Positions 1 to 64,000 of a DNA stretch of 64,000 bases are shown piece after piece. The notes below the pieces were generated by a model that made no database searches, was not told the origin of the DNA, and saw only the letters and a list, made by a program, of their open reading frames with translations. Position numbers and translations under genes: made by a program. How positions within the stretch are numbered: the first letter of the stretch is position 1; the number at the start of each line of letters is the position of its first letter. The stretch is taken from positions 96,001-160,000 of the forward strand of contig CBDIIB010000002.1 of assembly GCA_965279525.1 (NCBI GenBank), written 5' to 3'. This stretch comes from Tagaea sp. (lineage in GTDB: Bacteria; Pseudomonadota; Alphaproteobacteria; CACIAM-22H2).

Positions 1-490
1 CGGCCCCGCACACCGTGCTCGTGCATTTGAGCACGTGGCCGGCGGCTTCCGGGGCTGTCGGCGCGCCGCACACGCCGCAATGCCGGTGGCGCGCATGCCA
101 CCAGGCGAGCCCGCGCGCATAGGCGAGCAGCCCGCCCTCGTCGCGCGGCAGGAAGGCGCCGATGCTGCGCAGGTCGACGAAGCTGGTGGCCGGGTCATCG
201 ACATGGCGGGGCAGGTCGGCTTCTTCGAGGGCGCTCACGTCGAGTGCGAAATAGGGCGTGCCGTCGAGATCGCCAAGGTAGATGCGCGGGCCATCGAGAT
301 GGGCAAGCCGGCCGGTTTCGAGGAACCGGGCTCCCGGCGTGTCTCCCGCCCGGACCAGATTGCGCGTGCGCCAGACCACGACAAGGCGTGCCGCCGGGTG
401 GGCAAGGCGTTCGGAAACGAAGTCCGCGTCGCGGCGGCGTTCGGATCGCCGGTCGACCGGCAGGCGGGCGTAGAAGTTGGGCTTTTCCAT
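1..490 (-). CDS. nudC: NAD(H) pyrophosphatase / NAD-cap decapping Nudix enzyme NudC (partial, runs off window start)
   Basis: Not in the ORF track. Manual minus-strand translation from ATG at 490 gives MEKPNFYARLPVDR...LLAYARGLAWWHARHRHCGVCGAPT...GHVLKC, i.e. the NudC N-terminal domain plus zinc ribbon. Confidence 0.85.
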   Translation of the reverse strand, partial: MEKPNFYARLPVDRRSERRRDADFVSERLAHPAARLVVVWRTRNLVRAGDTPGARFLETGRLAHLDGPRIYLGDLDGTPYFALDVSALEEADLPRHVDDPATSFVDLRSIGAFLPRDEGGLLAYARGLAWWHARHRHCGVCGAPTAPEAAGHVLKCTSTVCGA

Positions 491-553
491 GTCGGCGTCA
501 GGATATACCGGAGTGCGGCGCGCCCGTCGTGCACTTCGTGGCGGGCGGAACCG

Positions 554-2290
554 TCATGGCGCGTTCCCGATCCGGTTCAGGTCGATCTCGGCGAGCGACT
601 GTGTTCGCTCGCGGTCGATGCGCGCGGCGATCGCCTCGGCGGTGCCGCCGGCGATCTCGAGCGTGCGTGCCGCGATCTGCAGGCTGGCTTCCAGCGTCTC
701 GGGAATCGCCGACGCGGCCCCGGCCGCGCGCAGGCGTCCGGCGTGGACGGCATCGCGCGCGCGGGCAAGCACGGGCAGGTCCGGCCAGTCGCGCCTTGCG
801 GCGGCGATCGCGCGTTCGGCGGCGGCCGGGGAATCGAGCGTGACGACAAGGGCGAGCGCTTCGCCGGCACCGAGCCTGGCGAGGGCTTCGGCATTGATCG
901 CGTCGCCGAAATGGACGGGCATTCCTTCGGCGCGCGCGCGTGTGACCGCCTGCGCGTCGGCGTCGAGTGCCACGTACGGCACGTTCTCGGCGTCGAGGAT
1001 GCTGGCAAGCTGCCGGCCAACGCGTCCGAAGCCCAGGATCACGACGTGGCGTTCGCGCGGGCCGCCGCCGTCCGCACCCGGCGCTTCGGCCGGTGCCCTT
1101 GCCGCGATCCGGCCGCCCAGGCGGGCGAGAAGCGGGACCGCGAGCATGGACAACCCGACGACCAGCAGCATGAACTGCGCGGTCGCACCGGGCAGCAGGC
1201 CGGCGGCAAGCGCCATGCCGACGACGAGGAACGCGAACTCGCCGCCATGGCCGAGCAGGAGCCCCATCTGCGCGGCGGCGTGCGAGGTGAATCCGAAGCC
1301 GCGCGCCAGGGCGAAGACGATGGTGCCCTTGACCGCCAGCAGGCCGGCTGCCGACGCGAGGATCCAGGCCGCATTGCCGGCGATGGCGCCGGCATCGATG
1401 TCGAGGCCGACGGACAGGAAGAACAGCGCCAGCAGCAGTCCCTTGAATGGTTCGAGCAGGATCTCGATCTCGTGCCGGTACTCGCTTTCGGCGAGCATGG
1501 CGCCGGCAAGAAAGGCTCCCAGCGCCATCGACAGACCAGCCGCCCCCGTCACCGCCGCCGTGCCGACGACGACGAGCAGGCACACGCCCATGAACAGCTC
1601 CGGGCGCCGTGCGATGGCCGCTTCGCGCAGTAGCGGGCGCATCGCATAGCGCCCGGCCACGAGGATCGCCGCGACCGCGGCTGCCGCCTTCAGGAAGGCG
1701 ATGGCGAGTGCGCCACCCGTATCCGATCCGTCGTCTGTGGCGATGCCGAGCGCGAACAGGATCGGCACGACCGCGAGGTCCTGGAACAGCAGGACCGCGA
1801 ACGCGCCGCGCCCCATGCGCGTCCCGGTCTCCCGCCGTTCGGCCAGGACCTGAAGCACGATGGCGGTCGAGGACAGGCTGAGGCACGCCCCCAGTAGCAG
1901 GGCCGCCGGGGCCGGGTTCCCGAACGCGTATGCGAACGCGCCGATGGCAGCCGTGGAGATCGCCACCTGCGCGGCACCCAGCCCGAAGACCAGACGGCGC
2001 AGCGCCATCAGGCGTTCGGGCGACAGTTCGAGGCCGATCATGAAAAGGAGAAAGACGACACCCAGTTCGGCAAGTGCGGAGACCGCCGCGGTGTCGCCGA
2101 CCACGAGCCAGCCCAGCGCCGAGCCGGGCGGTGCGATCTGCGCCAGCCCGTGCGGCCCCAGCGCCATGCCGGCCAGCAGGTAGCCGAGGATCGGACTGAA
2201 GCGCAGGCGCGCGGCGACCGGCTGCACGACCGCGACGACGCCCAGAAAAACGAGCGCCGGCTGCACCCAGTCAGAGGTTCCTTCGACCAT
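554..2290 (-). CDS. Kef-type monovalent cation:proton antiporter (CPA2) with C-terminal TrkA-N/KTN domain
   Basis: Many TM segments; ELGVVFLLFMIGLELS, LLFQDLAVVP, LEPFKGLLL and GFGRVG motifs typical of KefB/KefC. Confidence 0.9.
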   Translation of the reverse strand: MVEGTSDWVQPALVFLGVVAVVQPVAARLRFSPILGYLLAGMALGPHGLAQIAPPGSALGWLVVGDTAAVSALAELGVVFLLFMIGLELSPERLMALRRLVFGLGAAQVAISTAAIGAFAYAFGNPAPAALLLGACLSLSSTAIVLQVLAERRETGTRMGRGAFAVLLFQDLAVVPILFALGIATDDGSDTGGALAIAFLKAAAAVAAILVAGRYAMRPLLREAAIARRPELFMGVCLLVVVGTAAVTGAAGLSMALGAFLAGAMLAESEYRHEIEILLEPFKGLLLALFFLSVGLDIDAGAIAGNAAWILASAAGLLAVKGTIVFALARGFGFTSHAAAQMGLLLGHGGEFAFLVVGMALAAGLLPGATAQFMLLVVGLSMLAVPLLARLGGRIAARAPAEAPGADGGGPRERHVVILGFGRVGRQLASILDAENVPYVALDADAQAVTRARAEGMPVHFGDAINAEALARLGAGEALALVVTLDSPAAAERAIAAARRDWPDLPVLARARDAVHAGRLRAAGAASAIPETLEASLQIAARTLEIAGGTAEAIAARIDRERTQSLAEIDLNRIGNAP

Positions 2291-2405
2291 CCCGAATCTA
2301 GCCCTTTCCCTCTGGAATCACTGTGCGTTCGGGCTGCCCGAAACGCAATCTCCGTCGCCGGCCTTGAGGCTGGCGGCGGGGCCGGCGAACGGCTATATAC
2401 GGGGC

Positions 2406-2502
2406 GGGAGGTTGGCGGCGGACGAGCGCCTCGCCAACCCGGTCAGGTCCGGAAGGAAGCAGCCGTAACGAGTCTCCGCCCGGGTCGACGTCCAGCCTCC
2501 CA
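2406..2502 (+). ncRNA. ffs: Signal recognition particle 4.5S RNA
   Basis: Conserved helix-8 core GGTCAGGTCCGGAAGGAAGCAGCC; ends pair (GGGAGGTTGG...CCAGCCTCCC); lies directly upstream of dnaX as is usual. Confidence 0.95.
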
Positions 2503-2535
2503 CCCTTTTCCCGTCCCTTCCGACCAAGCGTGCGA

Positions 2536-4314
2536 ATGGCCGATTCCGAGACCGTCCCCTACCAGGTCCTGGCTCGGAAATACCGGCCCGCGCGCCTGTC
2601 CGACCTTGTCGGACAGGAAGCCCTGGTCCGCACGCTCGCCAGCGCCATCGAGACCGGCCGCATCGCGCACGCGTTCATGCTGACCGGCGTGCGCGGCGTC
2701 GGCAAGACGACGACCGCGCGCATCGTGGCCCGCGCGCTCAACTGCATCGGTACGGATGGCAAGGGCGGCCCGACGATCGACCCGTGCGGCGTGTGCGAGC
2801 ATTGCGTGGCCATCGCCGAGGACAAGCATCTCGACGTGATCGAGATCGACGCCGCCTCCAACAACGGCGTCGACGACGTGCGCGAACTGATCGAGGCGGT
2901 GCGCTACCGCCCGGTCTCGGCGCGCTACAAGATCTACATCGTGGACGAAGTCCACATGCTGACCAAGAACGCGTGGAACGCGCTGCTGAAGACGCTGGAA
3001 GAGCCGCCCGCGCACGCCAAGTTCCTGTTCGCGACGACCGAGATCCGCAAGGTGCCGGTCACGGTGCTGTCGCGCTGCCAGCGCTTCGACCTGCGCCGTT
3101 TCGACCAGCCCACGCTCGCCCGCCATCTTGCCGGCATCGCGGTCAAGGAGAAGCGCAGCATCTCGGCCAGCGCCGCCGCCCTGCTGGCGCGCGCGGCCGA
3201 TGGCTCCGCGCGCGACGGCCTGTCGCTGCTCGACCGCGCGCTTGCGGCCGTCGAAGGCGAGGTCGACGAAGCGCAGGTGCAGGCCCTGCTCGGTCTCGTC
3301 GACCGCGCGCAGGTCTTCGACCTGTTCGAGGAAATACTGAAGGGCGACGCGGCCGCCGCACTCGCGCGCGTGGCCGAGCTTTACGCGAATGGGGCCGAGC
3401 CCAAGGTCGTCGTCGAGGACCTGCTCGAGGTCACCAACCTGCTCACGCGCCTGAAAGTGGCTCCGACGCTGATCGACGAGGCGGGCCTGCCGGAAACCGA
3501 GCGCGTGCGCGGACGCGCGATGGCCGAGAAACTCGCCATCCCCGTGCTCGCGCGTACCTGGCAGATCCTGCTGAAGGGTCTGGGCGAGGTGCAGCACGCC
3601 CCGCAGCCGCTCGCCGCCCTTGAAATGCTGATCGTGCGGCTTGCGTATGCTGCGAACCTGCCGGCCCCCGGCGATCTGGTCGAGAAGCTGACGCGTGCCG
3701 AAGGCCCGGGGACAGGCGCGCCGCGTGGCGGCAATGGCGGCGGGGGTGGACCTCGCGCCATCGCCGGCGGTCTTGCGGCAACGGCGATGGCGCCATCGCC
3801 GGTCGCGGCCGTGGCCCAGGCCGGCCCGGTGCCGCAGAGCTATGCCGAACTGGTCGCCCTCGTGCAGGAAAAGCGCGAAGGGCTGCTCTACGGCCAGCTC
3901 TACAGTTCCGCGCGTCTGGTCGCCTACGAGCCGGGCCGCATCGAGATCGCCTATCCCAACGCACCCAAGAACCTGACGCTGCCCACCGAGCTTGCCGAGA
4001 AGCTGCGCGCCTGGACCGGGCGCGTGTGGCTGATCACGCTCAGCAGCGACAAGCCGGGCGCCCCGACGCTTGCCGAACAGGCGCTGGAAACGCGCGAAGC
4101 GCGCAAGCGGGCCGCCGCCGAACATCCGCTCGTCGCCGCCGTGCTGTCCGCCTTCCCGGGTGCGACGATCGAGGCTGTGCGCGGCGCCGACCAGCCGGCC
4201 GTCGCCGGCCCCGAATTCGTGTCGCCGCCGGTCGAAGCAGGCGACGATGCGGCGGGCGACGGCGAGGACACCTGGATCGTTCCCGACAGTTTCGAACCGG
4301 AGTACGAGGCATGA
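2536..4314 (+). CDS. dnaX: DNA polymerase III subunit gamma/tau
   Basis: YQVLARKYRP, Walker A GVRGVGKTT, zinc-binding Cys cluster, DEVHML, SRCQRF. Confidence 0.97.
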   Translation: MADSETVPYQVLARKYRPARLSDLVGQEALVRTLASAIETGRIAHAFMLTGVRGVGKTTTARIVARALNCIGTDGKGGPTIDPCGVCEHCVAIAEDKHLDVIEIDAASNNGVDDVRELIEAVRYRPVSARYKIYIVDEVHMLTKNAWNALLKTLEEPPAHAKFLFATTEIRKVPVTVLSRCQRFDLRRFDQPTLARHLAGIAVKEKRSISASAAALLARAADGSARDGLSLLDRALAAVEGEVDEAQVQALLGLVDRAQVFDLFEEILKGDAAAALARVAELYANGAEPKVVVEDLLEVTNLLTRLKVAPTLIDEAGLPETERVRGRAMAEKLAIPVLARTWQILLKGLGEVQHAPQPLAALEMLIVRLAYAANLPAPGDLVEKLTRAEGPGTGAPRGGNGGGGGPRAIAGGLAATAMAPSPVAAVAQAGPVPQSYAELVALVQEKREGLLYGQLYSSARLVAYEPGRIEIAYPNAPKNLTLPTELAEKLRAWTGRVWLITLSSDKPGAPTLAEQALETREARKRAAAEHPLVAAVLSAFPGATIEAVRGADQPAVAGPEFVSPPVEAGDDAAGDGEDTWIVPDSFEPEYEA

Positions 4315-4634
4315 AGAATCTCGGCGCGCTGATGAAGCAGGCGCAGCAGATGCAGTCCAAGATGGCCGAGATGCAGGAAAAGCTCGCGGCCATGGAAGTG
4401 ACCGGGCGCGCGGGCGGCGGTATGGTCGAGACGACGATGTCGGGCAAGGGCGAGGTCAAGCGCATCAAGATCGACAAGACGCTCGTCAGTCCCGACGAAG
4501 TCGAGGTGCTGGAGGACCTGCTGGTCGCGGCCTTGAACGACGCGCGCGCCAAGGTCGACGCGGAATCGGCCGAGCAGATGAAGGCGATGACCGGCGGGCT
4601 CAACCTGCCGCCGGGCATGAAGCTGCCGTTCTGA
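4311..4634 (+). CDS. ybaB: Nucleoid-associated protein YbaB/EbfC
   Basis: [15 protein letters not shown]...[12 protein letters not shown]...PPGMKLPF; ATGA overlap with dnaX. Confidence 0.95.
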
Positions 4635-4638
4635 CGCG

Positions 4639-5232
4639 ATGAACGGTCCGGAAATCGAGCAGCTCGTCAAGCTGCTGGCGAAACTGCCGGGGCTGGGGCC
4701 GCGCTCGGCGCGGCGTGCCGCCCTGCAGCTCCTGAAAAAGAAGGACCAGCTGCTGCGCCCGCTCGCCGAGGCGTTGACCAACGCGGCCGAGAACGTCGTG
4801 TCGTGCCATGTGTGCGGCAATCTCGACACGACCGACCCGTGCGCGGTGTGCGCCGACACAAGGCGCGACCACGGTCTCGTGTGCGTGGTCGAGGAGGTCG
4901 CCGACCTGTGGGCGATCGAACGCACCGCCGGCTTCAAGGGCGTCTATCATGTCGTCGGCGGCACGCTGTCGGCCCTCGACGGGCGCGGGCCCCAGGACCT
5001 CAACTTCGCAAGCCTCGTCCAACGCTGTGCGGGCAACCAGGTGCGCGAAGTGGTGCTCGCACTCAACGCCACGGTCGAGGGCCAGACGACCTCGCATTAC
5101 ATCGCCGACCGGCTCAAGGAATCGCCCGTCCAGGTCACGCGGCTCGCGCACGGCGTGCCGGTGGGCGGCGAACTCGATTATCTCGACGACGGCACGCTGG
5201 TCGCGGCCCTCAAGGCCCGCCGCGCGGTCTAG
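4639..5232 (+). CDS. recR: Recombination mediator RecR
   Basis: [11 protein letters not shown] HhH, C4 zinc finger, Toprim [21 protein letters not shown]. Confidence 0.97.
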
Positions 5233-5264
5233 CGGCGACTCGGGGCTTCGGAGTAGCTTCGGAC

Positions 5265-6644
5265 ATGGACATTCTTCTCCCCTTGGTTGCCGGACTCCTG
5301 CTCGGGGCCGCCGCCATCTTCTTCCTGCGCCGCGGTCCCGCCGATGCCGGTGCGGCCGAGGCGATCTACAAGGAAAAGCTCGTCGCCGCGTCCGCCGTCG
5401 AGGCCGACCTGCGCCAGCGCCTCGATGCCGCCACGCGGGCCCTCGGCTCGGCCGAAGGGGAACTCAAGCGCCTGTCGCCGCTGGTCGACGACCTCGCGCG
5501 CGTGCAGGGCGATTTCTCCGCTATGCGGGCCGAAAACGCGCGTCTGGCAGCCGAGCTCGAGGCCGAACGCGCGCAGTCGGCCGACAAGCTCAAGCTGCTG
5601 ACCGAGGCGCGCGCCCAGCTCTCCGACCATTTCAAGGCGCTGACGGCCGATGCACTTGCCGCTGAGCGCGAGCGTCTGAAGGAAGAGCAGACGATCCGCG
5701 AGACCGCGATCAAGGGCCTTGTCTCGCCGTTGACCGAGACGCTGGCGAAGTTCGACAAGCGCGTCGAGGAGATGGGCAAGGACCGCGCGGAGAAGGACGG
5801 CGCGTTCGTCAAGCAGATCGGCGACCTGGGCCGCGAGACGCGTGCCCTCGTCCACGCGCTGAAGACGCCGCATGTGAAGGGTCGCTGGGGCGAGCGCACG
5901 CTGCGCCGCACGGTCGAGCTCGCCGGCATGGTCGAGTACTGCGATTTCGTCGAGCAGGCGACGGCCGAAGGCGAGAAGCGCCTGCGCCCCGATCTCGTCG
6001 TGCGCATGCCGGCCGGCCGCGTCGTCGTGGTCGACGCGAAAGCACCCACGCTCGCGTTTCTCGCGGCCGTCGAAGCCGGCGACGAGGAAAGCCGCCTGCG
6101 CCATCTCGCCGACCATGCGCGCCAGGTGCGCGAGCATTTCCAGCGTCTGTCGCAGAAGGCCTACTGGGAGCAGTTCTCCGACGCGCCCGAGTTCGTCGTG
6201 ATGTTCGTGCCGGGCGAGTCGTTCTTCTCGGCGGCCGTGCAGGCTGATTCGAGCCTGCTCGACGATGCTGCCAACGACCGCGTGCTGATCGCCACGCCGA
6301 CGACGCTGGTGTCGCTGCTGTGGGCGGTCGAGCGCGGCTGGCGGCAGGAGAAGCTTGCCGAGAACGCGCGCGCGATTTCCGATCAGGGGCGCGAGCTTTT
6401 CAAGCGCATGACCGACATGGCCGGGCACTTCGCCAATGTCGGCGACGGGCTCAAGAAGGCGGTCGATTCCTACAACCGTTCGGTCGGCTCGCTCGAATCG
6501 CGCGTCTTCCCGGCGGCGCGCAAGCTCAAGGAGCTGGGAGCGGGTCCCGAGGACGCGGAGTTCCGCGAGATACCGACGGTCGAGAGTGCCGTGAAGCCGA
6601 TCACCAAGCCCGAGCTGCTCGGGCCCGGCGACATCAAGCACTGA
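5265..6644 (+). CDS. rmuC: DNA recombination protein RmuC
   Basis: N-terminal TM helix, long coiled coil, GRWGERTL, RPDLVV, VDAKAP, MFVPGE, IATPTTL. Confidence 0.92.
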   Translation: MDILLPLVAGLLLGAAAIFFLRRGPADAGAAEAIYKEKLVAASAVEADLRQRLDAATRALGSAEGELKRLSPLVDDLARVQGDFSAMRAENARLAAELEAERAQSADKLKLLTEARAQLSDHFKALTADALAAERERLKEEQTIRETAIKGLVSPLTETLAKFDKRVEEMGKDRAEKDGAFVKQIGDLGRETRALVHALKTPHVKGRWGERTLRRTVELAGMVEYCDFVEQATAEGEKRLRPDLVVRMPAGRVVVVDAKAPTLAFLAAVEAGDEESRLRHLADHARQVREHFQRLSQKAYWEQFSDAPEFVVMFVPGESFFSAAVQADSSLLDDAANDRVLIATPTTLVSLLWAVERGWRQEKLAENARAISDQGRELFKRMTDMAGHFANVGDGLKKAVDSYNRSVGSLESRVFPAARKLKELGAGPEDAEFREIPTVESAVKPITKPELLGPGDIKH

Positions 6645-6653
6645 GCGCCGCGC

Positions 6654-7238
6654 TCAGGAATCCTGCCAGCGGATCTCGAGGATGTTCCGGCGTCCGAAAT
6701 GGGCCGCCCGGCCGTGCCACGCGTTCGGGCGGCAGCGGAAGGCCGCGAGCGTGCCGGCGACCGGCAGGATTTCGGCGACGAAATCGTCGAGGGAGTCCGG
6801 CCCGCGCGTGAACCGCACGCAGGAGTCGCTGTCGGACTCGGTGCCCGACGAGACGTTCGGATAGAAGAGGACCTTCGCGATGTTCGGCGGTGCCTCGACA
6901 TGGATCGGACCGGGACCCCGGCAGCGGTCGTAGAGCTTGATGACCCGCCTTTTGCCAGCCAGATCGACCCCGAGCTTGGTCGCGACCGCATCCCGGAACT
7001 CCTCGGACTCGAAAGATTCGAGGACGGTGCGCATCACCTGGTTGAGCGGTATGGACTCGACGGGGACTCCGCCGGACCTGCCGAGGTCCGGCCAGTTGCT
7101 CGCGATCCATTCGACGGTCCTGCCAGGCGCGAACTTCGGAACGATGACGAACTCGAACGGCTCGCGGACGAGCGGCGCAAAGCCGATCGCCTGCATATCA
7201 AGTGGTATCAGAGACTGTTTCGTCTGGACTTCTTCCAT
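6654..7238 (-). CDS. Divergent 2OG-Fe(II) oxygenase-like protein, paralogue of the adjacent gene
   Basis: Co-linear with 7316..7966 (REPF, EFR.AV..KL..DL.G, DRCR, VLFY, RGP..L.D, FRC..NAWHG), but HxD is replaced by HVE. Confidence 0.7.
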   Translation of the reverse strand: MEEVQTKQSLIPLDMQAIGFAPLVREPFEFVIVPKFAPGRTVEWIASNWPDLGRSGGVPVESIPLNQVMRTVLESFESEEFRDAVATKLGVDLAGKRRVIKLYDRCRGPGPIHVEAPPNIAKVLFYPNVSSGTESDSDSCVRFTRGPDSLDDFVAEILPVAGTLAAFRCRPNAWHGRAAHFGRRNILEIRWQDS

Positions 7239-7297
7239 GCGCGCGAAATAGCACGCGCAAGATTTCTCTTCAATGACGAGTACAACTATACAATAGT

Positions 7298-7303
7298 ATT
7301 ATA
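7298..7303 (-). promoter_or_regulatory. Putative sigma70 -10 box (TATAAT) in an AT-rich spacer upstream of 6654..7238
   Basis: Perfect TATAAT on the minus strand within a strikingly AT-rich 77-bp intergenic gap in an otherwise very GC-rich window. Confidence 0.45.
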
Positions 7304-7315
7304 GAATACGATCGT

Positions 7316-7966
7316 TCAGCCGAATGGATTGAGCTTCTTCAGGAACGCCGACACTTTGTGCCGACCTTCTTCGCGCTGCTTCGTGGCCTCGTCGACCATC
7401 CAGTTCAACTGCAGCACGTGGCGCGGGCCTTCATACGAATGGTGTCCGTGCCAGGCGTTGCGCGTGCAGCGGAACATCAGCATCGTGCCGTCGACCGGCG
7501 GGATCTCGGTAATGTAGTCCTCGAGATTGCCGGGTCCGCGCAGGATGCGCAGCTTGCCGCCGTCGTCCTGCCAGCCGCCGGTGCGCTTGTTGAGGTAGAA
7601 AAGCACCGTGACGACTTTGGTGACGGAATCGGTGTGGATCTGCCCGTCACGCGCGCGGCAGCGGTCGCGGAACGTGATCATCGTCGGGCGGCCGGAAAGA
7701 TCGATCTCGAGCTTCGCCTCGACCGCCTTGCGGAACTCGGCACCCTCGAGCGTCTCGACGAGCGCGCGCGTCGCAGGCCCGAGCTTCACCGACGAAACCG
7801 GAAAGGCACCGGGCTTGCCGATCTGCGGCCAGTCGCGGTCGATCCGGTCGACCGTGCCGGCCGGGACGAAATGCGGCACGACGGCGTAGGGGAACGGCTC
7901 GCGCGCGAGCGGTGTGCGCGCAAGGGCGGCATAGTCGAACGGGAGCGTGGCGATCGTGTCGGTCAT
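7316..7966 (-). CDS. 2OG-Fe(II) oxygenase (prolyl-4-hydroxylase-like fold)
   Basis: IHTD (HxD), VTVLFYLN, DGGKL, distal AWHGH and 2OG-binding Arg (PRHVLQLNW). Confidence 0.85.
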   Translation of the reverse strand: MTDTIATLPFDYAALARTPLAREPFPYAVVPHFVPAGTVDRIDRDWPQIGKPGAFPVSSVKLGPATRALVETLEGAEFRKAVEAKLEIDLSGRPTMITFRDRCRARDGQIHTDSVTKVVTVLFYLNKRTGGWQDDGGKLRILRGPGNLEDYITEIPPVDGTMLMFRCTRNAWHGHHSYEGPRHVLQLNWMVDEATKQREEGRHKVSAFLKKLNPFG

Positions 7967-7998
7967 GGCGGATTTCCGATTAGCAGGCCCGGCCCCGG

Positions 7999-8835
7999 TC
8001 AGTCGAGCCTGAAGCCGATCTTCCGGACATATGCGCCGAAGTCGGCCCGTTCGGGCGTGGCGTATTGTCGCGCCTTCTCCTCCGACCAGCCATAGGAAGG
8101 TGCCGTGCCGAAGCGCGCCGAATCGCGCTGCTTGGCGAAGGGCCGCGTACGGTTGCGCCGTTCGTCGTAGGCGGCGATGGCGGCGTCCAGATCGCCCTCG
8201 TCGTAGCGGTTCTCGTGCACGCGCAAGGCCGTGGGCAGACGCGGCGAAATGCCGCCGGGATGCGCGGGCCAGCCCACGCACAGGCCGGCCACCGGAAACA
8301 CCCGGTCCGGCAGGCCGAGCAGGGCCGACACGTCGGCGGCCCGGTTGCGGATCGCGGAGATCGGGCAGGTGCCAAGCCCCGCCGCCTCCGCCGCGGTCAC
8401 GAACGCCGACAGTGCGATGCCTGCATCGACCGCGGCGTTGAAGAACGCGTCGAGATGGTCGTTGGCGAATTCGTGGCCGCGCAGTTCGTGCACGCGCATC
8501 TGCCGGCGGTTGTTGGCGCAGAAGACGAGGAAGACGGGGGCCGCCTTCACCCAAGGATTCTCGCCGCACCATTCGTCGATCTTCGCGCGCACGCCCGCGT
8601 CCGAAACGACCACGATGTCGGCCTGCTGCAGGTCACTCTTGGTCGGGGCGGAGAGGGCGACCGCACAAAGCGTGCGGACGAGTTCGCGCGGCACGTCGCG
8701 CGGCGCATAGGCGCGCATCGTGCGGTGGTCGGCCATGCGGGCGAGCGTGTCGAGCCCGGCGGTGTCGGGTGCTTCGAACGTCTCGCCGAAGCGTTCGGCG
8801 AGGGCGGCGGCGAGTCTGGCTTTCGGATCGGTCAT
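7999..8835 (-). CDS. NfsA/FRP-family flavin reductase / nitroreductase
   Basis: HRTMRAY, SAPTKSDLQ, DAGIA, AEAAGLGTCPISAIRN, PRLP..LRVHENRY. Confidence 0.88.
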   Translation of the reverse strand: MTDPKARLAAALAERFGETFEAPDTAGLDTLARMADHRTMRAYAPRDVPRELVRTLCAVALSAPTKSDLQQADIVVVSDAGVRAKIDEWCGENPWVKAAPVFLVFCANNRRQMRVHELRGHEFANDHLDAFFNAAVDAGIALSAFVTAAEAAGLGTCPISAIRNRAADVSALLGLPDRVFPVAGLCVGWPAHPGGISPRLPTALRVHENRYDEGDLDAAIAAYDERRNRTRPFAKQRDSARFGTAPSYGWSEEKARQYATPERADFGAYVRKIGFRLD

Positions 8836-8865
8836 GGAACGAGAATAGCATCGATTTTCGAAATC

Positions 8866-8887
8866 CAGATATCTGATCTTAATCAGA
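8866..8887. promoter_or_regulatory. Overlapping inverted repeats (CAGATATCTG and TCTGAT-N4-ATCAGA) in a divergent promoter region
   Basis: Perfect dyads seen directly in an AT-rich gap between divergent genes; geometry resembles CRP/FNR-family boxes. Confidence 0.5.
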
Positions 8888-8970
8888 AGCTTAAGACGGT
8901 TTTTCTGGTTTTGTTGCAAATAGGTGTGCGGCAGGTTTCACTCGCCCCGCCGCCGAAAAGGACCCCGCCG

Positions 8971-10389
8971 ATGACCGTCGATTCGCTGCTCAACGTGCCC
9001 TTGCGTGTCGTCAATCTGGGGCTCGAGAGTTTCGCGCGCGACCTGCAGGCGGCCGGCGTGCCGGTCGTCGACATCGACTGGCAGCCGCCCGCGCGCGGCG
9101 ATGCCGCCCGGGCGAGCCTGCTCGCCAAACTCGACCGGCTGCCGGCGATCGAGACGGCCAATGCCGCTGCCCTCGAGAAATTCCTCAAGGCCGACCCGGT
9201 CCTGATCGACGTGCGCCCGGCGGGCGACGTGCTGAAGGGCCTTGGCGACCGGATGATCCTGCATGCCGGCCCGCCGATCGGGTGGGACCGCATGTGCGGG
9301 CCGCTGCGCGGCGCCATCCAGGGCGCCATCGTGCTCGAAGGCTGGGCACCGGATCTTGACGCCGCCGACAAGCTCGCCGCGTCGGGCGGCATCCGCTTCG
9401 AGCCCAACCACCATTTCGATGCCGTCGGCCCGATGACCGGCATGATCACGCGCTCGATGCCGGTGATGATCGTCGAGAACCGCGCTTTCGGGAACCGCGC
9501 CTACTGCACGCTCAACGAGGGGCTGGGCAAGGTCATGCGCTTCGGCGGCAACGATGCCGACGTGCTGAAGCGCCTGCGCTGGCTCGCGAGCGATCTCGCC
9601 CCGGCAATCGCGGCGGCGCTGAAACTGTCGGGTGGCCTCGCGCTCAAGAACGTCATCGCGCGCGGCCTCACGATGGGCGACGAGATGCACCAGCGCAACG
9701 TCGCGTGCACCAGCCTGTTCGTGCGCGCGATGGCGCCGTGGCTGGCGCGTGCCGTGCCGGACAGCGCGAAGCTCGCCGGCGTCTACGAGTTCATCGGTGG
9801 CAACGACCAGTTCTTCCTCAACGTCGCGATGGCGATGGGCAAGTCGATCGCCGATCCGGCCAAGGGCCTCGCGAACTCGACGATCGTCACGGCGATGTGC
9901 CGCAACGGCACCGATTTCGGCATCCGCGTGGCGGCCACGGGCGACCGCTGGTATGTCGCCCCGGTCGAACAGCCCACCGGTCTCTATTTCCCGGGCTACA
10001 CCGCGGCCGACGCCAACCCCGACATCGGCGACAGCGCCATCGTCGAGACCGTCGGCCTCGGCGGATTCGCGATGGCGGCCTCGCCGGCCGTGGCGGGTTT
10101 CGTGGGCGCAGGGTCGGCAGCCGACGCGCTCGACATCACGCGTGCGATGTACGACATCGCGGTCGGCCGCAACCCCGACTGGACGATCCCCGGCCTCGAT
10201 TTCGCCGGCGTGCCGGTCGGCATCGACGTGCGCAAGGTCGTCGAGACAGGGATCGCGCCCACGATCAATACCGGCATCGCGCACTGCAAGCCCGGCATCG
10301 GCCAGGTCGGGGCCGGCACCGTCAAGGCGCCCTTGCGCTGCTTCGAGGAAGCACTCGCCGCCATCGCCAAGTCGATGGGGGTGGCGTGA
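8971..10389 (+). CDS. DUF1116 protein (YahG/YlbE-AllG family) with YahG-type N-terminal extension
   Basis: ILHAGPP, AVGPMTG, NEGLGKVMRFG, MGDEMHQRN, RNGTDFG, DIGDSAIVET, INTGIAH; N-terminal VVNLGLESFA..L...W.PP segment. Confidence 0.88.
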   Translation: MTVDSLLNVPLRVVNLGLESFARDLQAAGVPVVDIDWQPPARGDAARASLLAKLDRLPAIETANAAALEKFLKADPVLIDVRPAGDVLKGLGDRMILHAGPPIGWDRMCGPLRGAIQGAIVLEGWAPDLDAADKLAASGGIRFEPNHHFDAVGPMTGMITRSMPVMIVENRAFGNRAYCTLNEGLGKVMRFGGNDADVLKRLRWLASDLAPAIAAALKLSGGLALKNVIARGLTMGDEMHQRNVACTSLFVRAMAPWLARAVPDSAKLAGVYEFIGGNDQFFLNVAMAMGKSIADPAKGLANSTIVTAMCRNGTDFGIRVAATGDRWYVAPVEQPTGLYFPGYTAADANPDIGDSAIVETVGLGGFAMAASPAVAGFVGAGSAADALDITRAMYDIAVGRNPDWTIPGLDFAGVPVGIDVRKVVETGIAPTINTGIAHCKPGIGQVGAGTVKAPLRCFEEALAAIAKSMGVA

Positions 10390-11891
10390 TGTCGAACGTC
10401 GCCAACCGCGTCCGCAAGGGCTTCTATCTCGACTCTGTCGCGTTGATGCGCCTGTCGCAGACGCTGTCCGCACTTCCGGGCGTGACGTCGGCGGCACTGA
10501 TGATCGGCACGCCGACCAACGTGCGCATCATGGACGATGCGGGCCTGCTCGACGACACGGGCCGCAAGGCAGGCGCCAACGACCTGATCGTCGCGGTCAA
10601 GGCGGCGGACGCTGCCAGTGCCGCGGCCGCCCTCGACGAGGCGGATGCGCTGCTCGCGCGCCCGAACGTGGCGCAGCGGAGTACTGGCGAGCGTCGGCCG
10701 CGTTCGCTCGATGCGGCCATCGCGGGTCTGGGTGGGGCGAGCCTCGCCCTCATCTCGGTGCCGGGCGCGTTCGCGGCGGCCGAGGCGCGCAAGGCGCTGA
10801 CGCGCGGGCTGCATGCGATGATCTTCTCCGACAATGTCAGTTACGAGGACGAGCTTGCGCTGAAGCTCGAGGCGCGCGCGCGCGGGCTCCTGGTGATGGG
10901 GCCGGACTGCGGCACGGCGATGATCGCCGGCACGCCGCTCGCCTTCGCCAACCAGGTGCCCAAGGGCGACATCGGCATCATCGCGGCGGCTGGAACGGGC
11001 CTGCAGGAGGTCGCCTGCCTGATCGCGCGCGGCGGGGCGGGCGTGTCGCACGGCATCGGCACCGGCGGGCGCGACCTTTCGGAAAAGATCGGCGGCCTCA
11101 CGACCCTTTCGGCGATCGACGCGCTCGAAGCCGACCCCGCCACACGCCATATCGTCATCGTCTCGAAACCGCCGGCCAAGGCGGTCGCCGACGCCGTCCT
11201 CGCGCGCGTGGGCCGCAGCCCCAAGCGCTTCACGATCTGCTTCCTGGGTGCCGACGGCACGGGCATGCCGGCCAACGCGCGCTTCGCTCCCACGCTCGCC
11301 GCGGCCGCCGCCGACGCGCTCGGCGGGACAGGCGTGGATTCGAGCTACGATGTGGATGCGCGCGCGGCCGAGGCGCGCGAGCAGCTTGCACCTGCGCGCC
11401 GCTGGGTGCGCGGCATCTACAGCGGCGGCACGCTGTGCGCCGAGGCCCAGCTCGTCATGCGCGGGGCCGACGAGGCCTTCTGGTCGAACGCGCCCGTTCC
11501 TGGCGCACTTCCTCAGCGGCCGGCGTCGGGCCACAGTTTCATCGACTATGGTGCCGACGAATACACGGTCGGCCGCCCGCATCCGATGATCGATCCCACG
11601 GTGCGCGATGCCGCGATGGCGCAGGCACTGGAAGAATCGGGCGTGGCGGTCGTGCTGATCGACATCGTCATCGGCTTCGGCGCGCACGCCGATCCGGCAG
11701 GTGCTGCCGCCCGCGTCGTGGGCGGGGCAGGCGAGAGCCGGCCGGCGGTCGTCGCCTCGGTCGTCGGCACCGATTTCGATCCCCAGCACCGGGCAAGCCA
11801 GGTCCGCAAGCTCGAACAGGCGGGCATCCTCGTTGCCCCCTCCAACGCGCGCGCGGCGGAACTGGCGCTGGCGATCTCACGCCTGCGCTAG
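10389..11891 (+). CDS. fdrA: FdrA/YahF (AllF)-family acyl-CoA-synthetase-like protein
   Basis: FYLDSVALM, ISVPGAFA, MIFSDNV, VMGPDCGT, GTGGRDLS, SGGTLCAE, YTVGRPHPMIDP; TGATG coupling to the upstream gene. Confidence 0.88.
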   Translation: MSNVANRVRKGFYLDSVALMRLSQTLSALPGVTSAALMIGTPTNVRIMDDAGLLDDTGRKAGANDLIVAVKAADAASAAAALDEADALLARPNVAQRSTGERRPRSLDAAIAGLGGASLALISVPGAFAAAEARKALTRGLHAMIFSDNVSYEDELALKLEARARGLLVMGPDCGTAMIAGTPLAFANQVPKGDIGIIAAAGTGLQEVACLIARGGAGVSHGIGTGGRDLSEKIGGLTTLSAIDALEADPATRHIVIVSKPPAKAVADAVLARVGRSPKRFTICFLGADGTGMPANARFAPTLAAAAADALGGTGVDSSYDVDARAAEAREQLAPARRWVRGIYSGGTLCAEAQLVMRGADEAFWSNAPVPGALPQRPASGHSFIDYGADEYTVGRPHPMIDPTVRDAAMAQALEESGVAVVLIDIVIGFGAHADPAGAAARVVGGAGESRPAVVASVVGTDFDPQHRASQVRKLEQAGILVAPSNARAAELALAISRLR

Positions 11892-12668
11892 GACCGCGAC
11901 GGCGCCTGCAAGCGCGTCCCAGCCCGAGCTGTGGCCGATCGCGTCGATCGCGGCGAGATCGGGTATTGCGCCTTGCGCCAGTGCCGCAAGGGCGGCGTGC
12001 AGGGCGGCCGATCCTTCGCCGCGCGCCGCCGCGCGCAGATGCGCCCAGGCGATTTCACCGGTCGCCGAAGGTGCCGCCGTTTCGAGCCAGACGGCGAGCC
12101 GGTCAGCTTGTTCCGTGCGTCCGATCGCGCGCAGTGCTATCGCGGCCCCGCCCAGCGCGTCGTCGCCGGCAGGCGTCAGGCCCGGGCCGAGCCCGATCAA
12201 TTGCGCGAGTGCCGGTGGCGGCGGTCCGCCGATCCAGTCGCGCAAGGCCAGCAGCGGGCCGATGGATGCCGCGATGAACGGATCGGGACTGTCGTAAGGC
12301 GAGCCGAGGATCGCCGGGATGGCGCTCGCTAGGCCGCGCGGGCCGGCTGCGGCGATCGCGGCCAGTCGCGCCCGCAGCCCTTCCCGGCGCCACGGCCCGG
12401 CTGGTGGCGGGCGCCAGCGGACCAGCCGTTTCCGGTCGAAACGCCCGGGATCCAGCGTTGTTCCGATAGACGGGATCGTGGGCGGGCGCTCACCAAGCGC
12501 GTTCAGCGGGCCGTCGCCAAGGCCCCGGCCGCCGATGCAGGCGAGCTGGCCTGCTCCGTCGCGGACATAGAAGCTCCGCGCGAAGGCGGCGACGACCGTC
12601 AGCGGCCCGCCGCCGGACAGCGCCGTTTCAGCATCGCGCCCGGCGCTGACGAGGTGGATCGGCTCCAT
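11877..12668 (-). CDS. DUF2877 protein (YahE/YlbF-AllH family)
   Basis: Signature LIGLGPGLTPAGDD and C-terminal IGHSSGWDALAG. Confidence 0.85.
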   Translation of the reverse strand: MEPIHLVSAGRDAETALSGGGPLTVVAAFARSFYVRDGAGQLACIGGRGLGDGPLNALGERPPTIPSIGTTLDPGRFDRKRLVRWRPPPAGPWRREGLRARLAAIAAAGPRGLASAIPAILGSPYDSPDPFIAASIGPLLALRDWIGGPPPPALAQLIGLGPGLTPAGDDALGGAAIALRAIGRTEQADRLAVWLETAAPSATGEIAWAHLRAAARGEGSAALHAALAALAQGAIPDLAAIDAIGHSSGWDALAGAVAVLAQA

Positions 12669-12748
12669 GCGGCGGGCATTCTAGTCCGATTGCGCCCGGC
12701 CGCACGATTTGCCAGAGTCCGGGTCCGAGTTTCCAAGGGGTGCCAAAG

Positions 12749-15070
12749 ATGAGTCATTTCGGCAAGGCCCAGACGCCGCGTCGCGTGGAAGATGCCCGCC
12801 TTCTGAAGGGGGCCGGCCGCTATCTCGACGATTTCGTCCTTGCCCGGCAGACCTACGCCGCGTTCGTGCGCAGTCCGCACGGCCATGCCGACATCCGCTC
12901 GATCGACACCGCCGCTGCCATGGCGATGCCCGGCGTGTTCGGCGTGTTCACCGGCGACGATCTCGCCAAGGCCGGCGTGGGCAACGTGCCCTGCATGGCG
13001 CCCCTCAAGAACCGCGACGGCACCACGGTCAAGACACCCGACCGGCCCGCACTTGCACGCGGCCGCGTGCGGTTCGCCGGCGAGGCGGTCGCCCTCGTCG
13101 TCGCCGACACCCCGGAAAACGCGCGCGATGCGGCCGAAGCCGTCGCGATCGACTATGCCCCGCTGCCCGCATCGGGCGACCTGCGCGCCGCGATCCAGCC
13201 CGGCGCCCCGCAGGTGTGGGACCACGTCAAGGGCAACGTCGCGTTCGACTGGGTCATCGGCGACGAGGCCAAGACCAAGGCGCTGTTCGCCAAGGCCGCG
13301 CATGTCGTCGAACTCGACATCGTCAATAACCGCCTCGTGCCCAACTCGATGGAGCCGCGCGGCGCCATCGCCGACTATGCGCGCGGCGAAGACCGCCTGA
13401 CGCTCTATTGCAGCACGCAGGGCGGTTACGGCATGCGCAAGGTGATCGCCGGCGAGATCTTCAAGATCCCCGAGAGCAAGCTGCGCGTCGTCACCGGCGA
13501 TGTCGGCGGCGGTTTCGGCATGAAGATCTTCGTCTTTCCGGAATACGTCGCGTGCCTGCATGCCGCGCGCGTGCTCGAGCGTCCGGTGCGCTGGATTTCC
13601 GACCGCAGCGAGGCGTTCCTTGCCGACACGCACGGGCGCGACAACATCGCCAAGGCGCGCGTCGCGGTCGACGCGAACGGCAAGATGTCGGCAATCCACG
13701 TGTCGACCTACGCCAATCTCGGCGCCTATTGCTCGCAGTACAGCACCTTCGTGGCGACCGGTGCCGGCAATTCGATGCTGGTCGGCGTCTACGCGTTCGA
13801 GGCGGCGATCGCCGAGGTAAAGGGCGTCTATTCGAACACCGCACCCGTTGACGCGTTCCGCGGCGCCGGTCGCCCCGAGGCAAACTATGTCGTCGAGCGG
13901 ATGATCGACGCGGTCGGCAAGAAGCTGGGGATCGCCCCCGACGAGATCCGCCGGCGCAACTTCATCCCGCCCTCGGCGATGCCGTACAAGACGGCGCTGG
14001 GCAACACCTACGACAGCGGCCATTACGTGCAGAATCTCGACGATGCGGTCGCGCGCGCCGACGTGAAGGGCTTCGAGGCGCGCCGCGAGGCGTCCAAGAA
14101 GGCCGGCAAGCTGCGCGGGCTTGGCATCGCGATGTACACCGAGATCTGCGGCGGCGGCGGCGACGAGACGGCGAACATCCAGTTCGACCCGTCGGGCGGG
14201 GCCATCGTCAAGGTCGGCAACCAGTCGAACGGGCAGGGCCACGAGACGGCCTATGCCCAGCTCGTCGCCGAGCATCTCGGCATCCCGATGGACAAGGTGC
14301 GCGTCATCCAGGGCGACACCGACGTGACGATCTACAGCGGCATGACCGGCGGCAGCCGCGCGCTTGCGGTGACGGGTTCGGCCGTGACGCTCGCGGTCAA
14401 GGACGTGATCGCGCGCGGGCGCAAGCTTGCCGCCCACCTGATGGAGGCTGCCGAAGCCGACATCGAGTTCGCCGACGGCACGTTCAAGGTAGCCGGAACC
14501 GACAAGCAGCTGACGGTCAAGGATCTGGCCTACAACGCGCACAACAAGGCCAAGCTGCCGGCCGACCAGCCGGTGGGCCTCCAGGGCGACGGCACGTTCC
14601 TGCCGCCGGGCGCCACGTTCCCGAACGGCTGTCACATCGCCGAGATCGAGATCGATCCGGATACTGGTGCCGTCAGTTTCCAGCGCTACACGATCGTCGA
14701 CGATTTCGGCAACGTGATGAATCCGATGATGCTCGAAGGCCAGGTGCACGGCGGCACGATCCAGGGCATCGGCCAAGCGCTCTACGAGAACTGCGCCTAC
14801 GATCCCGAGACAGGCCAGCTGCTGTCGGGCTCGTACATGGACTATGCGATGCCGCGCGCCGACCGGATGCCGACGATCGACTTCTCGTACAACGAGGTGC
14901 CGTGCAAGAACAACCCGCTGGGCGTCAAGGGTGCGGGCGAAGCGGGCACGATCGGCGCACCGCCGGCGGTCATCCATGCGGTGCTCGACGCGCTGAAGCC
15001 ATATGGTGTGGCGCATATCGACATGCCGGCCACGCCGCAGAAGATCTGGTCGCTGATCCACAAGGCCTGA
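12749..15070 (+). CDS. Xanthine dehydrogenase-family molybdopterin-binding large subunit (CoxL form II-like)
   Basis: [56 protein letters not shown]. Confidence 0.9.
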
Positions 15071-15074
15071 TCCC

Positions 15075-15989
15075 ATGGCAGCACCGCCCGACCTCGCGGT
15101 TTCGCCGGAGGTCGCGGCGGCGCTGGCGGCGAGCGCTCCGGTGGTGGCGCTCGAATCCACCATCGTCGCGCACGGCATGCCGTGGCCGCGAAATCTGGAA
15201 ACCGCACGGGCGCTGGAGTCCGAAGTGCGCGCGCAAGGTGCCGTCCCGGCGACCATCGCGGTCCTCGACGGGCGGCTATGCGTGGGGCTGGACGCCGCCG
15301 CCCTCGAACGGCTCGCGACCGACAAGGAAATCTCGAAGGTCTCGCGGCGCGATCTCGCGGCCCTCGTCGCGGGGCGCGGCAGCGGTGCCACGACCGTCGC
15401 GGCGACGATGGCGATCGCGGCGATGGCGGGGATCCGGATCTTCGCCACCGGCGGGATTGGCGGCGTGCATCGCGGCGTCGAGGCCACGATGGATGTATCG
15501 GCCGATCTCTACGAGCTTGGCCGCACGCCTGTGGCAGTGGTGTGCGCGGGTGCCAAATCCATCCTCGACATCCCCCGGACACTCGAACTTCTCGAAAGCC
15601 TCGGCGTTCCGGTCCTCGGCTACCGGACTGGCGATTTCCCTGCCTTCTATGCGCGCAGCAGCGGCCGGCCGGTCGACCGGCGCTGCGAGTCCGCCGGCGA
15701 GATCGCCGCATTGCTGGATGCGCAATTCCGCCTGGGTCTCGGTGGCGTATTGGTCGCCAACCCGATCCCGCCCGAACACGCCCTCGACGCGGCTACGATG
15801 GAAGGCACGATCGCCGAGGCGATCCGCGCGGCCGAGGCCGGGGGAATCGGCGGGCAGGCGCTGACGCCTTATCTGCTGGACCGCCTCAATGCGGTCACCA
15901 AAGGCGCAAGTCTTGCGGCGAACATCGCGCTTGCCCGGAACAATGCGCGGCTGGCGGGCGAGATTGCCGCCGCCTTCGCCCGGCTCTAG
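15075..15989 (+). CDS. psuG: Pseudouridine-5'-phosphate glycosidase
   Basis: PVVALESTI..HGMPWP, KVSRRD, ATTVAATM, FATGGIGGVHRG, DVSADL, GAKSILD. Confidence 0.95.
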   Translation: MAAPPDLAVSPEVAAALAASAPVVALESTIVAHGMPWPRNLETARALESEVRAQGAVPATIAVLDGRLCVGLDAAALERLATDKEISKVSRRDLAALVAGRGSGATTVAATMAIAAMAGIRIFATGGIGGVHRGVEATMDVSADLYELGRTPVAVVCAGAKSILDIPRTLELLESLGVPVLGYRTGDFPAFYARSSGRPVDRRCESAGEIAALLDAQFRLGLGGVLVANPIPPEHALDAATMEGTIAEAIRAAEAGGIGGQALTPYLLDRLNAVTKGASLAANIALARNNARLAGEIAAAFARL

Positions 15990-16402
15990 TCGATCTCGAT
16001 CGCACCGCGATTGGCCTTGATCGTCGAGCGGGCTGCCTTCGACGCGAGGCGCCGGCGCTTCGATCCCTTGGACGGACGGGTCGGCTTGCGGGCTTTGGGC
16101 CGGTGCAGGGCCATGCGCAGCAGCGTGGCGAGCTTTTCGAGCGCGTCCTTGCGGTTCATTTCCTGTGTGCGGTGGCGCGAGGCGTCGATCAGCAGCAGGC
16201 TTGCCCCCGACACGCGCCGGCCGGCGATGGTCCGCAGGCGCTCGATGAACTCGGGCGCCACGCGCAGGCGGCCCAGATCGATGCGCAGCTCGACGGCGGT
16301 CGAGACCTTGTTCACGTTCTGGCCACCCGGCCCGCTGGCGCGCACGAAGCGCCAGTCGAGATCGCGGTCGTCAAGGTCGAGTTCGGGAATCACGCGCGGC
16401 AT
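15986..16402 (-). CDS. arfB: Alternative ribosome-rescue peptidyl-tRNA hydrolase ArfB (YaeJ)
   Basis: RASGPGGQNVNKVSTAVEL with GGQ motif; basic C-terminal tail RKPTRPSKGSKRRRL. Confidence 0.93.
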   Translation of the reverse strand: MPRVIPELDLDDRDLDWRFVRASGPGGQNVNKVSTAVELRIDLGRLRVAPEFIERLRTIAGRRVSGASLLLIDASRHRTQEMNRKDALEKLATLLRMALHRPKARKPTRPSKGSKRRRLASKAARSTIKANRGAIEID

Positions 16403-16462
16403 GGCTGGCGGCACAGTCGCCCGACTTGCGCCTGCGGGCAAGCGGGTTTAGGAGTGCGGCCC

Positions 16463-17410
16463 ATGTCCGGGGTCTCGTTCGTCTGCACGGTCTACAACAA
16501 GGAGAAGTTCCTGCCCGCGGTGATCGCCGCGATCTGGCGGCAGGTTCCCGACCGTCCGCGCGAATTCATCTTCGTCGACGACGGCAGCCGCGATGGCTCG
16601 GTCGCCATCGTGCGCGAGCTGACGAAGGACTGGCCCAACTGCCGGATCGTCGAGCAGCCCAACGGCGGCCCGTCGTCGTCGACGAACACCGGGATCGGCC
16701 TTGCCACGCAGACCTGGCTGAAGCTCGTCGGCTCGGACGACGTGCTCGCCCCCTACGCCACGCGCCGGCTGATCGAGGTCGCCGAAGCGACGGGTGCCGG
16801 CGGCGTGTTCGCGAAGATCGGCTTCTACCGCGATGAATCCGAAATCCGCTTCGACGAAGCGGCCGCCGACGCGACACAAGCCGTCGTGCCCACCGATGCG
16901 GTCTGCGAAGTGATCCGCCACGGCGTATCGGGCACCTCGCCCACGCTGTTCCTTACCGAAACGGTCAAGCGGGCCGGCGGCTGCGATCCCGACGTGTTCG
17001 TCGAGGATTTTGCACTTGCGCTGCGCGTGGCGCGGCTTGCCCCGATCGCACGCTTCGACCATGTCGTCACGTGGGGACCGGCAGCCGACGAAACGCGCAT
17101 CATGGTCGGCCAGGGCCATCAGGCGCACCACGATTTCGCGCTGGCACTCGTGCATTTCCTGCGTGCACACCCAGAAATGGCGGCGCGTTACGGCCATCTC
17201 GCCTTCCGCCGTGCGGCCGGGCGGGCGTGGAAATACGCGCGCCGGGCGGCGGGGCTCGGCTGGACCTCGCGCTATCCGTGGCTTAACCTGCGCGCCTATT
17301 TCGGTCCGCCCGGCCATCCGGCCGACGCCATCGCGCGCACGATGGATGTCTATGCCCGCGGTGCCGGACCTGCCGCCAAGCCGATCATCCGCGTGGGAGC
17401 CAGGCGTTGA
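16463..17410 (+). CDS. GT2-family glycosyltransferase
   Basis: VSFVCTVYN, EFIFVDDGSRDGS, NGGPS, GSDD, EDF; SD-like AGGAG upstream. Confidence 0.85.
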   Translation: MSGVSFVCTVYNKEKFLPAVIAAIWRQVPDRPREFIFVDDGSRDGSVAIVRELTKDWPNCRIVEQPNGGPSSSTNTGIGLATQTWLKLVGSDDVLAPYATRRLIEVAEATGAGGVFAKIGFYRDESEIRFDEAAADATQAVVPTDAVCEVIRHGVSGTSPTLFLTETVKRAGGCDPDVFVEDFALALRVARLAPIARFDHVVTWGPAADETRIMVGQGHQAHHDFALALVHFLRAHPEMAARYGHLAFRRAAGRAWKYARRAAGLGWTSRYPWLNLRAYFGPPGHPADAIARTMDVYARGAGPAAKPIIRVGARR

Positions 17411-19023
17411 AGCCGCGTTCGCGCCGGGCTCCCGGCATCTTCGCGATCCTGCTGGCGATGGCGTTCGTCAACCAGCTCTTCTCGTCGGGCGATTTCGTCG
17501 AGCAGCGGCTCCAGCTCCTGCCGTCGGCGGTGTCGCTGGAGCTTGTCCTGCTGCTGGTCCTTTTCGCCGTCGTCGCGCGCGAGCCGCGCCCGCCGGAATT
17601 CGCACTCTGGCTTGGCGCGATCGTCGGCCTTGCGGTCTTCGTCCTGCGCGCGCTCGGCATCGCGATCCCGTGGTTCTTCGGCCGCGATCTCAACGTGGCG
17701 GTGGATTCGCGCTTCGTGCCGGTGTTCGTGAAGCTGCTCTACGAGGCGACGCCGCCGGTCGAATTCGGCCTGCTCGTTGCCGGCATGGCGCTCGCACTCC
17801 TGCTGGCGCTGGCTGGCGTACGCGTGGCCCTTGGCACGCTGTGGCGGGCCATGGCGCTGCGCGGCTGGGCGGGACTTGCGCTCGGATTCGCCGCCCTCGT
17901 CGCCGGCTGGTGGACGATGCCGAAGGCGCCGTCCTCGCCCGATCCGCGCCCGCCCGTTTCGGTCGATGCGGGCAGGGCCGTTTTCGCGGCAGCCGATTCG
18001 GTCCTCCGCGCCGAGGGCCTGCGCGGCGAGCATCGGGCCCGGATCGATGCCGCACAGGCAGCATTGCCGGCGCGCAGCGACTTCGCACCACTTGCCGGGC
18101 GCAGCGTCGTGCTGGTCTTCATCGAATCTTACGGGGCCGTGACCGCACGCGAAGCGACCTTTGCCGCAGCGCTCGATCCGCTGCGTGCGCGCCTCGATGC
18201 GAGTCTCGAAACCGCCGGCTTCGCGCGCGCGACCGGCCTGCTGCGCTCGCCGATCACCGGCGGCGGTTCGTGGATGGCACACGGAACGATGCTGGCGGGC
18301 GTACGGCTTGCCGCACAGGACGCCTATGAAGTGATGCTCGTTTCCGACGTGCGCACGCTCGCCCACCGATTCGCGCAGGCCGGCTACCGCACGCTGGCAT
18401 TGATGCCGCGCATCGACCAGCCTTGGCCCGAGGGCAGGCTCCTCGGCTTCGGTACGATCCGCATCCAGCCTGATCTCGAATATCGCGGCCCCCGGTTCGC
18501 GTGGGAGTCGCTGCCCGACCAGTGGGTTCTCGACCGTTTCGCGCGCACCGAGCTGAAGCCGGCCCCGCTCTTTGCCAAGATCGTTCTCGCCTCCAGCCAT
18601 ACGCCGTTCGAACGCATCCCCGCGTTCGTCGAGGACTGGTCGAAGCTCGCTTCGGAACGGGCCTATGACGGCCTGCCGGTCAAGGAATTCCCGGTCCGTC
18701 GCGGACAGGTGTTCGAGCAGGACGAAGCCTATGTCGCCGCCGTCGCCTATTCGCTCGAATCGGCCATCCGCTTCGCCACCGACCGCACCGATGACGACAC
18801 GCTGTTCATCGTGGTGGGCGACCACCAGCCGCCGCTGACGACCGCACGGCGGACAGGCGACTTCTCGGTGCCGATCCATGTATTCTCGCGCGCGTCCGAA
18901 CTGATCGCGCCGTTCATGCGGCGCGGCTATTTGCCGGGCCTGCAACCACCGCCCGGCATCGCCGCACGCGGCATGGAGGACTTCCTGAAGGACTTTCTCG
19001 CGGATTTCGGCGGCGTGCCATGA
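17407..19023 (+). CDS. Membrane-anchored sulfatase / alkaline-phosphatase-superfamily (LTA-synthase-like) protein
   Basis: About 5 N-terminal TM helices, then VFIESYG, SPITGGGSWMAH, SSHTPF and GDHQP metal-ligand motifs. Confidence 0.75.
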   Translation: MKPRSRRAPGIFAILLAMAFVNQLFSSGDFVEQRLQLLPSAVSLELVLLLVLFAVVAREPRPPEFALWLGAIVGLAVFVLRALGIAIPWFFGRDLNVAVDSRFVPVFVKLLYEATPPVEFGLLVAGMALALLLALAGVRVALGTLWRAMALRGWAGLALGFAALVAGWWTMPKAPSSPDPRPPVSVDAGRAVFAAADSVLRAEGLRGEHRARIDAAQAALPARSDFAPLAGRSVVLVFIESYGAVTAREATFAAALDPLRARLDASLETAGFARATGLLRSPITGGGSWMAHGTMLAGVRLAAQDAYEVMLVSDVRTLAHRFAQAGYRTLALMPRIDQPWPEGRLLGFGTIRIQPDLEYRGPRFAWESLPDQWVLDRFARTELKPAPLFAKIVLASSHTPFERIPAFVEDWSKLASERAYDGLPVKEFPVRRGQVFEQDEAYVAAVAYSLESAIRFATDRTDDDTLFIVVGDHQPPLTTARRTGDFSVPIHVFSRASELIAPFMRRGYLPGLQPPPGIAARGMEDFLKDFLADFGGVP

Positions 19024-20492
19024 ACCGGGCCACCGGCCACTCGCAGACCACGCTGGTCAGCGGCGCGCTTCTTGTCACGGCGCAGGCTATCCTCAATCTC
19101 GACATGGCGGGTTCGGTCGTCGCGTTCGCGGCCTTCCTGCTCCTGTGGTTCGCCGTCCGCTTCGGTCTTGCCGACCATCCGCACGACCGCTTCGGTGCCG
19201 CGAACGCGCTGACCTACGCCCGCGCGACATTCGTGTGCCTGCTCGCCGGCATCGCCTGCGGGCAGGTGCCCGACGCGCAAGGCCGGTGGATCCTGGTCAC
19301 GGCGGGCGTCGTTGTCCTGGCGCTCGACGGCGTCGACGGGCTGCTCGCTCGACGGCAGGGTCTGGCCTCGCGCTTCGGTGCCCGGTTCGACATGGAAGCG
19401 GACGCCGCCTTCATGCTCGTCCTGTCGATCCTTGCCGCCCGCGTCGGCGACGCGGGGCTCTGGGTCCTGGCGCTCGGCCTGCCGCGCTATCTCTTTGTCG
19501 CCGCCGGCTGGCGCTATCCCTTTCTTGCCGCGGCCCTGCCGCACAGCGAACGGCGGCGCATCGTCTGCGTCGTGCAGGGTCTGGCCTTGCTGGCGGCACT
19601 TGCCCCGTTCGAAGGTGCCGGCATCGCCGCCGCGACGGGGCTTGCCGCCCTGCTCTGGTCGTTCGCGGTCGACTGCCTCTGGCTCTGGCGCAATGCCGCA
19701 AGCCGCGAACCCGAGCCGGTCGCCGGCCGGATCGCCGGCCTGTTCGGCCTGGCTCGCTCGCTCGCCGTCTATTACGGCATCCCGGGCCGGGCGGCACAGC
19801 TCGACCGGTTCTATGGCGCGTTCGTGCACGAAGGCGGGTTGGCCTTCGATGTCGGCGCCCATGTCGGCAACCGGGTCGCGAGCTGGCGGCGGCTCGGCAG
19901 CCGCGTCGTCGCCATCGAACCGCAACCGCGATATGCCGATCTGCTGCGCCGGATATTCGTCGATGATCCGGCCGTGCGCGTGGATGAAGTGCTGCTCGAC
20001 GCCACGCAAGGCACCGTCGCCCTGCACCTGAGCGACCGCCATCCCACGCTGGCGACCGCGAGCGCCGATTTCATGCGCGACGTGCGCGGGGCCCGCGCGT
20101 TCGATTCCGTCGCCTGGAACCGGTCGATCCCGGTCGCGGCGACGACGCTCGACGCGCTGATCGCGCGCGAAGGCCTGCCCGATTTCGTCAAGATCGACGT
20201 CGAAGGTGCCGAGGCGCGCGTGCTTGCCGGCCTGAGCCAGCCGGTTCCGGCCCTGTCGTTCGAGTATGTGCCGGCGGCGAAGTCGGCGGCACTTGCCTGC
20301 ATCGACCGGATCGCGGCACTGGGCGACTACCGTTTCAACCGCTCGACCGGTGAAAGCCACCGTCTGGAACTCGACGAATGGGCCGACGCGCGCACGATGC
20401 GCGCGTGGCTGGCCGCCCTCACGCCGGATGAGGCGTCGGGCGACGTCTATGCCGAATGGCAAGCACGTCGCGATGGCCCACGCGCAAGCTGA
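19020..20492 (+). CDS. CDP-alcohol phosphotransferase fused to an FkbM-family methyltransferase
   Basis: DGVDGLLARRQGLASRFGARFDMEAD matches the CDP-alcohol signature; C-terminal half has FDVGAHVG, IEPQP and KIDVEGAE of FkbM. Confidence 0.85.
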   Translation: MNRATGHSQTTLVSGALLVTAQAILNLDMAGSVVAFAAFLLLWFAVRFGLADHPHDRFGAANALTYARATFVCLLAGIACGQVPDAQGRWILVTAGVVVLALDGVDGLLARRQGLASRFGARFDMEADAAFMLVLSILAARVGDAGLWVLALGLPRYLFVAAGWRYPFLAAALPHSERRRIVCVVQGLALLAALAPFEGAGIAAATGLAALLWSFAVDCLWLWRNAASREPEPVAGRIAGLFGLARSLAVYYGIPGRAAQLDRFYGAFVHEGGLAFDVGAHVGNRVASWRRLGSRVVAIEPQPRYADLLRRIFVDDPAVRVDEVLLDATQGTVALHLSDRHPTLATASADFMRDVRGARAFDSVAWNRSIPVAATTLDALIAREGLPDFVKIDVEGAEARVLAGLSQPVPALSFEYVPAAKSAALACIDRIAALGDYRFNRSTGESHRLELDEWADARTMRAWLAALTPDEASGDVYAEWQARRDGPRAS

Positions 20493-21183
20493 GCCCGCCG
20501 CGCGCGATCTGCGACCGGCGCGCACGTAGCCAGGCATCCAGGTCGAGCGACGGTTCCTGCTCGACGGCAGCCTGCGCGATGCCCTCGACGAGGGCCGCCA
20601 GCAATTCACGATCGCCGACAAGCCAGTCGGATCGCTCGATCGTCACGCGATAGCCGGCACGCGCGGCGATCCGCGCGAATGCGAACGGCGCCTGTGCGCC
20701 GAGTGCGGGGCCGAGGCCCTTTACCCGGCGCTGGTGTCGCGCGAACGCGCCGAGGACCGCGCCGTCCAGCGCATGCGGCACGGAGAATTCGTGGCGGCCA
20801 TCCACGGCCAGATGCATCAGCAGCGGCCGGCCACGCGCATGGCGCACGAGCCGGGCAAGCCACGCGAGGCCCGCAAGATCGATGAGGGCCGTCGAGACAT
20901 AGGCGTCCGCCTGCGGGAACCGGCCGCCGAGCGAGCGGCGGCATTTGCGCACGCGGGGGGCGAGCGACAGGAGGCGCGCATCGCCGTCGACAAGTGTCCA
21001 GTGCATGCCCTTGGGCAGCAGCGGACCGAGCCAGCCGGTCAACGCACCGCGTCCGGCACCTAGATCGACGACGTGCGCACGCGGCTTCAGGGTGCCGGCA
21101 AATCGCATCGCAAGCCTGCGGCTACGCGCGGCTGCATCCGCACCGGCCCGCAAGGCCAGCCAGTCGGCGGAGAAGCCGGTCAT
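20419..21183 (-). CDS. Class I SAM-dependent methyltransferase
   Basis: MTGFSADWLALR..AD.AARS, VVDLGAGRG motif I, WTLVDGD, HQRRVKGLGPALG. Confidence 0.8.
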   Translation of the reverse strand: MTGFSADWLALRAGADAAARSRRLAMRFAGTLKPRAHVVDLGAGRGALTGWLGPLLPKGMHWTLVDGDARLLSLAPRVRKCRRSLGGRFPQADAYVSTALIDLAGLAWLARLVRHARGRPLLMHLAVDGRHEFSVPHALDGAVLGAFARHQRRVKGLGPALGAQAPFAFARIAARAGYRVTIERSDWLVGDRELLAALVEGIAQAAVEQEPSLDLDAWLRARRSQIARGGLSLRVGHRDVLAIRHRRRPTPHPA

Positions 21184-22199
21184 GGTGCGAACTCTTCGAT
21201 CGCCGCCCAGAGCCGGTTTGCTTGCATGCGCCAGTCGGGGAAGCGGAGTGCCGAGGCATTGCGGGCATATAGTCGTCCGGCCGGACCGAGCAGCCGGCGC
21301 AGCGCCCGGGCGAGTGCTGCCGGATCGGCGGGCCGTACCAGCAGCCCGGCGCGCGGCGGAACGACGAGCGGGACCGCACCGGCGCGCACGCCCGCGACGG
21401 GCAGTCCGTGGGCAAGTGCTTCGGCGAATGCCATCCCGTAGCCTTCGTGACGTGAGGCAAGCGCGAACACCGATGCCGCGCGGTAGTAGCTGGCGAGGCC
21501 CGCCATGTCGGTCTCGCCGGCAAGCCGGACGCGCCGGCCAAGGCCGAGGCCGCGGATGTCGGCGCGCACGCCGGCAGCACAGTGCGGGTCGCGGGTCGTC
21601 GAGCCGACGCACAGGCTTGTCCAGCGCAAGTCGCGCAGTCGGGCGAGCGCGCGCAGCAGCGTCCGGTGGTCCTTGCGTGGCGTCAGCGTGGCGACCGTCA
21701 GGATCGTCGGCGGGCGCCGGCGCGCTCTGGGGCGGCGGGCCGCATCGGTACCGGGATCGACCGCGCGGATGCGGGCGGCATCGAGACCCATGGCACCTAG
21801 ATCCTGCACGGTCGCAAGGCTCGTGGCGACGATACCGTCGAGCCGGCGCAGCATCGTTGCCTCGCGCGCGAGAAGGGTGCGCGAAGCGGCTAGTGCCAGC
21901 CCGGTTTCGAGGCCAAGCGGGTGGTGGACGAGGGCGATCGAATTTGCGACCGGCAGCAGATCGGCGAAGGCCGGCAGGGCGAGACCATCGATTAGCAGCG
22001 TCTCGCCCGACCTGCGTCGGGCAAGGCACGCGCGCGCGGCGGCGCTTGCGGCGTCATCGGCATCTGGGTAGCGGCCGGGAAGTTCCTCGAGCGCCACGTC
22101 ATGGCCCGCGGCCCGCCACTCGCCGAGCATGCGCGCGGCGTAGCGGTAGCCGCCGGTCGCCTGATCGATGCGCCCGGGCACGATCAGGCGCAACTTCAC
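21180..22199 (-). CDS. GT4-family (GT-B) glycosyltransferase
   Basis: GTG start overlapping the upstream stop; TGGYRY, LVHHPL, VATLTPRKDH, EGYGMAFAEALAHGLP (EX7E motif). Confidence 0.88.
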   Translation of the reverse strand: MKLRLIVPGRIDQATGGYRYAARMLGEWRAAGHDVALEELPGRYPDADDAASAAARACLARRRSGETLLIDGLALPAFADLLPVANSIALVHHPLGLETGLALAASRTLLAREATMLRRLDGIVATSLATVQDLGAMGLDAARIRAVDPGTDAARRPRARRRPPTILTVATLTPRKDHRTLLRALARLRDLRWTSLCVGSTTRDPHCAAGVRADIRGLGLGRRVRLAGETDMAGLASYYRAASVFALASRHEGYGMAFAEALAHGLPVAGVRAGAVPLVVPPRAGLLVRPADPAALARALRRLLGPAGRLYARNASALRFPDWRMQANRLWAAIEEFAP

Positions 22200-22600
22200 G
22201 GCAGGTCGGCCTCGTAGGCAGCCCAGGCGACGGGTGACTCGCGCAAGAGGACCTTCATGCTCGCGTAGACGCTTGCGGTCGCGGGCCCGAGCGAGTCCGC
22301 GGCGACCTTCCCCTTCAGCAGCTCGAAGATCAGCCCGGCGAGGAACTCGGTCGTCGTGTTGGTTCCCTTGAGTGGCTCGACATCGTCGAGATTGCGGTAG
22401 TCGAGCTCGTCGAGTGCTGCGCGCAGCGTGCGGCGCATCAGCCCGATATCGACGATCAGACCGTCGGCGTCGAGGCGCTTGCGGCGCAGTTCCCACTCGA
22501 CCACGAATGTGGCGCCGTGAACGCGCTGGGCCGGCCCGAAGATCTCGCCCTTGAAGGAATGGGCGACCATGATGTGGTCCTGGACGGTAAGGCTGTACAT
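22196..22600 (-). CDS. Non-canonical 6-pyruvoyl-tetrahydropterin synthase / QueD-family (COG0720) protein
   Basis: T-fold motifs AHSF, HGATF, DYRNLD, NTTTEFLA, ESP.AWA; lacks the CxxxHGH of canonical QueD. Confidence 0.85.
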   Translation of the reverse strand: MYSLTVQDHIMVAHSFKGEIFGPAQRVHGATFVVEWELRRKRLDADGLIVDIGLMRRTLRAALDELDYRNLDDVEPLKGTNTTTEFLAGLIFELLKGKVAADSLGPATASVYASMKVLLRESPVAWAAYEADLP

Positions 22601-22604
22601 TTTT

Positions 22605-23561
22605 CTATCCGTACGAAACGAGGGGAAGGGGCGAAGCGTCGGGTGCCGCGAGCAATCCGGCGTAGCGCTGCGGCAACTCGGCGAACGGCACCGGCGTGCC
22701 GAGGTCGATGCGGTTGGCCGGATCGGCAAGCAGGCGGAGTGCGAGAGCCAGCCGTGCCGAATGGCTGCGCGTGGCGCGCCGGGCCGGGCTGACCGATCCC
22801 ACCTGCGATGCCGAAAGCGTGAGACGGCGCGAATGGAACGCGCCGCCGAGCGCGACGGGCACTTCGCGCGTCCCGTACCAGGAAAGCTCGACGACCGTCG
22901 CCTCGAAACCTGCAAGGCCAATCGCGCGCTCGAGACCGGCCGCCGTGCCCGAGCAATGGAATACGAGATCGCAGTCGCCCGCACTTTCCGCCGCGACGTT
23001 CGCGCGCGCGCGCGCGGCGGGCGAGGGATCGATCCCGGCAAGCTCGATCCCCGGTGTTGCGGCAAGAAGGCGGGTCAGGCACAGGCCGACCGCACCCAAG
23101 CCGACGACGGCGACACGGTCGCCGACGCGCGGCGGATGGTCCCACAGCGCGTTGATCGCCGTCTCGAAATGGGCCGCGAGCGGAACGGCCGTGTCGGGGA
23201 CGCCGTCGGATACGGGCATCGCCGCTGCCGCAGGAACATCGAACAGGTCCTGGTGCGGGTGGAGCGCGAACACGCGCGTGCCCGCCGCATGCCCTTCACC
23301 GGCCACAACGATGCCGGAAGCGCAGTAGCCGTACTTGACCGGGAAGGCGAAGGAGCCGTTCTGGAACGGGGCGCGCATGCGGGCATGCTCGCCCGGCGGG
23401 ACGGCGCCCTCGAACACCAGCCGCTCGGTGCCGCGGCTGATGCCGGAGTATCGCGTCCGGATGCGGACATGGCCCGGTGCAAGCGGTCCCAGCTCGGTCT
23501 CGCGCAGTTCGCAGCGCCCGGCTCCCGAGATCCAGAAGGCGTGCGCGCGGTCAGTCGCCAA
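22605..23561 (-). CDS. Zinc-type (MDR) alcohol/threonine dehydrogenase-like protein
   Basis: YSGISRGTE, FPVKYGY, HPHQD, Rossmann GLGAVG, ELSWYG, SQVG; TTG start inferred. Confidence 0.8.
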   Translation of the reverse strand: MATDRAHAFWISGAGRCELRETELGPLAPGHVRIRTRYSGISRGTERLVFEGAVPPGEHARMRAPFQNGSFAFPVKYGYCASGIVVAGEGHAAGTRVFALHPHQDLFDVPAAAAMPVSDGVPDTAVPLAAHFETAINALWDHPPRVGDRVAVVGLGAVGLCLTRLLAATPGIELAGIDPSPAARARANVAAESAGDCDLVFHCSGTAAGLERAIGLAGFEATVVELSWYGTREVPVALGGAFHSRRLTLSASQVGSVSPARRATRSHSARLALALRLLADPANRIDLGTPVPFAELPQRYAGLLAAPDASPLPLVSYG

Positions 23562-24414
23562 GGCGGCACTCGAACAGCGTGTCGGCGCCCAGCGCGAAAC
23601 GGCGCGTGGGCGGGCGCAGGGCATCGTCGAGCCGGTCGATCGGCGGCAATGCGATCGACGGCCGGCCGGAGCCGATCACCATCGGTGCCACGGCGAGCTG
23701 CAGGCGGTCGACGCGCCCGGACGTCATGAAATGCGACACCGTCCGTCCGCCGCCTTCGACGAGTGCCAGGCGCACGCCGCGCGCATAGAGGGCGTCGAGA
23801 AGGGCGTCGAGATCCATCGCATCGCCCTTGCGCGGGACGAGCAGAGTTTCGGCGCCGTCCACCAAATCGCCGGCCTGACAGCGCGCCAGCAGCGTGGGGG
23901 CCCGGCCGTCGGTAAAGACCTTGCGCCCGGCGGGTGCACGCGCGTCGGGATCGACGACGACGCGAAGACGCGTCGTGCCCTCGCAGCGCCGCACGGTGAG
24001 CTGCGGATCGTCGAGGGCGACCGTACCGGCCCCCACGATCACCGCATCGGCGAGGGCGCGCACGCGATGCAGATGGAGGAGGGCGGCCTCGCAGTTGACG
24101 TAGTGCGAATGACCCGAGAGCGTGGCGATACGCCCGTCGAGGCTCTGGCCAAGCAGGGCCACGACCATCGTGCGCTTCGCACTCGCGCGCGCCGCGACGA
24201 GCGGCAGGAAAATCTCGAAAACGCTTTCGGCGTCGGGCGTGTACTTGCCTGCGCATTGCCAGCCGCCATCCTTCGCCAGCGCCAGCGGGCCGGCGCGGCC
24301 ATCGGGCGTTCCGGCAGCAAGCAGCTGACGCACGAGATTCCACGCATCCGTCCCGTCGATCGTTCGCGGGGCCGAGCGGATCGTGACCTGTGTCGGGGCA
24401 GAGCCGTCTTGCAT
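23551..24414 (-). CDS. RibD-like pyrimidine reductase (reductase domain only)
   Basis: QSLDGRIAT, RALADAVIVGAGTV, DDPQLTVR, VEGGG; no HAE/PCxxC deaminase domain. Confidence 0.85.
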   Translation of the reverse strand: MQDGSAPTQVTIRSAPRTIDGTDAWNLVRQLLAAGTPDGRAGPLALAKDGGWQCAGKYTPDAESVFEIFLPLVAARASAKRTMVVALLGQSLDGRIATLSGHSHYVNCEAALLHLHRVRALADAVIVGAGTVALDDPQLTVRRCEGTTRLRVVVDPDARAPAGRKVFTDGRAPTLLARCQAGDLVDGAETLLVPRKGDAMDLDALLDALYARGVRLALVEGGGRTVSHFMTSGRVDRLQLAVAPMVIGSGRPSIALPPIDRLDDALRPPTRRFALGADTLFECRLGD

Positions 24415-24430
24415 GGGATGGGTCAATCTA

Positions 24431-24628
24431 TCACAACGGGCCGCCGGCCCCCCAGCGCAGCAGCCGGCCGGCCGGCGGGACCCACGCGATGCCCGCCACC
24501 AGATAGAAGACAAGATCGATTGCCCAGTGACCGGGCAGCATCCCGCCGAGCGTGACCGCCAGCGCGACATAGGCGGCCAGGAACGCGAGGATGGCGAGAA
24601 AACCGAGTGCCGATCGGGTGCTTGGCAT
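24431..24628 (-). CDS. DUF2842-like small membrane protein
   Basis: 65 aa, two TM helices, pattern FYLVAGIAWVPP..LLRW. Confidence 0.7.
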   Translation of the reverse strand: MPSTRSALGFLAILAFLAAYVALAVTLGGMLPGHWAIDLVFYLVAGIAWVPPAGRLLRWGAGGPL

Positions 24629-24657
24629 GGCGCATATAAATGTTACGAATGCTGGAA

Positions 24658-25488
24658 ATGTCCAGCCCGAACGGTCCCCTTTCCGTCTACTACGACCGGC
24701 TTTCGCGTTACGGCGCGTGGGCGCGCCTGTTCGGGGGCGATGGCGGCTATGCCCGGGCGACGGTTCACCGTCTGTTGCGCAGCGACGACCCCGAAGTGGT
24801 GCCGGCCGAAGTCATACATTCACGCATTGCCGCACATGTTGCGGCTGCTCCGTCGGCCCGCGTCCTCGATGCCGGCTGTGGCCTTGGCGGCACCTGCTTC
24901 CATTTCGCCCGCAGGTTCGGGTCCGTCTGCGAAGGTCTGACCTTGTCGCCGACCCAGGCCGCACGCGCGACCCGGATGGCCGAGGCTCTGGGACTCTCGG
25001 CAAGCTGCCGATTCCGGGTGGCGAGCTACGACGATCCGCTGCCGGATGGTGCCTACGACCTGATTGTCGCGATCGAATCGCTGGCCCATTCGCCCGACCC
25101 GGCCCGCAGTCTTGCCAACCTCGCGCGCAGCCTTGCGCCCGGCGGTCGTGTCGTCGTCGTCGACGACGTACGCGAGATCGGGGCGGACATCGGCGATGCG
25201 GCGCGCTTCATGGCCGGCTGGCAGGCACCTGGATTCATCGACCATGCGCGGTGGCTGGCTGCCTTCGAAGCGGCTGGATTGCGCGTGGCCGCTGAGGAAG
25301 ACCTCACCGCGCGCGTCCCTGTCCGGCCGGTCGCCGCGCGCGAGACGCTGCTGGCGCTCAACCGGATCGTCTCACTGGTTCCGCATTCGGGCCTGCGCGG
25401 CGTGCTTGCCTCGCATCAAGGCGGACTGGCACTCGAACGGCTCTATTCGGCGGGCGGGGCCTCCTACCGCCTGTTCGTGGCGGTATAG
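24658..25488 (+). CDS. SAM-dependent methyltransferase (sterol/tocopherol C-methyltransferase-like)
   Basis: VLDAGCGLGG, GLTLSPTQ, YDLIVAIESLAH, LAPGGRVVVVD; start could also be 24640 or 24649. Confidence 0.8.
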   Translation: MSSPNGPLSVYYDRLSRYGAWARLFGGDGGYARATVHRLLRSDDPEVVPAEVIHSRIAAHVAAAPSARVLDAGCGLGGTCFHFARRFGSVCEGLTLSPTQAARATRMAEALGLSASCRFRVASYDDPLPDGAYDLIVAIESLAHSPDPARSLANLARSLAPGGRVVVVDDVREIGADIGDAARFMAGWQAPGFIDHARWLAAFEAAGLRVAAEEDLTARVPVRPVAARETLLALNRIVSLVPHSGLRGVLASHQGGLALERLYSAGGASYRLFVAV

Positions 25489-25495
25489 TGCGGCC

Positions 25496-25789
25496 ATGCC
25501 GATTCGCGAGTCCCGCCCGCAGATGCAGTCCGCCGAGACGGTCGCGATCCAGGCGCTCGGCTGGATTGCCGGCGACGAAGAACGGCTGGGCCGCTTCATG
25601 GGGCTTGCCGGCCTTTCGGTCGACGAGCTGCGCGCGCGCGCCGGCGATCCGGAGTTCCTCGGCGGCGTGCTCGACTTCGTGCTGGAGAACGAGGCGCTGC
25701 TGGTCGAGTTCGCCGAAAGCGCCGGATTGAAGCCCGAGGCCGTGCTGCGCCTGCGCCGGCAACTGCCGGGCGCGCCCGTGTGGGAATGA
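25496..25789 (+). CDS. DUF3572-family protein
   Basis: AETVAIQALGWIA...RFMGLAG...DPEFLGGVLDF...LPG pattern. Confidence 0.8.
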   Translation: MPIRESRPQMQSAETVAIQALGWIAGDEERLGRFMGLAGLSVDELRARAGDPEFLGGVLDFVLENEALLVEFAESAGLKPEAVLRLRRQLPGAPVWE

Positions 25790-28275
25790 ACGCGCCGCTG
25801 CCCATCGACGCGGTCCTCGGCGAGCTTTGTGCCGCACTCGCAAAGCGGCCCAACGCGGTTCTCGAAGCCCCGCCCGGGGCGGGCAAGACGACCAAGGTGC
25901 CGCTGGCGCTGCTCGACGCCGAATGGACGAAGGGGCGCAAGATCCTGGTGCTCGAGCCGCGGCGCATCGCCGCGCGCGCGGCGGCCCGGCGCATGGCGCA
26001 GATGCTGGGCGAGAATGTCGGCGAGACGGTGGGCTATCGCGTGCGCCTCGACAGCCGCGTGGGGCCTTCGACACGCATCGAGGCGGTGACCGACGGAATC
26101 TTCGCGCGCCGCATCCAGCGCGATCCCGCACTCGAGGATGTTGCGGTCGTGGTGTTCGACGAGTTCCACGAGCGTGGCCTTGAAAGCGATCTGGGGCTGG
26201 CGCTGGCGCTCGACTCGCAGGCCAATCTGCGGCCCGACCTGCGCCTTCTCGTGATGTCGGCGACACTCGACGGTATCGCGGTCGCGAGGCTATTGGGCGA
26301 TGCGGCCGTCGTGTCGTCGCAGGGGCGTGCCTTTCCCGTGGGCGTCGAATGGCAGGAGCGGCCGGAATTGCGCGACGTCGTCGATGCGACCGCACGCACG
26401 GTCCGCCGCGCACTTGCTGCAGGGCCCGGCGACGCGCTCGTCTTCCTGCCCGGCGTGGCCGAGATCCGGCGCACGGCAGAACGCCTTGACGGCCTTGGCG
26501 GCGATGTCGACGTGATGCCGCTCTATGGCGACCTGCCGGCCGAGGTGCAGGACCGCGCAATCCGGCCGAGCGTGCCGGGCCGGCGCAAGATCGTGCTCGC
26601 GACGTCGATCGCCGAGACGTCGCTGACGATCGACGGTGTCACGATCGTCGTCGATAGCGGCCTGAAGCGTGCACCGCGCTTCGATCCGCGCAGCGGCATG
26701 TCGCGGCTGGAGACAGTCCGCGTGAGCCAGGCTTCCGCCGAGCAGCGCCGCGGGCGCGCGGGCCGGTTGGGACCGGGCACGTGCTGGCGCCTGTGGGGCG
26801 AAGCCGAGCACCGCCAGCTTGCCCTTTTCGACCGGCCGGAGATCGCCGAAGCGGATCTGGCACCGCTCGCCCTCGAACTAGCGGCCTGGGGGATCGCCGA
26901 TCCCGCGACGCTCGCACTGCTGGATCCGCCGCCGGCCGCTTCCTTCGCGCAGGCGCGCTCCCTGCTTGCCGATCTGGGCGCCATCGATGTCGGTGCGCGC
27001 ATCACGCCGCACGGACGCGCGATGGCCGATCTTGCCGCCCATCCGCGCCTAGCCCACATGATGCTGGCGGCGAAGGCACAGGGCCGGGCCGGTCTCGCGG
27101 CCGACATTGCCGCCCTCGTCGAAGAGCGCGACATCCTGCGCGGCTGCCGCGAGGCGGACATGCGCCTGCGTCTCGAGATCCTGCGGCGCGATTCCGAGAG
27201 CCGCCTTCCGCCGGGCGCGAGCATTGACCGGGGTGCCGTCGCACGCGTGCGCGAGGCGGCGCGCGTCTGGCGCCGGCGGCTCGACGTCAAGGGCGAGGAT
27301 GGGCTTTCGGCCGCCGGCTCGGTGCTCGCTTTCGCCTATCCCGATCGCATCGGCAGGCGACGGTCGGGTACCAATGCCAGCTTTCTGCTGTCGAACGGGC
27401 GGGGCGCCTTCTTCGCGGCACCCGAACCGATCGCGGCGGAAGACTGGATCGTCGCCGCGGAACTCGACGGCGGCGCACGCGAGGCGCGCATCTTCTCGGC
27501 ACTGCCGGTGACGCGCGCGGAAATCGAAGCCGACTTCGCCGATCGCATCGTGCGCGAACGGATCGTCGAGTGGGACGCGCGTACCGAGGCGATCGTCGCG
27601 GTCGAGCGCCGGCGGCTCGGCGCCCTGCTGATCGAGGAACGCCCGGCAAAGGATCTCGGTAACGACGAACGACAGGCCGCGATGATCGCCGGCATCCGCG
27701 CGATGGGCCTCGCCTGCCTGCCCTGGACGAAGGCCGGCGAGATGCTGCGCCAGCGCGTGTCGCTGCTGCGCCGCGTCGCGGGCGAATCCTGGCCCGACTG
27801 GTCGGACGAAGCCCTGCTGGCAACGCTCGGGACGTGGCTGGCCCCGTTCCTCGGCAAGGCATCGCGCCGCGCGCATCTTGCCGATCTCGACATCGGCGAC
27901 GCGTTGCTTGCAAGCCTCGACTGGGCGCAGCGAAAGGCGCTCGACACGCTTGCCCCCACGCATGTCGAAGTGCCGACTGGCAACCGCATCGCGCTCGATT
28001 ATTCCGTCGATCCGCCGGTGCTCGCCGTCCGCTTGCAGGAGATGTTCGGATGCCGCGACACGCCGGCACTTGCAGGCGGCAAGGTACGGGTAGTCCTGCA
28101 TCTGCTCAGTCCCGCCCGCCGGCCCGTGCAGGTGACGCAGGATCTGGCCGGATTCTGGCGCGGCACCTACAAGGACGTGAAGCGCGACCTCAAGGGCCAG
28201 TATCCAAGGCATGTCTGGCCCGACGATCCGCTTGTCGCGACACCGACGGCGCGCGCCAAGCCGCGGGGGACGTGA
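25786..28275 (+). CDS. hrpB: ATP-dependent RNA helicase HrpB
   Basis: APPGAGKTT, EPRRIAAR, DEFHER, MSAT, IAETSLTIDG, QRRGRAGR, C-terminal YPRHVWPDDP. Confidence 0.96.
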   Translation: MNAPLPIDAVLGELCAALAKRPNAVLEAPPGAGKTTKVPLALLDAEWTKGRKILVLEPRRIAARAAARRMAQMLGENVGETVGYRVRLDSRVGPSTRIEAVTDGIFARRIQRDPALEDVAVVVFDEFHERGLESDLGLALALDSQANLRPDLRLLVMSATLDGIAVARLLGDAAVVSSQGRAFPVGVEWQERPELRDVVDATARTVRRALAAGPGDALVFLPGVAEIRRTAERLDGLGGDVDVMPLYGDLPAEVQDRAIRPSVPGRRKIVLATSIAETSLTIDGVTIVVDSGLKRAPRFDPRSGMSRLETVRVSQASAEQRRGRAGRLGPGTCWRLWGEAEHRQLALFDRPEIAEADLAPLALELAAWGIADPATLALLDPPPAASFAQARSLLADLGAIDVGARITPHGRAMADLAAHPRLAHMMLAAKAQGRAGLAADIAALVEERDILRGCREADMRLRLEILRRDSESRLPPGASIDRGAVARVREAARVWRRRLDVKGEDGLSAAGSVLAFAYPDRIGRRRSGTNASFLLSNGRGAFFAAPEPIAAEDWIVAAELDGGAREARIFSALPVTRAEIEADFADRIVRERIVEWDARTEAIVAVERRRLGALLIEERPAKDLGNDERQAAMIAGIRAMGLACLPWTKAGEMLRQRVSLLRRVAGESWPDWSDEALLATLGTWLAPFLGKASRRAHLADLDIGDALLASLDWAQRKALDTLAPTHVEVPTGNRIALDYSVDPPVLAVRLQEMFGCRDTPALAGGKVRVVLHLLSPARRPVQVTQDLAGFWRGTYKDVKRDLKGQYPRHVWPDDPLVATPTARAKPRGT

Positions 28276-29075
28276 TGCTGGCCGAGATGCTGCTCTACCG
28301 GCTCACGCGCGCGGAACCTTGGGCCGATGCGCTTGGATATCGCGAGGGTGCCGTGCGGCTCTGGTCGCGCCATGGCCGCTGCAAGCGGGCATGGGCGCCG
28401 CACCTTGAGAACACGCGGCGGATTGTCGCCGAAGCCGCGCACGCGGCACCCGGCAGGCGGACCGCTTTGGTCTTCGGCTCGGGCCTGCTTGCCGACCTGC
28501 CGCTCGATGTCCTGGTCGCGAAATTCGAGAGGATCGTTCTGGTCGATGTCGTGCACTTGCCGACGGTGCGCTGGCGCACGCGGCGGCTGGCGAATGTCGA
28601 GCATGTCGTCGCCGACCTGTCGGGCGTTGCACGCGGGCTTGCGGCCGGGCCTTCCGGCATGCCGCCCGACCCGGGAAGCGATTTCGGACTCGACGACGGT
28701 TCTGTCGATTTCGTCGTTTCGCTCAATCTCGCCTCCCAACTACCGATCGCCCCTGTCGACTGGCTGGAGCATCGCCGTGGCTGGACCGAGGCGGCGGCAG
28801 CGGCCTATGGCGGCCGGATCGTTGCCGCGCATTTCGCGCATCTGCAGGGCTTTCGGGCACCGGTCTGCGTGATCGCGGACCGGTCGCGCATCTATCTCGA
28901 CCGGGACGGCCGGACAATCGAGACCGACGACGCGCTTTGCGGGTTCGTGCCGCCCCCGGCCGACGCCAATTGGGACTGGGACCTGGCGCCGCTGGGCGAG
29001 CACGACCGGAACTATGCGATCCGCAACCGCGTGTTTGCCATTCGAGAGCTGCGCGATCTCCATACAATCGTGTAA
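28275..29075 (+). CDS. Hypothetical protein with possible SAM-methyltransferase-like fold
   Basis: TGATG-coupled to hrpB; ALVFGSGLL.D, VLVDVVH and DFVVSLNLASQLP resemble Rossmann motifs. Confidence 0.6.
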   Translation: MLAEMLLYRLTRAEPWADALGYREGAVRLWSRHGRCKRAWAPHLENTRRIVAEAAHAAPGRRTALVFGSGLLADLPLDVLVAKFERIVLVDVVHLPTVRWRTRRLANVEHVVADLSGVARGLAAGPSGMPPDPGSDFGLDDGSVDFVVSLNLASQLPIAPVDWLEHRRGWTEAAAAAYGGRIVAAHFAHLQGFRAPVCVIADRSRIYLDRDGRTIETDDALCGFVPPPADANWDWDLAPLGEHDRNYAIRNRVFAIRELRDLHTIV

Positions 29076-29131
29076 ATTCACCGAGTCGCTTCGATTCGGC
29101 GGTCGTCATGTCCGCCTCCGGGAGATTCGGG

Positions 29132-29752
29132 ATGTCGCGCTTGAAGATCGCCGTCTTGACGATCGTGCTGTCGATCTGGGCCGTCGGCGCGGCAGCGCAG
29201 GACCTGCGGTCGGGTCTCGATGCGATCAAACGTGGAAACTGGGCCGCCGCATTGCAGGAACTTGGCCCACTTGCCGAATCCGGAAGTGCTCCGGCGCAAT
29301 ACGCGCTCGGCACGATGTACGCCAACGGCGACGGCGTGGGCGTCGATCTTCCGCGCGCCGAGAGACTGCTGCGTCAGGCCGCCCAGGGCGGCGAGTGGCG
29401 CGCGCGCGCACATCTCGAATTCATGCGGGTCTCGGGCCAGCTCTCGCCGACGACGCCCGGCGGTACGATGTCTGCGGCCGCAGCGACCGGTATCGGCGGC
29501 GACGCCTGGCGGGTGCAGCTAGCGACCGTTCCGACGCCGGATCTGGCACAGCGCGAGTTCCGCCGCCTGTCGCGGCAGTTCGGCGAGCTTCTGGCCGGCA
29601 CGGATCTTCTTGCGCCGCCGTTCACGATGCCTGACGGCGCGCAGGTCGTGCGCGTGCAGGCGGGCCCGCTCAGCGAGACGCGCGCGCGCGACATCTGCGC
29701 CAGACTGCGCGATCTCAATGCCGGTTGCCGGGTCATCCGGCCCGAAGGCTGA
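29132..29752 (+). CDS. Exported Sel1-repeat plus SPOR-domain protein
   Basis: Signal peptide (AAA-Q), AQYALGTMYANGDGV Sel1 repeat, WRVQLA...RVQAGP...C..L.....C SPOR domain. Confidence 0.8.
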   Translation: MSRLKIAVLTIVLSIWAVGAAAQDLRSGLDAIKRGNWAAALQELGPLAESGSAPAQYALGTMYANGDGVGVDLPRAERLLRQAAQGGEWRARAHLEFMRVSGQLSPTTPGGTMSAAAATGIGGDAWRVQLATVPTPDLAQREFRRLSRQFGELLAGTDLLAPPFTMPDGAQVVRVQAGPLSETRARDICARLRDLNAGCRVIRPEG

Positions 29753-29755
29753 AAC

Positions 29756-29983
29756 TCAGGCGCCGGTCGCCGCGACTTCACTGCGCCGGAACATGTCCGG
29801 ATTCATCAGGGCCGCGAACGAGAACGTGCGCTGGATCGACGCATTGTCGAGCCTGCGCAGGCGCGCATGCGGGATCTTGTTGGGGTCCTGGAACACCAAC
29901 TCGATCTCCCAACTGATCGATTCACGCCCGATCGCGACGAAACGGTCGCCGATCTTGAATCCGTCATTCTTGTTGCGAAACAT
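29756..29983 (-). CDS. Small hypothetical protein (75 aa)
   Basis: Protein-like composition, GDRF...WEI...PHARL pattern; fills the gap between a convergent gene and a long intergenic region. Confidence 0.55.
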   Translation of the reverse strand: MFRNKNDGFKIGDRFVAIGRESISWEIELVFQDPNKIPHARLRRLDNASIQRTFSFAALMNPDMFRRSEVAATGA

Positions 29984-30223
29984 CGATTTCCGTCACTTCA
30001 AGTAGAGCTGTCTATCGAAACGGAATCTAGTCGCTCGCCGGCGCGACGTAAAGGCCCGCACGTCCTCCAACCGCATTCCTGTCGCATGTCGGATCTTGCC
30101 GGAAAAACCGCCGAGGGATTTTAAATCAAGTCGGTCGAGCATCGTCGATTGCCTTCATTGATCTATTTCCATGCGACGTGTCGAATTGGCCGCCGCTGAT
30201 ATGGCGACAAAAGCCGGATGGTT

Positions 30224-30276
30224 TGCAAAATGCAAAACGAATGTCCGTGCCGAAGTGCAGGATGTGCAAAATGCAA
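30224..30276 (+). repeat. Direct repeat TGCAAAATGCAA x2 (41 bp period) upstream of the pel-like operon
   Basis: Identical 12-mers at 30224-30235 and 30265-30276, each preceded closely by GGATG. Confidence 0.7.
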
Positions 30277-30378
30277 TATTCGCGAGGCATGCATTTGCGC
30301 GCGAGTCCATGGACTTAGTGCTAAACTTCCATCCGATTCGCGGCCCGATCGAACGCGATCCACACCAAGATACGGAAC

Positions 30379-31245
30379 ATGACCGCTTTGCGCATCCTTC
30401 CCCGCGCATCGACGCCGATTCTGGGAGCCCTGCTCGTGCTATCTGCGCTCTTCGGGTTCGCGCGTGCGAATGACGTGCCTTTCCGATGGGCCGTCTACTA
30501 CGGTGCGAATGCGCCGCCGGAAGCGTTCGCCGAGCATCGCATGGTCGTTTTCGATTCCGACCGGCATCCCGACATCGAGCCGATCGCGGCGCGCCGCACG
30601 CAGGTTCTGGGCTATCTCAGCATCGGCGAAGTGCATCGCACGCGCAGCTATTTCGCCGAAGTCGAACGCGAAGGGCTGCTCGTCTACGAGAATCCGACAT
30701 GGCCCGGCGCATTCGCCGTCGATGTGCGCGATGCGCGCTGGCGCAAGCGCATCGTAGATGAGCTCGTGCCGGCGATTCTGGCGCGCGGCTTTCAGGGCGT
30801 TTTCCTGGATACGGCAGACACCGCGATCGATCTCGAGCGGCGCGACCGAACGAAATTTGCCGGAGCGACGCTGGCGACGATCGAGCTGGTCAAGGCGATC
30901 CGCAATCGCCACCCGCGGATCGCGATCGTCCTCAACCGCGGCTACGAGATATTGCCCGCCGTGGAGACCGCGATCGACATGGTACTTGCCGAATCGCTCG
31001 TCACGGCGTGGGATTTTCCGAACAAGATGCCGCGTATGGCACCTGCCGGCGAACGCGCGGCGCAGGTCGCCCAGCTTGTCGACGCGCGCCGACGCACGCC
31101 CAAGCTGCGCGTGCTGGCACTCGAGTACTGGACGCCGGACGACGCCGCCAAGATCAAGGAGATCTACGCACAGGTTCGAGCACTCGGCTTCGCGCCCTAT
31201 GTCGCGACGGTCGCTCTTGATCGCGTGGTGCCGGAACCGCGATGA
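30379..31245 (+). CDS. Stand-alone PelA-like glycoside hydrolase domain (endo-alpha-1,4-polygalactosaminidase, GH166/GH114-like)
   Basis: Signal peptide; WAVYYG, YLSIGE, GFQGVFLDTAD, LNRGYEILP, AESL, GFAPYVA match the PelA N-terminal hydrolase. Confidence 0.82.
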   Translation: MTALRILPRASTPILGALLVLSALFGFARANDVPFRWAVYYGANAPPEAFAEHRMVVFDSDRHPDIEPIAARRTQVLGYLSIGEVHRTRSYFAEVEREGLLVYENPTWPGAFAVDVRDARWRKRIVDELVPAILARGFQGVFLDTADTAIDLERRDRTKFAGATLATIELVKAIRNRHPRIAIVLNRGYEILPAVETAIDMVLAESLVTAWDFPNKMPRMAPAGERAAQVAQLVDARRRTPKLRVLALEYWTPDDAAKIKEIYAQVRALGFAPYVATVALDRVVPEPR

Positions 31246-33494
31246 AGCGTTTTGCGATTCTGATTCTATGCATGGCCGGTCTGCTTGCGCCGGCGCGGGT
31301 CGACGCCCAGGTCCAGCCGCGCCGTGTTTTCGTTCTCTGGGATTCGTCGGTAACGACGCGCTGGCGCGAGACATTCGCCCACCTGATGCTCGAGATGCCG
31401 CTCAACCGGCTGGGCTATGTGGTCGAGCCTGTCGATGTCGCCGGACCGCTGCCCGACGCTTCCGCGTTCGACGGCGTCCATGCGGTGATTTCTTGGCTCG
31501 AGGCCGATACCGTGCCCGACGCGCGCGCCGCATTCGGCTTCATCGAGGCGGCGACGGCGCGCGGCCTGCGGTTCGTGCAGTTCGGCGATGCCGCTTTCCT
31601 GCGCGGACGCGACGGCGCTCCCAGCGTGTCGATCGCCGAGGGCAATCGCGTGTTCGCGCGCGCCGGCTTCCGGCTCAGCGAAGATTTCGTCCGGTTGACG
31701 TTCGACGTCGAGGTCCTGCGCAAGGATACGGCCCTTGTCGAATACGAGCGGCCGCTCGACCGCGTATTGCCACCTTATCCGGTGTGGCGGCCGCTCGATG
31801 CGCGGACGCGCTCGCTGCTCGTGCTGCGCCGCCGCGGCCAGCCGGACACCGAGAGCCACGTCGTGATGCTCGCACCGGGCGGCGGCCTCGCGAGTTTCGG
31901 CTACTCGCATTTCTTCGAGCCGGAGTTGCGCCGGCGCCAGTGGCGCATCGACCCGTTCGAGTTCCTGACCGCCGCGCTTGGTGCCGGGGGCGGGCCGGTA
32001 CCCGATGTCACGACGCTGGTCGGCCGACGCATATTCTTCAGCCATGTCGACGGCGATGGCTGGCGCAACGTCACCGAGATCGTGCCGTGGCGGCGGACGC
32101 GCAAGCTTTCCTCCGAAGTGATTCTCGACGAGGTACTGAAGCGGTTTCCCGATCTGCCCGTAACGATCGGTCCGGTCGTCGCGGACCTTCACCCCGACTG
32201 GTGCGGATCGGAAGAGACCCGGTCGATCGCCCGGCAGATGTTCGCGCTCCAGCATGTCGAGGCCGGGAGCCATACCTGGACCCATCCGCTCGATTGGGGC
32301 TTTTTCGACGTCCCCGACACGGCGGCAAAGGAGCGCCCGTTCCTCCGGCGCTATCCGGGCTGCAGGTCGGAGCCCTCGCGCCTGGTGGCGATCTATGAGC
32401 GCATCATGCGTCGGCTGGCCGGAGCGGCCGGCGACAGCGACGACGGCACCGAGTTCGATGGGCAGTACGGGACGATCGGCAGCTACAACACGCCGCGATC
32501 GTTTGCCAAGACGCCGTTCGACATCGGCTTCGAGATCGTGGATGCAGCAACCTATATCGCCACGCTGGCGCCGGCAGGCAAGACGGTGCCGATCGTCCAG
32601 TGGTCCGGCAATACGTTGCCGTATGAAGCGGTCCTGCGGGCGACCCGCGTCGGGGGCCTGCGCAACATCAATGGCGGCGACACGCGCTATGACCGGGAGT
32701 TCAATTCGGTTTCCTATGTTTCGCCGATCGGGCGACGTGTCGGGCAAGAGCGCCAGATCTATTCGGCGGCTTCCAACGAGAATACCTATACCGATCTCTG
32801 GACGGACCGTTTCTTCGGCTACCGGGCGCTGGTCGAGACATTCGAGCGGACCGAAAGTCCGCGCCGGCTGGTTCCGATCAATCTCTACTATCACATCTAT
32901 ACCGGGGAGAAGGAGCCGTCGCTCAAGGCGTTGCTCGACAACATCGAGTATGTCCGCGCACGCGACGTCGCTCCGATCTTCACTTCGCACTACGCGGCGA
33001 TCGCAGAAGGTTTCTATGACACGCGTGTCGAGAAGCTCGACATCAACGTCTGGCGGATCGGCTCGCGCGGCGCACTCCAGACCCTGCGTTTCGACCCGCC
33101 CCTTGATTCGATGGCGGTCGACTTCGTCCGGTCAAACGGCGTGCTGGGATATCGCCGGGATGCCGGCGCGCTCTACGTGGCGCTCGATCCGGCGGCAGCC
33201 GAGCCCGTCGTCGCCCTTTCGCAAAACGCCGGTCGGTCGCGGCCGTCGCTTTTCGACTCGCGCTGGCCGGTGCGCGACCTGCAGGTCGACGCGCAAGGCT
33301 TCGCGTTCGAGGCAGCCGGTTTCGGCCGTGGGACGATGCGCTGGCGTGTCGAGCCGGCGGCCCGCTACCGCATCTCGGAAGATTCGCGCGCGGGCCGCGA
33401 GGTCGCGGCCGACGCGGAGGGCATGCTTGCATTCGCGCTCGACGCGACGCCGGGTGCTGCCGTCAGCGTGCGCATCGCGGGGCCGCTGCGATGA
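31242..33494 (+). CDS. pelA: PelA-like polysaccharide deacetylase (C-terminal part of PelA as a separate gene)
   Basis: Own signal peptide; WRIDPFEF, PDVTTLVGRRIFFSHVDGDG, EAGSHTWTHP, WSGN, NINGGDT, NENTYT..W, PINLYYH.Y. Confidence 0.82.
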   Translation: MKRFAILILCMAGLLAPARVDAQVQPRRVFVLWDSSVTTRWRETFAHLMLEMPLNRLGYVVEPVDVAGPLPDASAFDGVHAVISWLEADTVPDARAAFGFIEAATARGLRFVQFGDAAFLRGRDGAPSVSIAEGNRVFARAGFRLSEDFVRLTFDVEVLRKDTALVEYERPLDRVLPPYPVWRPLDARTRSLLVLRRRGQPDTESHVVMLAPGGGLASFGYSHFFEPELRRRQWRIDPFEFLTAALGAGGGPVPDVTTLVGRRIFFSHVDGDGWRNVTEIVPWRRTRKLSSEVILDEVLKRFPDLPVTIGPVVADLHPDWCGSEETRSIARQMFALQHVEAGSHTWTHPLDWGFFDVPDTAAKERPFLRRYPGCRSEPSRLVAIYERIMRRLAGAAGDSDDGTEFDGQYGTIGSYNTPRSFAKTPFDIGFEIVDAATYIATLAPAGKTVPIVQWSGNTLPYEAVLRATRVGGLRNINGGDTRYDREFNSVSYVSPIGRRVGQERQIYSAASNENTYTDLWTDRFFGYRALVETFERTESPRRLVPINLYYHIYTGEKEPSLKALLDNIEYVRARDVAPIFTSHYAAIAEGFYDTRVEKLDINVWRIGSRGALQTLRFDPPLDSMAVDFVRSNGVLGYRRDAGALYVALDPAAAEPVVALSQNAGRSRPSLFDSRWPVRDLQVDAQGFAFEAAGFGRGTMRWRVEPAARYRISEDSRAGREVAADAEGMLAFALDATPGAAVSVRIAGPLR

Positions 33495-36400
33495 GTGCGC
33501 TGCATGCCCGCACCGGGGGGCAACTCGCGCTGGCGGCAGCGCTCGTCGGCACCAGCCTGTTCGCAAGCCTGCTGATCGTGCCCACCGTGCGGGAACGCGC
33601 GGTCATGCATCTGCGCGACCGCGAGTTCGATCAGGCGCGTACGGCGTTCGAGCGGCGCCTCGTAGAGGCAGGCCCGTTGCTCGATACGGTCGTTCCGCTC
33701 GCGCGTCTTTACGCGCAGCGCGGCGAGCTTGATCGCGCGATCTCGATTATTTCGGACTTGATCGCGGCGGGTCGTGTCGAAGGGCACGAGGCGGCGGAAG
33801 CGCGTCGGCTGATGTCGCTCTATCTTCGATGGGCCGGGCGGGAGGCCGAGTATCGCGCCAATCTCCTCGAGATCGTCCGGCTCGAACCCACGCCGGCCGA
33901 TCTGCGCGAACTTTCAGCCCTCTACAATTTCGCGGGCGAAACCGACGCGCAGATCGGGATCCTCGAGCGACTGATCGCTTTGCCCGACGCGTCGCCGGAC
34001 GATTTCGTCGATCTGGCTGAACTCTTCGCGAGCCGTCGGGCGTTCCAGTCCGCAATCGATACGCTGGCCGCGCTCGTGGCACGCATGCCGGACAGATTTG
34101 ATTCGGCCATGCTCGATCTCTGGCTGATCGCTTCGCTGGAGGCGCGCGACAACGACGGTGCGGTGTCGCGCGCGCGCGCGCATCTGGCGCGCCGGGCGGC
34201 GCCGACGGACGTCGCGGCCGTGATCGGCGCATTTTCGGGGTATCGCCTGCCGCGCCTGGGGATCACAGCACTCGAACCGGTCACCAGCCGGATCGGGCCG
34301 GACAGTCTCACGAACCTTGCGCTGATGCGCATTGCCCTTGACGCCGAGGACGCAGCACTTGCTGCCGATCTCTTCGATCGCCAGCTCGCGCGTGGCTTGT
34401 CCGCTTACGCCCCCGTACAACTCGGCGACCTGATCGATGTCGGCCTCGTCGCCGGCCGGGTCGATGCCGCCATGGCGTTGGCTCGCTCGGTCGATCTCGC
34501 CGCGCTAACTTTTGCGCAGATCGAGTCGCTCGCCGGGCAGGCGCTTGACAGGCGCCAGACCGAGTTCCTGCGCGCCATTGCCGCGGCGGCGGGACCCGAG
34601 CGGTTGTCCGAACGCCCGCTTCTTGCCGCACGCATCTACCTTGCGATCGACGACCGTGCACGCGCGGCCGCACAGGCGCGTAGCGCGCTGGCATCCGCCA
34701 GCCTGCCGCTCGACGACGCGCTGACCCTCGTCCAGGTATTCGCGGGCGTCGAATTGCCCGGCGAGGCACTCGGCCTGCTGTCGCGCCTGGCCGACAATCC
34801 GTCCCTGCCGGAAACCGCGATCGGTGATCTGGCCCAGCTCTACCTGCTGCTGAAGCGGGCACCCGAGGGTGCTGCCATATTCGAGCGGCTTCGCCAGCAG
34901 CGCCCGAACTCGCTCGCCGTGGCGACGGGCTGGGCTCTGGTGATGGCGCAGGCCGGGCGCGGCGATGTGGTCGCGCGCTGGCTCGGATCCGGCGCGCCAG
35001 ACGCGTTGCCGGGCCCGGTCCTGACCGATCTTTTCTTCATCGGCGGAGATGCGAATTCGCCCGCACTCCAGCTCGCCGCCGCTCGCCGCCTGCGCGCTCT
35101 CGAAGGCCCCACGCCGATCGCCCGACTCCGGTTGGCGCAGGCAGCGCTTGCCGCCGGACAGGCGGGCGAGGCACTGGACGAGGCGCGCGCCCTGAGACCG
35201 TTGTTGGCCAATGACGAGGTCGAAGCACTCTACCGGACATCGCTTGCCCTTGCGGCGCGTCGGGATCCGCGCTTGCAGCCCGAGTTGCGCGGCTACTGGC
35301 GCGACCGGTTCGCGGACACGTCGCTCGTGCCGGCATCGCGCGAAGAAGCGCTCTACGCGCTGATCGACGCGCGCGCGTGGGACGAAGTGCTGCCCGAACT
35401 CGCGCGGCGCGCGCGTTCGACCCCTGCCGAATGGCTCGGTGCCTTCGTGACGGCAGCGGCGGACGCCAGGCGATTCGATCTGGCCGTTCCGGTCCTTCTC
35501 GATGTCGCGCGACGGCCGGATCTTGCCCCGGCCACGCGCAGCGAGGCGACGTTCGCGCTGATCGAGCGCACGCCGCCCGCCGTCCATCTCCCCGCACTTC
35601 GCCGTGCCGCTGCCGAACTTGGCGGCGAATGGACGGACGCGCTGGAGGCCGCCCTCGAGCGTGGCGGCCTGCGCGACGAACTCCTTGCTCTGCTGACGCG
35701 TCGTGCGGCCGACACGTCGCTCACGGCTGAAGCGCAGCGTGCCGTCGCATTCCGCCTGCTCGACCTTTCCGCGAAGCCTGCGGCCCTGGCGATCTTCCAG
35801 CGCCTTGCGGTCGGCATGCCCGCGCCATCGCCTGACGCGCAACAGGCCCTGTTCTTGATGGGGCCGCGCCCGGAGGCCGCCCAGCTGGACTGGATCGAGG
35901 CACAGGCACGCGCGGCAGCCGGCGCCATGCGCATCGACTGGGCCCGTGCACTGGTAAATGCCGGTGCCCCGCGCCGTGCCGCCAGCGTGCTCGAGGCCGA
36001 CGCGGCGGTGCCAGGCAGGATCGGTGGCCCGTCGACCCAGCTGGCGGCCGAAGCCTATCTGGCCGCCGGCACGCCCGCCGACCTGAGCGCATTCGCACGA
36101 CTCCTCGCCGCACGCATTCCGCGCGAGGGCGACCCCGCGAATGCGCGTCGGCTTGCCGAACTTGGCGCTGCCGGCAACCGCGCGGATCTCGCACGTCTGG
36201 GCTATGAACGGCTTTTCCTGCTCGATCCTGCACAGCGGGACGCGCAGCGGCAGGTCGGGTTCTTCGCGTTTGCGGACGGCGATTTCGACCGCGCGCGGGT
36301 TCTGGTCGCCCGCTATCTAGCCGGCGCAGTGCCCGGCACGCCCGCGGACTGGGAAGCCCATTACTATCTTGGCGAATCGCTCTATCGTCTGAAGGATCGG

Positions 36401-36652
36401 TCCGCCGCCCGGATCGAGCACGAGCGCGCGCTGGCGGCGATCGACGCGCTGTCGCCGGCGCCGTTCGCGGCGCGTGCTGTCCAAGCCTATCTCTACCACC
36501 GGCTCGGCCGGTCGGAGGATTCGGTGGCGCTTTACGGGCGTCTCTTGCGCGAGCAGCCGCGCAACCGCGATCTGCGCGCCGACTATGCCGGCGTGCTGCT
36601 GGAGCTTGGCCGGACGGGCCTCGCGCGCAGCGTGCTGGGGGCCGGCTCATGA
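33491..36652 (+). CDS. Large TPR-repeat protein (PelB periplasmic-scaffold-like)
   Basis: N-terminal hydrophobic anchor; Ala/Leu/Arg-rich helical repeats with TPR patterns (AHYYLGESLY, LARLYAQRG); occupies the pelB position. Confidence 0.7.
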   Translation: MSALHARTGGQLALAAALVGTSLFASLLIVPTVRERAVMHLRDREFDQARTAFERRLVEAGPLLDTVVPLARLYAQRGELDRAISIISDLIAAGRVEGHEAAEARRLMSLYLRWAGREAEYRANLLEIVRLEPTPADLRELSALYNFAGETDAQIGILERLIALPDASPDDFVDLAELFASRRAFQSAIDTLAALVARMPDRFDSAMLDLWLIASLEARDNDGAVSRARAHLARRAAPTDVAAVIGAFSGYRLPRLGITALEPVTSRIGPDSLTNLALMRIALDAEDAALAADLFDRQLARGLSAYAPVQLGDLIDVGLVAGRVDAAMALARSVDLAALTFAQIESLAGQALDRRQTEFLRAIAAAAGPERLSERPLLAARIYLAIDDRARAAAQARSALASASLPLDDALTLVQVFAGVELPGEALGLLSRLADNPSLPETAIGDLAQLYLLLKRAPEGAAIFERLRQQRPNSLAVATGWALVMAQAGRGDVVARWLGSGAPDALPGPVLTDLFFIGGDANSPALQLAAARRLRALEGPTPIARLRLAQAALAAGQAGEALDEARALRPLLANDEVEALYRTSLALAARRDPRLQPELRGYWRDRFADTSLVPASREEALYALIDARAWDEVLPELARRARSTPAEWLGAFVTAAADARRFDLAVPVLLDVARRPDLAPATRSEATFALIERTPPAVHLPALRRAAAELGGEWTDALEAALERGGLRDELLALLTRRAADTSLTAEAQRAVAFRLLDLSAKPAALAIFQRLAVGMPAPSPDAQQALFLMGPRPEAAQLDWIEAQARAAAGAMRIDWARALVNAGAPRRAASVLEADAAVPGRIGGPSTQLAAEAYLAAGTPADLSAFARLLAARIPREGDPANARRLAELGAAGNRADLARLGYERLFLLDPAQRDAQRQVGFFAFADGDFDRARVLVARYLAGAVPGTPADWEAHYYLGESLYRLKDRSAARIEHERALAAIDALSPAPFAARAVQAYLYHRLGRSEDSVALYGRLLREQPRNRDLRADYAGVLLELGRTGLARSVLGAGS

Positions 36653-38238
36653 TCGCCGGCATGCGCCGTTTCGCCCTCGCGGCACTGCTGTGGCCGGCCG
36701 CCTGCCTCGCGCAGGCCGAAGGCCCGGTCCGCCTCGACATGACATGGAGCGTCGACGGCCCGCTCGCGAACGTCCGCCTCGTGCCATCGCGCGAGCTGGA
36801 GGTCAGGTTCGAGACGGGCGGGCGCGAAGCGATCCTTCGTTTCGCGCGCCCGATCGCGCCCGTCGACACCGGCGTTCTCGTACGCGAACTGCCGCGGTTC
36901 ATCGAGAACGTGGATGCCGGCTTCGATTCCCTCCTGTTCGTGGGCACGCAAGGCAGCGTCGTCGCAGCACGGCGCGAATCCGGCGGCATCGTCGTCGTAT
37001 TCCGCCTTTCCGAGACCGCACCGGTCGCCGAAGCCGAGGATACGGACGCGATCGTTACCGAGCGCGGCGAGCGCCGGCTCGAGCGGCTGCGGGCCTCACT
37101 CGAGGCACAGACCGGTCGCCCCGATATCGCGCGCCGCCGGCTGGCCGGCCTCGAGGCGAAGGATCCGGCCGATGTCGAGACGCTTGCCCAGTCTTCAAGC
37201 CTCGAACTCCAGATCGGCAGGACCCGGCGTGCGAACGAGCTTCTCGACCGGGCGATAGCACTAGATCCCGCAAACCCCGATCTCGCGGCAGCACGTGCGG
37301 CCCTGTCGCGCGAAACCGCCGGATTCGTGCGTGTGGAACCAGACTATCGCCGGGCAAGTTCGGGCGAAAAGCGATACATGGTTGGCACGCTTGCCGAGCT
37401 TCCGATTTCTCCGGCGTGGCGTGCGACCGCGGCCTTCGATCAGGCCTTCGTCGACAGTCCTTCCGTCCGCCGTCCCGACGGGATTTCCGACCGCTTCAAG
37501 GGATCCCGCCAGCGGGGAGCTTTCGGCCTGCAGCACGAGGCCGAGAACGGCACGCGGTCGCACGCCCAGCTTTTCGCCAATTCCCGGACAGCGGGCATCG
37601 GGTTCACGCGCGACTATGCCTTCGACCGCGCGCGGGTTGCGGCCGGCATCGAACTCGCGCGGCCCTATTGGGATTTCACCGAAAGCATGGTCGCGGACGG
37701 AACGCGCGACCGTGCCTTCGTCCAGTATTCCCAACCTTGGCTATTCGGCATGTCCGCGCGTGCCCGGTTCGCCGGCAACCGGTACGGCATGCCGGGCTTG
37801 GCCGACGGAGCCCGCTCGATGACGTTCGACGGCGAGATCCGTCTGCCGCTCGATGGCTTCATGCGCGGCGGTGCGCTCTCCTATGTGCTGGACGGCGAGT
37901 ATCCGTGGCGCATCGCGTCCCGCGCCGATCCCGCCAGCACCGGCTCGGAGTTCCGGCCGGTCCCGCTGCGTTATCGCGAAGTCCACGCCCTCCTGGCCGG
38001 TTATGCGATCGACTGGCGGCGCGACTTCGAGGGCAATCTGCCGATTGTCGCCGATCTGTCGGCAGGCCCAGCCTACGACCGATACGGCCGCCGCGGCGGG
38101 CCGCTCCTCGGATTAGGGATTTCATGGCTCGATGACGGCGCTTTCAGCGGCGGCCTTCGTGCGGGCTATGGCCGGGGCGTGGGCCGCGACGCCAACGAAT
38201 TCTCGACCTTCGGGGGCTTCGCGCAGTGGCGGATGTGA
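36649..38238 (+). CDS. Exported TPR plus predicted beta-barrel protein (putative polysaccharide export porin)
   Basis: Signal peptide (AQA-E), TPR (RAIALDPAN), then alternating amphipathic strands rich in aromatic and Gly residues, ending FGGFAQWRM. Confidence 0.6.
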   Translation: MIAGMRRFALAALLWPAACLAQAEGPVRLDMTWSVDGPLANVRLVPSRELEVRFETGGREAILRFARPIAPVDTGVLVRELPRFIENVDAGFDSLLFVGTQGSVVAARRESGGIVVVFRLSETAPVAEAEDTDAIVTERGERRLERLRASLEAQTGRPDIARRRLAGLEAKDPADVETLAQSSSLELQIGRTRRANELLDRAIALDPANPDLAAARAALSRETAGFVRVEPDYRRASSGEKRYMVGTLAELPISPAWRATAAFDQAFVDSPSVRRPDGISDRFKGSRQRGAFGLQHEAENGTRSHAQLFANSRTAGIGFTRDYAFDRARVAAGIELARPYWDFTESMVADGTRDRAFVQYSQPWLFGMSARARFAGNRYGMPGLADGARSMTFDGEIRLPLDGFMRGGALSYVLDGEYPWRIASRADPASTGSEFRPVPLRYREVHALLAGYAIDWRRDFEGNLPIVADLSAGPAYDRYGRRGGPLLGLGISWLDDGAFSGGLRAGYGRGVGRDANEFSTFGGFAQWRM

Positions 38239-39266
38239 AACCCACCGCCGCCCCCCGACGGCGCGCCGCCGACAGGATTGCAGTGCCGAAGGTCGGCGCT
38301 GCGCCGGTCCTCCTGGGCGTGCGCCGCGCGGCAATCGTCGAGATAGCCGCTTTCCTGATCGTCGTGTTGGCTGTCGATTTCGTCTTTCTCGCGTTCGACC
38401 GGTACGCAGGACTCTCGCCGCATCCGTTCTGGATCATCGTGCTTCTCTGTGCCGTGCAGTACGGGACGACCGAGGGGCTTGTCGCGGCCGCGGCCGCGAG
38501 TGCGGCACTGCTGGTGGGGAATCTCCCGCCTCAGCGGTTCGACGAGGATCTCTACCAGTGGCTACTTGCGGCCACCCTGCAGCCGCTCCTGTGGGCGGTC
38601 GCGGCGGTCGTCTTCGGCGAGTTGCAGGGGCGCGTGCGGCGTGAGCGCAACCTGCTGCGTGAGGAAGTCCTCCAGTCGCGCAAACGCGAAGAGGTGATCG
38701 CGGCCGCCTATCGCAAGCTCGACGCACGGCGCGAGAACCTCGAAGCGCGCGTGGCCGGGCAGCTGCGGACCGTCTTCGCGATCTATAATGCGGCCAAAGG
38801 CATCGAGCGGATGGCGACCGAGGACGTCCAGGCTGGCGTGTCGGAGTTGGTCCTCACCGTGATGAGTCCGCGGCGCTTCTCGCTGTTCCTGCTTGCCGGC
38901 GATTCGCTCGATCTGGTGATGAGCGAAGGCTGGGCGGATTCCGAGACCGTCTATGCCCGCGCTTTCGATGGCCAATCGCGGCTGTTCCAGGCGGTCGTCG
39001 GATCGCACCGCACGCTCGTGGCGGCCGTGGCCGACGACGAGCGCATCCTCGCCGGCGAAGGCCTGCTGGCGGGGCCGCTGCTCAACGTCGATTCGGGCGA
39101 GGTGATCGGCATGCTGAAGATAGAGGAAATGGGGTTCCTCGATCTTTCCGTGACGTCGATCGAGAATTTCCGGCTGCTGTGCGAGTGGATCGGCACGGCC
39201 TATGCCCAGGCGCGCCGGTTCGAGTCCGCAATGCAGGACATCGGCCCGGCCGGAGCGGCGCCGTGA
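38226..39266 (+). CDS. PelD-like inner-membrane protein (TM, coiled coil, GAF; no GGDEF)
   Basis: PHPFWIIVLLCAVQYG..GL TM region, coiled stalk, GAF-like C-terminus (GPLL..GEVIGMLKIEEMGF); only 346 aa. Confidence 0.7.
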   Translation: MADVKPTAAPRRRAADRIAVPKVGAAPVLLGVRRAAIVEIAAFLIVVLAVDFVFLAFDRYAGLSPHPFWIIVLLCAVQYGTTEGLVAAAAASAALLVGNLPPQRFDEDLYQWLLAATLQPLLWAVAAVVFGELQGRVRRERNLLREEVLQSRKREEVIAAAYRKLDARRENLEARVAGQLRTVFAIYNAAKGIERMATEDVQAGVSELVLTVMSPRRFSLFLLAGDSLDLVMSEGWADSETVYARAFDGQSRLFQAVVGSHRTLVAAVADDERILAGEGLLAGPLLNVDSGEVIGMLKIEEMGFLDLSVTSIENFRLLCEWIGTAYAQARRFESAMQDIGPAGAAP

Positions 39267-40384
39267 GCGGTTCGCATCCTGACGACAGGCGAGGGGGCCG
39301 GCGCGACCGCGAGCATGCCGCCATGCTCGCCAAACTGGCGGACGTGGCTGGATCGGTCCCGATCGTCGAGACTTTTCTGTATGGCAGCATCGTGGCCGCA
39401 GCGACCGGCTACACATGGTTCGCGGCGGCCGGGAACACGATCGGATTGAGCCACGTCATCGCGATCCATGCCGGCATCGCGGCCATCGGGCTCATGTGGA
39501 TCCGGACCGTCGCCCAGCGCGCGCGCGACTTGCGACTGCCGTGGCTTGCGGTCGGTGCTTCGACGATGGCCGGCCCGTTCGGCGCCGCGGGCAGCGTGCT
39601 GTGCGCCCTGCTCTATGCCTGGTTCCGTGGAAGCACGACGAGCTTCGAAGAGTGGTACGCGGCCCTGTTCCCCGAGCAGCAGGTCGAGGGCGCGCGCACG
39701 CTTTTCCAGGAGATCGTCTCGGACGCGCGCGACGATGAAGCCGCGTCCCGGTCGGTCGCGTCGTTCACCGACATTCTCGCATTCGGAACTTTCAGCCAGA
39801 AGCAGGCGCTGCTGGCGCTGATCGCCACCTATTTCCGTCCAGGATTCGCACCTGCACTGAAGAACGCCCTGGGGCATCCCGAAGCGGCCATCCGGGTACA
39901 GGCGGCGACCGCCGTGGCGCAGATCGAGCAGCGGTTCCTTCGCCGCTCGCTCGATCTGGAGAACGAACTCGCGCGCCGACCGCACGACCTGCCGCTGGTT
40001 TTTGCCGCCGCGCGACATTACGACGACTATGCCTTCACCGGTCTGCTCGACAACGACCGGCAAGCCGAAAACCAGCGCCGTGCGCTCAATCTCTACAACC
40101 AGGCGCTCGAACTCGCGCCGGAAGACGGGCGACTTGAACTCGGAATGGGGCGGCTTCTGGTGCGCATGGGGGAATACCGGACCGCTGCCGACCTCCTCGC
40201 GAAGGCGGCCAACGGCGGACGGCTGAAGCCCGCGGGTGCGGTCTGGTACCTGGAATGCCTGTTCCGGATCGGCGCCTTCGCGAGGCTGCGCGAGGCCGCC
40301 TTGCGCATCGTCCCTCTGCTCGATGGCGACGAGACCGCCGATCCGCGCCTGCGCGAGGCGGCCCGGCTCTGGATTCCGGGTTGA
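39263..40384 (+). CDS. PelE-like membrane protein with HEAT/TPR domain
   Basis: N-terminal TM helices, ALKNALGHPEAAIRVQAATAVAQIE, YAFTGLLD, TPR; sits between the pelD- and pelF-like genes. Start uncertain (GTG 39263 or ATG 39323). Confidence 0.7.
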   Translation: MSGSHPDDRRGGRRDREHAAMLAKLADVAGSVPIVETFLYGSIVAAATGYTWFAAAGNTIGLSHVIAIHAGIAAIGLMWIRTVAQRARDLRLPWLAVGASTMAGPFGAAGSVLCALLYAWFRGSTTSFEEWYAALFPEQQVEGARTLFQEIVSDARDDEAASRSVASFTDILAFGTFSQKQALLALIATYFRPGFAPALKNALGHPEAAIRVQAATAVAQIEQRFLRRSLDLENELARRPHDLPLVFAAARHYDDYAFTGLLDNDRQAENQRRALNLYNQALELAPEDGRLELGMGRLLVRMGEYRTAADLLAKAANGGRLKPAGAVWYLECLFRIGAFARLREAALRIVPLLDGDETADPRLREAARLWIPG

Positions 40385-40387
40385 CGG

Positions 40388-41929
40388 ATGGCGGATTTCG
40401 AGCCGGGCAAGGACCTCACTCGGGACGGCAATCCTGCCGACGTGTGCCTGCTGCTTGAAGGCACATATCCGTATGTGTCCGGCGGTGTCTCGACCTGGGT
40501 CAACGACCTGATCCGCGCGCAGTCGCACCTGCGGTTCCATTGCGTGGCGCTGCTCGCCGACCGCAAGGAGCGTGCGCTCAAGTATCCGATCGCGGAAAAC
40601 GTCGTCGGCCTCACGCACGTCTATCTCCAGCAGCCGGCAGCCGGGCCGTCGTCCGCCCGCGGCCTTCGCAGGCTGTTCAGGAGACTCGAGCCGACGCTGC
40701 TTTCGATCCAGAACCAGGGATCGATCGACGATCTCGGCCAGATACTGTCGATCCTTGCGCCCCGGCGCGCCGATCTCGGCGCGGAAACACTTCTCAATTC
40801 GCCCGAGGCCTGGAACACGCTCGTGCGTATGTACGAGGCGACGGTTCCCGACTGCTCGTTTCTCGACTATTTCTGGACCTGGCGTGCGCAGCTGGGCGGC
40901 TTGTTCGCCTGCCTGCTGACGCCGCTTCCCGAGGCCCGCGTCTATCACACGATCTCGACGGGTTATGCGGGCCTGATGGCCGCGCGCGGCGCCATCGAGA
41001 CGGGCCGGCCCTGCTTCGTCACCGAGCACGGAATCTACACCAACGAACGTCGCATCGAGATCACGATGGCCGACTGGCTGTCGTCCAACCGGCCGCGTGC
41101 ACTTGCCGTCGAACGCGAGCGGCGCGACCTGAAGGATCTGTGGATCGATACGTTCGTTTCGTATTCGCAGTGTCTCTATTCTGCCGCACGCTCGATCGTC
41201 ACGCTCTACGAGGGCAATCAGGCGATGCAGCGGCGCGACGGGGCGCCGCCCGAGCGGCTGCGCATCATCCCGAACGGCATCGATTACGACGCCTATTCGG
41301 CCGTACCGCGCGAGGATTCGGGGCGCGCGCCGACCGTGGCGCTCATCGGCCGGGTCGTGCCGATCAAGGACATCAAGACGTTCATCCGCGCCGTTGCAGT
41401 CGCGCACCGCGAGGTGCCGGATCTACAGGCTCTCATCCTCGGCCCCGAGGACGAGGATCCGGCATATGCGGCGGAATGCAAGGATCTCGCGCGCATGCTG
41501 AAGCTCGACGGCACGCTCAGGTTCATGGGCCGGCAGAAGCTGACCGATTGGCTCGGCAAGATCGACGCGCTGGCGCTGACGTCGGTGTCCGAGGCGCAGC
41601 CGCTGGTCATTCTCGAGGGTGGTGCCGCAGGTGTCCCGACCGTCGCGACCGATGTGGGCGCTTGCCGCGAGATGATCGAAGGCAGGTCGGGCGAACGTCC
41701 GGACCTTGGCCCGGGCGGTGAAGTCACGCCGCTTGCCGATCCGTCGACGACGGGGCGTGCACTGGCGCGCCTCCTCAAGGACAAGGCATGGCACGCGCGC
41801 TGCTCGGCTGCGATAAAGCGGCGCGTCGAACTGCTCTACAACAAGAAGACGATCGACGCCGTCTACCGGGAGCTCTACGAATCCTATCGCGATGCGCCGG
41901 CCGTTCCGACCGGCGCGAAGGCGGCCTGA
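40388..41929 (+). CDS. pelF: Pel polysaccharide GT4 glycosyltransferase PelF
   Basis: LLLEGTYPYVSGGVSTW, HTISTGYAG, TEHGIYT.ER, GRVVPIKDIKTFIRA, SVSEAQPLVILE. Confidence 0.95.
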   Translation: MADFEPGKDLTRDGNPADVCLLLEGTYPYVSGGVSTWVNDLIRAQSHLRFHCVALLADRKERALKYPIAENVVGLTHVYLQQPAAGPSSARGLRRLFRRLEPTLLSIQNQGSIDDLGQILSILAPRRADLGAETLLNSPEAWNTLVRMYEATVPDCSFLDYFWTWRAQLGGLFACLLTPLPEARVYHTISTGYAGLMAARGAIETGRPCFVTEHGIYTNERRIEITMADWLSSNRPRALAVERERRDLKDLWIDTFVSYSQCLYSAARSIVTLYEGNQAMQRRDGAPPERLRIIPNGIDYDAYSAVPREDSGRAPTVALIGRVVPIKDIKTFIRAVAVAHREVPDLQALILGPEDEDPAYAAECKDLARMLKLDGTLRFMGRQKLTDWLGKIDALALTSVSEAQPLVILEGGAAGVPTVATDVGACREMIEGRSGERPDLGPGGEVTPLADPSTTGRALARLLKDKAWHARCSAAIKRRVELLYNKKTIDAVYRELYESYRDAPAVPTGAKAA

Positions 41930-43311
41930 TGGCAGGCATCGGCTTTTCGCTGCGCGAACTGGCACGGTCCGACGACGTGATGGGGTCGCTGCGCGCCTTC
42001 ATGCACGCCACGCTCGTGGCTGCCGGTCCGTGGCTCGTGACGATCCTGGCACTCGGCACGCTTTCCATGATCGCCGACGGCGTATCGCAGAGTGCCGAAG
42101 TGGCGCTGTTCCGCATCATCATCATCTACAATTTCGGGTTTTCGCTGATCTTCGCCGGCCCGATCTCGATCATCGTGACGCGCTATCTGGCGGACCGGAT
42201 CTACGTGCGGGACGTCACCGAAGGACCGGGGATGCTTCTAGGCGCGTTCGCGCTGATGCTGGCCACGCAAGGCCCGCTGGCGCTGGGCTTCTACGGCTTC
42301 GCGGTCGAAGCCCCGCTGGGCGTGCGGCTGGTTGCCATCGCGGGCTATCTGCTGACAGGTGCTCTCTGGATCGCCGCCGTATTCCTGTCGACGCTCAAGG
42401 ATTTCCGCTCGATCACTTACAGCTTCATCATCGGCATGTTCACGGGCCTCGTGTGCGGAGCATCGCTTTCCGGTCATGGCGCGGTCGGCCTTCTGGCCGG
42501 ATTCACGATCGGCCTTGCAGTCGTGCTCTTTGCGCTCGTCGCGCGGATTTTCGCCGAATATCCCTATCCGGTCGTCCGGCCGTTCGCGTTCCTCGCCTAT
42601 TTCAGGCGCTACTGGGATCTTGCGGCGACATCGTTCAGCTACAACGCGGCGATCTGGATCGACAAATGGGTGATGTGGCTTTCGCCGGACCGAGAGATCG
42701 AGGCAGGTGTCCTGGTTTCCTATCCCAACTACGACAGCGCGATGTTTCTCGCCTATCTTTCGATCCTTCCGGCGATGGCGCTGTTCGTGCTGATCGTCGA
42801 GACCTCGTTTTTCGAGCGTTATCTCGCTTTTTTCCGCGAGATCCAGCGGCACGGTACCTGGACGCGGCTGCGGGCTGCACAGATCGAGCTGATGGACAGC
42901 GTGGGCGAGGGATTCCGCGTCCTGGTCGTCCTGCAGGGCGCGCTCAGCTATCTTGCGATCCTTCTGGCACCGGTCCTCTTCGAAGCGCTCGGGCTGGGTT
43001 TCGCGCAGCTCGCCATGTTCCGGTTCGGCGTCCTCGGCGCCCTTTTCCACGCCTTGCTGCTGTTCGTGCTGATCGTCTTCGCCTATTTCGACCTCCGCCG
43101 CCTGGCGCTCAAGATCGTGGTGTTTTTCCTGCTGCTCAATGCCGCGACGACGGCGCTGACGCTCTGGGCGGGGTTCGCCTGGTATGGCTACGGATATTTC
43201 CTGTCGGCCGCCACGACGTTCCTGATCGCCTATGTGATCATGCTGCGGAAGATCGCGAATCTTCCCTATCTCGTCTTCGTCGAAATCAATCCGTCCGTGA
43301 AGCGCGGCTGA
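41929..43311 (+). CDS. pelG: Pel polysaccharide transporter PelG
   Basis: MAGIGFSLR, AGPW, TRYLADRIY, WIDKWVMW, YDSAMFLAYL, VETSF, YGYGY. Confidence 0.95.
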   Translation: MAGIGFSLRELARSDDVMGSLRAFMHATLVAAGPWLVTILALGTLSMIADGVSQSAEVALFRIIIIYNFGFSLIFAGPISIIVTRYLADRIYVRDVTEGPGMLLGAFALMLATQGPLALGFYGFAVEAPLGVRLVAIAGYLLTGALWIAAVFLSTLKDFRSITYSFIIGMFTGLVCGASLSGHGAVGLLAGFTIGLAVVLFALVARIFAEYPYPVVRPFAFLAYFRRYWDLAATSFSYNAAIWIDKWVMWLSPDREIEAGVLVSYPNYDSAMFLAYLSILPAMALFVLIVETSFFERYLAFFREIQRHGTWTRLRAAQIELMDSVGEGFRVLVVLQGALSYLAILLAPVLFEALGLGFAQLAMFRFGVLGALFHALLLFVLIVFAYFDLRRLALKIVVFFLLLNAATTALTLWAGFAWYGYGYFLSAATTFLIAYVIMLRKIANLPYLVFVEINPSVKRG

Positions 43312-43324
43312 ACAAGGATACGCC

Positions 43325-44254
43325 ATGTCTACTTATCTGGTCACCGGCGGAGCCGGTTTCATCGGCTCGCATCTCGTCGATTCGCTTCTTGCCGACGGGC
43401 ACGCGGTGCGCGTGCTTGACGACCTGTCGACGGGCAGGCGCGCCAATGTGGCCGCGCGTGCCGAGTTCGTCGAAGGCGATGTCGCGGATCCGGCCGTCGT
43501 CGCGCGCGTCTGCGCCGGCACGGACGCGATCGTCCATCTTGCGGCGATCGCATCGGTGCAGCGCGGCAACGAGGACTGGGCAGGTACGCACCGGACGAAC
43601 CTGACAGCGGCAATCCACGTCTTCGATGCCGCGCGCCGTGCGCGGGCGGGCGGTCCGGTGCCGGTGGTCTACGCCTCGTCGGCGGCGATCTATGGCGACA
43701 ATCCGGATCTGCCGCTCGCCGAGACCGCACGCCCGCGCCCGCTTTCGGCCTATGGCGCGGACAAGCTCGGCTGCGAGCTGCATGCGCGGGTCGGCGGCGT
43801 GGTGCACGGCGTGCCGAGCGCAGGCTTCCGGTTCTTCAACGTGTTCGGACCGCGCCAGGATCCGAAGAGCCCGTATTCCGGCGTCATCTCGATCTTTGCC
43901 GATCGCGTCCGTGCGGGCGTGCCCTGCAGGATCCAGGGTGACGGCGGGCAGGCGCGGGATTTCGTCTATGTGGCCGATGTCGTCGCCGCATTGCGGACAG
44001 GACTGACGGCCGCAAGCACGGATGCGCCGGTTTTCAATGTCGGTACCGGTGTTTCGACACGCATCGTGGATCTTGCGCGTGTTCTGCAGCGGCTTGCCGG
44101 ATCGTCGGCAGAGCCGGAATTCGCCCCGGCCCGGCCGGGCGATATCCGTCTGTCGCTGTGCGATCCCGCGAAACTCAAGGCGCTCGGCTGGGAGCCGGGC
44201 ACGGCACTCGAGGAAGGGCTTCGCCGGACGCTTGCCTCGCTTGGCGGGGCCTGA
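43325..44254 (+). CDS. NAD-dependent UDP-sugar C4-epimerase (PelX-like)
   Basis: TGGAGFIGSH, ASSAAIYG, YGADK (YxxxK), RFFNVFGPRQDPKSPYSGVISIF; last gene of the pel operon. Confidence 0.85.
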   Translation: MSTYLVTGGAGFIGSHLVDSLLADGHAVRVLDDLSTGRRANVAARAEFVEGDVADPAVVARVCAGTDAIVHLAAIASVQRGNEDWAGTHRTNLTAAIHVFDAARRARAGGPVPVVYASSAAIYGDNPDLPLAETARPRPLSAYGADKLGCELHARVGGVVHGVPSAGFRFFNVFGPRQDPKSPYSGVISIFADRVRAGVPCRIQGDGGQARDFVYVADVVAALRTGLTAASTDAPVFNVGTGVSTRIVDLARVLQRLAGSSAEPEFAPARPGDIRLSLCDPAKLKALGWEPGTALEEGLRRTLASLGGA

Positions 44255-44272
44255 CGTCAGCCACGCCTGAGT

Positions 44273-45169
44273 TCAGAACGACGTCCAGCAGAGCTCGTGC
44301 TTGTTGTGGAAGAGGTGACGCAGGCGGCCGCCGGGTATCGCGGCGAAGCGGCGGGCCGTCTCGTGGTCGGTGGCACCCTGGAACTTGATCGTGCAGACGA
44401 TGCGCTTGGCAAGCCCACTCGCCCGCCAGCGCTCGACCAGTTCGAACAGGCGGGCGGGATAACAGATGACGTCGCTGAACAGCCAGTCGACCGGCCCCAC
44501 ATCGGCCGGTGCCAGCCCGAAGGCGCTGGCCTGGCGCAGTTCCACGCCCGGCAAAGCGGCGACCGCAGGGTCGAGGGGCGCTTTGTCGATGGCCAGCACG
44601 CTTGCCCCAAGTTTGGCGAGCACCCAGGTCCAGCCGCCCGGCGAGGCCCCAAGATCGACGCAGCGGTCGCCCGGTCCGGGCATGGCGCCAGCCAGCGTCA
44701 GCGCTTCCCAGAGCTTCAGGTAGGCGCGGCTGGGCGGGCCCGAGCGATCCTCGACGAAGCGGCATTCGCCGTCGGGGAACGGGCTCGAACAGCGGGCACT
44801 GGCTAGCAGTGTCTGCGGATCGAGCAGCATCCAGGCGCCGAGCGGTGCTGCCGGAACAGGACTGCCGAAGACCAGCGGCTTGGCGGAGACTTTCGGCAGT
44901 TCCCCCGCGATCAGGGCGGCCCGACGGTGATGTGCATGGTCATGCAGCACCCAGTTGCGCTGGATCGCGCGCAGCGCCTTTGCCGCTTGTCCGATCGACG
45001 GAGCGGGCAGGCGCACGGGTTCCAGCCAGATGTTCTGGGCCCAGACGGCCGCACGCGGCGGGCCGGGTGCGACAAGCAGACGACCGTAGGCCGCTTCGAC
45101 GTCGCCAAGCTCTTCGCGCAGCGGTTCGACGAATCCGTCGGCGGCGAGGTAAGCGGCAAACTGTTCCAG
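44273..45169 (-). CDS. RlmM/FtsJ-like RNA 2'-O-methyltransferase
   Basis: PPSRAYLKLWEAL, VDLGASPGGWT, WLFSDV, TIK, HNKHE (K-D-K-E tetrad); start codon uncertain. Confidence 0.75.
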   Translation of the reverse strand: MEQFAAYLAADGFVEPLREELGDVEAAYGRLLVAPGPPRAAVWAQNIWLEPVRLPAPSIGQAAKALRAIQRNWVLHDHAHHRRAALIAGELPKVSAKPLVFGSPVPAAPLGAWMLLDPQTLLASARCSSPFPDGECRFVEDRSGPPSRAYLKLWEALTLAGAMPGPGDRCVDLGASPGGWTWVLAKLGASVLAIDKAPLDPAVAALPGVELRQASAFGLAPADVGPVDWLFSDVICYPARLFELVERWRASGLAKRIVCTIKFQGATDHETARRFAAIPGGRLRHLFHNKHELCWTSF

Positions 45170-45262
45170 ATCTTCGCTCCCTGCTTCGCCGGCGCCCGGC
45201 CGACAATATAGGACCTCGCCTGTTCGCTTGCCAGCGCGTGCAAAGGCAAGCGAAAGTGAGGC

Positions 45263-46666
45263 GTGCACGTGAAGATTTCCGTCCGGTTCCTGACGCGCTG
45301 GCTGCCGGTATGCCTTGCCGCCACGGTCCTGCTCCAATGCATCGTCGGCTATGCGCCCCTTCGGCCGGCTGCACTGCTCCTGACACTTGTCTGGCTTGCG
45401 GCCGCCTTTCCGGCGACCCGGGCAACGGAACGGGCGTTCCTGGCGGCGACCATCGCCTCGGCGATGGCGGTCGTCGCGATCGGTGCCGACTGGCGTGCGA
45501 TCCTCGGAACCGGCCTCGATCGCGCGACGATGTTCGTGGCGCTCCTGACTTCGCTCGGCCTGCTGCGCGATGCGGCTCGTACATCGCGCGCGGTGCGGCG
45601 CGCGGGCAACTGGCTCATTCGCCAGTCGCCGAGCTGGCGCTTTCTGGCGATAGCCCTCGGCGGGCACGGGTTCGGCATCGCGCTCAACATGGGTGCCATC
45701 ACGCTGCTCGGCACGCTCATCAAGCGCTCGAACACGCTCGCGGCGGCCGGCGGCGACGCGCAAGTCGTCGGGATACGCGAAGAACGGATGAACGTCGCCC
45801 TGCTCCAGGGGTTTTTCTCGATGCTCGTCTGGTCGCCGATGGCGATATCGGTCGCCTTCACGCTGTCGATGATTCCGTCGGTGACGTGGTTCGATATCGG
45901 CCCGCCGGCGTTCGCGATCGCGGCGCTGTTCCTGGCGACGGGATGGGCAGTCGACCGGATCAAATGGCCGCCGTCCCGGCGAAGATCGATTCCGCAACCC
46001 GGGCCACGGCCGCCCGCGCGCGATGCGTTGCCGATGCTCGGCATCATCGTCGGACTAGTGTCGACGGTGCTGGGGGCCAAGGCGCTGTTCGGCATCGGCA
46101 TGGTCGAGGCGATCAGCTGGTTCGCGGCCCTGTTCGCGTTCGGCTGGTTCTATGTCCAGTATGCGCGACTGGGCACCGGCCCCGCGTTCGTGGCAACTGG
46201 CCGGCGTCTTCGCCGGCATGTCGAGCGGTTCGTCCCCGACACGCGCGGCGAACAGATCGTGCTGGGGTCTGCGAGCTTCCTTGGCGTCACGCTGGCGGTC
46301 CTGCTGCAGAATCTCGGCGTATCGGCATGGCTCGATGCCTGGCAGCCGCACGGCGCCGTCCTGGCGCTCGCCATCGTGGTGTTCATCGTCGTCGGTTCCC
46401 AGTTCGGGGTCGTCGCACTCGTCACCAGTGCCGTTGCCGGCGGAGCGGTGATGGGCATGGCGCGGATGCCGATGACACCCCTCGAGCTCGTGCTGTCGCT
46501 TCAGGTCGGCTGGTGCCTTTCGGCGACGCTGTCGGCGTATTCGGGCGGCACGATGCTGATGGCGCGCATCATCGACCGCGATCCGTCGATCTTCCGCACG
46601 TGGAACATGCCCTGGGTGGCCGTCTGCTTCGTGCTCTATGCCGCGATCGCCATGTGGCGCATCTAG
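45263..46666 (+). CDS. Multi-pass membrane protein, probable secondary transporter
   Basis: About 12 hydrophobic segments with a GFFSMLVWSP motif; no substrate-specific motif recognised. Confidence 0.65.
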   Translation: MHVKISVRFLTRWLPVCLAATVLLQCIVGYAPLRPAALLLTLVWLAAAFPATRATERAFLAATIASAMAVVAIGADWRAILGTGLDRATMFVALLTSLGLLRDAARTSRAVRRAGNWLIRQSPSWRFLAIALGGHGFGIALNMGAITLLGTLIKRSNTLAAAGGDAQVVGIREERMNVALLQGFFSMLVWSPMAISVAFTLSMIPSVTWFDIGPPAFAIAALFLATGWAVDRIKWPPSRRRSIPQPGPRPPARDALPMLGIIVGLVSTVLGAKALFGIGMVEAISWFAALFAFGWFYVQYARLGTGPAFVATGRRLRRHVERFVPDTRGEQIVLGSASFLGVTLAVLLQNLGVSAWLDAWQPHGAVLALAIVVFIVVGSQFGVVALVTSAVAGGAVMGMARMPMTPLELVLSLQVGWCLSATLSAYSGGTMLMARIIDRDPSIFRTWNMPWVAVCFVLYAAIAMWRI

Positions 46667-47439
46667 CCGCGGAGCGCCGACGCGGCACCCTCCCACTCGA
46701 TCCGCGAGGTCGCATGCAGCAGCGGGCCGACATGCCGGCGCGCGTCGTAGGTGCCGCCATTGTCGAGGAACGCGGCATGGCCGCCGGCTTCGGTCACGGC
46801 AAGGGCGCCGGCGGCATGGTCCCACGGCAGCGTTCGCGTGAAGCAGGCGAAGCCGAGCCGGCCGCGCGCCAGATCGAGATAGACCGCACCAGCGCAGCGA
46901 TCGTCGATGAAGTGCCCGAAGCGCCCCGATTCCTCGGCGCGCTTGCGCAGCGTCTTGCCGTAGATCGCGACGTCGTCGCTTGCCTTCAACAGGGCCGGCG
47001 CGCCGTTGAAGCGTGCGCCGGCGCCTTTCTCCGCGACCAGCAGGTCGCGCGTCAGCGGCTCGTAAATCCATCCGGCAACCGGTTCGCCGCCGACGGCCAG
47101 CGCCACGATCGAACAGAAGGGCGTGCGGCTTGCGGCGAAATTCGCCGTTCCGTCGAGCGGATCGATGATCCAGACCGGTGCCGGCTCGCCGAGCCTGTCG
47201 AGGATCGCCCGGTCGTTGGCGACCGCCTCTTCGCCGACGACACAGCTACCGGGCAGTAGCGCCGCCAGGGCAGGCGTCAGGCGCGCTTCGGCATCGATGT
47301 CAGCCGCCGTGACGTAGTCGTTGGGGCCCTTGAGGGCGATGTCCGACGCTTCAAGAGTGCGGAAACGGGGAAGGATCGCGATATCCGAGACCTCGGCGAT
47401 CAAGGCGGCGACGCGATCGATGATGGAGGCGCTTAGCAT
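46663..47439 (-). CDS. Inositol monophosphatase family protein
   Basis: DYVTAADI.AE, VGEE, WIIDPLDGTANF, PWDHAAG. Confidence 0.92.
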   Translation of the reverse strand: MLSASIIDRVAALIAEVSDIAILPRFRTLEASDIALKGPNDYVTAADIDAEARLTPALAALLPGSCVVGEEAVANDRAILDRLGEPAPVWIIDPLDGTANFAASRTPFCSIVALAVGGEPVAGWIYEPLTRDLLVAEKGAGARFNGAPALLKASDDVAIYGKTLRKRAEESGRFGHFIDDRCAGAVYLDLARGRLGFACFTRTLPWDHAAGALAVTEAGGHAAFLDNGGTYDARRHVGPLLHATSRIEWEGAASALRG

Positions 47440-47489
47440 GGATTGGCGTTAAACCAGCATCGTGCGGACGGCAAGTCGAAACCGCGAAG

Positions 47490-48404
47490 TCAGGCCACGC
47501 AGTCGCGGGCGAGCGGGCAGGCCGTCGGGTCGGTCTCGATCTGCACCGTCGCATGCCCGATCGCATGATGTGCGCGCAGTTCCGTTGCGAGTGCCGCGAG
47601 AAACGCGTCGCCCGGATGGCCGCCGGGCATCACGAGATGGGCGGACAGCGCCGTCTGCGTCGTGCTGGTGGCCCAGATATGGAGATCGTGCAGGGCCACG
47701 ACGCCGGGCCGGGCGGCGAGGAAGTCGCGCACGGCCTGCGGATCGACCCCGGCCGGCACGCCGCCGAGAGAGAGCGCAACGCTGTCGCGCAGCAACTGCC
47801 AGGTACCCCAGACGATCACGGCGACGATGGCAAGGCTGGCGGCCGGGTCGACCCACAGCCAGCCGGTCGCCATCGCGATCGCCCCGGCCACGACGACGCC
47901 TGCCGAAATCAGCGCATCGCCCGCCATGTGCAGATAGGCCCCGCGGATGTTGAGATCCTGCCGCCGGCCTGCGGCGAACATCCAGGCCGTGACCCCGTTG
48001 ATCAAGATGCCGACCGCTGCGACCGCCATGACGAGCCCGCCCGCGACCGGCTCCGGCCGTTCGAAGCGCAGCACCGCTTCCCATGCGATGGCACCGACCG
48101 CGACGAGGAGGAAGACGGCGTTGAACAGCGCCGAAAGGATCGAGGCACCACGCAGGCCGAAGGTGAATCGCGCGGACGGCGGCCGCCGTGCAAGCAATGT
48201 CGCCGACCATGCAACTGCCAATCCGAGGACGTCGGAAAGATTGTGGCCGGCATCCGCCAGCAAGGCCATGGAGTTGGCGAATATCCCGAAAGCCGCTTCG
48301 GCCACGACGAACGTGATATTCAGGGCGATCCCGATCGCGAACACCCTGCCGAAATCCTTCGGCGCGTGGACATGTCCGCCGTGGTCGTGGGTGTGTTCGG
48401 CCAT
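47490..48404 (-). CDS. Cation diffusion facilitator (Co/Zn/Cd efflux, CzcD/ZitB-like)
   Basis: His-rich N-terminus, ALLADAGHNLSD, LHMAGD, HDLHIW, HATVQIE. Confidence 0.92.
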   Translation of the reverse strand: MAEHTHDHGGHVHAPKDFGRVFAIGIALNITFVVAEAAFGIFANSMALLADAGHNLSDVLGLAVAWSATLLARRPPSARFTFGLRGASILSALFNAVFLLVAVGAIAWEAVLRFERPEPVAGGLVMAVAAVGILINGVTAWMFAAGRRQDLNIRGAYLHMAGDALISAGVVVAGAIAMATGWLWVDPAASLAIVAVIVWGTWQLLRDSVALSLGGVPAGVDPQAVRDFLAARPGVVALHDLHIWATSTTQTALSAHLVMPGGHPGDAFLAALATELRAHHAIGHATVQIETDPTACPLARDCVA

Positions 48405-48421
48405 GAGGCGCCTGCCCCTGC

Positions 48422-49012
48422 CTACTCGATCCGGAACGGCTTCTGGCGCACCGTCCGGCCGAGCTCGTCGAGAAGCACGCGTGCCATTGAACCGTAAGCG
48501 GCCTGCTCGTCGGTCGGTGATCCCAGCAGCGTCGCGGTTCCCTGCCAGAGCCGCGCACCTCGTGCATCGTCGAGGCTGAGCGTCAGCTGGAACTGCACCG
48601 ATCCCGATCCGCCGCCTTCAGACCGGCGCGGATTGACGAGGCTGTCCTCTTGCGAGGAATAGAGGTTGAGGCGCACGCGCGCATCGTCCCTGTCGGCCTG
48701 CAGCGTGCCGATGCCGGCCGGCGGCCCGGTCCGCCCGATCTGCTGGACGGCGGTCTCGAAATTCATCGAAAGTGTGCCGGCGCGATCGTCGATATGACGC
48801 CCCTTGCGTTCCAGGGCGCGCTCGATCTGCTGCTTGAGCCGGCGGTTGTCGCGCGTGTCGTCGAAAGGCCTGACACGGAGCGTCGCTTCGGCCGGCACGT
48901 CGCGGAACGCCTGGGCGTTCATCCGGCCAGGGGCCCGGACGTCAGGCGCTTCCTGCGCGACCGAAGGCATCGCCAGAAAAACCAGCATCAGGACAAGGAT
49001 CACGCGGGACAT
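48422..49012 (-). CDS. Exported hypothetical protein (possibly DUF4136-like)
   Basis: Signal peptide MSRVILVLMLVFLAMPSVA-Q; C-terminal LWQGTA motif. Confidence 0.6.
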   Translation of the reverse strand: MSRVILVLMLVFLAMPSVAQEAPDVRAPGRMNAQAFRDVPAEATLRVRPFDDTRDNRRLKQQIERALERKGRHIDDRAGTLSMNFETAVQQIGRTGPPAGIGTLQADRDDARVRLNLYSSQEDSLVNPRRSEGGGSGSVQFQLTLSLDDARGARLWQGTATLLGSPTDEQAAYGSMARVLLDELGRTVRQKPFRIE

Positions 49013-49059
49013 GGGTGGCGACTCGGCACGACGGCGGGACGGATCTGCGGGAAACCGCA

Positions 49060-49401
49060 TTATAGTTGCTGTGCTCGGGCCGGTCGCCGCCGAATTTCGG
49101 ATTTGCCCGGCGCGCAATAGATGGCATGCAGCGTCGCCATGATCGCGCTCGCCTCGCCTCCGGCGAGGCGGTAGTGGATGGTCTGGCCCTCGCGCCGGGT
49201 CAGCACGAGACGGTCTGCGCGCAGTCGGGCAAGGTGCTGGGACAGGGCCGATTGCGACAGGTCGAGGAGGGCTTCCAGCGCCCCCACCGAACGTTCGCCG
49301 CCGGCGAGATGGCACAGGATCGTCAGGCGCCGCTCGTTTGCCATCGCCTTCAAAAGGGCAGTGGCCTTGCGGGCGTTGGCTTGAAGTCGCTTTGGATCCA
49401 T
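49060..49401 (-). CDS. ArsR/SmtB-family regulator, BigR/SqrR-like
   Basis: LLKAMANERRL.ILC.L, SQSALSQHLARLR, TRREGQTIHY, terminal IYC. Confidence 0.85.
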   Translation of the reverse strand: MDPKRLQANARKATALLKAMANERRLTILCHLAGGERSVGALEALLDLSQSALSQHLARLRADRLVLTRREGQTIHYRLAGGEASAIMATLHAIYCAPGKSEIRRRPARAQQL

Positions 49402-49433
49402 CTGCCGAGGTTTAGTACGCCAGGTCGCCCGGC

Positions 49434-50558
49434 TCAAGTCTGCAGGCGCACGGGCGAAAACTCTGCCGGGCGAACGCCCATTGCGGCAATGTCGTCCGGC
49501 AGCCCCGTCTGCCTGATGAATCCGGCGACGATCCGGCCGACGGCGGGACTCGTCATGATGCCGTAGCCGCCCGGGGCGGCCGCCCAGTGGAAGCCGGCGA
49601 CCCTGTCGTCAGGACCGAGGACCGGACATTTGTCGGCGACGAAGCACCGCAGGCCCGCCCATTTGCGCCGGATCCGGGCGATCTCCAATGTCGTCGCAGC
49701 CTCGACGCGTTCGGCACATTCGGCGATGTCGATGTCCTCGGGCTGGGCGTCGCAGGGCTCCGACGGGGTCTCGTCGGCAGGGGACGCAAGCATCAGGCCG
49801 GCTTCCGGCTTGAAATAGAAGGTCTCGTCGATCTCGCAGGCCATCGGCCAGGCGGCAAGTGCTGCCGCAGGAACCGGAACTTCGAAGACGAACGCGGTTC
49901 GCCGCTTGGGCACGATTCCGATCTTCCGCGCACCGGCAAGTTCGGCCACCCGATCGGCCCAGGCGCCGGCTGCATTGACGACGTGCGCGGCCCGGAACGT
50001 GCCGGCCTTCGTGCGAAGCGTCCATTTGCCTGCGGCGCGGTCGAGACCCTGGAGTTCGGCATCGCAGACGAGTGCGCCGCCCGACGCCTTGAAGCCCTTG
50101 AGATAGCCGCGATGGATCGCGTGAACGTCCATGTCCATCGCCGCCCTGTCGTAGAGCGCCCGATCGAGCCATTCCGGGTCGAGCGGCGGGCAGAGTTCGA
50201 GTGCTGCCTGCCTGTCGATCTCGACGACCGTGCCGGGCAGGGCCTCTGCGAGGCCTTTGTCGACCGATGCGTCCTTGCCGGCGGCGGCGATGAACAGCGC
50301 GCCGCGCGGCGTCATCAGCGGGTGCTCGGAGAATCCGGGGGGCGGGGCCTCGAGAAACCCGCGGCTAGCGCAGGTTATCTGCCGAATGATGCGCGGGCCG
50401 TAAGCTTCCTCGAACAGGGCCGCGGACCGGCCGGTCGTGTGGTAGCCGGGCTGGGACTCGGTCTCGATCAGCAGCACGCGATGGGTCGGCGCCAGCGCGT
50501 AGGCGCACGAGGCGCCCACGATGCCGGCCCCGATGATCGCGACGTCGAAATCGGCCAC
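49434..50558 (-). CDS. FAD-dependent D-amino-acid oxidase-family oxidoreductase (DauA-like)
   Basis: IIGAGIVGAS, HTTGRSAA, NAAGAWAD, YFKPEAG, WAGLR, GGYGIMTSPA. Confidence 0.85.
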   Translation of the reverse strand: MADFDVAIIGAGIVGASCAYALAPTHRVLLIETESQPGYHTTGRSAALFEEAYGPRIIRQITCASRGFLEAPPPGFSEHPLMTPRGALFIAAAGKDASVDKGLAEALPGTVVEIDRQAALELCPPLDPEWLDRALYDRAAMDMDVHAIHRGYLKGFKASGGALVCDAELQGLDRAAGKWTLRTKAGTFRAAHVVNAAGAWADRVAELAGARKIGIVPKRRTAFVFEVPVPAAALAAWPMACEIDETFYFKPEAGLMLASPADETPSEPCDAQPEDIDIAECAERVEAATTLEIARIRRKWAGLRCFVADKCPVLGPDDRVAGFHWAAAPGGYGIMTSPAVGRIVAGFIRQTGLPDDIAAMGVRPAEFSPVRLQT

Positions 50559-50567
50559 CGGCAGCGC

Positions 50568-53500
50568 CTAGTCGGCCGCGTGCGGCTGCGGATGCGACGT
50601 ATCGTGCGCGCGTTCCTGCTGGGCGAGGTTCATCGCGATTGCGCCGATCGGCTTGGTGAAGCCGGCCAGCAGCAGATAGAGCGAAGGCACGATGAAGCTC
50701 GTCATCAGCGTGGAGAACGACACGCCCCCGATGATCACCCAGCCGATCGCCTCGCGGCTTTCCGCCCCGGCGCCGTGTGCGCTGGCGAGCGGAACCGCGC
50801 CGACAGCCGTCGCGATCGACGTCATCAGGATGGGGCGCAGGCGCTGGACCGACGCGTTCAGCACCGCATCGCGGATCGACTGGCCTTCTTCGCGAAGCTG
50901 ATTGGCGAACTCGACGATCAGGATGCCGTTCTTCGCCATCAATCCGATCAGCAGGATCATGCCGATCTGGCTGTAGACGTTGAGCGAGATGCCCGTGAAA
51001 TAGAGAGCACCCAGCCCTCCGGTCACCGCAAGCGGGACCGACAGCATGATGATCAGCGGATGGATCCAGCTCTCGAACTGGGCCGCGAGCACCAGGAACA
51101 CGATCAGCAGCGCCAGCCCGAACGTGAAATAGAGCGAGGCCGCGGATTCCTTGAACTCCTGGCTCTGGCCGCGATAGCTGATGCGCGCCTCGGGCGGGAG
51201 TTCTTCGGCCGCGTACTTCTCCATCAGCGTCAGCGCCTCGCCCAGCGTGAAGCCGGGAGCGAGCGATGCCGTCAGCGTGATCGAGCGCAGCCGGTCGACG
51301 CGGTTGAGTTCGGCCGGTCCGGCCGCCTCGGTCAGCGTGACGAGCGTGGAGAGCGGGATCAGCTGCTGCGTGGTCGCCGACCGCACGAAGATGCTGGCAA
51401 GATCCTGCGGCGTGGCCCGGTCTTGGACCCGGGCCTGGAGGATCACGTTGTATTCCTCGCCGCGATCGACGTAGGTCGAAACGTTGCGCGAGCCGAACAT
51501 CGTCTCGAGCGTGCGACCGATCGAGTCGATCGAAACGCCGATGTCGGCTGCTCGGGCGCGGTCGATGCGCACGCGCAATTCCGGCTTCGTCTCGCGATAG
51601 TTCGAGTCGACGTTGAGGAAGCGCGGGTCCTGTCCCAGCCGCGCCATCATCAGATCGCGCCAGCCGCGCAGCGTCTCGTACTCGGTGCCGCCGAGAACGA
51701 ACTGGATCGGCGGCTGGAAGCCGCGCTGGCCCAGCGACGGCGGGTTGAGCGCGAAGGCGCGCACGCCCGGCAGTCCGGCTATGCGCGGGAAAATCTCGCG
51801 CACGATGTCCTGTTGCTTGCGCTCGGGGCCGGGCGGCTTCGGCGCCCCGGATTCCGAGCCGGAATAGCGCTGGCCCCATGGCTTGAGTCGCAGGAACAGC
51901 AGGCCCGAATTCACCGGTGCCGGCCGCTGGAAGCCCGGAGCGATGTTGGCCATGATCACGGCCGAAGACCCGTCCTCGATATAGGGTCGGAGGATGCGTT
52001 CGACCTGCATGACCGCTTCGGCGGTGTAGCTGTACGAAGCGCCTTCAGGGGCAGTCAGCGGGATGACGACGACGCCACGATCTTCGGTCGGGGCGAACTC
52101 CTTGGGGATCGCCGTGAAGAATACATAGGCGAGGCACGATACCATCAGGCCGCCGGCGAGCACGATGACCGGTACGCGCAGGCTGCGGTCCAGCAGCCAG
52201 CGATAGCCTTCGTTGATCGCGACGAAAACCTTCTCCGTCATCAGGTAGAGTTTGCCTTCGCCTTCGTGCGTCTTGAGCAGCTTCGAGCACATCATCGGCG
52301 ACAGCGAGAGCGCCACGAGCGCCGAGAACGCGACGGCCGCCGCAAGCGCGATGCCGAACTCGGTGAAGAGCCGTCCGGTGTTGCCGTCCATGAACGAGAT
52401 CGGAACGAACACGGCCATCAGCGTCAGAGTCGATGCGAGCACGGCAAACGTGATCTGGCGGGCACCCCGGACGGCGGCAAGCAGGACCGGTTCGCCCTTT
52501 TCGATGCGCGCGTGGATGTTCTCGAGCACGACGATGGCGTCGTCGACGACGATGCCGATCGCCAGAACGAAGGCGAGCAGCGTCAGGACGTTGAGCGAGT
52601 AGCCGAGTGCCGCGATCACGGTGAAAGATCCGATGATCGACACCGGAATCGCGATCGTCGGGATGATCGTCGCGCGCCACGAGCGCAGGAACACGAAGAT
52701 GACGCCGATCACCAGGCCGATGCCGATCGCCAGCGCGTGATAGACCTCGTAGATCGACTGTTCGATGAAGACGGATTCGTCGTAGCCGATAAGCACGTCG
52801 ATGCCTTCGGGAAAGCTCTCCTGAAGGCGCTTCATCTCGTCCTTGGCGCCCTTCGCGACCGACAGCGTGTTGCCGGTCGACTGGCGCAGGATGCCGACGC
52901 CGACCGCCGTGCGCCCGTTGGCGCGCAGGCCCGAACGCTCGTCTTCCGAGCCGACTTCGACCTTCGCGACCTCGCCGAGCCGGATCTGGTAGCCCTGCCG
53001 CGTGGCGATGACCACGCTGTTGAACTGCTCGACGGTGCCCAGGCGAGAGTCGGTTTTCACCGTGAACTCGCGCTGGGTCGATTCGATGCGTCCCGAGGGA
53101 AGTTCGACGTTCTGGCGCTTGATCGCGATCTCGACATCGTCGACGGTCAGGCCACGCGCGGCCAATGCCCGCCGATCCAGCCAGACGCGCATGGCAAAAC
53201 GGCGCTCGCCCGAAATGTTGACCTGCGCCACGCCCGGCACGATCGAGAGGCGGTCGACGAGATTCCGGCGGGCGAAGTCCGTCAGCTCGAGCTGGCTGAA
53301 ACGATCGGAATTGAGCGTGAACCAGACGATCGCGCGCTGGTCGCCGTCGACTTTCGCGATGATGGGGTCGTCGACACCTTCGGGCAGGCGCGCGCGCACG
53401 CGCGCCACGCGGTCGCGCACGTCGGCGGAAGCGGCATCGATGTCCCGGTCGAGACGGAATTCGATCGAGACCTGCGAGCGTTCTTCGCGGCTGCTCGATG

Positions 53501-53741
53501 TGATGGCCTTGACGCCTTCGATTCCGGCGACGACGCCTTCGATGATCTCGGTGACGCGGGTCTCGACGACCTGGTTGGCCGCCCCCTTGTACACGGTCGT
53601 GACCGACACGATCGGCGGATCGATCGCCGGATACTCGCGCACGGGGAGCTTCTGGAAGGCGGCGATTCCGAGAACCACCAGCAGGAGGCTCAGCACGGTC
53701 GCGAAAACCGGGCGCTTGATCGAGATGTCGGACAGGACCAT
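50568..53741 (-). CDS. RND efflux transporter permease (AcrB/AcrD/AcrF family)
   Basis: SIKRPVFA, GIVVDDAIVVLENI, LAAQFES, KNGILIVEFAN, RLRPILMT; 1057 aa. Confidence 0.95.
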   Translation of the reverse strand: MVLSDISIKRPVFATVLSLLLVVLGIAAFQKLPVREYPAIDPPIVSVTTVYKGAANQVVETRVTEIIEGVVAGIEGVKAITSSSREERSQVSIEFRLDRDIDAASADVRDRVARVRARLPEGVDDPIIAKVDGDQRAIVWFTLNSDRFSQLELTDFARRNLVDRLSIVPGVAQVNISGERRFAMRVWLDRRALAARGLTVDDVEIAIKRQNVELPSGRIESTQREFTVKTDSRLGTVEQFNSVVIATRQGYQIRLGEVAKVEVGSEDERSGLRANGRTAVGVGILRQSTGNTLSVAKGAKDEMKRLQESFPEGIDVLIGYDESVFIEQSIYEVYHALAIGIGLVIGVIFVFLRSWRATIIPTIAIPVSIIGSFTVIAALGYSLNVLTLLAFVLAIGIVVDDAIVVLENIHARIEKGEPVLLAAVRGARQITFAVLASTLTLMAVFVPISFMDGNTGRLFTEFGIALAAAVAFSALVALSLSPMMCSKLLKTHEGEGKLYLMTEKVFVAINEGYRWLLDRSLRVPVIVLAGGLMVSCLAYVFFTAIPKEFAPTEDRGVVVIPLTAPEGASYSYTAEAVMQVERILRPYIEDGSSAVIMANIAPGFQRPAPVNSGLLFLRLKPWGQRYSGSESGAPKPPGPERKQQDIVREIFPRIAGLPGVRAFALNPPSLGQRGFQPPIQFVLGGTEYETLRGWRDLMMARLGQDPRFLNVDSNYRETKPELRVRIDRARAADIGVSIDSIGRTLETMFGSRNVSTYVDRGEEYNVILQARVQDRATPQDLASIFVRSATTQQLIPLSTLVTLTEAAGPAELNRVDRLRSITLTASLAPGFTLGEALTLMEKYAAEELPPEARISYRGQSQEFKESAASLYFTFGLALLIVFLVLAAQFESWIHPLIIMLSVPLAVTGGLGALYFTGISLNVYSQIGMILLIGLMAKNGILIVEFANQLREEGQSIRDAVLNASVQRLRPILMTSIATAVGAVPLASAHGAGAESREAIGWVIIGGVSFSTLMTSFIVPSLYLLLAGFTKPIGAIAMNLAQQERAHDTSHPQPHAAD

Positions 53742-53772
53742 GGGGCGTTCCTGGCTTGAGAAGGGGGAGCGG

Positions 53773-54903
53773 CTAGGAGTTGGGTGCTGCCTCGTAAGGA
53801 CGGGTCGTGACGGGAAGGTTGGGGCGCACGCGCTGGAGGCCGCGCACGATGATGGTATCCGTCACCGCGATCCCTTCGGAGACCTCGACCTGGCCCTGCA
53901 TGCGCACGCCGAGCTTGACCTCGCGGCGCTGCGCGCGACCGTCGACGACCACATACACGAACTGGCGGACGCCTTCCGCGACGAGCGCGTCCTCGGGCAC
54001 GATCACCGCGTCCTCGCGCGTCGCGACGGCAAGCGACACCGTCAGGAACATGCCGGGCTTGAGGCTGAAATCCGCGTTGTCGAACGTGCCGTTCAGGCGG
54101 GCGGCGCGCGTGGCCGGATCGACGCGCGTGTCGATCGCGGTGACCTCGCCGACAAACTCGCGGCCCGGAAAGGCGGGCGTGAGGGCGATCACCGACAGTC
54201 CCTGGCGCAGCCGGCCAAGATACTGCTCGGGCACCGAGAACTCGACCTTGATCGTGCGCACATCGTCGAGCGTCGTGATCTGCGTGCCAGCCTGCACGAG
54301 CGCACCCATGCTGACCTGCCGCAGACCGACACGACCCTCGAACGGTGCCGTTATGCGGAAGTCGTCGAAACGCGCGTCGGCGGCACGCAGGCGCGATTCG
54401 TTCTGCCGGATACGGCCTTCGGCGGCCCGCAGCTGGCTTTCGAGCTGGTCGACGCGCGCCTCCGGCGCATTGCCGGTCGCGCGCAGCGCACGCGTGCGGT
54501 CGAGTTGCTGGCGGATCTCGTCGGCGACGGCGCGGGCCTGCTGGATCTCGGCGCGGACGGCCTCGGTATCGGCGGCGCGCTCGCGGCTCTCGAATTCGAC
54601 CAGGACCGCACCGCCCTTGACGGTCTGACCCTCCTGGAAATTGATCCGGGCGATGTTGCCGGCCTGCTTGGCCGAGATGACGACGGATTCGTTCGCGCGC
54701 GCCGTGCCGACCGCCTCGACCCGTTCGACGACGCGTATCGTCTTCGGCTTGTCGATCTCGACGACAGGGGCGGCCGTGATACCGCGCGCCGGCCCGGCAG
54801 CCGCCGTTCCGGTCTGGCTCTGGTAATAATACCAACCGCCGCCGACGCCGCCGGCGAGAACCGCAACCAGGGCCAATTGTCCGACTACGCGCATCTGCGC
54901 CAC
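53773..54903 (-). CDS. RND periplasmic adaptor (membrane fusion protein)
   Basis: N-terminal anchor, lipoyl-like halves (F.EGQ.V..G; ITAPFEGRVG), LKPGMF, VPEDAL. Confidence 0.93.
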   Translation of the reverse strand: MAQMRVVGQLALVAVLAGGVGGGWYYYQSQTGTAAAGPARGITAAPVVEIDKPKTIRVVERVEAVGTARANESVVISAKQAGNIARINFQEGQTVKGGAVLVEFESRERAADTEAVRAEIQQARAVADEIRQQLDRTRALRATGNAPEARVDQLESQLRAAEGRIRQNESRLRAADARFDDFRITAPFEGRVGLRQVSMGALVQAGTQITTLDDVRTIKVEFSVPEQYLGRLRQGLSVIALTPAFPGREFVGEVTAIDTRVDPATRAARLNGTFDNADFSLKPGMFLTVSLAVATREDAVIVPEDALVAEGVRQFVYVVVDGRAQRREVKLGVRMQGQVEVSEGIAVTDTIIVRGLQRVRPNLPVTTRPYEAAPNS

Positions 54904-55166
54904 CGCTCCACGTTCGACATCTGCTTACCGGTAGCTTGGGCCAAGCAACTTCCAAGCCAGCGAATCACGTTGCAGGTTGCCGCAAAGGCAGCCCGATTGG
55001 CGTCCGAACTTAGGGCCCGACCGGTATCAAAGGAAGGTCTCCGTCGGTTACAGGCTGTAATTTATCACGATTCCGGCCCCGAAAGCCTGCCGGCAGGCCT
55101 TCCCAGCCGCCGGGGATCGTGGGAAAACTGGCCGCAAGCTCCGTTCATTCCACCTGACGGCCCGCG

Positions 55167-56342
55167 ATGTCCGACTCCGTCTACAGACGACGTTTCCCGG
55201 CCGGTCGGTTGCTCTTCAACGAAGGGCATGTCGCGGATGCGGCATACATAATCGAGACAGGTGCGGTCGAGATCTTCGTCGAGTTCGCCGGCGAGCGGAC
55301 CCGGCTTGCGGTCCTCGGGCCGGGGGAGATTTTCGGGGAGATGGCACTTGTCGACGACGCACCGCGTTCCGCAGCGGCTCTTGTCGTGGAGGACTGCGAG
55401 GTCATCGTCGTCGAGCGTGGCCAGATCAAGCGCGAACTGGAGAAGGCCTCGCCACTCATGCGCATCCTGCTGCGCACGTTGATCCACCGGTTGCGCGTGG
55501 CGACGTCGACCCTGCCGCAAGCGCAGATGCCGATCTCCACCGACGAGGCCGCGCGCGTGATCGCGCGCATCAAGAGCGAGCACGAGGTGCGTCGCGCGAT
55601 CGACGGCGGCGAACTCGTCCCCTTTCTCCAGCCGATCGTGCGCCTCGACGATGGCGTGACGGTCGGGTTCGAAGCCCTGGTGCGCTGGCACCATCCCCAG
55701 CACGGCCTGCTGGGGCCCGAGACCCTGCTGGGCTCGGCCGAACGCGCGGGTCTGCTCGAGGCGCTGGATCTCATGGTGATGCGCGAATCCGCGCGCATGC
55801 TCGCCGCCTTGAACCGGCGGCTGGCGCTGGCCGGCCGGCGGCCGGTGTTCCTGTCCGCGAATTTCGGTGCTGCACACTTCGCCGACGACCGTCTTGCCGA
55901 CGTGCTTGCCGAGATCCTGACCGAAGCGAGCCTGCCGCCCGAACGGCTGAAGGTCGAGATCACCGAAACGACGCTGATCGTCAACCGCGACGCGCACAAG
56001 GCGCTCGCCCGCATAAAGGCGCTGGGTGCCGCGATCAGTCTCGACGATTTCGGGACGGGCTATTCCGGCCTGTCTTATCTGTCGCAATTCCCGATCGACT
56101 ATCTCAAGATCGACAAGAGCTTCGTCAGCACCATGCTCGAGGACCGAAAGACCGCCGAGATCATCCGCTCCGTCGTCCAGCTCGCGAGCCAGCTCGAGAT
56201 CGATGCGATCGCCGAAGGCGTGGAGACGCCGGCCCAGGCCGAGTATCTGCGTTCGATCGGCTGCGTTTACGGTCAAGGGTATCTTTACGGTTCCGCGCAG
56301 CCTGCCGAAAACGCATGTGCCGCCCTTTTTGACCGTCCATGA
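55167..56342 (+). CDS. Cyclic-nucleotide-binding plus EAL-domain c-di-GMP phosphodiesterase
   Basis: cNMP cassette GEIFGEMALVDDAPRSA; QPIV, EALVRW, EITE, DDFGTGYSGL, KIDKSF, AEGVE, QGY intact. Confidence 0.9.
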   Translation: MSDSVYRRRFPAGRLLFNEGHVADAAYIIETGAVEIFVEFAGERTRLAVLGPGEIFGEMALVDDAPRSAAALVVEDCEVIVVERGQIKRELEKASPLMRILLRTLIHRLRVATSTLPQAQMPISTDEAARVIARIKSEHEVRRAIDGGELVPFLQPIVRLDDGVTVGFEALVRWHHPQHGLLGPETLLGSAERAGLLEALDLMVMRESARMLAALNRRLALAGRRPVFLSANFGAAHFADDRLADVLAEILTEASLPPERLKVEITETTLIVNRDAHKALARIKALGAAISLDDFGTGYSGLSYLSQFPIDYLKIDKSFVSTMLEDRKTAEIIRSVVQLASQLEIDAIAEGVETPAQAEYLRSIGCVYGQGYLYGSAQPAENACAALFDRP

Positions 56343-56355
56343 GCAGGCTCCCGGA

Positions 56356-57282
56356 ATGACGACCCAGCTTGTCACCCACCCCGCGTGCCTCGACCATGAT
56401 CCTGGCGCCTATCATCCTGAGAGCCCGCGCCGTCTCGAGGCCGTGCTGGCAGGACTTGCCGACGACCGGTTCAAGGGCCTGGAACGTGTGGTCGCTCCGC
56501 GCGCCAAGGACGACTCGCTGTGCCTCGTCCATCCGCGTGCCTATGTCGAAGCTGTCCTCGGCTCCATTCCCCCGATGGGCCGCCACCAGATCGATGGCGA
56601 CACGATCGTTTCGCCGGGCTCCGAGGATGCGGCACTTCGCGCCGCCGGTGCGGTCATTGCCGGCGTCGACGCGGTGTGCGAGGGCAGGGCGCGCAACGCC
56701 TTCGCCGCCGTGCGCCCGCCCGGCCACCACGCGGAAGCGGCACAGGCGATGGGCTTCTGCATCTTCAACAACGTCGCGGTCGGGGCCCTTCACGCGCGCG
56801 CGCATCACGGGCTGCGGCGCGTCGCCGTGATCGACTTCGACGTGCATCACGGCAACGGCACGCAGCACATGTTCGAGCGCGACCCGGACCTGTTCTATGC
56901 GTCTTCCCACGAATGGCCGCTCTACCCGGGCACCGGGGCCGCCGCCGAACGCGGGATCGGCAACATCGTCAACGCGCCGCTTGCCGGCGGCTCGGACGGG
57001 CACGCCTTCCGCGCGGCATTCGAGACCAAGATCCTGCCGGCGCTCGACGCGTTCGCGCCCGAACTGATCCTGATCTCGGCCGGGTTCGATGCCCATGAGC
57101 TTGATCCGCTCGCGAGCCTGCGCCTCGACGAGACGGATTTCGCGTGGGTCACGCGCGCCCTGATGGACGTGGCGCGCCGCCATTCGCGCGAGCGCATCGT
57201 CTCGGCGCTGGAGGGCGGCTACGACCTCGAAGCGCTGGCCGCGTCTGCCGCAGCCCACGTCGCGGCTCTGATGGAAAGCTAG
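56356..57282 (+). CDS. Histone deacetylase-family amidohydrolase
   Basis: HPESPRRL, RPPGHHAE, GFCIFNN, DFDVHHGNGTQ, SAGFDAH, LEGGY. Confidence 0.93.
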   Translation: MTTQLVTHPACLDHDPGAYHPESPRRLEAVLAGLADDRFKGLERVVAPRAKDDSLCLVHPRAYVEAVLGSIPPMGRHQIDGDTIVSPGSEDAALRAAGAVIAGVDAVCEGRARNAFAAVRPPGHHAEAAQAMGFCIFNNVAVGALHARAHHGLRRVAVIDFDVHHGNGTQHMFERDPDLFYASSHEWPLYPGTGAAAERGIGNIVNAPLAGGSDGHAFRAAFETKILPALDAFAPELILISAGFDAHELDPLASLRLDETDFAWVTRALMDVARRHSRERIVSALEGGYDLEALAASAAAHVAALMES

Positions 57283-57357
57283 GAATCGAGCCGGATCAAC
57301 GATTTATGCAGACCGCGGCGCGCTCTCTGCTAGACTGTCCGACGGAGAGTGGGGTCC

Positions 57358-58383
57358 ATGGCTGACGGCCGCAAGAACATCACGCTCGCCCTGCAGGGCG
57401 GTGGGGCGCATGGCGCCTTCACGTGGGGCGTGCTCGACCGGCTGCTCGAGGACGACCGCCTCGTCATCGAGGGCATTTCGGGCACCTCGGCCGGCGCAAT
57501 GAACGGTGCCGTCGTCGTCGCCGGCATGGCGGCGGGCGGACCGGACGCGGCGCGCACACTCCTGGCGCGCTTCTGGGAGCACATCGCCGAGTCCGGCCGG
57601 TTCTCGATCTTCCAGCCGTCGATCTTCGACCGGATGATGGGCAGCTCCGCCAATCTCGATTTCTCTCCGCTCTATCAGGGCTTCGACCTGATGACGCGCA
57701 TGCTGTCGCCTTACCAGCTCAACCCGAGCGGCGACAATCCGTTGCGCAAGACGCTGAACGAGATGATCGATTTCGAGAAGGTGCGCGAGGGCGAGGGCGT
57801 GAAGCTCTTCATCTCGACCACCAACGTGCGCACCGGCAAGATCCGCGTCTTCCGCAACCACGAACTCACGGCCGACGTGCTGCTCGCGTCGGCCTGCCTG
57901 CCGCAGCTGTTCCAGGCCGTCGAGGTGGACGGCGAGCACTACTGGGACGGCGGGTTCATGGGCAATCCGGCGATGTTCCCGCTGATCTACAACTGCCGCG
58001 CCTCGGACATCCTGCTGATCGAGATCAACCCGATCCGCATCGAGGAGCTTCCGACGACCGCGCGCGGCATCGCCGACCGCATGAACTCGATCAGCTTCAA
58101 CGCGACGATGATGCGCGAGATGCGCACGATCGCCTTCGTGACGCGCCTGCTCGACCGGCACCGCCTGACCGGGCGTTCGGGCCTGCGGCGCATGTTCTTC
58201 CACATGGTCCAGGCCGAAGAGGAGATGGCCGCGTTCGGCGTGTCGTCCAAGTACAATCTCGACTGGGACTTCCTCCAGACACTGCGCAAGCTCGGCCGCG
58301 AAAAGGCCGACCAGTGGCTGAAGGTGAACTTCGACACGATCGGGCAGGACTCCTCCGTCGACCTCGAGAAACTGTTCTTCTGA
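57358..58383 (+). CDS. Patatin-like phospholipase/esterase
   Basis: LQGGGAHGAF, GTSAG nucleophile, WDGG. Confidence 0.9.
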   Translation: MADGRKNITLALQGGGAHGAFTWGVLDRLLEDDRLVIEGISGTSAGAMNGAVVVAGMAAGGPDAARTLLARFWEHIAESGRFSIFQPSIFDRMMGSSANLDFSPLYQGFDLMTRMLSPYQLNPSGDNPLRKTLNEMIDFEKVREGEGVKLFISTTNVRTGKIRVFRNHELTADVLLASACLPQLFQAVEVDGEHYWDGGFMGNPAMFPLIYNCRASDILLIEINPIRIEELPTTARGIADRMNSISFNATMMREMRTIAFVTRLLDRHRLTGRSGLRRMFFHMVQAEEEMAAFGVSSKYNLDWDFLQTLRKLGREKADQWLKVNFDTIGQDSSVDLEKLFF

Positions 58384-58823
58384 TGATCCACACCGACCGC
58401 ACCGTCGTCCCCCATGCCGTCAGCGAGCAGAGCCTCGCCACGCTCGAGCCGTCGGCGACGGTCGTCGAGGCGGCGCGCATGATGGCGTACCTGCGCATCG
58501 GCGCGCTGATGGTCGTCGAGGACGGCAGGCTCGTCGGGATCTTTTCCGAACGCGATGCGCTGACGCGCGTCGTGGCCAAGGAGAAGGATCCGGCCACCAC
58601 GCTGGTATCCGAGGTGATGACGCCGGACCCGATCACGATCGCGCCCGAAACGACGGTCCAGCGCGCGCTCGACATCATGGCCGAAAAGGGCTTCCGCCAC
58701 CTGCCGGTGGTCGAGGAAGACCGCATCGTGGCCATCGTGTCGATCCGCGACCTTTACCGGTCCGTGAAGGACCAGATGGAAACCGATATCCTGCTGCTCG
58801 CCGAAACGCTGCTGCAGGGCTGA
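58383..58823 (+). CDS. CBS-domain pair protein
   Basis: LVGIFSERD, VSEVMTPDP, FRHLPVV, VSIRDL; TGATG coupling. Confidence 0.9.
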   Translation: MIHTDRTVVPHAVSEQSLATLEPSATVVEAARMMAYLRIGALMVVEDGRLVGIFSERDALTRVVAKEKDPATTLVSEVMTPDPITIAPETTVQRALDIMAEKGFRHLPVVEEDRIVAIVSIRDLYRSVKDQMETDILLLAETLLQG

Positions 58824-58843
58824 AAATCGACCGGAGAACACGG

Positions 58844-60259
58844 ATGTCCGACAATCCCGACTACGATTTCGACCTGCTGGTGATGGGTTCGGGCCCCGCC
58901 GGCCAGCGCGCCGCGATCCAGGCAGCCAAGCTCGGCAAGCGCGTCGCGGTGATCGAGCACAAGGCCGTCGTCGGCGGTGCGTGCACCAATACCGGCACGA
59001 TCCCGTCCAAGACGCTGCGCGAAGCGGTGATGCACCTGTCGGGCTTCCGAGAGCGCAACGTCTACGGCGCTTCGTACCAGGTGAAGCAGAACATCACGAT
59101 GGAGGACCTGCTGTTCCGCGCTTCCGCGGTCATCCAGGCCGAGCTCGATGTCGTTCGGCACCAGATGCAGCGAAACGGCGTCGAGCTGATCGTCGCCGAA
59201 GCGCGGTTCACCGGCCCGGAGACCGTCGAGCTCGTCGGGATCGACGGGCGCGGCCGGCGTGAAGTGCGCGCACGCCGCATCATCATCGCGACAGGTACCG
59301 TGGCGACCCGTTCGAAGAGCATCCCGTTCGACGGCCAGAACATCATCATCAGCGACGACATCCTCGGTCTGGCGAAGATGCCGAAATCCATCTGCGTCAT
59401 CGGTGCCGGCGTCATCGGCTGCGAATACGCGACGATGTTCTCGACGCTCGGCGTACGCGTGACGGTCGTCGACAAGCGTGAGCGATTGCTCGATTTCGTC
59501 GACCACGAGATCATCGACACGCTTGTCTACCAGATGCGCAAGAACCGCGTGACGCTGCGTTTGGGCGAGGAAGTCGAAGGACTGGAATATACCGAGAATG
59601 CCGAAACGGGTGCCCGCGTCCACGTCAAGCTCAAGTCCGGCAAGCAGATCCATACCGAAAAGGCGCTCTATTCGATCGGGCGGACGGGCGCCACGGGGAT
59701 GCTCAACCTCGAAGCCGCGGGGCTCAAGGCCGATGATCGCGGGCGAATAACGGTCGACGAACAGTACCGCACGTCGGTTCCCCACATTTTCGCCGCCGGC
59801 GACGTGATCGGCTTTCCCTCGCTTGCATCCACCTCGATGGAGCAGGGACGCGTCGCCTCGTGCCACGCCTTCGGCATCGAGGCCAAGGCGGTCCCGGAGC
59901 TGTTCCCCTACGGCATCTACACGATCCCGGAGATATCGACCTGCGGCAAGTCCGAGGAGGAACTGACCCAGGCCGGCGTTCCCTACGAGGTCGGCAAGGC
60001 GCGCTATCAGGAGATCGCGCGCGGGGCCATCATCGGCGACAAGACAGGTCTGCTGAAGCTGCTGTTCCACGTCGACACGCGCCAGCTCCTCGGCATTCAC
60101 ATCATCGGGGAGGGGGCGACCGAGCTCATCCATATCGGCCAGGCCGTGCTCGCCTTCGAAGGCACGGTCGATTATTTCGTCCGGACGGTCTTCAATTACC
60201 CGACCCTCGCCGAATGCTACAAAACGGCCGCTTTCGACGGGATCAACCGGCTGTCCTAG
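58844..60259 (+). CDS. sthA: Soluble pyridine nucleotide transhydrogenase
   Basis: GSGPAG, GGACTNTGTIPSKTLRE (CxxxxT rather than CxxxxC), GAGVIGCEYA, FNYPTLAECYK.AA.DG.NRL. Confidence 0.92.
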   Translation: MSDNPDYDFDLLVMGSGPAGQRAAIQAAKLGKRVAVIEHKAVVGGACTNTGTIPSKTLREAVMHLSGFRERNVYGASYQVKQNITMEDLLFRASAVIQAELDVVRHQMQRNGVELIVAEARFTGPETVELVGIDGRGRREVRARRIIIATGTVATRSKSIPFDGQNIIISDDILGLAKMPKSICVIGAGVIGCEYATMFSTLGVRVTVVDKRERLLDFVDHEIIDTLVYQMRKNRVTLRLGEEVEGLEYTENAETGARVHVKLKSGKQIHTEKALYSIGRTGATGMLNLEAAGLKADDRGRITVDEQYRTSVPHIFAAGDVIGFPSLASTSMEQGRVASCHAFGIEAKAVPELFPYGIYTIPEISTCGKSEEELTQAGVPYEVGKARYQEIARGAIIGDKTGLLKLLFHVDTRQLLGIHIIGEGATELIHIGQAVLAFEGTVDYFVRTVFNYPTLAECYKTAAFDGINRLS

Positions 60260-60287
60260 GCCCCGGTCGGGCGAGCGGCGCCCCTCG

Positions 60288-60316
60288 TTGCGAAGGGCCG
60301 GGCGGCGGCCTATAAC
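60288..60316 (+). promoter_or_regulatory. Putative sigma70 promoter of xseB-ispA-dxs-tlyA
   Basis: TTGCGA-N17-TATAAC, ending 33 bp upstream of the xseB ATG. Confidence 0.6.
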
Positions 60317-60349
60317 TCGGGTCGAACAGCCCTTGCGAGCCATCCGCCC

Positions 60350-60601
60350 ATGCCCAGCGCCCCATCGACCCATGCCGACATCGCCAAGCTCTCGTTCGAG
60401 GACGCCCTCAAGGAACTCGAGGAGATCGTCCGCACGCTCGAGCAGGGCAAGGGCAAGCTCGACGAATCCGTGACCGCCTACGAGCGCGGGGCGGCCCTCA
60501 AGAAGCACTGCGAGGCCAAACTGGCCGAGGCTGCGAGCCGCATCGAGCGCATCCAGATCGCCGGCGGCGAGGCTCGCACGGCACCGTTCGACGCGACCTG
60601 A
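60350..60601 (+). CDS. xseB: Exodeoxyribonuclease VII small subunit
   Basis: LSFEDALKELEEIVRTLE.G...LDES..AYERG..L..HC..KL. Confidence 0.95.
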   Translation: MPSAPSTHADIAKLSFEDALKELEEIVRTLEQGKGKLDESVTAYERGAALKKHCEAKLAEAASRIERIQIAGGEARTAPFDAT

Positions 60602-60626
60602 CAATCCGTCCGAGGCCCGTATCGCC

Positions 60627-61517
60627 ATGAACGAACCGATCGAGGCTGCGCTTTCGGCCAACGCCGCGCGCATCGAAGATGCACTCGACGCACTCCTGCC
60701 CAAGGGCGAAGGCTACGAGGCGAACCTGCACGAAGCGATGCGCTACGCGTGCCTGGGCGGCGGCAAGCGCATGCGCCCGTTCCTGGTGATGGAAACGTCC
60801 GGCCTTTTCGGCGTCGACGAAGCCTGCGCGCTGCGCGTGGCATGCGCGGTCGAACTCGTGCACTGCTATTCGCTGGTCCATGACGACCTGCCGGCGATGG
60901 ACGACGACGACATGCGCCGCGGCCGGCTCACCGTCCACAAGGCCTTCGACGAGGCGACCGCGGTCCTGGCCGGCGACGCGCTCCTGACGCGGGCCTTCGA
61001 GGTGTTGTCCCAGCCGCTGACACACGGTGATGCCGGCGTGCGCTCCGACCTGGTGCTCGCTTTGGCTCTGGCGTCGGGTTCGGAAGGGATGTGCGGCGGT
61101 CAGATGATGGATCTCGCGGCCGAGGGCCAGAAGCTCGATATCGGCGCCATCACGCGTCTCCAGCGCCTGAAAACCGGTGCGCTGATCGGTTTTGCCGCAC
61201 AGGCCGGCGCCATCCTCGGCAAGGCGCCTGTCCACATGCGCCATACGCTGGTCGCCTTCGCGCACGATCTGGGGCTCGCCTTCCAGATCGCCGACGACCT
61301 GATCGATGTCGAGGGAAACGCTTCGGCCGCCGGCAAGGCGACCGGCAAGGACGAGGCGCGCGGCAAGGCGACGTTCGTGTCGATTCTCGGCGTCGAGCGC
61401 GCACGCGGTCAGGCGCAGCTGCTTGCCGACCAGGCCGCGCGCCATCTCGACCTGTTCGATTCCAAGGCAGACAGGCTTCGCGCATTGACGCGCTGGGCCG
61501 TGCGGCGACAGAGCTGA
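60627..61517 (+). CDS. ispA: Farnesyl/geranylgeranyl diphosphate synthase
   Basis: [46 protein letters not shown]. Confidence 0.95.
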
Positions 61518-61525
61518 TCCGCGCG

Positions 61526-63484
61526 ATGGCGGATCTCGGCCACAATTCGGGCGCCACGCCGCATCTCGACCGGGCGGCGGATCTCGAAGTCCTGCGGCGC
61601 ATGGGACCGGCTGACCTGAAGCGGGTGGCCGACGAGCTGCGACGCGAGACCATCGCGGCCGTATCCGATACGGGCGGGCATCTGGGTGCCGGGCTCGGAG
61701 TCGTCGAACTCACCGTGGCGCTGCACCACGTCTTCCAGACGCCACGCGACCGGCTGATCTGGGATGTCGGGCACCAGGCCTATCCGCACAAGATCCTGAC
61801 CGGACGGCGCGAGCGGATCCGCACGCTGCGCCAAGGCGGCGGCCTGTCGGGCTTCACGCGGCGTAGCGAAAGCGAATTCGACCCGTTCGGGGCGGCACAC
61901 TCGTCTACGTCGATCTCGGCGGCGCTCGGCATGGCGGTGGCGCGCGATCTCGCCGGCGACCGGCGGCACGCCATCGCGGTGATCGGCGACGGCTCGATGT
62001 CGGCCGGCATGGCCTACGAGGCGATGAACAACGCCGGCGCCACGCGCACGCGCTTGATCGTCATCCTCAACGACAACGACATGTCGATCGCCCCGCCGAC
62101 AGGGGCGATGAGCGCCTATCTTTCGCGCCTGATCTCGTCCAAGCCGTATCTGGGTCTGCGCAGCCTAGCGCGCGAAGTGGCGAGCCATCTGCCGCGCCCG
62201 TTCTTCGAAGCTGCCGAACGGGCCGAGGAGTTCGCGCGCGGGATCGTGTCCGGCGGCACGCTGTTCGAGGAGCTGGGCTTCTATTACGTCGGCCCGATCG
62301 ATGGCCACAATCTCGACCATCTGCTGCCCGTCCTGCGCAACGTACGCGACTCGCGCGACGACCGGCCGGTCCTGATCCATGTCGTCACGCAGAAGGGGCG
62401 CGGCCACCCGTTCGGCGCCGAGGCCGCCGACCGCTACCATGCGGTCAACACGTTCGACCTCATGGTCAACCCGTCGGGGGCGTTGCAGGCCAAGCCCCGC
62501 AGCGCCAAGGCCGCCGCACCCAGCTACACCAAGGTCTTCGCCGATGCGCTGATCGCCGAAGCCGAAGCCGATCCGAAGATCGTCGCCGTGACGGCCGCGA
62601 TGCCCACGGGAACGGGCCTCGACGCGTTCGCTAGGCGCTTCCCGAAGCGCTGTTTCGACGTGGGCATTGCCGAGCAGCACGCGGTCACGTTCGCGGCCGG
62701 CATGGCGGCCGAGGGCCTGAAGCCGTTCTGCGCGATCTATTCGACGTTCCTGCAGCGCGGCTACGACCAGGTCGTGCACGACGTGATGCTGCAGAAGCTG
62801 CCGGTGCGCTTCGCGATCGACCGGGCCGGGCTCGTGGGCGCCGACGGCGCAACGCATGCCGGTGCCTACGATCTGGCTTTTCTCGGCTGCCTGCCCGACA
62901 TGGTGATCATGGCGGCGGCAGACGAGGCGGAACTTGCCCACATGGTCGCGACGGCCGCCGCCCATGATTCCGGCCCGTCGGCCTTCCGTTATCCGCGCGG
63001 CGAAGGCGTGGGTGTGGCGCTGCCCGCACGCGGCACGCCGCTCGAAATCGGCAAGGGCCGGATCGTGCGCGAAGGCACGGCCGTGGCACTGGTCAGTCTC
63101 GGCACGCGCCTTGCGGAATGCCGAAAGGCGGCCGACGAGCTGGCGCTGCGTGGCCTTTCGACGACGATCGCCGACATGCGCTTCCTGAAGCCACTCGACG
63201 CCGATCTGCTGCTCCGGCTGGCGCGCGAACACGAAGTGCTGGTCACGGTCGAGGAAGGCTCGATCGGCGGGTTCGGCTCGCACGTGCTGCATGTGCTGGC
63301 ACATTCGGGCCTTCTCGATCGCGGGCTCAAGATCCGCCCGCTGGTGCTGCCCGACCGGCCGATCGAACACGATACGCAGACGCGCCAGTACGCCGACGCA
63401 GGCCTCGATGCCGCCGCGATCGTCGCTGCGGCGCTCGGCGCGCTGGGCCGTGCGGACGAAGCCAGCCGGCCGGCTTCCGCTTGA
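61526..63484 (+). CDS. dxs: 1-deoxy-D-xylulose-5-phosphate synthase
   Basis: [62 protein letters not shown]. Confidence 0.97.
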
Positions 63485-64000
63485 GCCGCAAGCGGCTCGA
63501 CCAGCTGCTCGTCGAACGCGGTCTTGCCGAAAGCCGGGCCAAGGCACAGGCCCTCGTCATCGCCGGGCTCGTCTATGCGGGCGAGAAGCGTCTCGACAAG
63601 CCGGGCACGGCCATTCCGGAGGAAACGCCGATCGAGGTGCGCGGCCAGCCGCATCCGTGGGTGAGCCGCGGCGGCGTCAAGCTCGCGCACGGTCTCGACC
63701 GCTTCGGGCTTGACCCTGCCAGTGCCGTCGCCATCGACGTGGGATCCTCGACCGGCGGCTTCACCGACGTCCTGCTGTCGCGCGGTGCGGCGAAGGTCTA
63801 TTCGGTCGATGTCGGGCACGGCCAGCTGGCGTGGAAGCTGCGCAACGATCCGCGCGTCGTCGTGCTCGAACGCACCAACGCGCGCCACCTGACGGCGACG
63901 GAGATCCCCGAGCCGGCCGACATGGTGGTGTGCGACGCAAGCTTCATCGGCCTCGAGACCGTGCTGCCGGCCGCACTCGGGCTGGCGAAACCGGGGGCGG
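63481..64000 (+). CDS. tlyA: TlyA-family rRNA 2'-O-methyltransferase (partial, runs off window end)
   Basis: Manual translation from TTG at 63481: [19 protein letters not shown] (S4 domain), [32 protein letters not shown]. Confidence 0.93.

Follow-up and report, generated by a model that had tools for sequence, protein, structure and literature searches.

The locus lies at positions 16,463 to 25,488 of the window, the whole stretch of 64,000 nucleotides from Tagaea sp. that was analysed (GCA_965279525.1, contig CBDIIB010000002.1), and all nine of its genes are real and intact, confirming what had first been observed there (Table 1). The plus-strand operon (GT2, LtaS-fold, CDP-OH/FkbM) has junctions of -4 and -4 bases and the minus-strand operon (RibD_C, MDR, PTPS, GT4, MT) junctions of -11, +4, -4 and -4, and both are as tightly coupled as the original prediction had them. 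They converge with a 3' overlap of 74 bases, and the divergent MT3 gene is separated from RibD_C by 234 bases. The convergence thus stands for this locus, but as a feature of the system it does not, since it is a local trait found only in the loci of the genus and in locus L030. Pfam models were matched above cut-off by GT2, the fusion (CDP-OH_P_transf and Methyltransf_21), GT4, PTPS, RibD_C and MT3 (Methyltransf_11/25); for MT and MDR, which no Pfam model matched, the family was assigned by profile search and fold.

Table 1. Features of the cluster (positions in the window).
Feature	Position	Strand	Description
GT2	16463-17410	+	soluble glycosyltransferase, 315 aa; head of plus operon
LtaS-fold protein	17407-19023	+	predicted membrane-anchored LtaS/GacH/EptA-type phosphotransferase, 538 aa
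CDP-OH/FkbM fusion	19020-20492	+	PF01066 + TIGR01444 / Methyltransf_21
CDP-alcohol phosphotransferase domain	19020-19700	+	N-terminal part of fusion
FkbM-family methyltransferase domain	19701-20492	+	C-terminal part of fusion; accessory
MT	20419-21183	-	class I SAM-dependent methyltransferase, 254 aa; core
GT4	21180-22199	-	glycosyltransferase, 339 aa; core
PTPS-IV	22196-22600	-	COG0720, SCO6650 type, 134 aa; core
MDR	22605-23561	-	MDR-fold oxidoreductase, BchC-like type, 318 aa; catalytic Zn ligands replaced; core
RibD_C	23551-24414	-	stand-alone RibD C-terminal reductase, putative archaeal/fungal substrate type; core
MT3	24649-25488	+	third class I methyltransferase; divergent; accessory in close kin

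The closest solved structures to RibD_C are 6P8C, named as a DAROPP reductase, and 2AZN, the M. jannaschii RIB7 from a paper which describes Lys152 of RibD as the determinant selecting the deaminated substrate (PMC3631187). Both hallmarks of the bacterial bifunctional RibD, the deaminase domain and Lys152, are missing from the cluster protein: Leu87 is found where E. coli has Lys152, Lys is absent from that position in all 56 parsed homologues (Arg occupies it in 15/58), and the deaminase motif was found in 0/62 homologues, in agreement with its prediction as a reductase only. Its stand-alone form, the non-Lys residue Leu87, T131, D135 and E220-G-G are features of the ArfC/Rib7-type DAROPP reductases, and by these residues the protein would fit that type. 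The neighbouring MDR gene had been labelled a Zn-dehydrogenase, a label which has to be withdrawn, as S42 replaces the Zn Cys and Y77-G-Y79 the GHE motif in 55/55 sequences; the enzyme is probably zinc-free, or may use another ligand set. It reaches 44 bits against the bchC model TIGR01202, below cut-off, and its nearest solved relatives include polyol dehydrogenases.

The PTPS had rightly been called non-canonical: it is a Cys-less protein with the published PTPS-IV signature FGPAQ (F21-G-P-A-Q25; PMC5445326), matches 3D7J (SCO6650 of Streptomyces coelicolor) at E 4e-38, reads AQRVHGA where the QueD/PTPS-I, II and III motifs (CxxxHGH, CxxxxxHGH, ExxHGH) are missing, and scores 46 bits against the QueD model TIGR03367, which has a cut-off of 89. 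The genome holds no other PTPS. Residues H14, H28, E85 and E121 are kept in 74/74 aligned sequences, E85 and E121 being what we take to be the ring-binding positions, and since the RibD type without Lys152 and these glutamates agree, the residues point to a 2-amino pyrimidine or pterin as the likely substrate. GT4 (PF13692 and PF00534) matches the pterin glucosyltransferase 5ZE7 (BGluT) marginally (E 8e-4, last of 12 matches), no closer and in fact weaker than other GT4s. The core methyltransferase MT has a DLGxGxG motif conserved in 51 homologues, and its model (pLDDT 97) has small-molecule methyltransferases as its best folds.

The LtaS-fold protein (model pLDDT 93) consists of N-terminal membrane helices followed by a domain of the alkaline-phosphatase superfamily, as in LtaS, GacH and EptA. 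Its best folds are LtaP, LtaS and GacH (Z 20-21, rmsd 3.6-3.9, 264-278 residues aligned); a PDB sequence search with its profile gave no match. The signature C/S-x-P-x-R, presumably that of formylglycine sulfatases, is missing, as the protein reads S288-W-M-A-H in place of CxPxR, and the match to sulfatase model PF00884 is weak (20 bits, below cut-off). Thus of its description as sulfatase/LTA-synthase-like the second half holds, and by modelled fold and residues it is predicted to be an LtaS/GacH-type phosphotransferase rather than a true sulfatase. E240, S288 (at a helix start), H398, D472 and H473 are invariant in 90/90 homologues, and we infer, from motif order and secondary structure rather than residue-level superposition, that they are the metal ligands and nucleophile, corresponding to the reported active-site residues E255/T300/D475/H476 of LtaS and H650 of GacH (bioRxiv 10.1101/337519). 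The fusion partners are likewise as predicted: the CDP-OH domain (PF01066, 51 bits, about five hydrophobic segments) has an intact DxxDGxxAR...GxxxDxxxD motif, with D103, D106, G107, R111, G120, D124 and D128 invariant in 18/18, and the FkbM domain matches TIGR01444 above cut-off (72 bits). No flippase-type gene lies within this cluster; flippase-like LPG_synthase_TM genes occur in some related loci, and YceI, which we take to be a lipid-binding family, often adjoins CDP-OH.

We searched 300 genomes of the same class, leaving out the genome itself, and PTPS-IV was found in 31 (~10%), the loci of which contain GT4 (31/31), MDR (30/31), MT (29/31) and RibD_C (25/31). Five MAGs of Acetobacteraceae type, of uncertain completeness, have loci without GT4 and MT, with MT elsewhere in 2/5. 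The cluster-type CDP-OH gene was present in 15/300 genomes, all 15 with both PTPS-IV and an LtaS-fold gene, and the LtaS-fold gene in 16/300, 15 of them with PTPS-IV; the sixteenth (G054) has neither PTPS-IV nor CDP-OH. CDP-OH lies inside the core locus in 9/15 and the LtaS-fold gene in 4/15, the latter being unlinked in 11/15 and in unrelated contexts. In addition, 49 of 50 homologues longer than 560 aa carry CDP-OH and LtaS-fold domains as a single fusion, and some of these are named as Actinomycetes. The two operons thus turn up in the same genomes far more than chance allows, also where they are not linked, and belong together as proposed; an absence of co-occurrence, named beforehand as a refuting result, was not observed. 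Chance association of CDP-OH with the LtaS-fold gene is ruled out by co-occurrence and fusions. A second sample of the class (290 genomes scored) gave CDP-OH matches above 130 bits in seven genomes, 7/7 with PTPS-IV, with the LtaS-fold gene missing from three of the seven and also from G324 (CDP-OH without LtaS-fold gene: G576, G414, G484 and G324).

The sixteen PTPS-IV genomes without CDP-OH mostly contain another envelope gene: a dedicated clade of OpgH/MdoH glucan synthases was found in 14/16, and in none with CDP-OH or the LtaS-fold gene. The clade has a support of SH-aLRT 100, in a tree made by a quick method with SH-aLRT as its only support measure; its members keep the DxD, HD and RxxRW motifs shared with the OpgH/MdoH periplasmic glucan synthases, but stand apart from OpgH as a clade of their own that lacks opgG, which adjoins none of the unlinked copies that were retrieved. 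In this sample the clade is confined to PTPS-IV genomes, and the genome studied here does not have it. The opgC gene adjoins the variant in 4/14. MdoH and CDP-OH have unrelated profiles and often share a slot, either divergent from the MDR gene or beside FkbM and RibD. As CDP/LtaS and MdoH do not overlap, the core has two interchangeable envelope modules, although the counts are not independent, as the modules track families (11 vs 9, none split), and profile building used 9/14 clade-MdoH and 9/15 CDP genomes, with the other five and six outside it. The predicted phospholipid route is one of two alternatives, its genes being present in 15/31 PTPS-IV genomes and missing from 16/31. A core with neither module was found in G177, G288, G516, G322 and G325, and in G031 and G324 the CDP gene adjoins an MdoH of a different clade. 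The all-against-all comparison was made on filtered ORFs, and genes may be missed.

GT2 and the third methyltransferase had been taken as general parts, which they are not. GT2 (PF00535, 82 bits) adjoins the LtaS-fold gene in 14/16 of the closest loci, the remaining two being truncated or partial, and in 0/31 class loci; it has no full-length match in 5/5 CDP/LtaS genomes. A metagenome scan with GT2 gave four weak matches and ten close relatives, in which the layout is the same as far as the contig extends. GT2 is a genus-specific addition, seen in this genus only. MT3, for which a homologue search returned 707 proteins, is confined to the loci of the genus, L030 and a genome of the same family (G264), with 1/31 class loci and a full-length match in 1/5 CDP/LtaS genomes. 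FkbM had a strong match in 11/31 PTPS-IV genomes, seven with the CDP and four with the MdoH module, and is missing from locus L027.

With regard to substrate supply, an intact GTP cyclohydrolase II is encoded in 12/31 class loci and a creatininase-family gene in 7/31. An intact GTP cyclohydrolase II was found neither in the cluster nor in 19 genomes of the genus, RibA above cut-off being absent here and from 18/18 genus relatives, and at E 1e-30 RibA is missing from 6/31 PTPS-IV genomes. A URC1-type cyclohydrolase of the genus is a candidate for supplying the ring-opened GTP. PTPS-IV was considered as the missing housekeeping cyclohydrolase and rejected, as neither RibA nor PTPS-IV is present in G005, G007 and G009. 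Similarly, an OpgH-made or cyclic glucan as obligatory acceptor was rejected for the lack of an MdoH match in this genome and 8/15 CDP/LtaS genomes and of PF10091 in this genome.

The pathway had been described as uncharacterised, yet PF00925 and RibD_C were already in print as neighbours of PTPS-IV (PMC5445326), and its interpretation is overall partly supported. The locus shares the FGPAQ signature and the RibD_C neighbour with SCO6650, but has no GTP cyclohydrolase II or creatininase and adds the CDP-OH/FkbM fusion, GT2 and MT3, and on a Streptomyces plasmid the order MDR-PTPS-GT4-MT recurs, together with CDP-OH, creatininase and ribA. In the literature available to us, we found no paper in a search for SCO6650, none tying the core families to CDP-alcohol or mdoH genes, and none naming a product or reporting on metabolites or enzyme activity. 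The archaeal/fungal riboflavin route (ArfC/Rib7, ArfB, BrbF) is alike in its stand-alone reductase without Lys152 and in the creatininase-family partners of other copies; here, however, there is no linked deaminase, lumazine synthase or riboflavin synthase, and the rib operon is separate. That a pterin can bear both a sugar and an O-methyl group has its precedent in cyanopterin and BH4-glucoside (PgtA/BGluT; PMC3546692), although the cyanobacterial pterin glycosides, as described there, begin at GTP cyclohydrolase I and lack a lipid module. LtaS/LtaP, GacH, EptA/MCR-1 and OpgB share membrane helices, an extracytoplasmic domain of the same fold and the E/S/H/D-H order with the LtaS-fold protein, which differs from the LtaS group in its 11-17% identity and Ser for Thr. 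Since the LtaS-fold enzyme has a dedicated CDP-alcohol enzyme as its partner, the donor lipid may well be an unusual one.

What was observed are the genes with their motifs and folds, the way they co-occur and fuse, and the exchange of modules; from these we infer the reactions, their order, the lipid and the acceptor, in a single pathway of two modules in which a soluble core product is loaded onto a lipid and handed to the envelope, a reading to which we give an even chance. RibD would convert 2,5-diamino-6-ribosylamino-pyrimidinone 5'-phosphate, a ring-opened GTP derivative, to its ribityl form without deamination; the zinc-free MDR and PTPS-IV may then rework the side chain or close a ring, leading to a polyol of the 2-amino pyrimidine or pterin kind, to which GT4 would add a sugar and MT a methyl group, yielding product X. 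The CDP-alcohol enzyme would join X and CDP-diacylglycerol to phosphatidyl-X, the phosphodiester of which could be attacked by Ser288 of the LtaS-fold protein at the outer face of the inner membrane, releasing diacylglycerol, while X-phosphate would go either to a glycan of the periplasm or cell surface or to water. Delivery would be taken over by the OpgH-type synthase in other genomes, and FkbM, MT3 and GT2 may be lineage-specific tailoring enzymes. The GTP cyclohydrolase II and creatininase genes of related loci speak for this reading; against it stand the missing RibA of the genus, the Arg at the Lys152 position in some RibD homologues, the genomes in which the core, CDP-OH or the LtaS-fold gene occurs without its expected partners, and the lack of a flippase-type gene in this cluster.

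The roles may also be reversed by analogy with OpgB, the core glycoside being an exported acceptor onto which the LtaS-fold enzyme moves the head group of a donor phospholipid made by CDP-OH. Such a scheme, which we consider unlikely but worth keeping in mind, fits the reported use by OpgB of glucans and beta-glucosides such as the aryl glucoside arbutin (PMC3818809), the MdoH variant with its occasional opgC neighbour, which suggests a glucan-type product outside the membrane, and the flippase-like genes of some loci; against it, CDP-OH is the one of the pair more often found inside the core locus and persists without the LtaS-fold gene, and this linkage, together with its fusion to FkbM here, fits an enzyme handling the core product. 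The same persistence in four genomes, and the frequent YceI neighbour, would suit phosphatidyl-X as the end product, a new membrane lipid which the LtaS-fold protein only remodels or hydrolyses and with no surface acceptor modified, but this is rather improbable in view of the 15/15 co-occurrence and the frequent fusions, and leaves the glucan-synthase replacement unexplained.

CDP-alcohol transferases work on polyols, and with polyol dehydrogenases among the solved MDR relatives the ring might be cleaved off and a ribitol-like or sugar-polyol phosphate become the head group; we find this very unlikely, as the presumed ring-binding glutamates are kept throughout and making one polyol with five core enzymes would be expensive. 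It is no more credible that the core works in an established cofactor pathway (F420, riboflavin, folate, queuosine) with the membrane genes as hitch-hikers. While a 2016 review assigns PTPS-IV to F420 synthesis as an unpublished result (PMC5041015), and this genome has queF and tgt motifs but no canonical RibA or second PTPS, CofD is above cut-off in only 6/32 PTPS-IV genomes and has no match here, a motif search found neither QueC nor QueE in the genome, a separate ribD-ribE-ribBX-ribH operon with bifunctional RibD and FolE are present, three genomes lack both RibA and PTPS-IV, and the membrane genes track the core even when unlinked. That two unrelated operons are juxtaposed by chance, as the restricted convergent layout and the local GT2 and MT3 might suggest, has next to no probability given the genome-level co-occurrence and the gene fusions.

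Returning to the pathway which would load the core product onto a lipid, the cluster is a widespread bacterial pathway that appears to start from a vitamin B2 precursor and to make a small molecule bearing sugar and methyl groups, which is handed to the envelope. A bolder version, which we put forward tentatively and as somewhat short of an even bet, is that many bacteria have a phospholipid with a methylated, glycosylated GTP-derived pterin or diaminopyrimidine head group, serving as a carrier by which glycans of the periplasm or surface acquire this redox- or UV-active moiety, and that about half of the alphaproteobacterial carriers instead use the dedicated OpgH clade, with the heterocycle glycoside as primer or cargo. 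PTPS-IV is a named and crystallised subfamily whose role the literature we could read gives only as an unpublished statement, and the mutually exclusive modules point the search for its product to inner-membrane lipids and periplasmic glucans, with organisms of the core-only type, of the CDP/LtaS type and of the OpgH type, such as Methylosinus, as built-in controls. The genus is also a clean case of a missing first riboflavin enzyme among alphaproteobacteria. If true, a phospholipid or glucan that bears a heterocycle would add a new kind of chemistry to the envelope, and an OpgH clade working with heterocycle glycosides could account for some of the OpgH enzymes without OpgG.

Each of the nine genes is one intact open frame within the predicted span (see table), and the two tightly coupled, convergent operons of the original prediction were borne out: 4-base overlaps couple the three plus-strand operon genes, the minus-strand junctions are -11, +4, -4 and -4 from RibD to the methyltransferase (MT), and the operons overlap by 74 bases where they converge. 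Among the loci compared, this layout is confined to the genus and locus L030. The flanks (window 15075-16441 and 25780-29075) look ordinary, with a pseudouridine glycosidase-family gene, an ArfB-like RF-1 domain gene, a presumed HrpB-like helicase gene and a 267-aa ORF with no match in Pfam or NCBIfam. A Pel-like polysaccharide locus lies 5 kb from the cluster (window 30379-44254), with a PelF exceeding the NCBIfam cut-off (at 470 bits), a GH114 hydrolase and separate 750-aa partner, TPR proteins, a GAF protein and an epimerase.

Genes of the cluster, with window positions
Gene	Position	Strand
GT2	16463-17410	+
538-aa membrane protein (LtaS-fold)	17407-19023	+
CDP-alcohol phosphotransferase (CDP-OH)/FkbM fusion	19020-20492	+
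RibD reductase	24414-23551	-
MDR oxidoreductase	23561-22605	-
PTPS	22600-22196	-
GT4	22199-21180	-
Methyltransferase (MT)	21183-20419	-
Third methyltransferase (MT3)	24649-25488	divergent

From 300 genomes of the class we obtained 31 PTPS-IV genes with up to 10 kb per side; in these loci, some of them cut by contig ends, we found GT4 (31), MDR (30), MT (29) and RibD (25), the partners intact GTP cyclohydrolase II (12), YceI (9) and creatininase (7), and the envelope genes CDP-OH (9), MdoH (9) and LtaS-fold (4). MT3 and GT2, originally counted as members, did not hold that place, being found beside PTPS-IV in one and none of the 31 loci, respectively. GT2 is nevertheless as conserved as PTPS-IV over 13 genus loci (84% mean identity), and no full-length copy was found outside the genus with the queries used. 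Plasmids of Thiodictyon, Streptomyces, Methylosinus and Rhizobium carry annotated copies with the same core (4 of 21 records examined). Eight Acetobacteraceae-type MAG loci (L040, L041, L043, L044, L049, L053, L059 and L061) have RibD-MDR-PTPS-IV without GT4 and MT, mostly followed by what we take to be a crotonase-like gene; MT was located elsewhere in two of five such genomes checked. YceI and cytochrome b561-like genes recurrently adjoin the cluster (L067, L072, L074-L077, L084, L088, L090, L091 and L097), a hint of an envelope redox role.

Co-occurrence of the two operons, implied by the original prediction, was found even though the LtaS-fold gene is mostly unlinked. The LtaS-fold gene is present in 16 of the 300 class genomes, 15 of which have PTPS-IV, and cluster-type CDP-OH occurs in exactly those 15; the LtaS-fold gene lies far away from the core, with unrelated neighbours, in 11 of these genomes. 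For a second sample we scored 290 genomes of the class of G321: nine, the seed included, reach 87 bits or more for PTPS-IV, and all seven with CDP-OH above 130 bits are among them, four also having the LtaS-fold gene; three weaker CDP matches (63-109 bits) come from genomes that lack PTPS-IV. The Fisher test gives P < 1e-14, which is overstated because kin are not independent, and core and envelope module are very probably linked in function.

MdoH/OpgH, the glucan synthase of the alternative module, scores above 750 bits in 14 of 16 PTPS-IV genomes without CDP-OH and in no further genome of the 300, the next score being 650. These 14 form one clade (SH-aLRT 100) separate from opgG-linked enzymes, in a quick tree of 46 rows in which L047 is partial and several lower-scoring matches are left out. 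Nine copies are part of the core locus, where they frequently occupy the position that CDP-OH has in other genomes; of the five unlinked copies one lies between RibD and FkbM (G179), one adjoins FkbM (G266) and three adjoin opgC. FkbM accompanies both modules (7/15 CDP-OH and 4/14 MdoH genomes), and the modules track families (11 vs 9, none split). CDP-OH adjoins an MdoH of a different clade in G031 and G324; G054 has the LtaS-fold gene only. Such an opgG-less MdoH shares one operon with CDP-OH, FkbM and RibD in L138 (G031:C1:2531000-2545000) and lies beside the cluster in L038, possibly a second recruitment. In the window's genome no MdoH, YceI or cluster-type cyclohydrolase was found.

H14, H28, E85 and E121 of PTPS-IV are conserved in 74/74 aligned sequences, and the two glutamates presumably bind a 2-amino-4-oxo ring. 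The protein matches SCO6650 (3D7J, E 4e-38) and bears FGPAQ, the PTPS-IV signature according to PMC5445326. Cluster RibD (nearest solved structures 6P8C and 2AZN) has Leu at the E. coli Lys152 position, which chooses between deaminated and 2-amino substrates according to PMC3631187. Among 58 homologues (two misparsed) the position holds His (23), Gln (17), Arg (15) or Leu (1) and never Lys, which the housekeeping RibD of the window's genome carries; the deaminase motif is absent from all 62 homologues searched. The label 'Zn-dehydrogenase' is doubtful, since in 55/55 MDR sequences Ser replaces the zinc Cys and YGY replaces GHE. MDR weakly resembles BchC, a zinc-independent enzyme, and MT, without a Pfam match, has the class I fold and motif.

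The 538-aa protein, well modelled (pLDDT 93), is closest in fold to LtaP, LtaS and GacH (Z 20-21, rmsd 3.6-3.9, 264-278 aligned), with EptC and MCR-1 no more than about 2 Z behind. Its E240, S288, H398, D472 and H473, invariant in 90/90 homologues, match the order of catalytic residues in LtaS/GacH (bioRxiv 10.1101/337519); the 'LTA-synthase-like' half of its earlier description is supported, and no sulfatase signature was found in it. The CDP-OH domain has a complete CDP-alcohol motif, and 49 of its 50 homologues above 560 aa also carry an LtaS-fold domain (best 8000 word-sharing candidates scored).

With regard to substrate supply, the window's genome has a Cys-less RibBX in the rib operon and a three-Cys cyclohydrolase adjoining upp (sites noted for RibBX and cyclohydrolase: G000:C4:694287-697707 and C4:900376-903547). 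The latter, which we take to be URC1-type, is a candidate source of ring-opened GTP. RibA exceeded the cut-off in none of 19 genus genomes, and none was found at E 1e-30 in 6 of 31 PTPS-IV genomes; its absence from the genus genomes weakens, without removing, the GTP link for the window's copy. According to PMC9478397, alphaproteobacteria make the same intermediate via a creatininase-family formamidase, and an undiscovered cyclohydrolase is postulated there; the window's genome has seven creatininase-family genes. It also has tgt and queF motifs (G000:C2:85843-87589), and motif patterns, which may miss variants, found no QueC, QueE or QueA, nor was QueD found; this combination suggests salvage of a queuosine precursor.

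The core product, X, probably has a GTP-derived 2-amino ring. In our best reading, which we hold at about an even chance by analogy with known enzymes, the core would make a methyl-bearing glycoside of a 2-amino pyrimidine or pterin polyol, CDP-OH would put X onto phosphatidate, and the LtaS-fold enzyme would release X-phosphate on the outer side of the inner membrane. That X is instead the acceptor is unlikely yet the nearest rival, and that the lipid is the end product is less likely still. Use of the polyol alone is improbable, and marginally more so is service to a known cofactor route, CofD being present in just 6/32 genomes; chance juxtaposition is barely credible. Returning to delivery by CDP-OH and the LtaS-fold enzyme, the core occurs with neither module in G177, G288, G516, G322 and G325, which suggests that X is useful alone and that the modules deliver or anchor it. 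G177 (L095) and G288 (L092) are 1.4-1.6 Mb, low-GC genomes with the full core, cyclohydrolase and creatininase and no membrane module, which makes them well suited to a search for the soluble product.

Earlier work already covers PTPS-IV with its structure and its RibD and cyclohydrolase neighbours; we found no paper, in a partial literature coverage, on its product or the membrane modules. New here are the genome-level test of co-occurrence, the exchange of modules and the reading of RibD substrate specificity; the cluster is a real orphan pathway.
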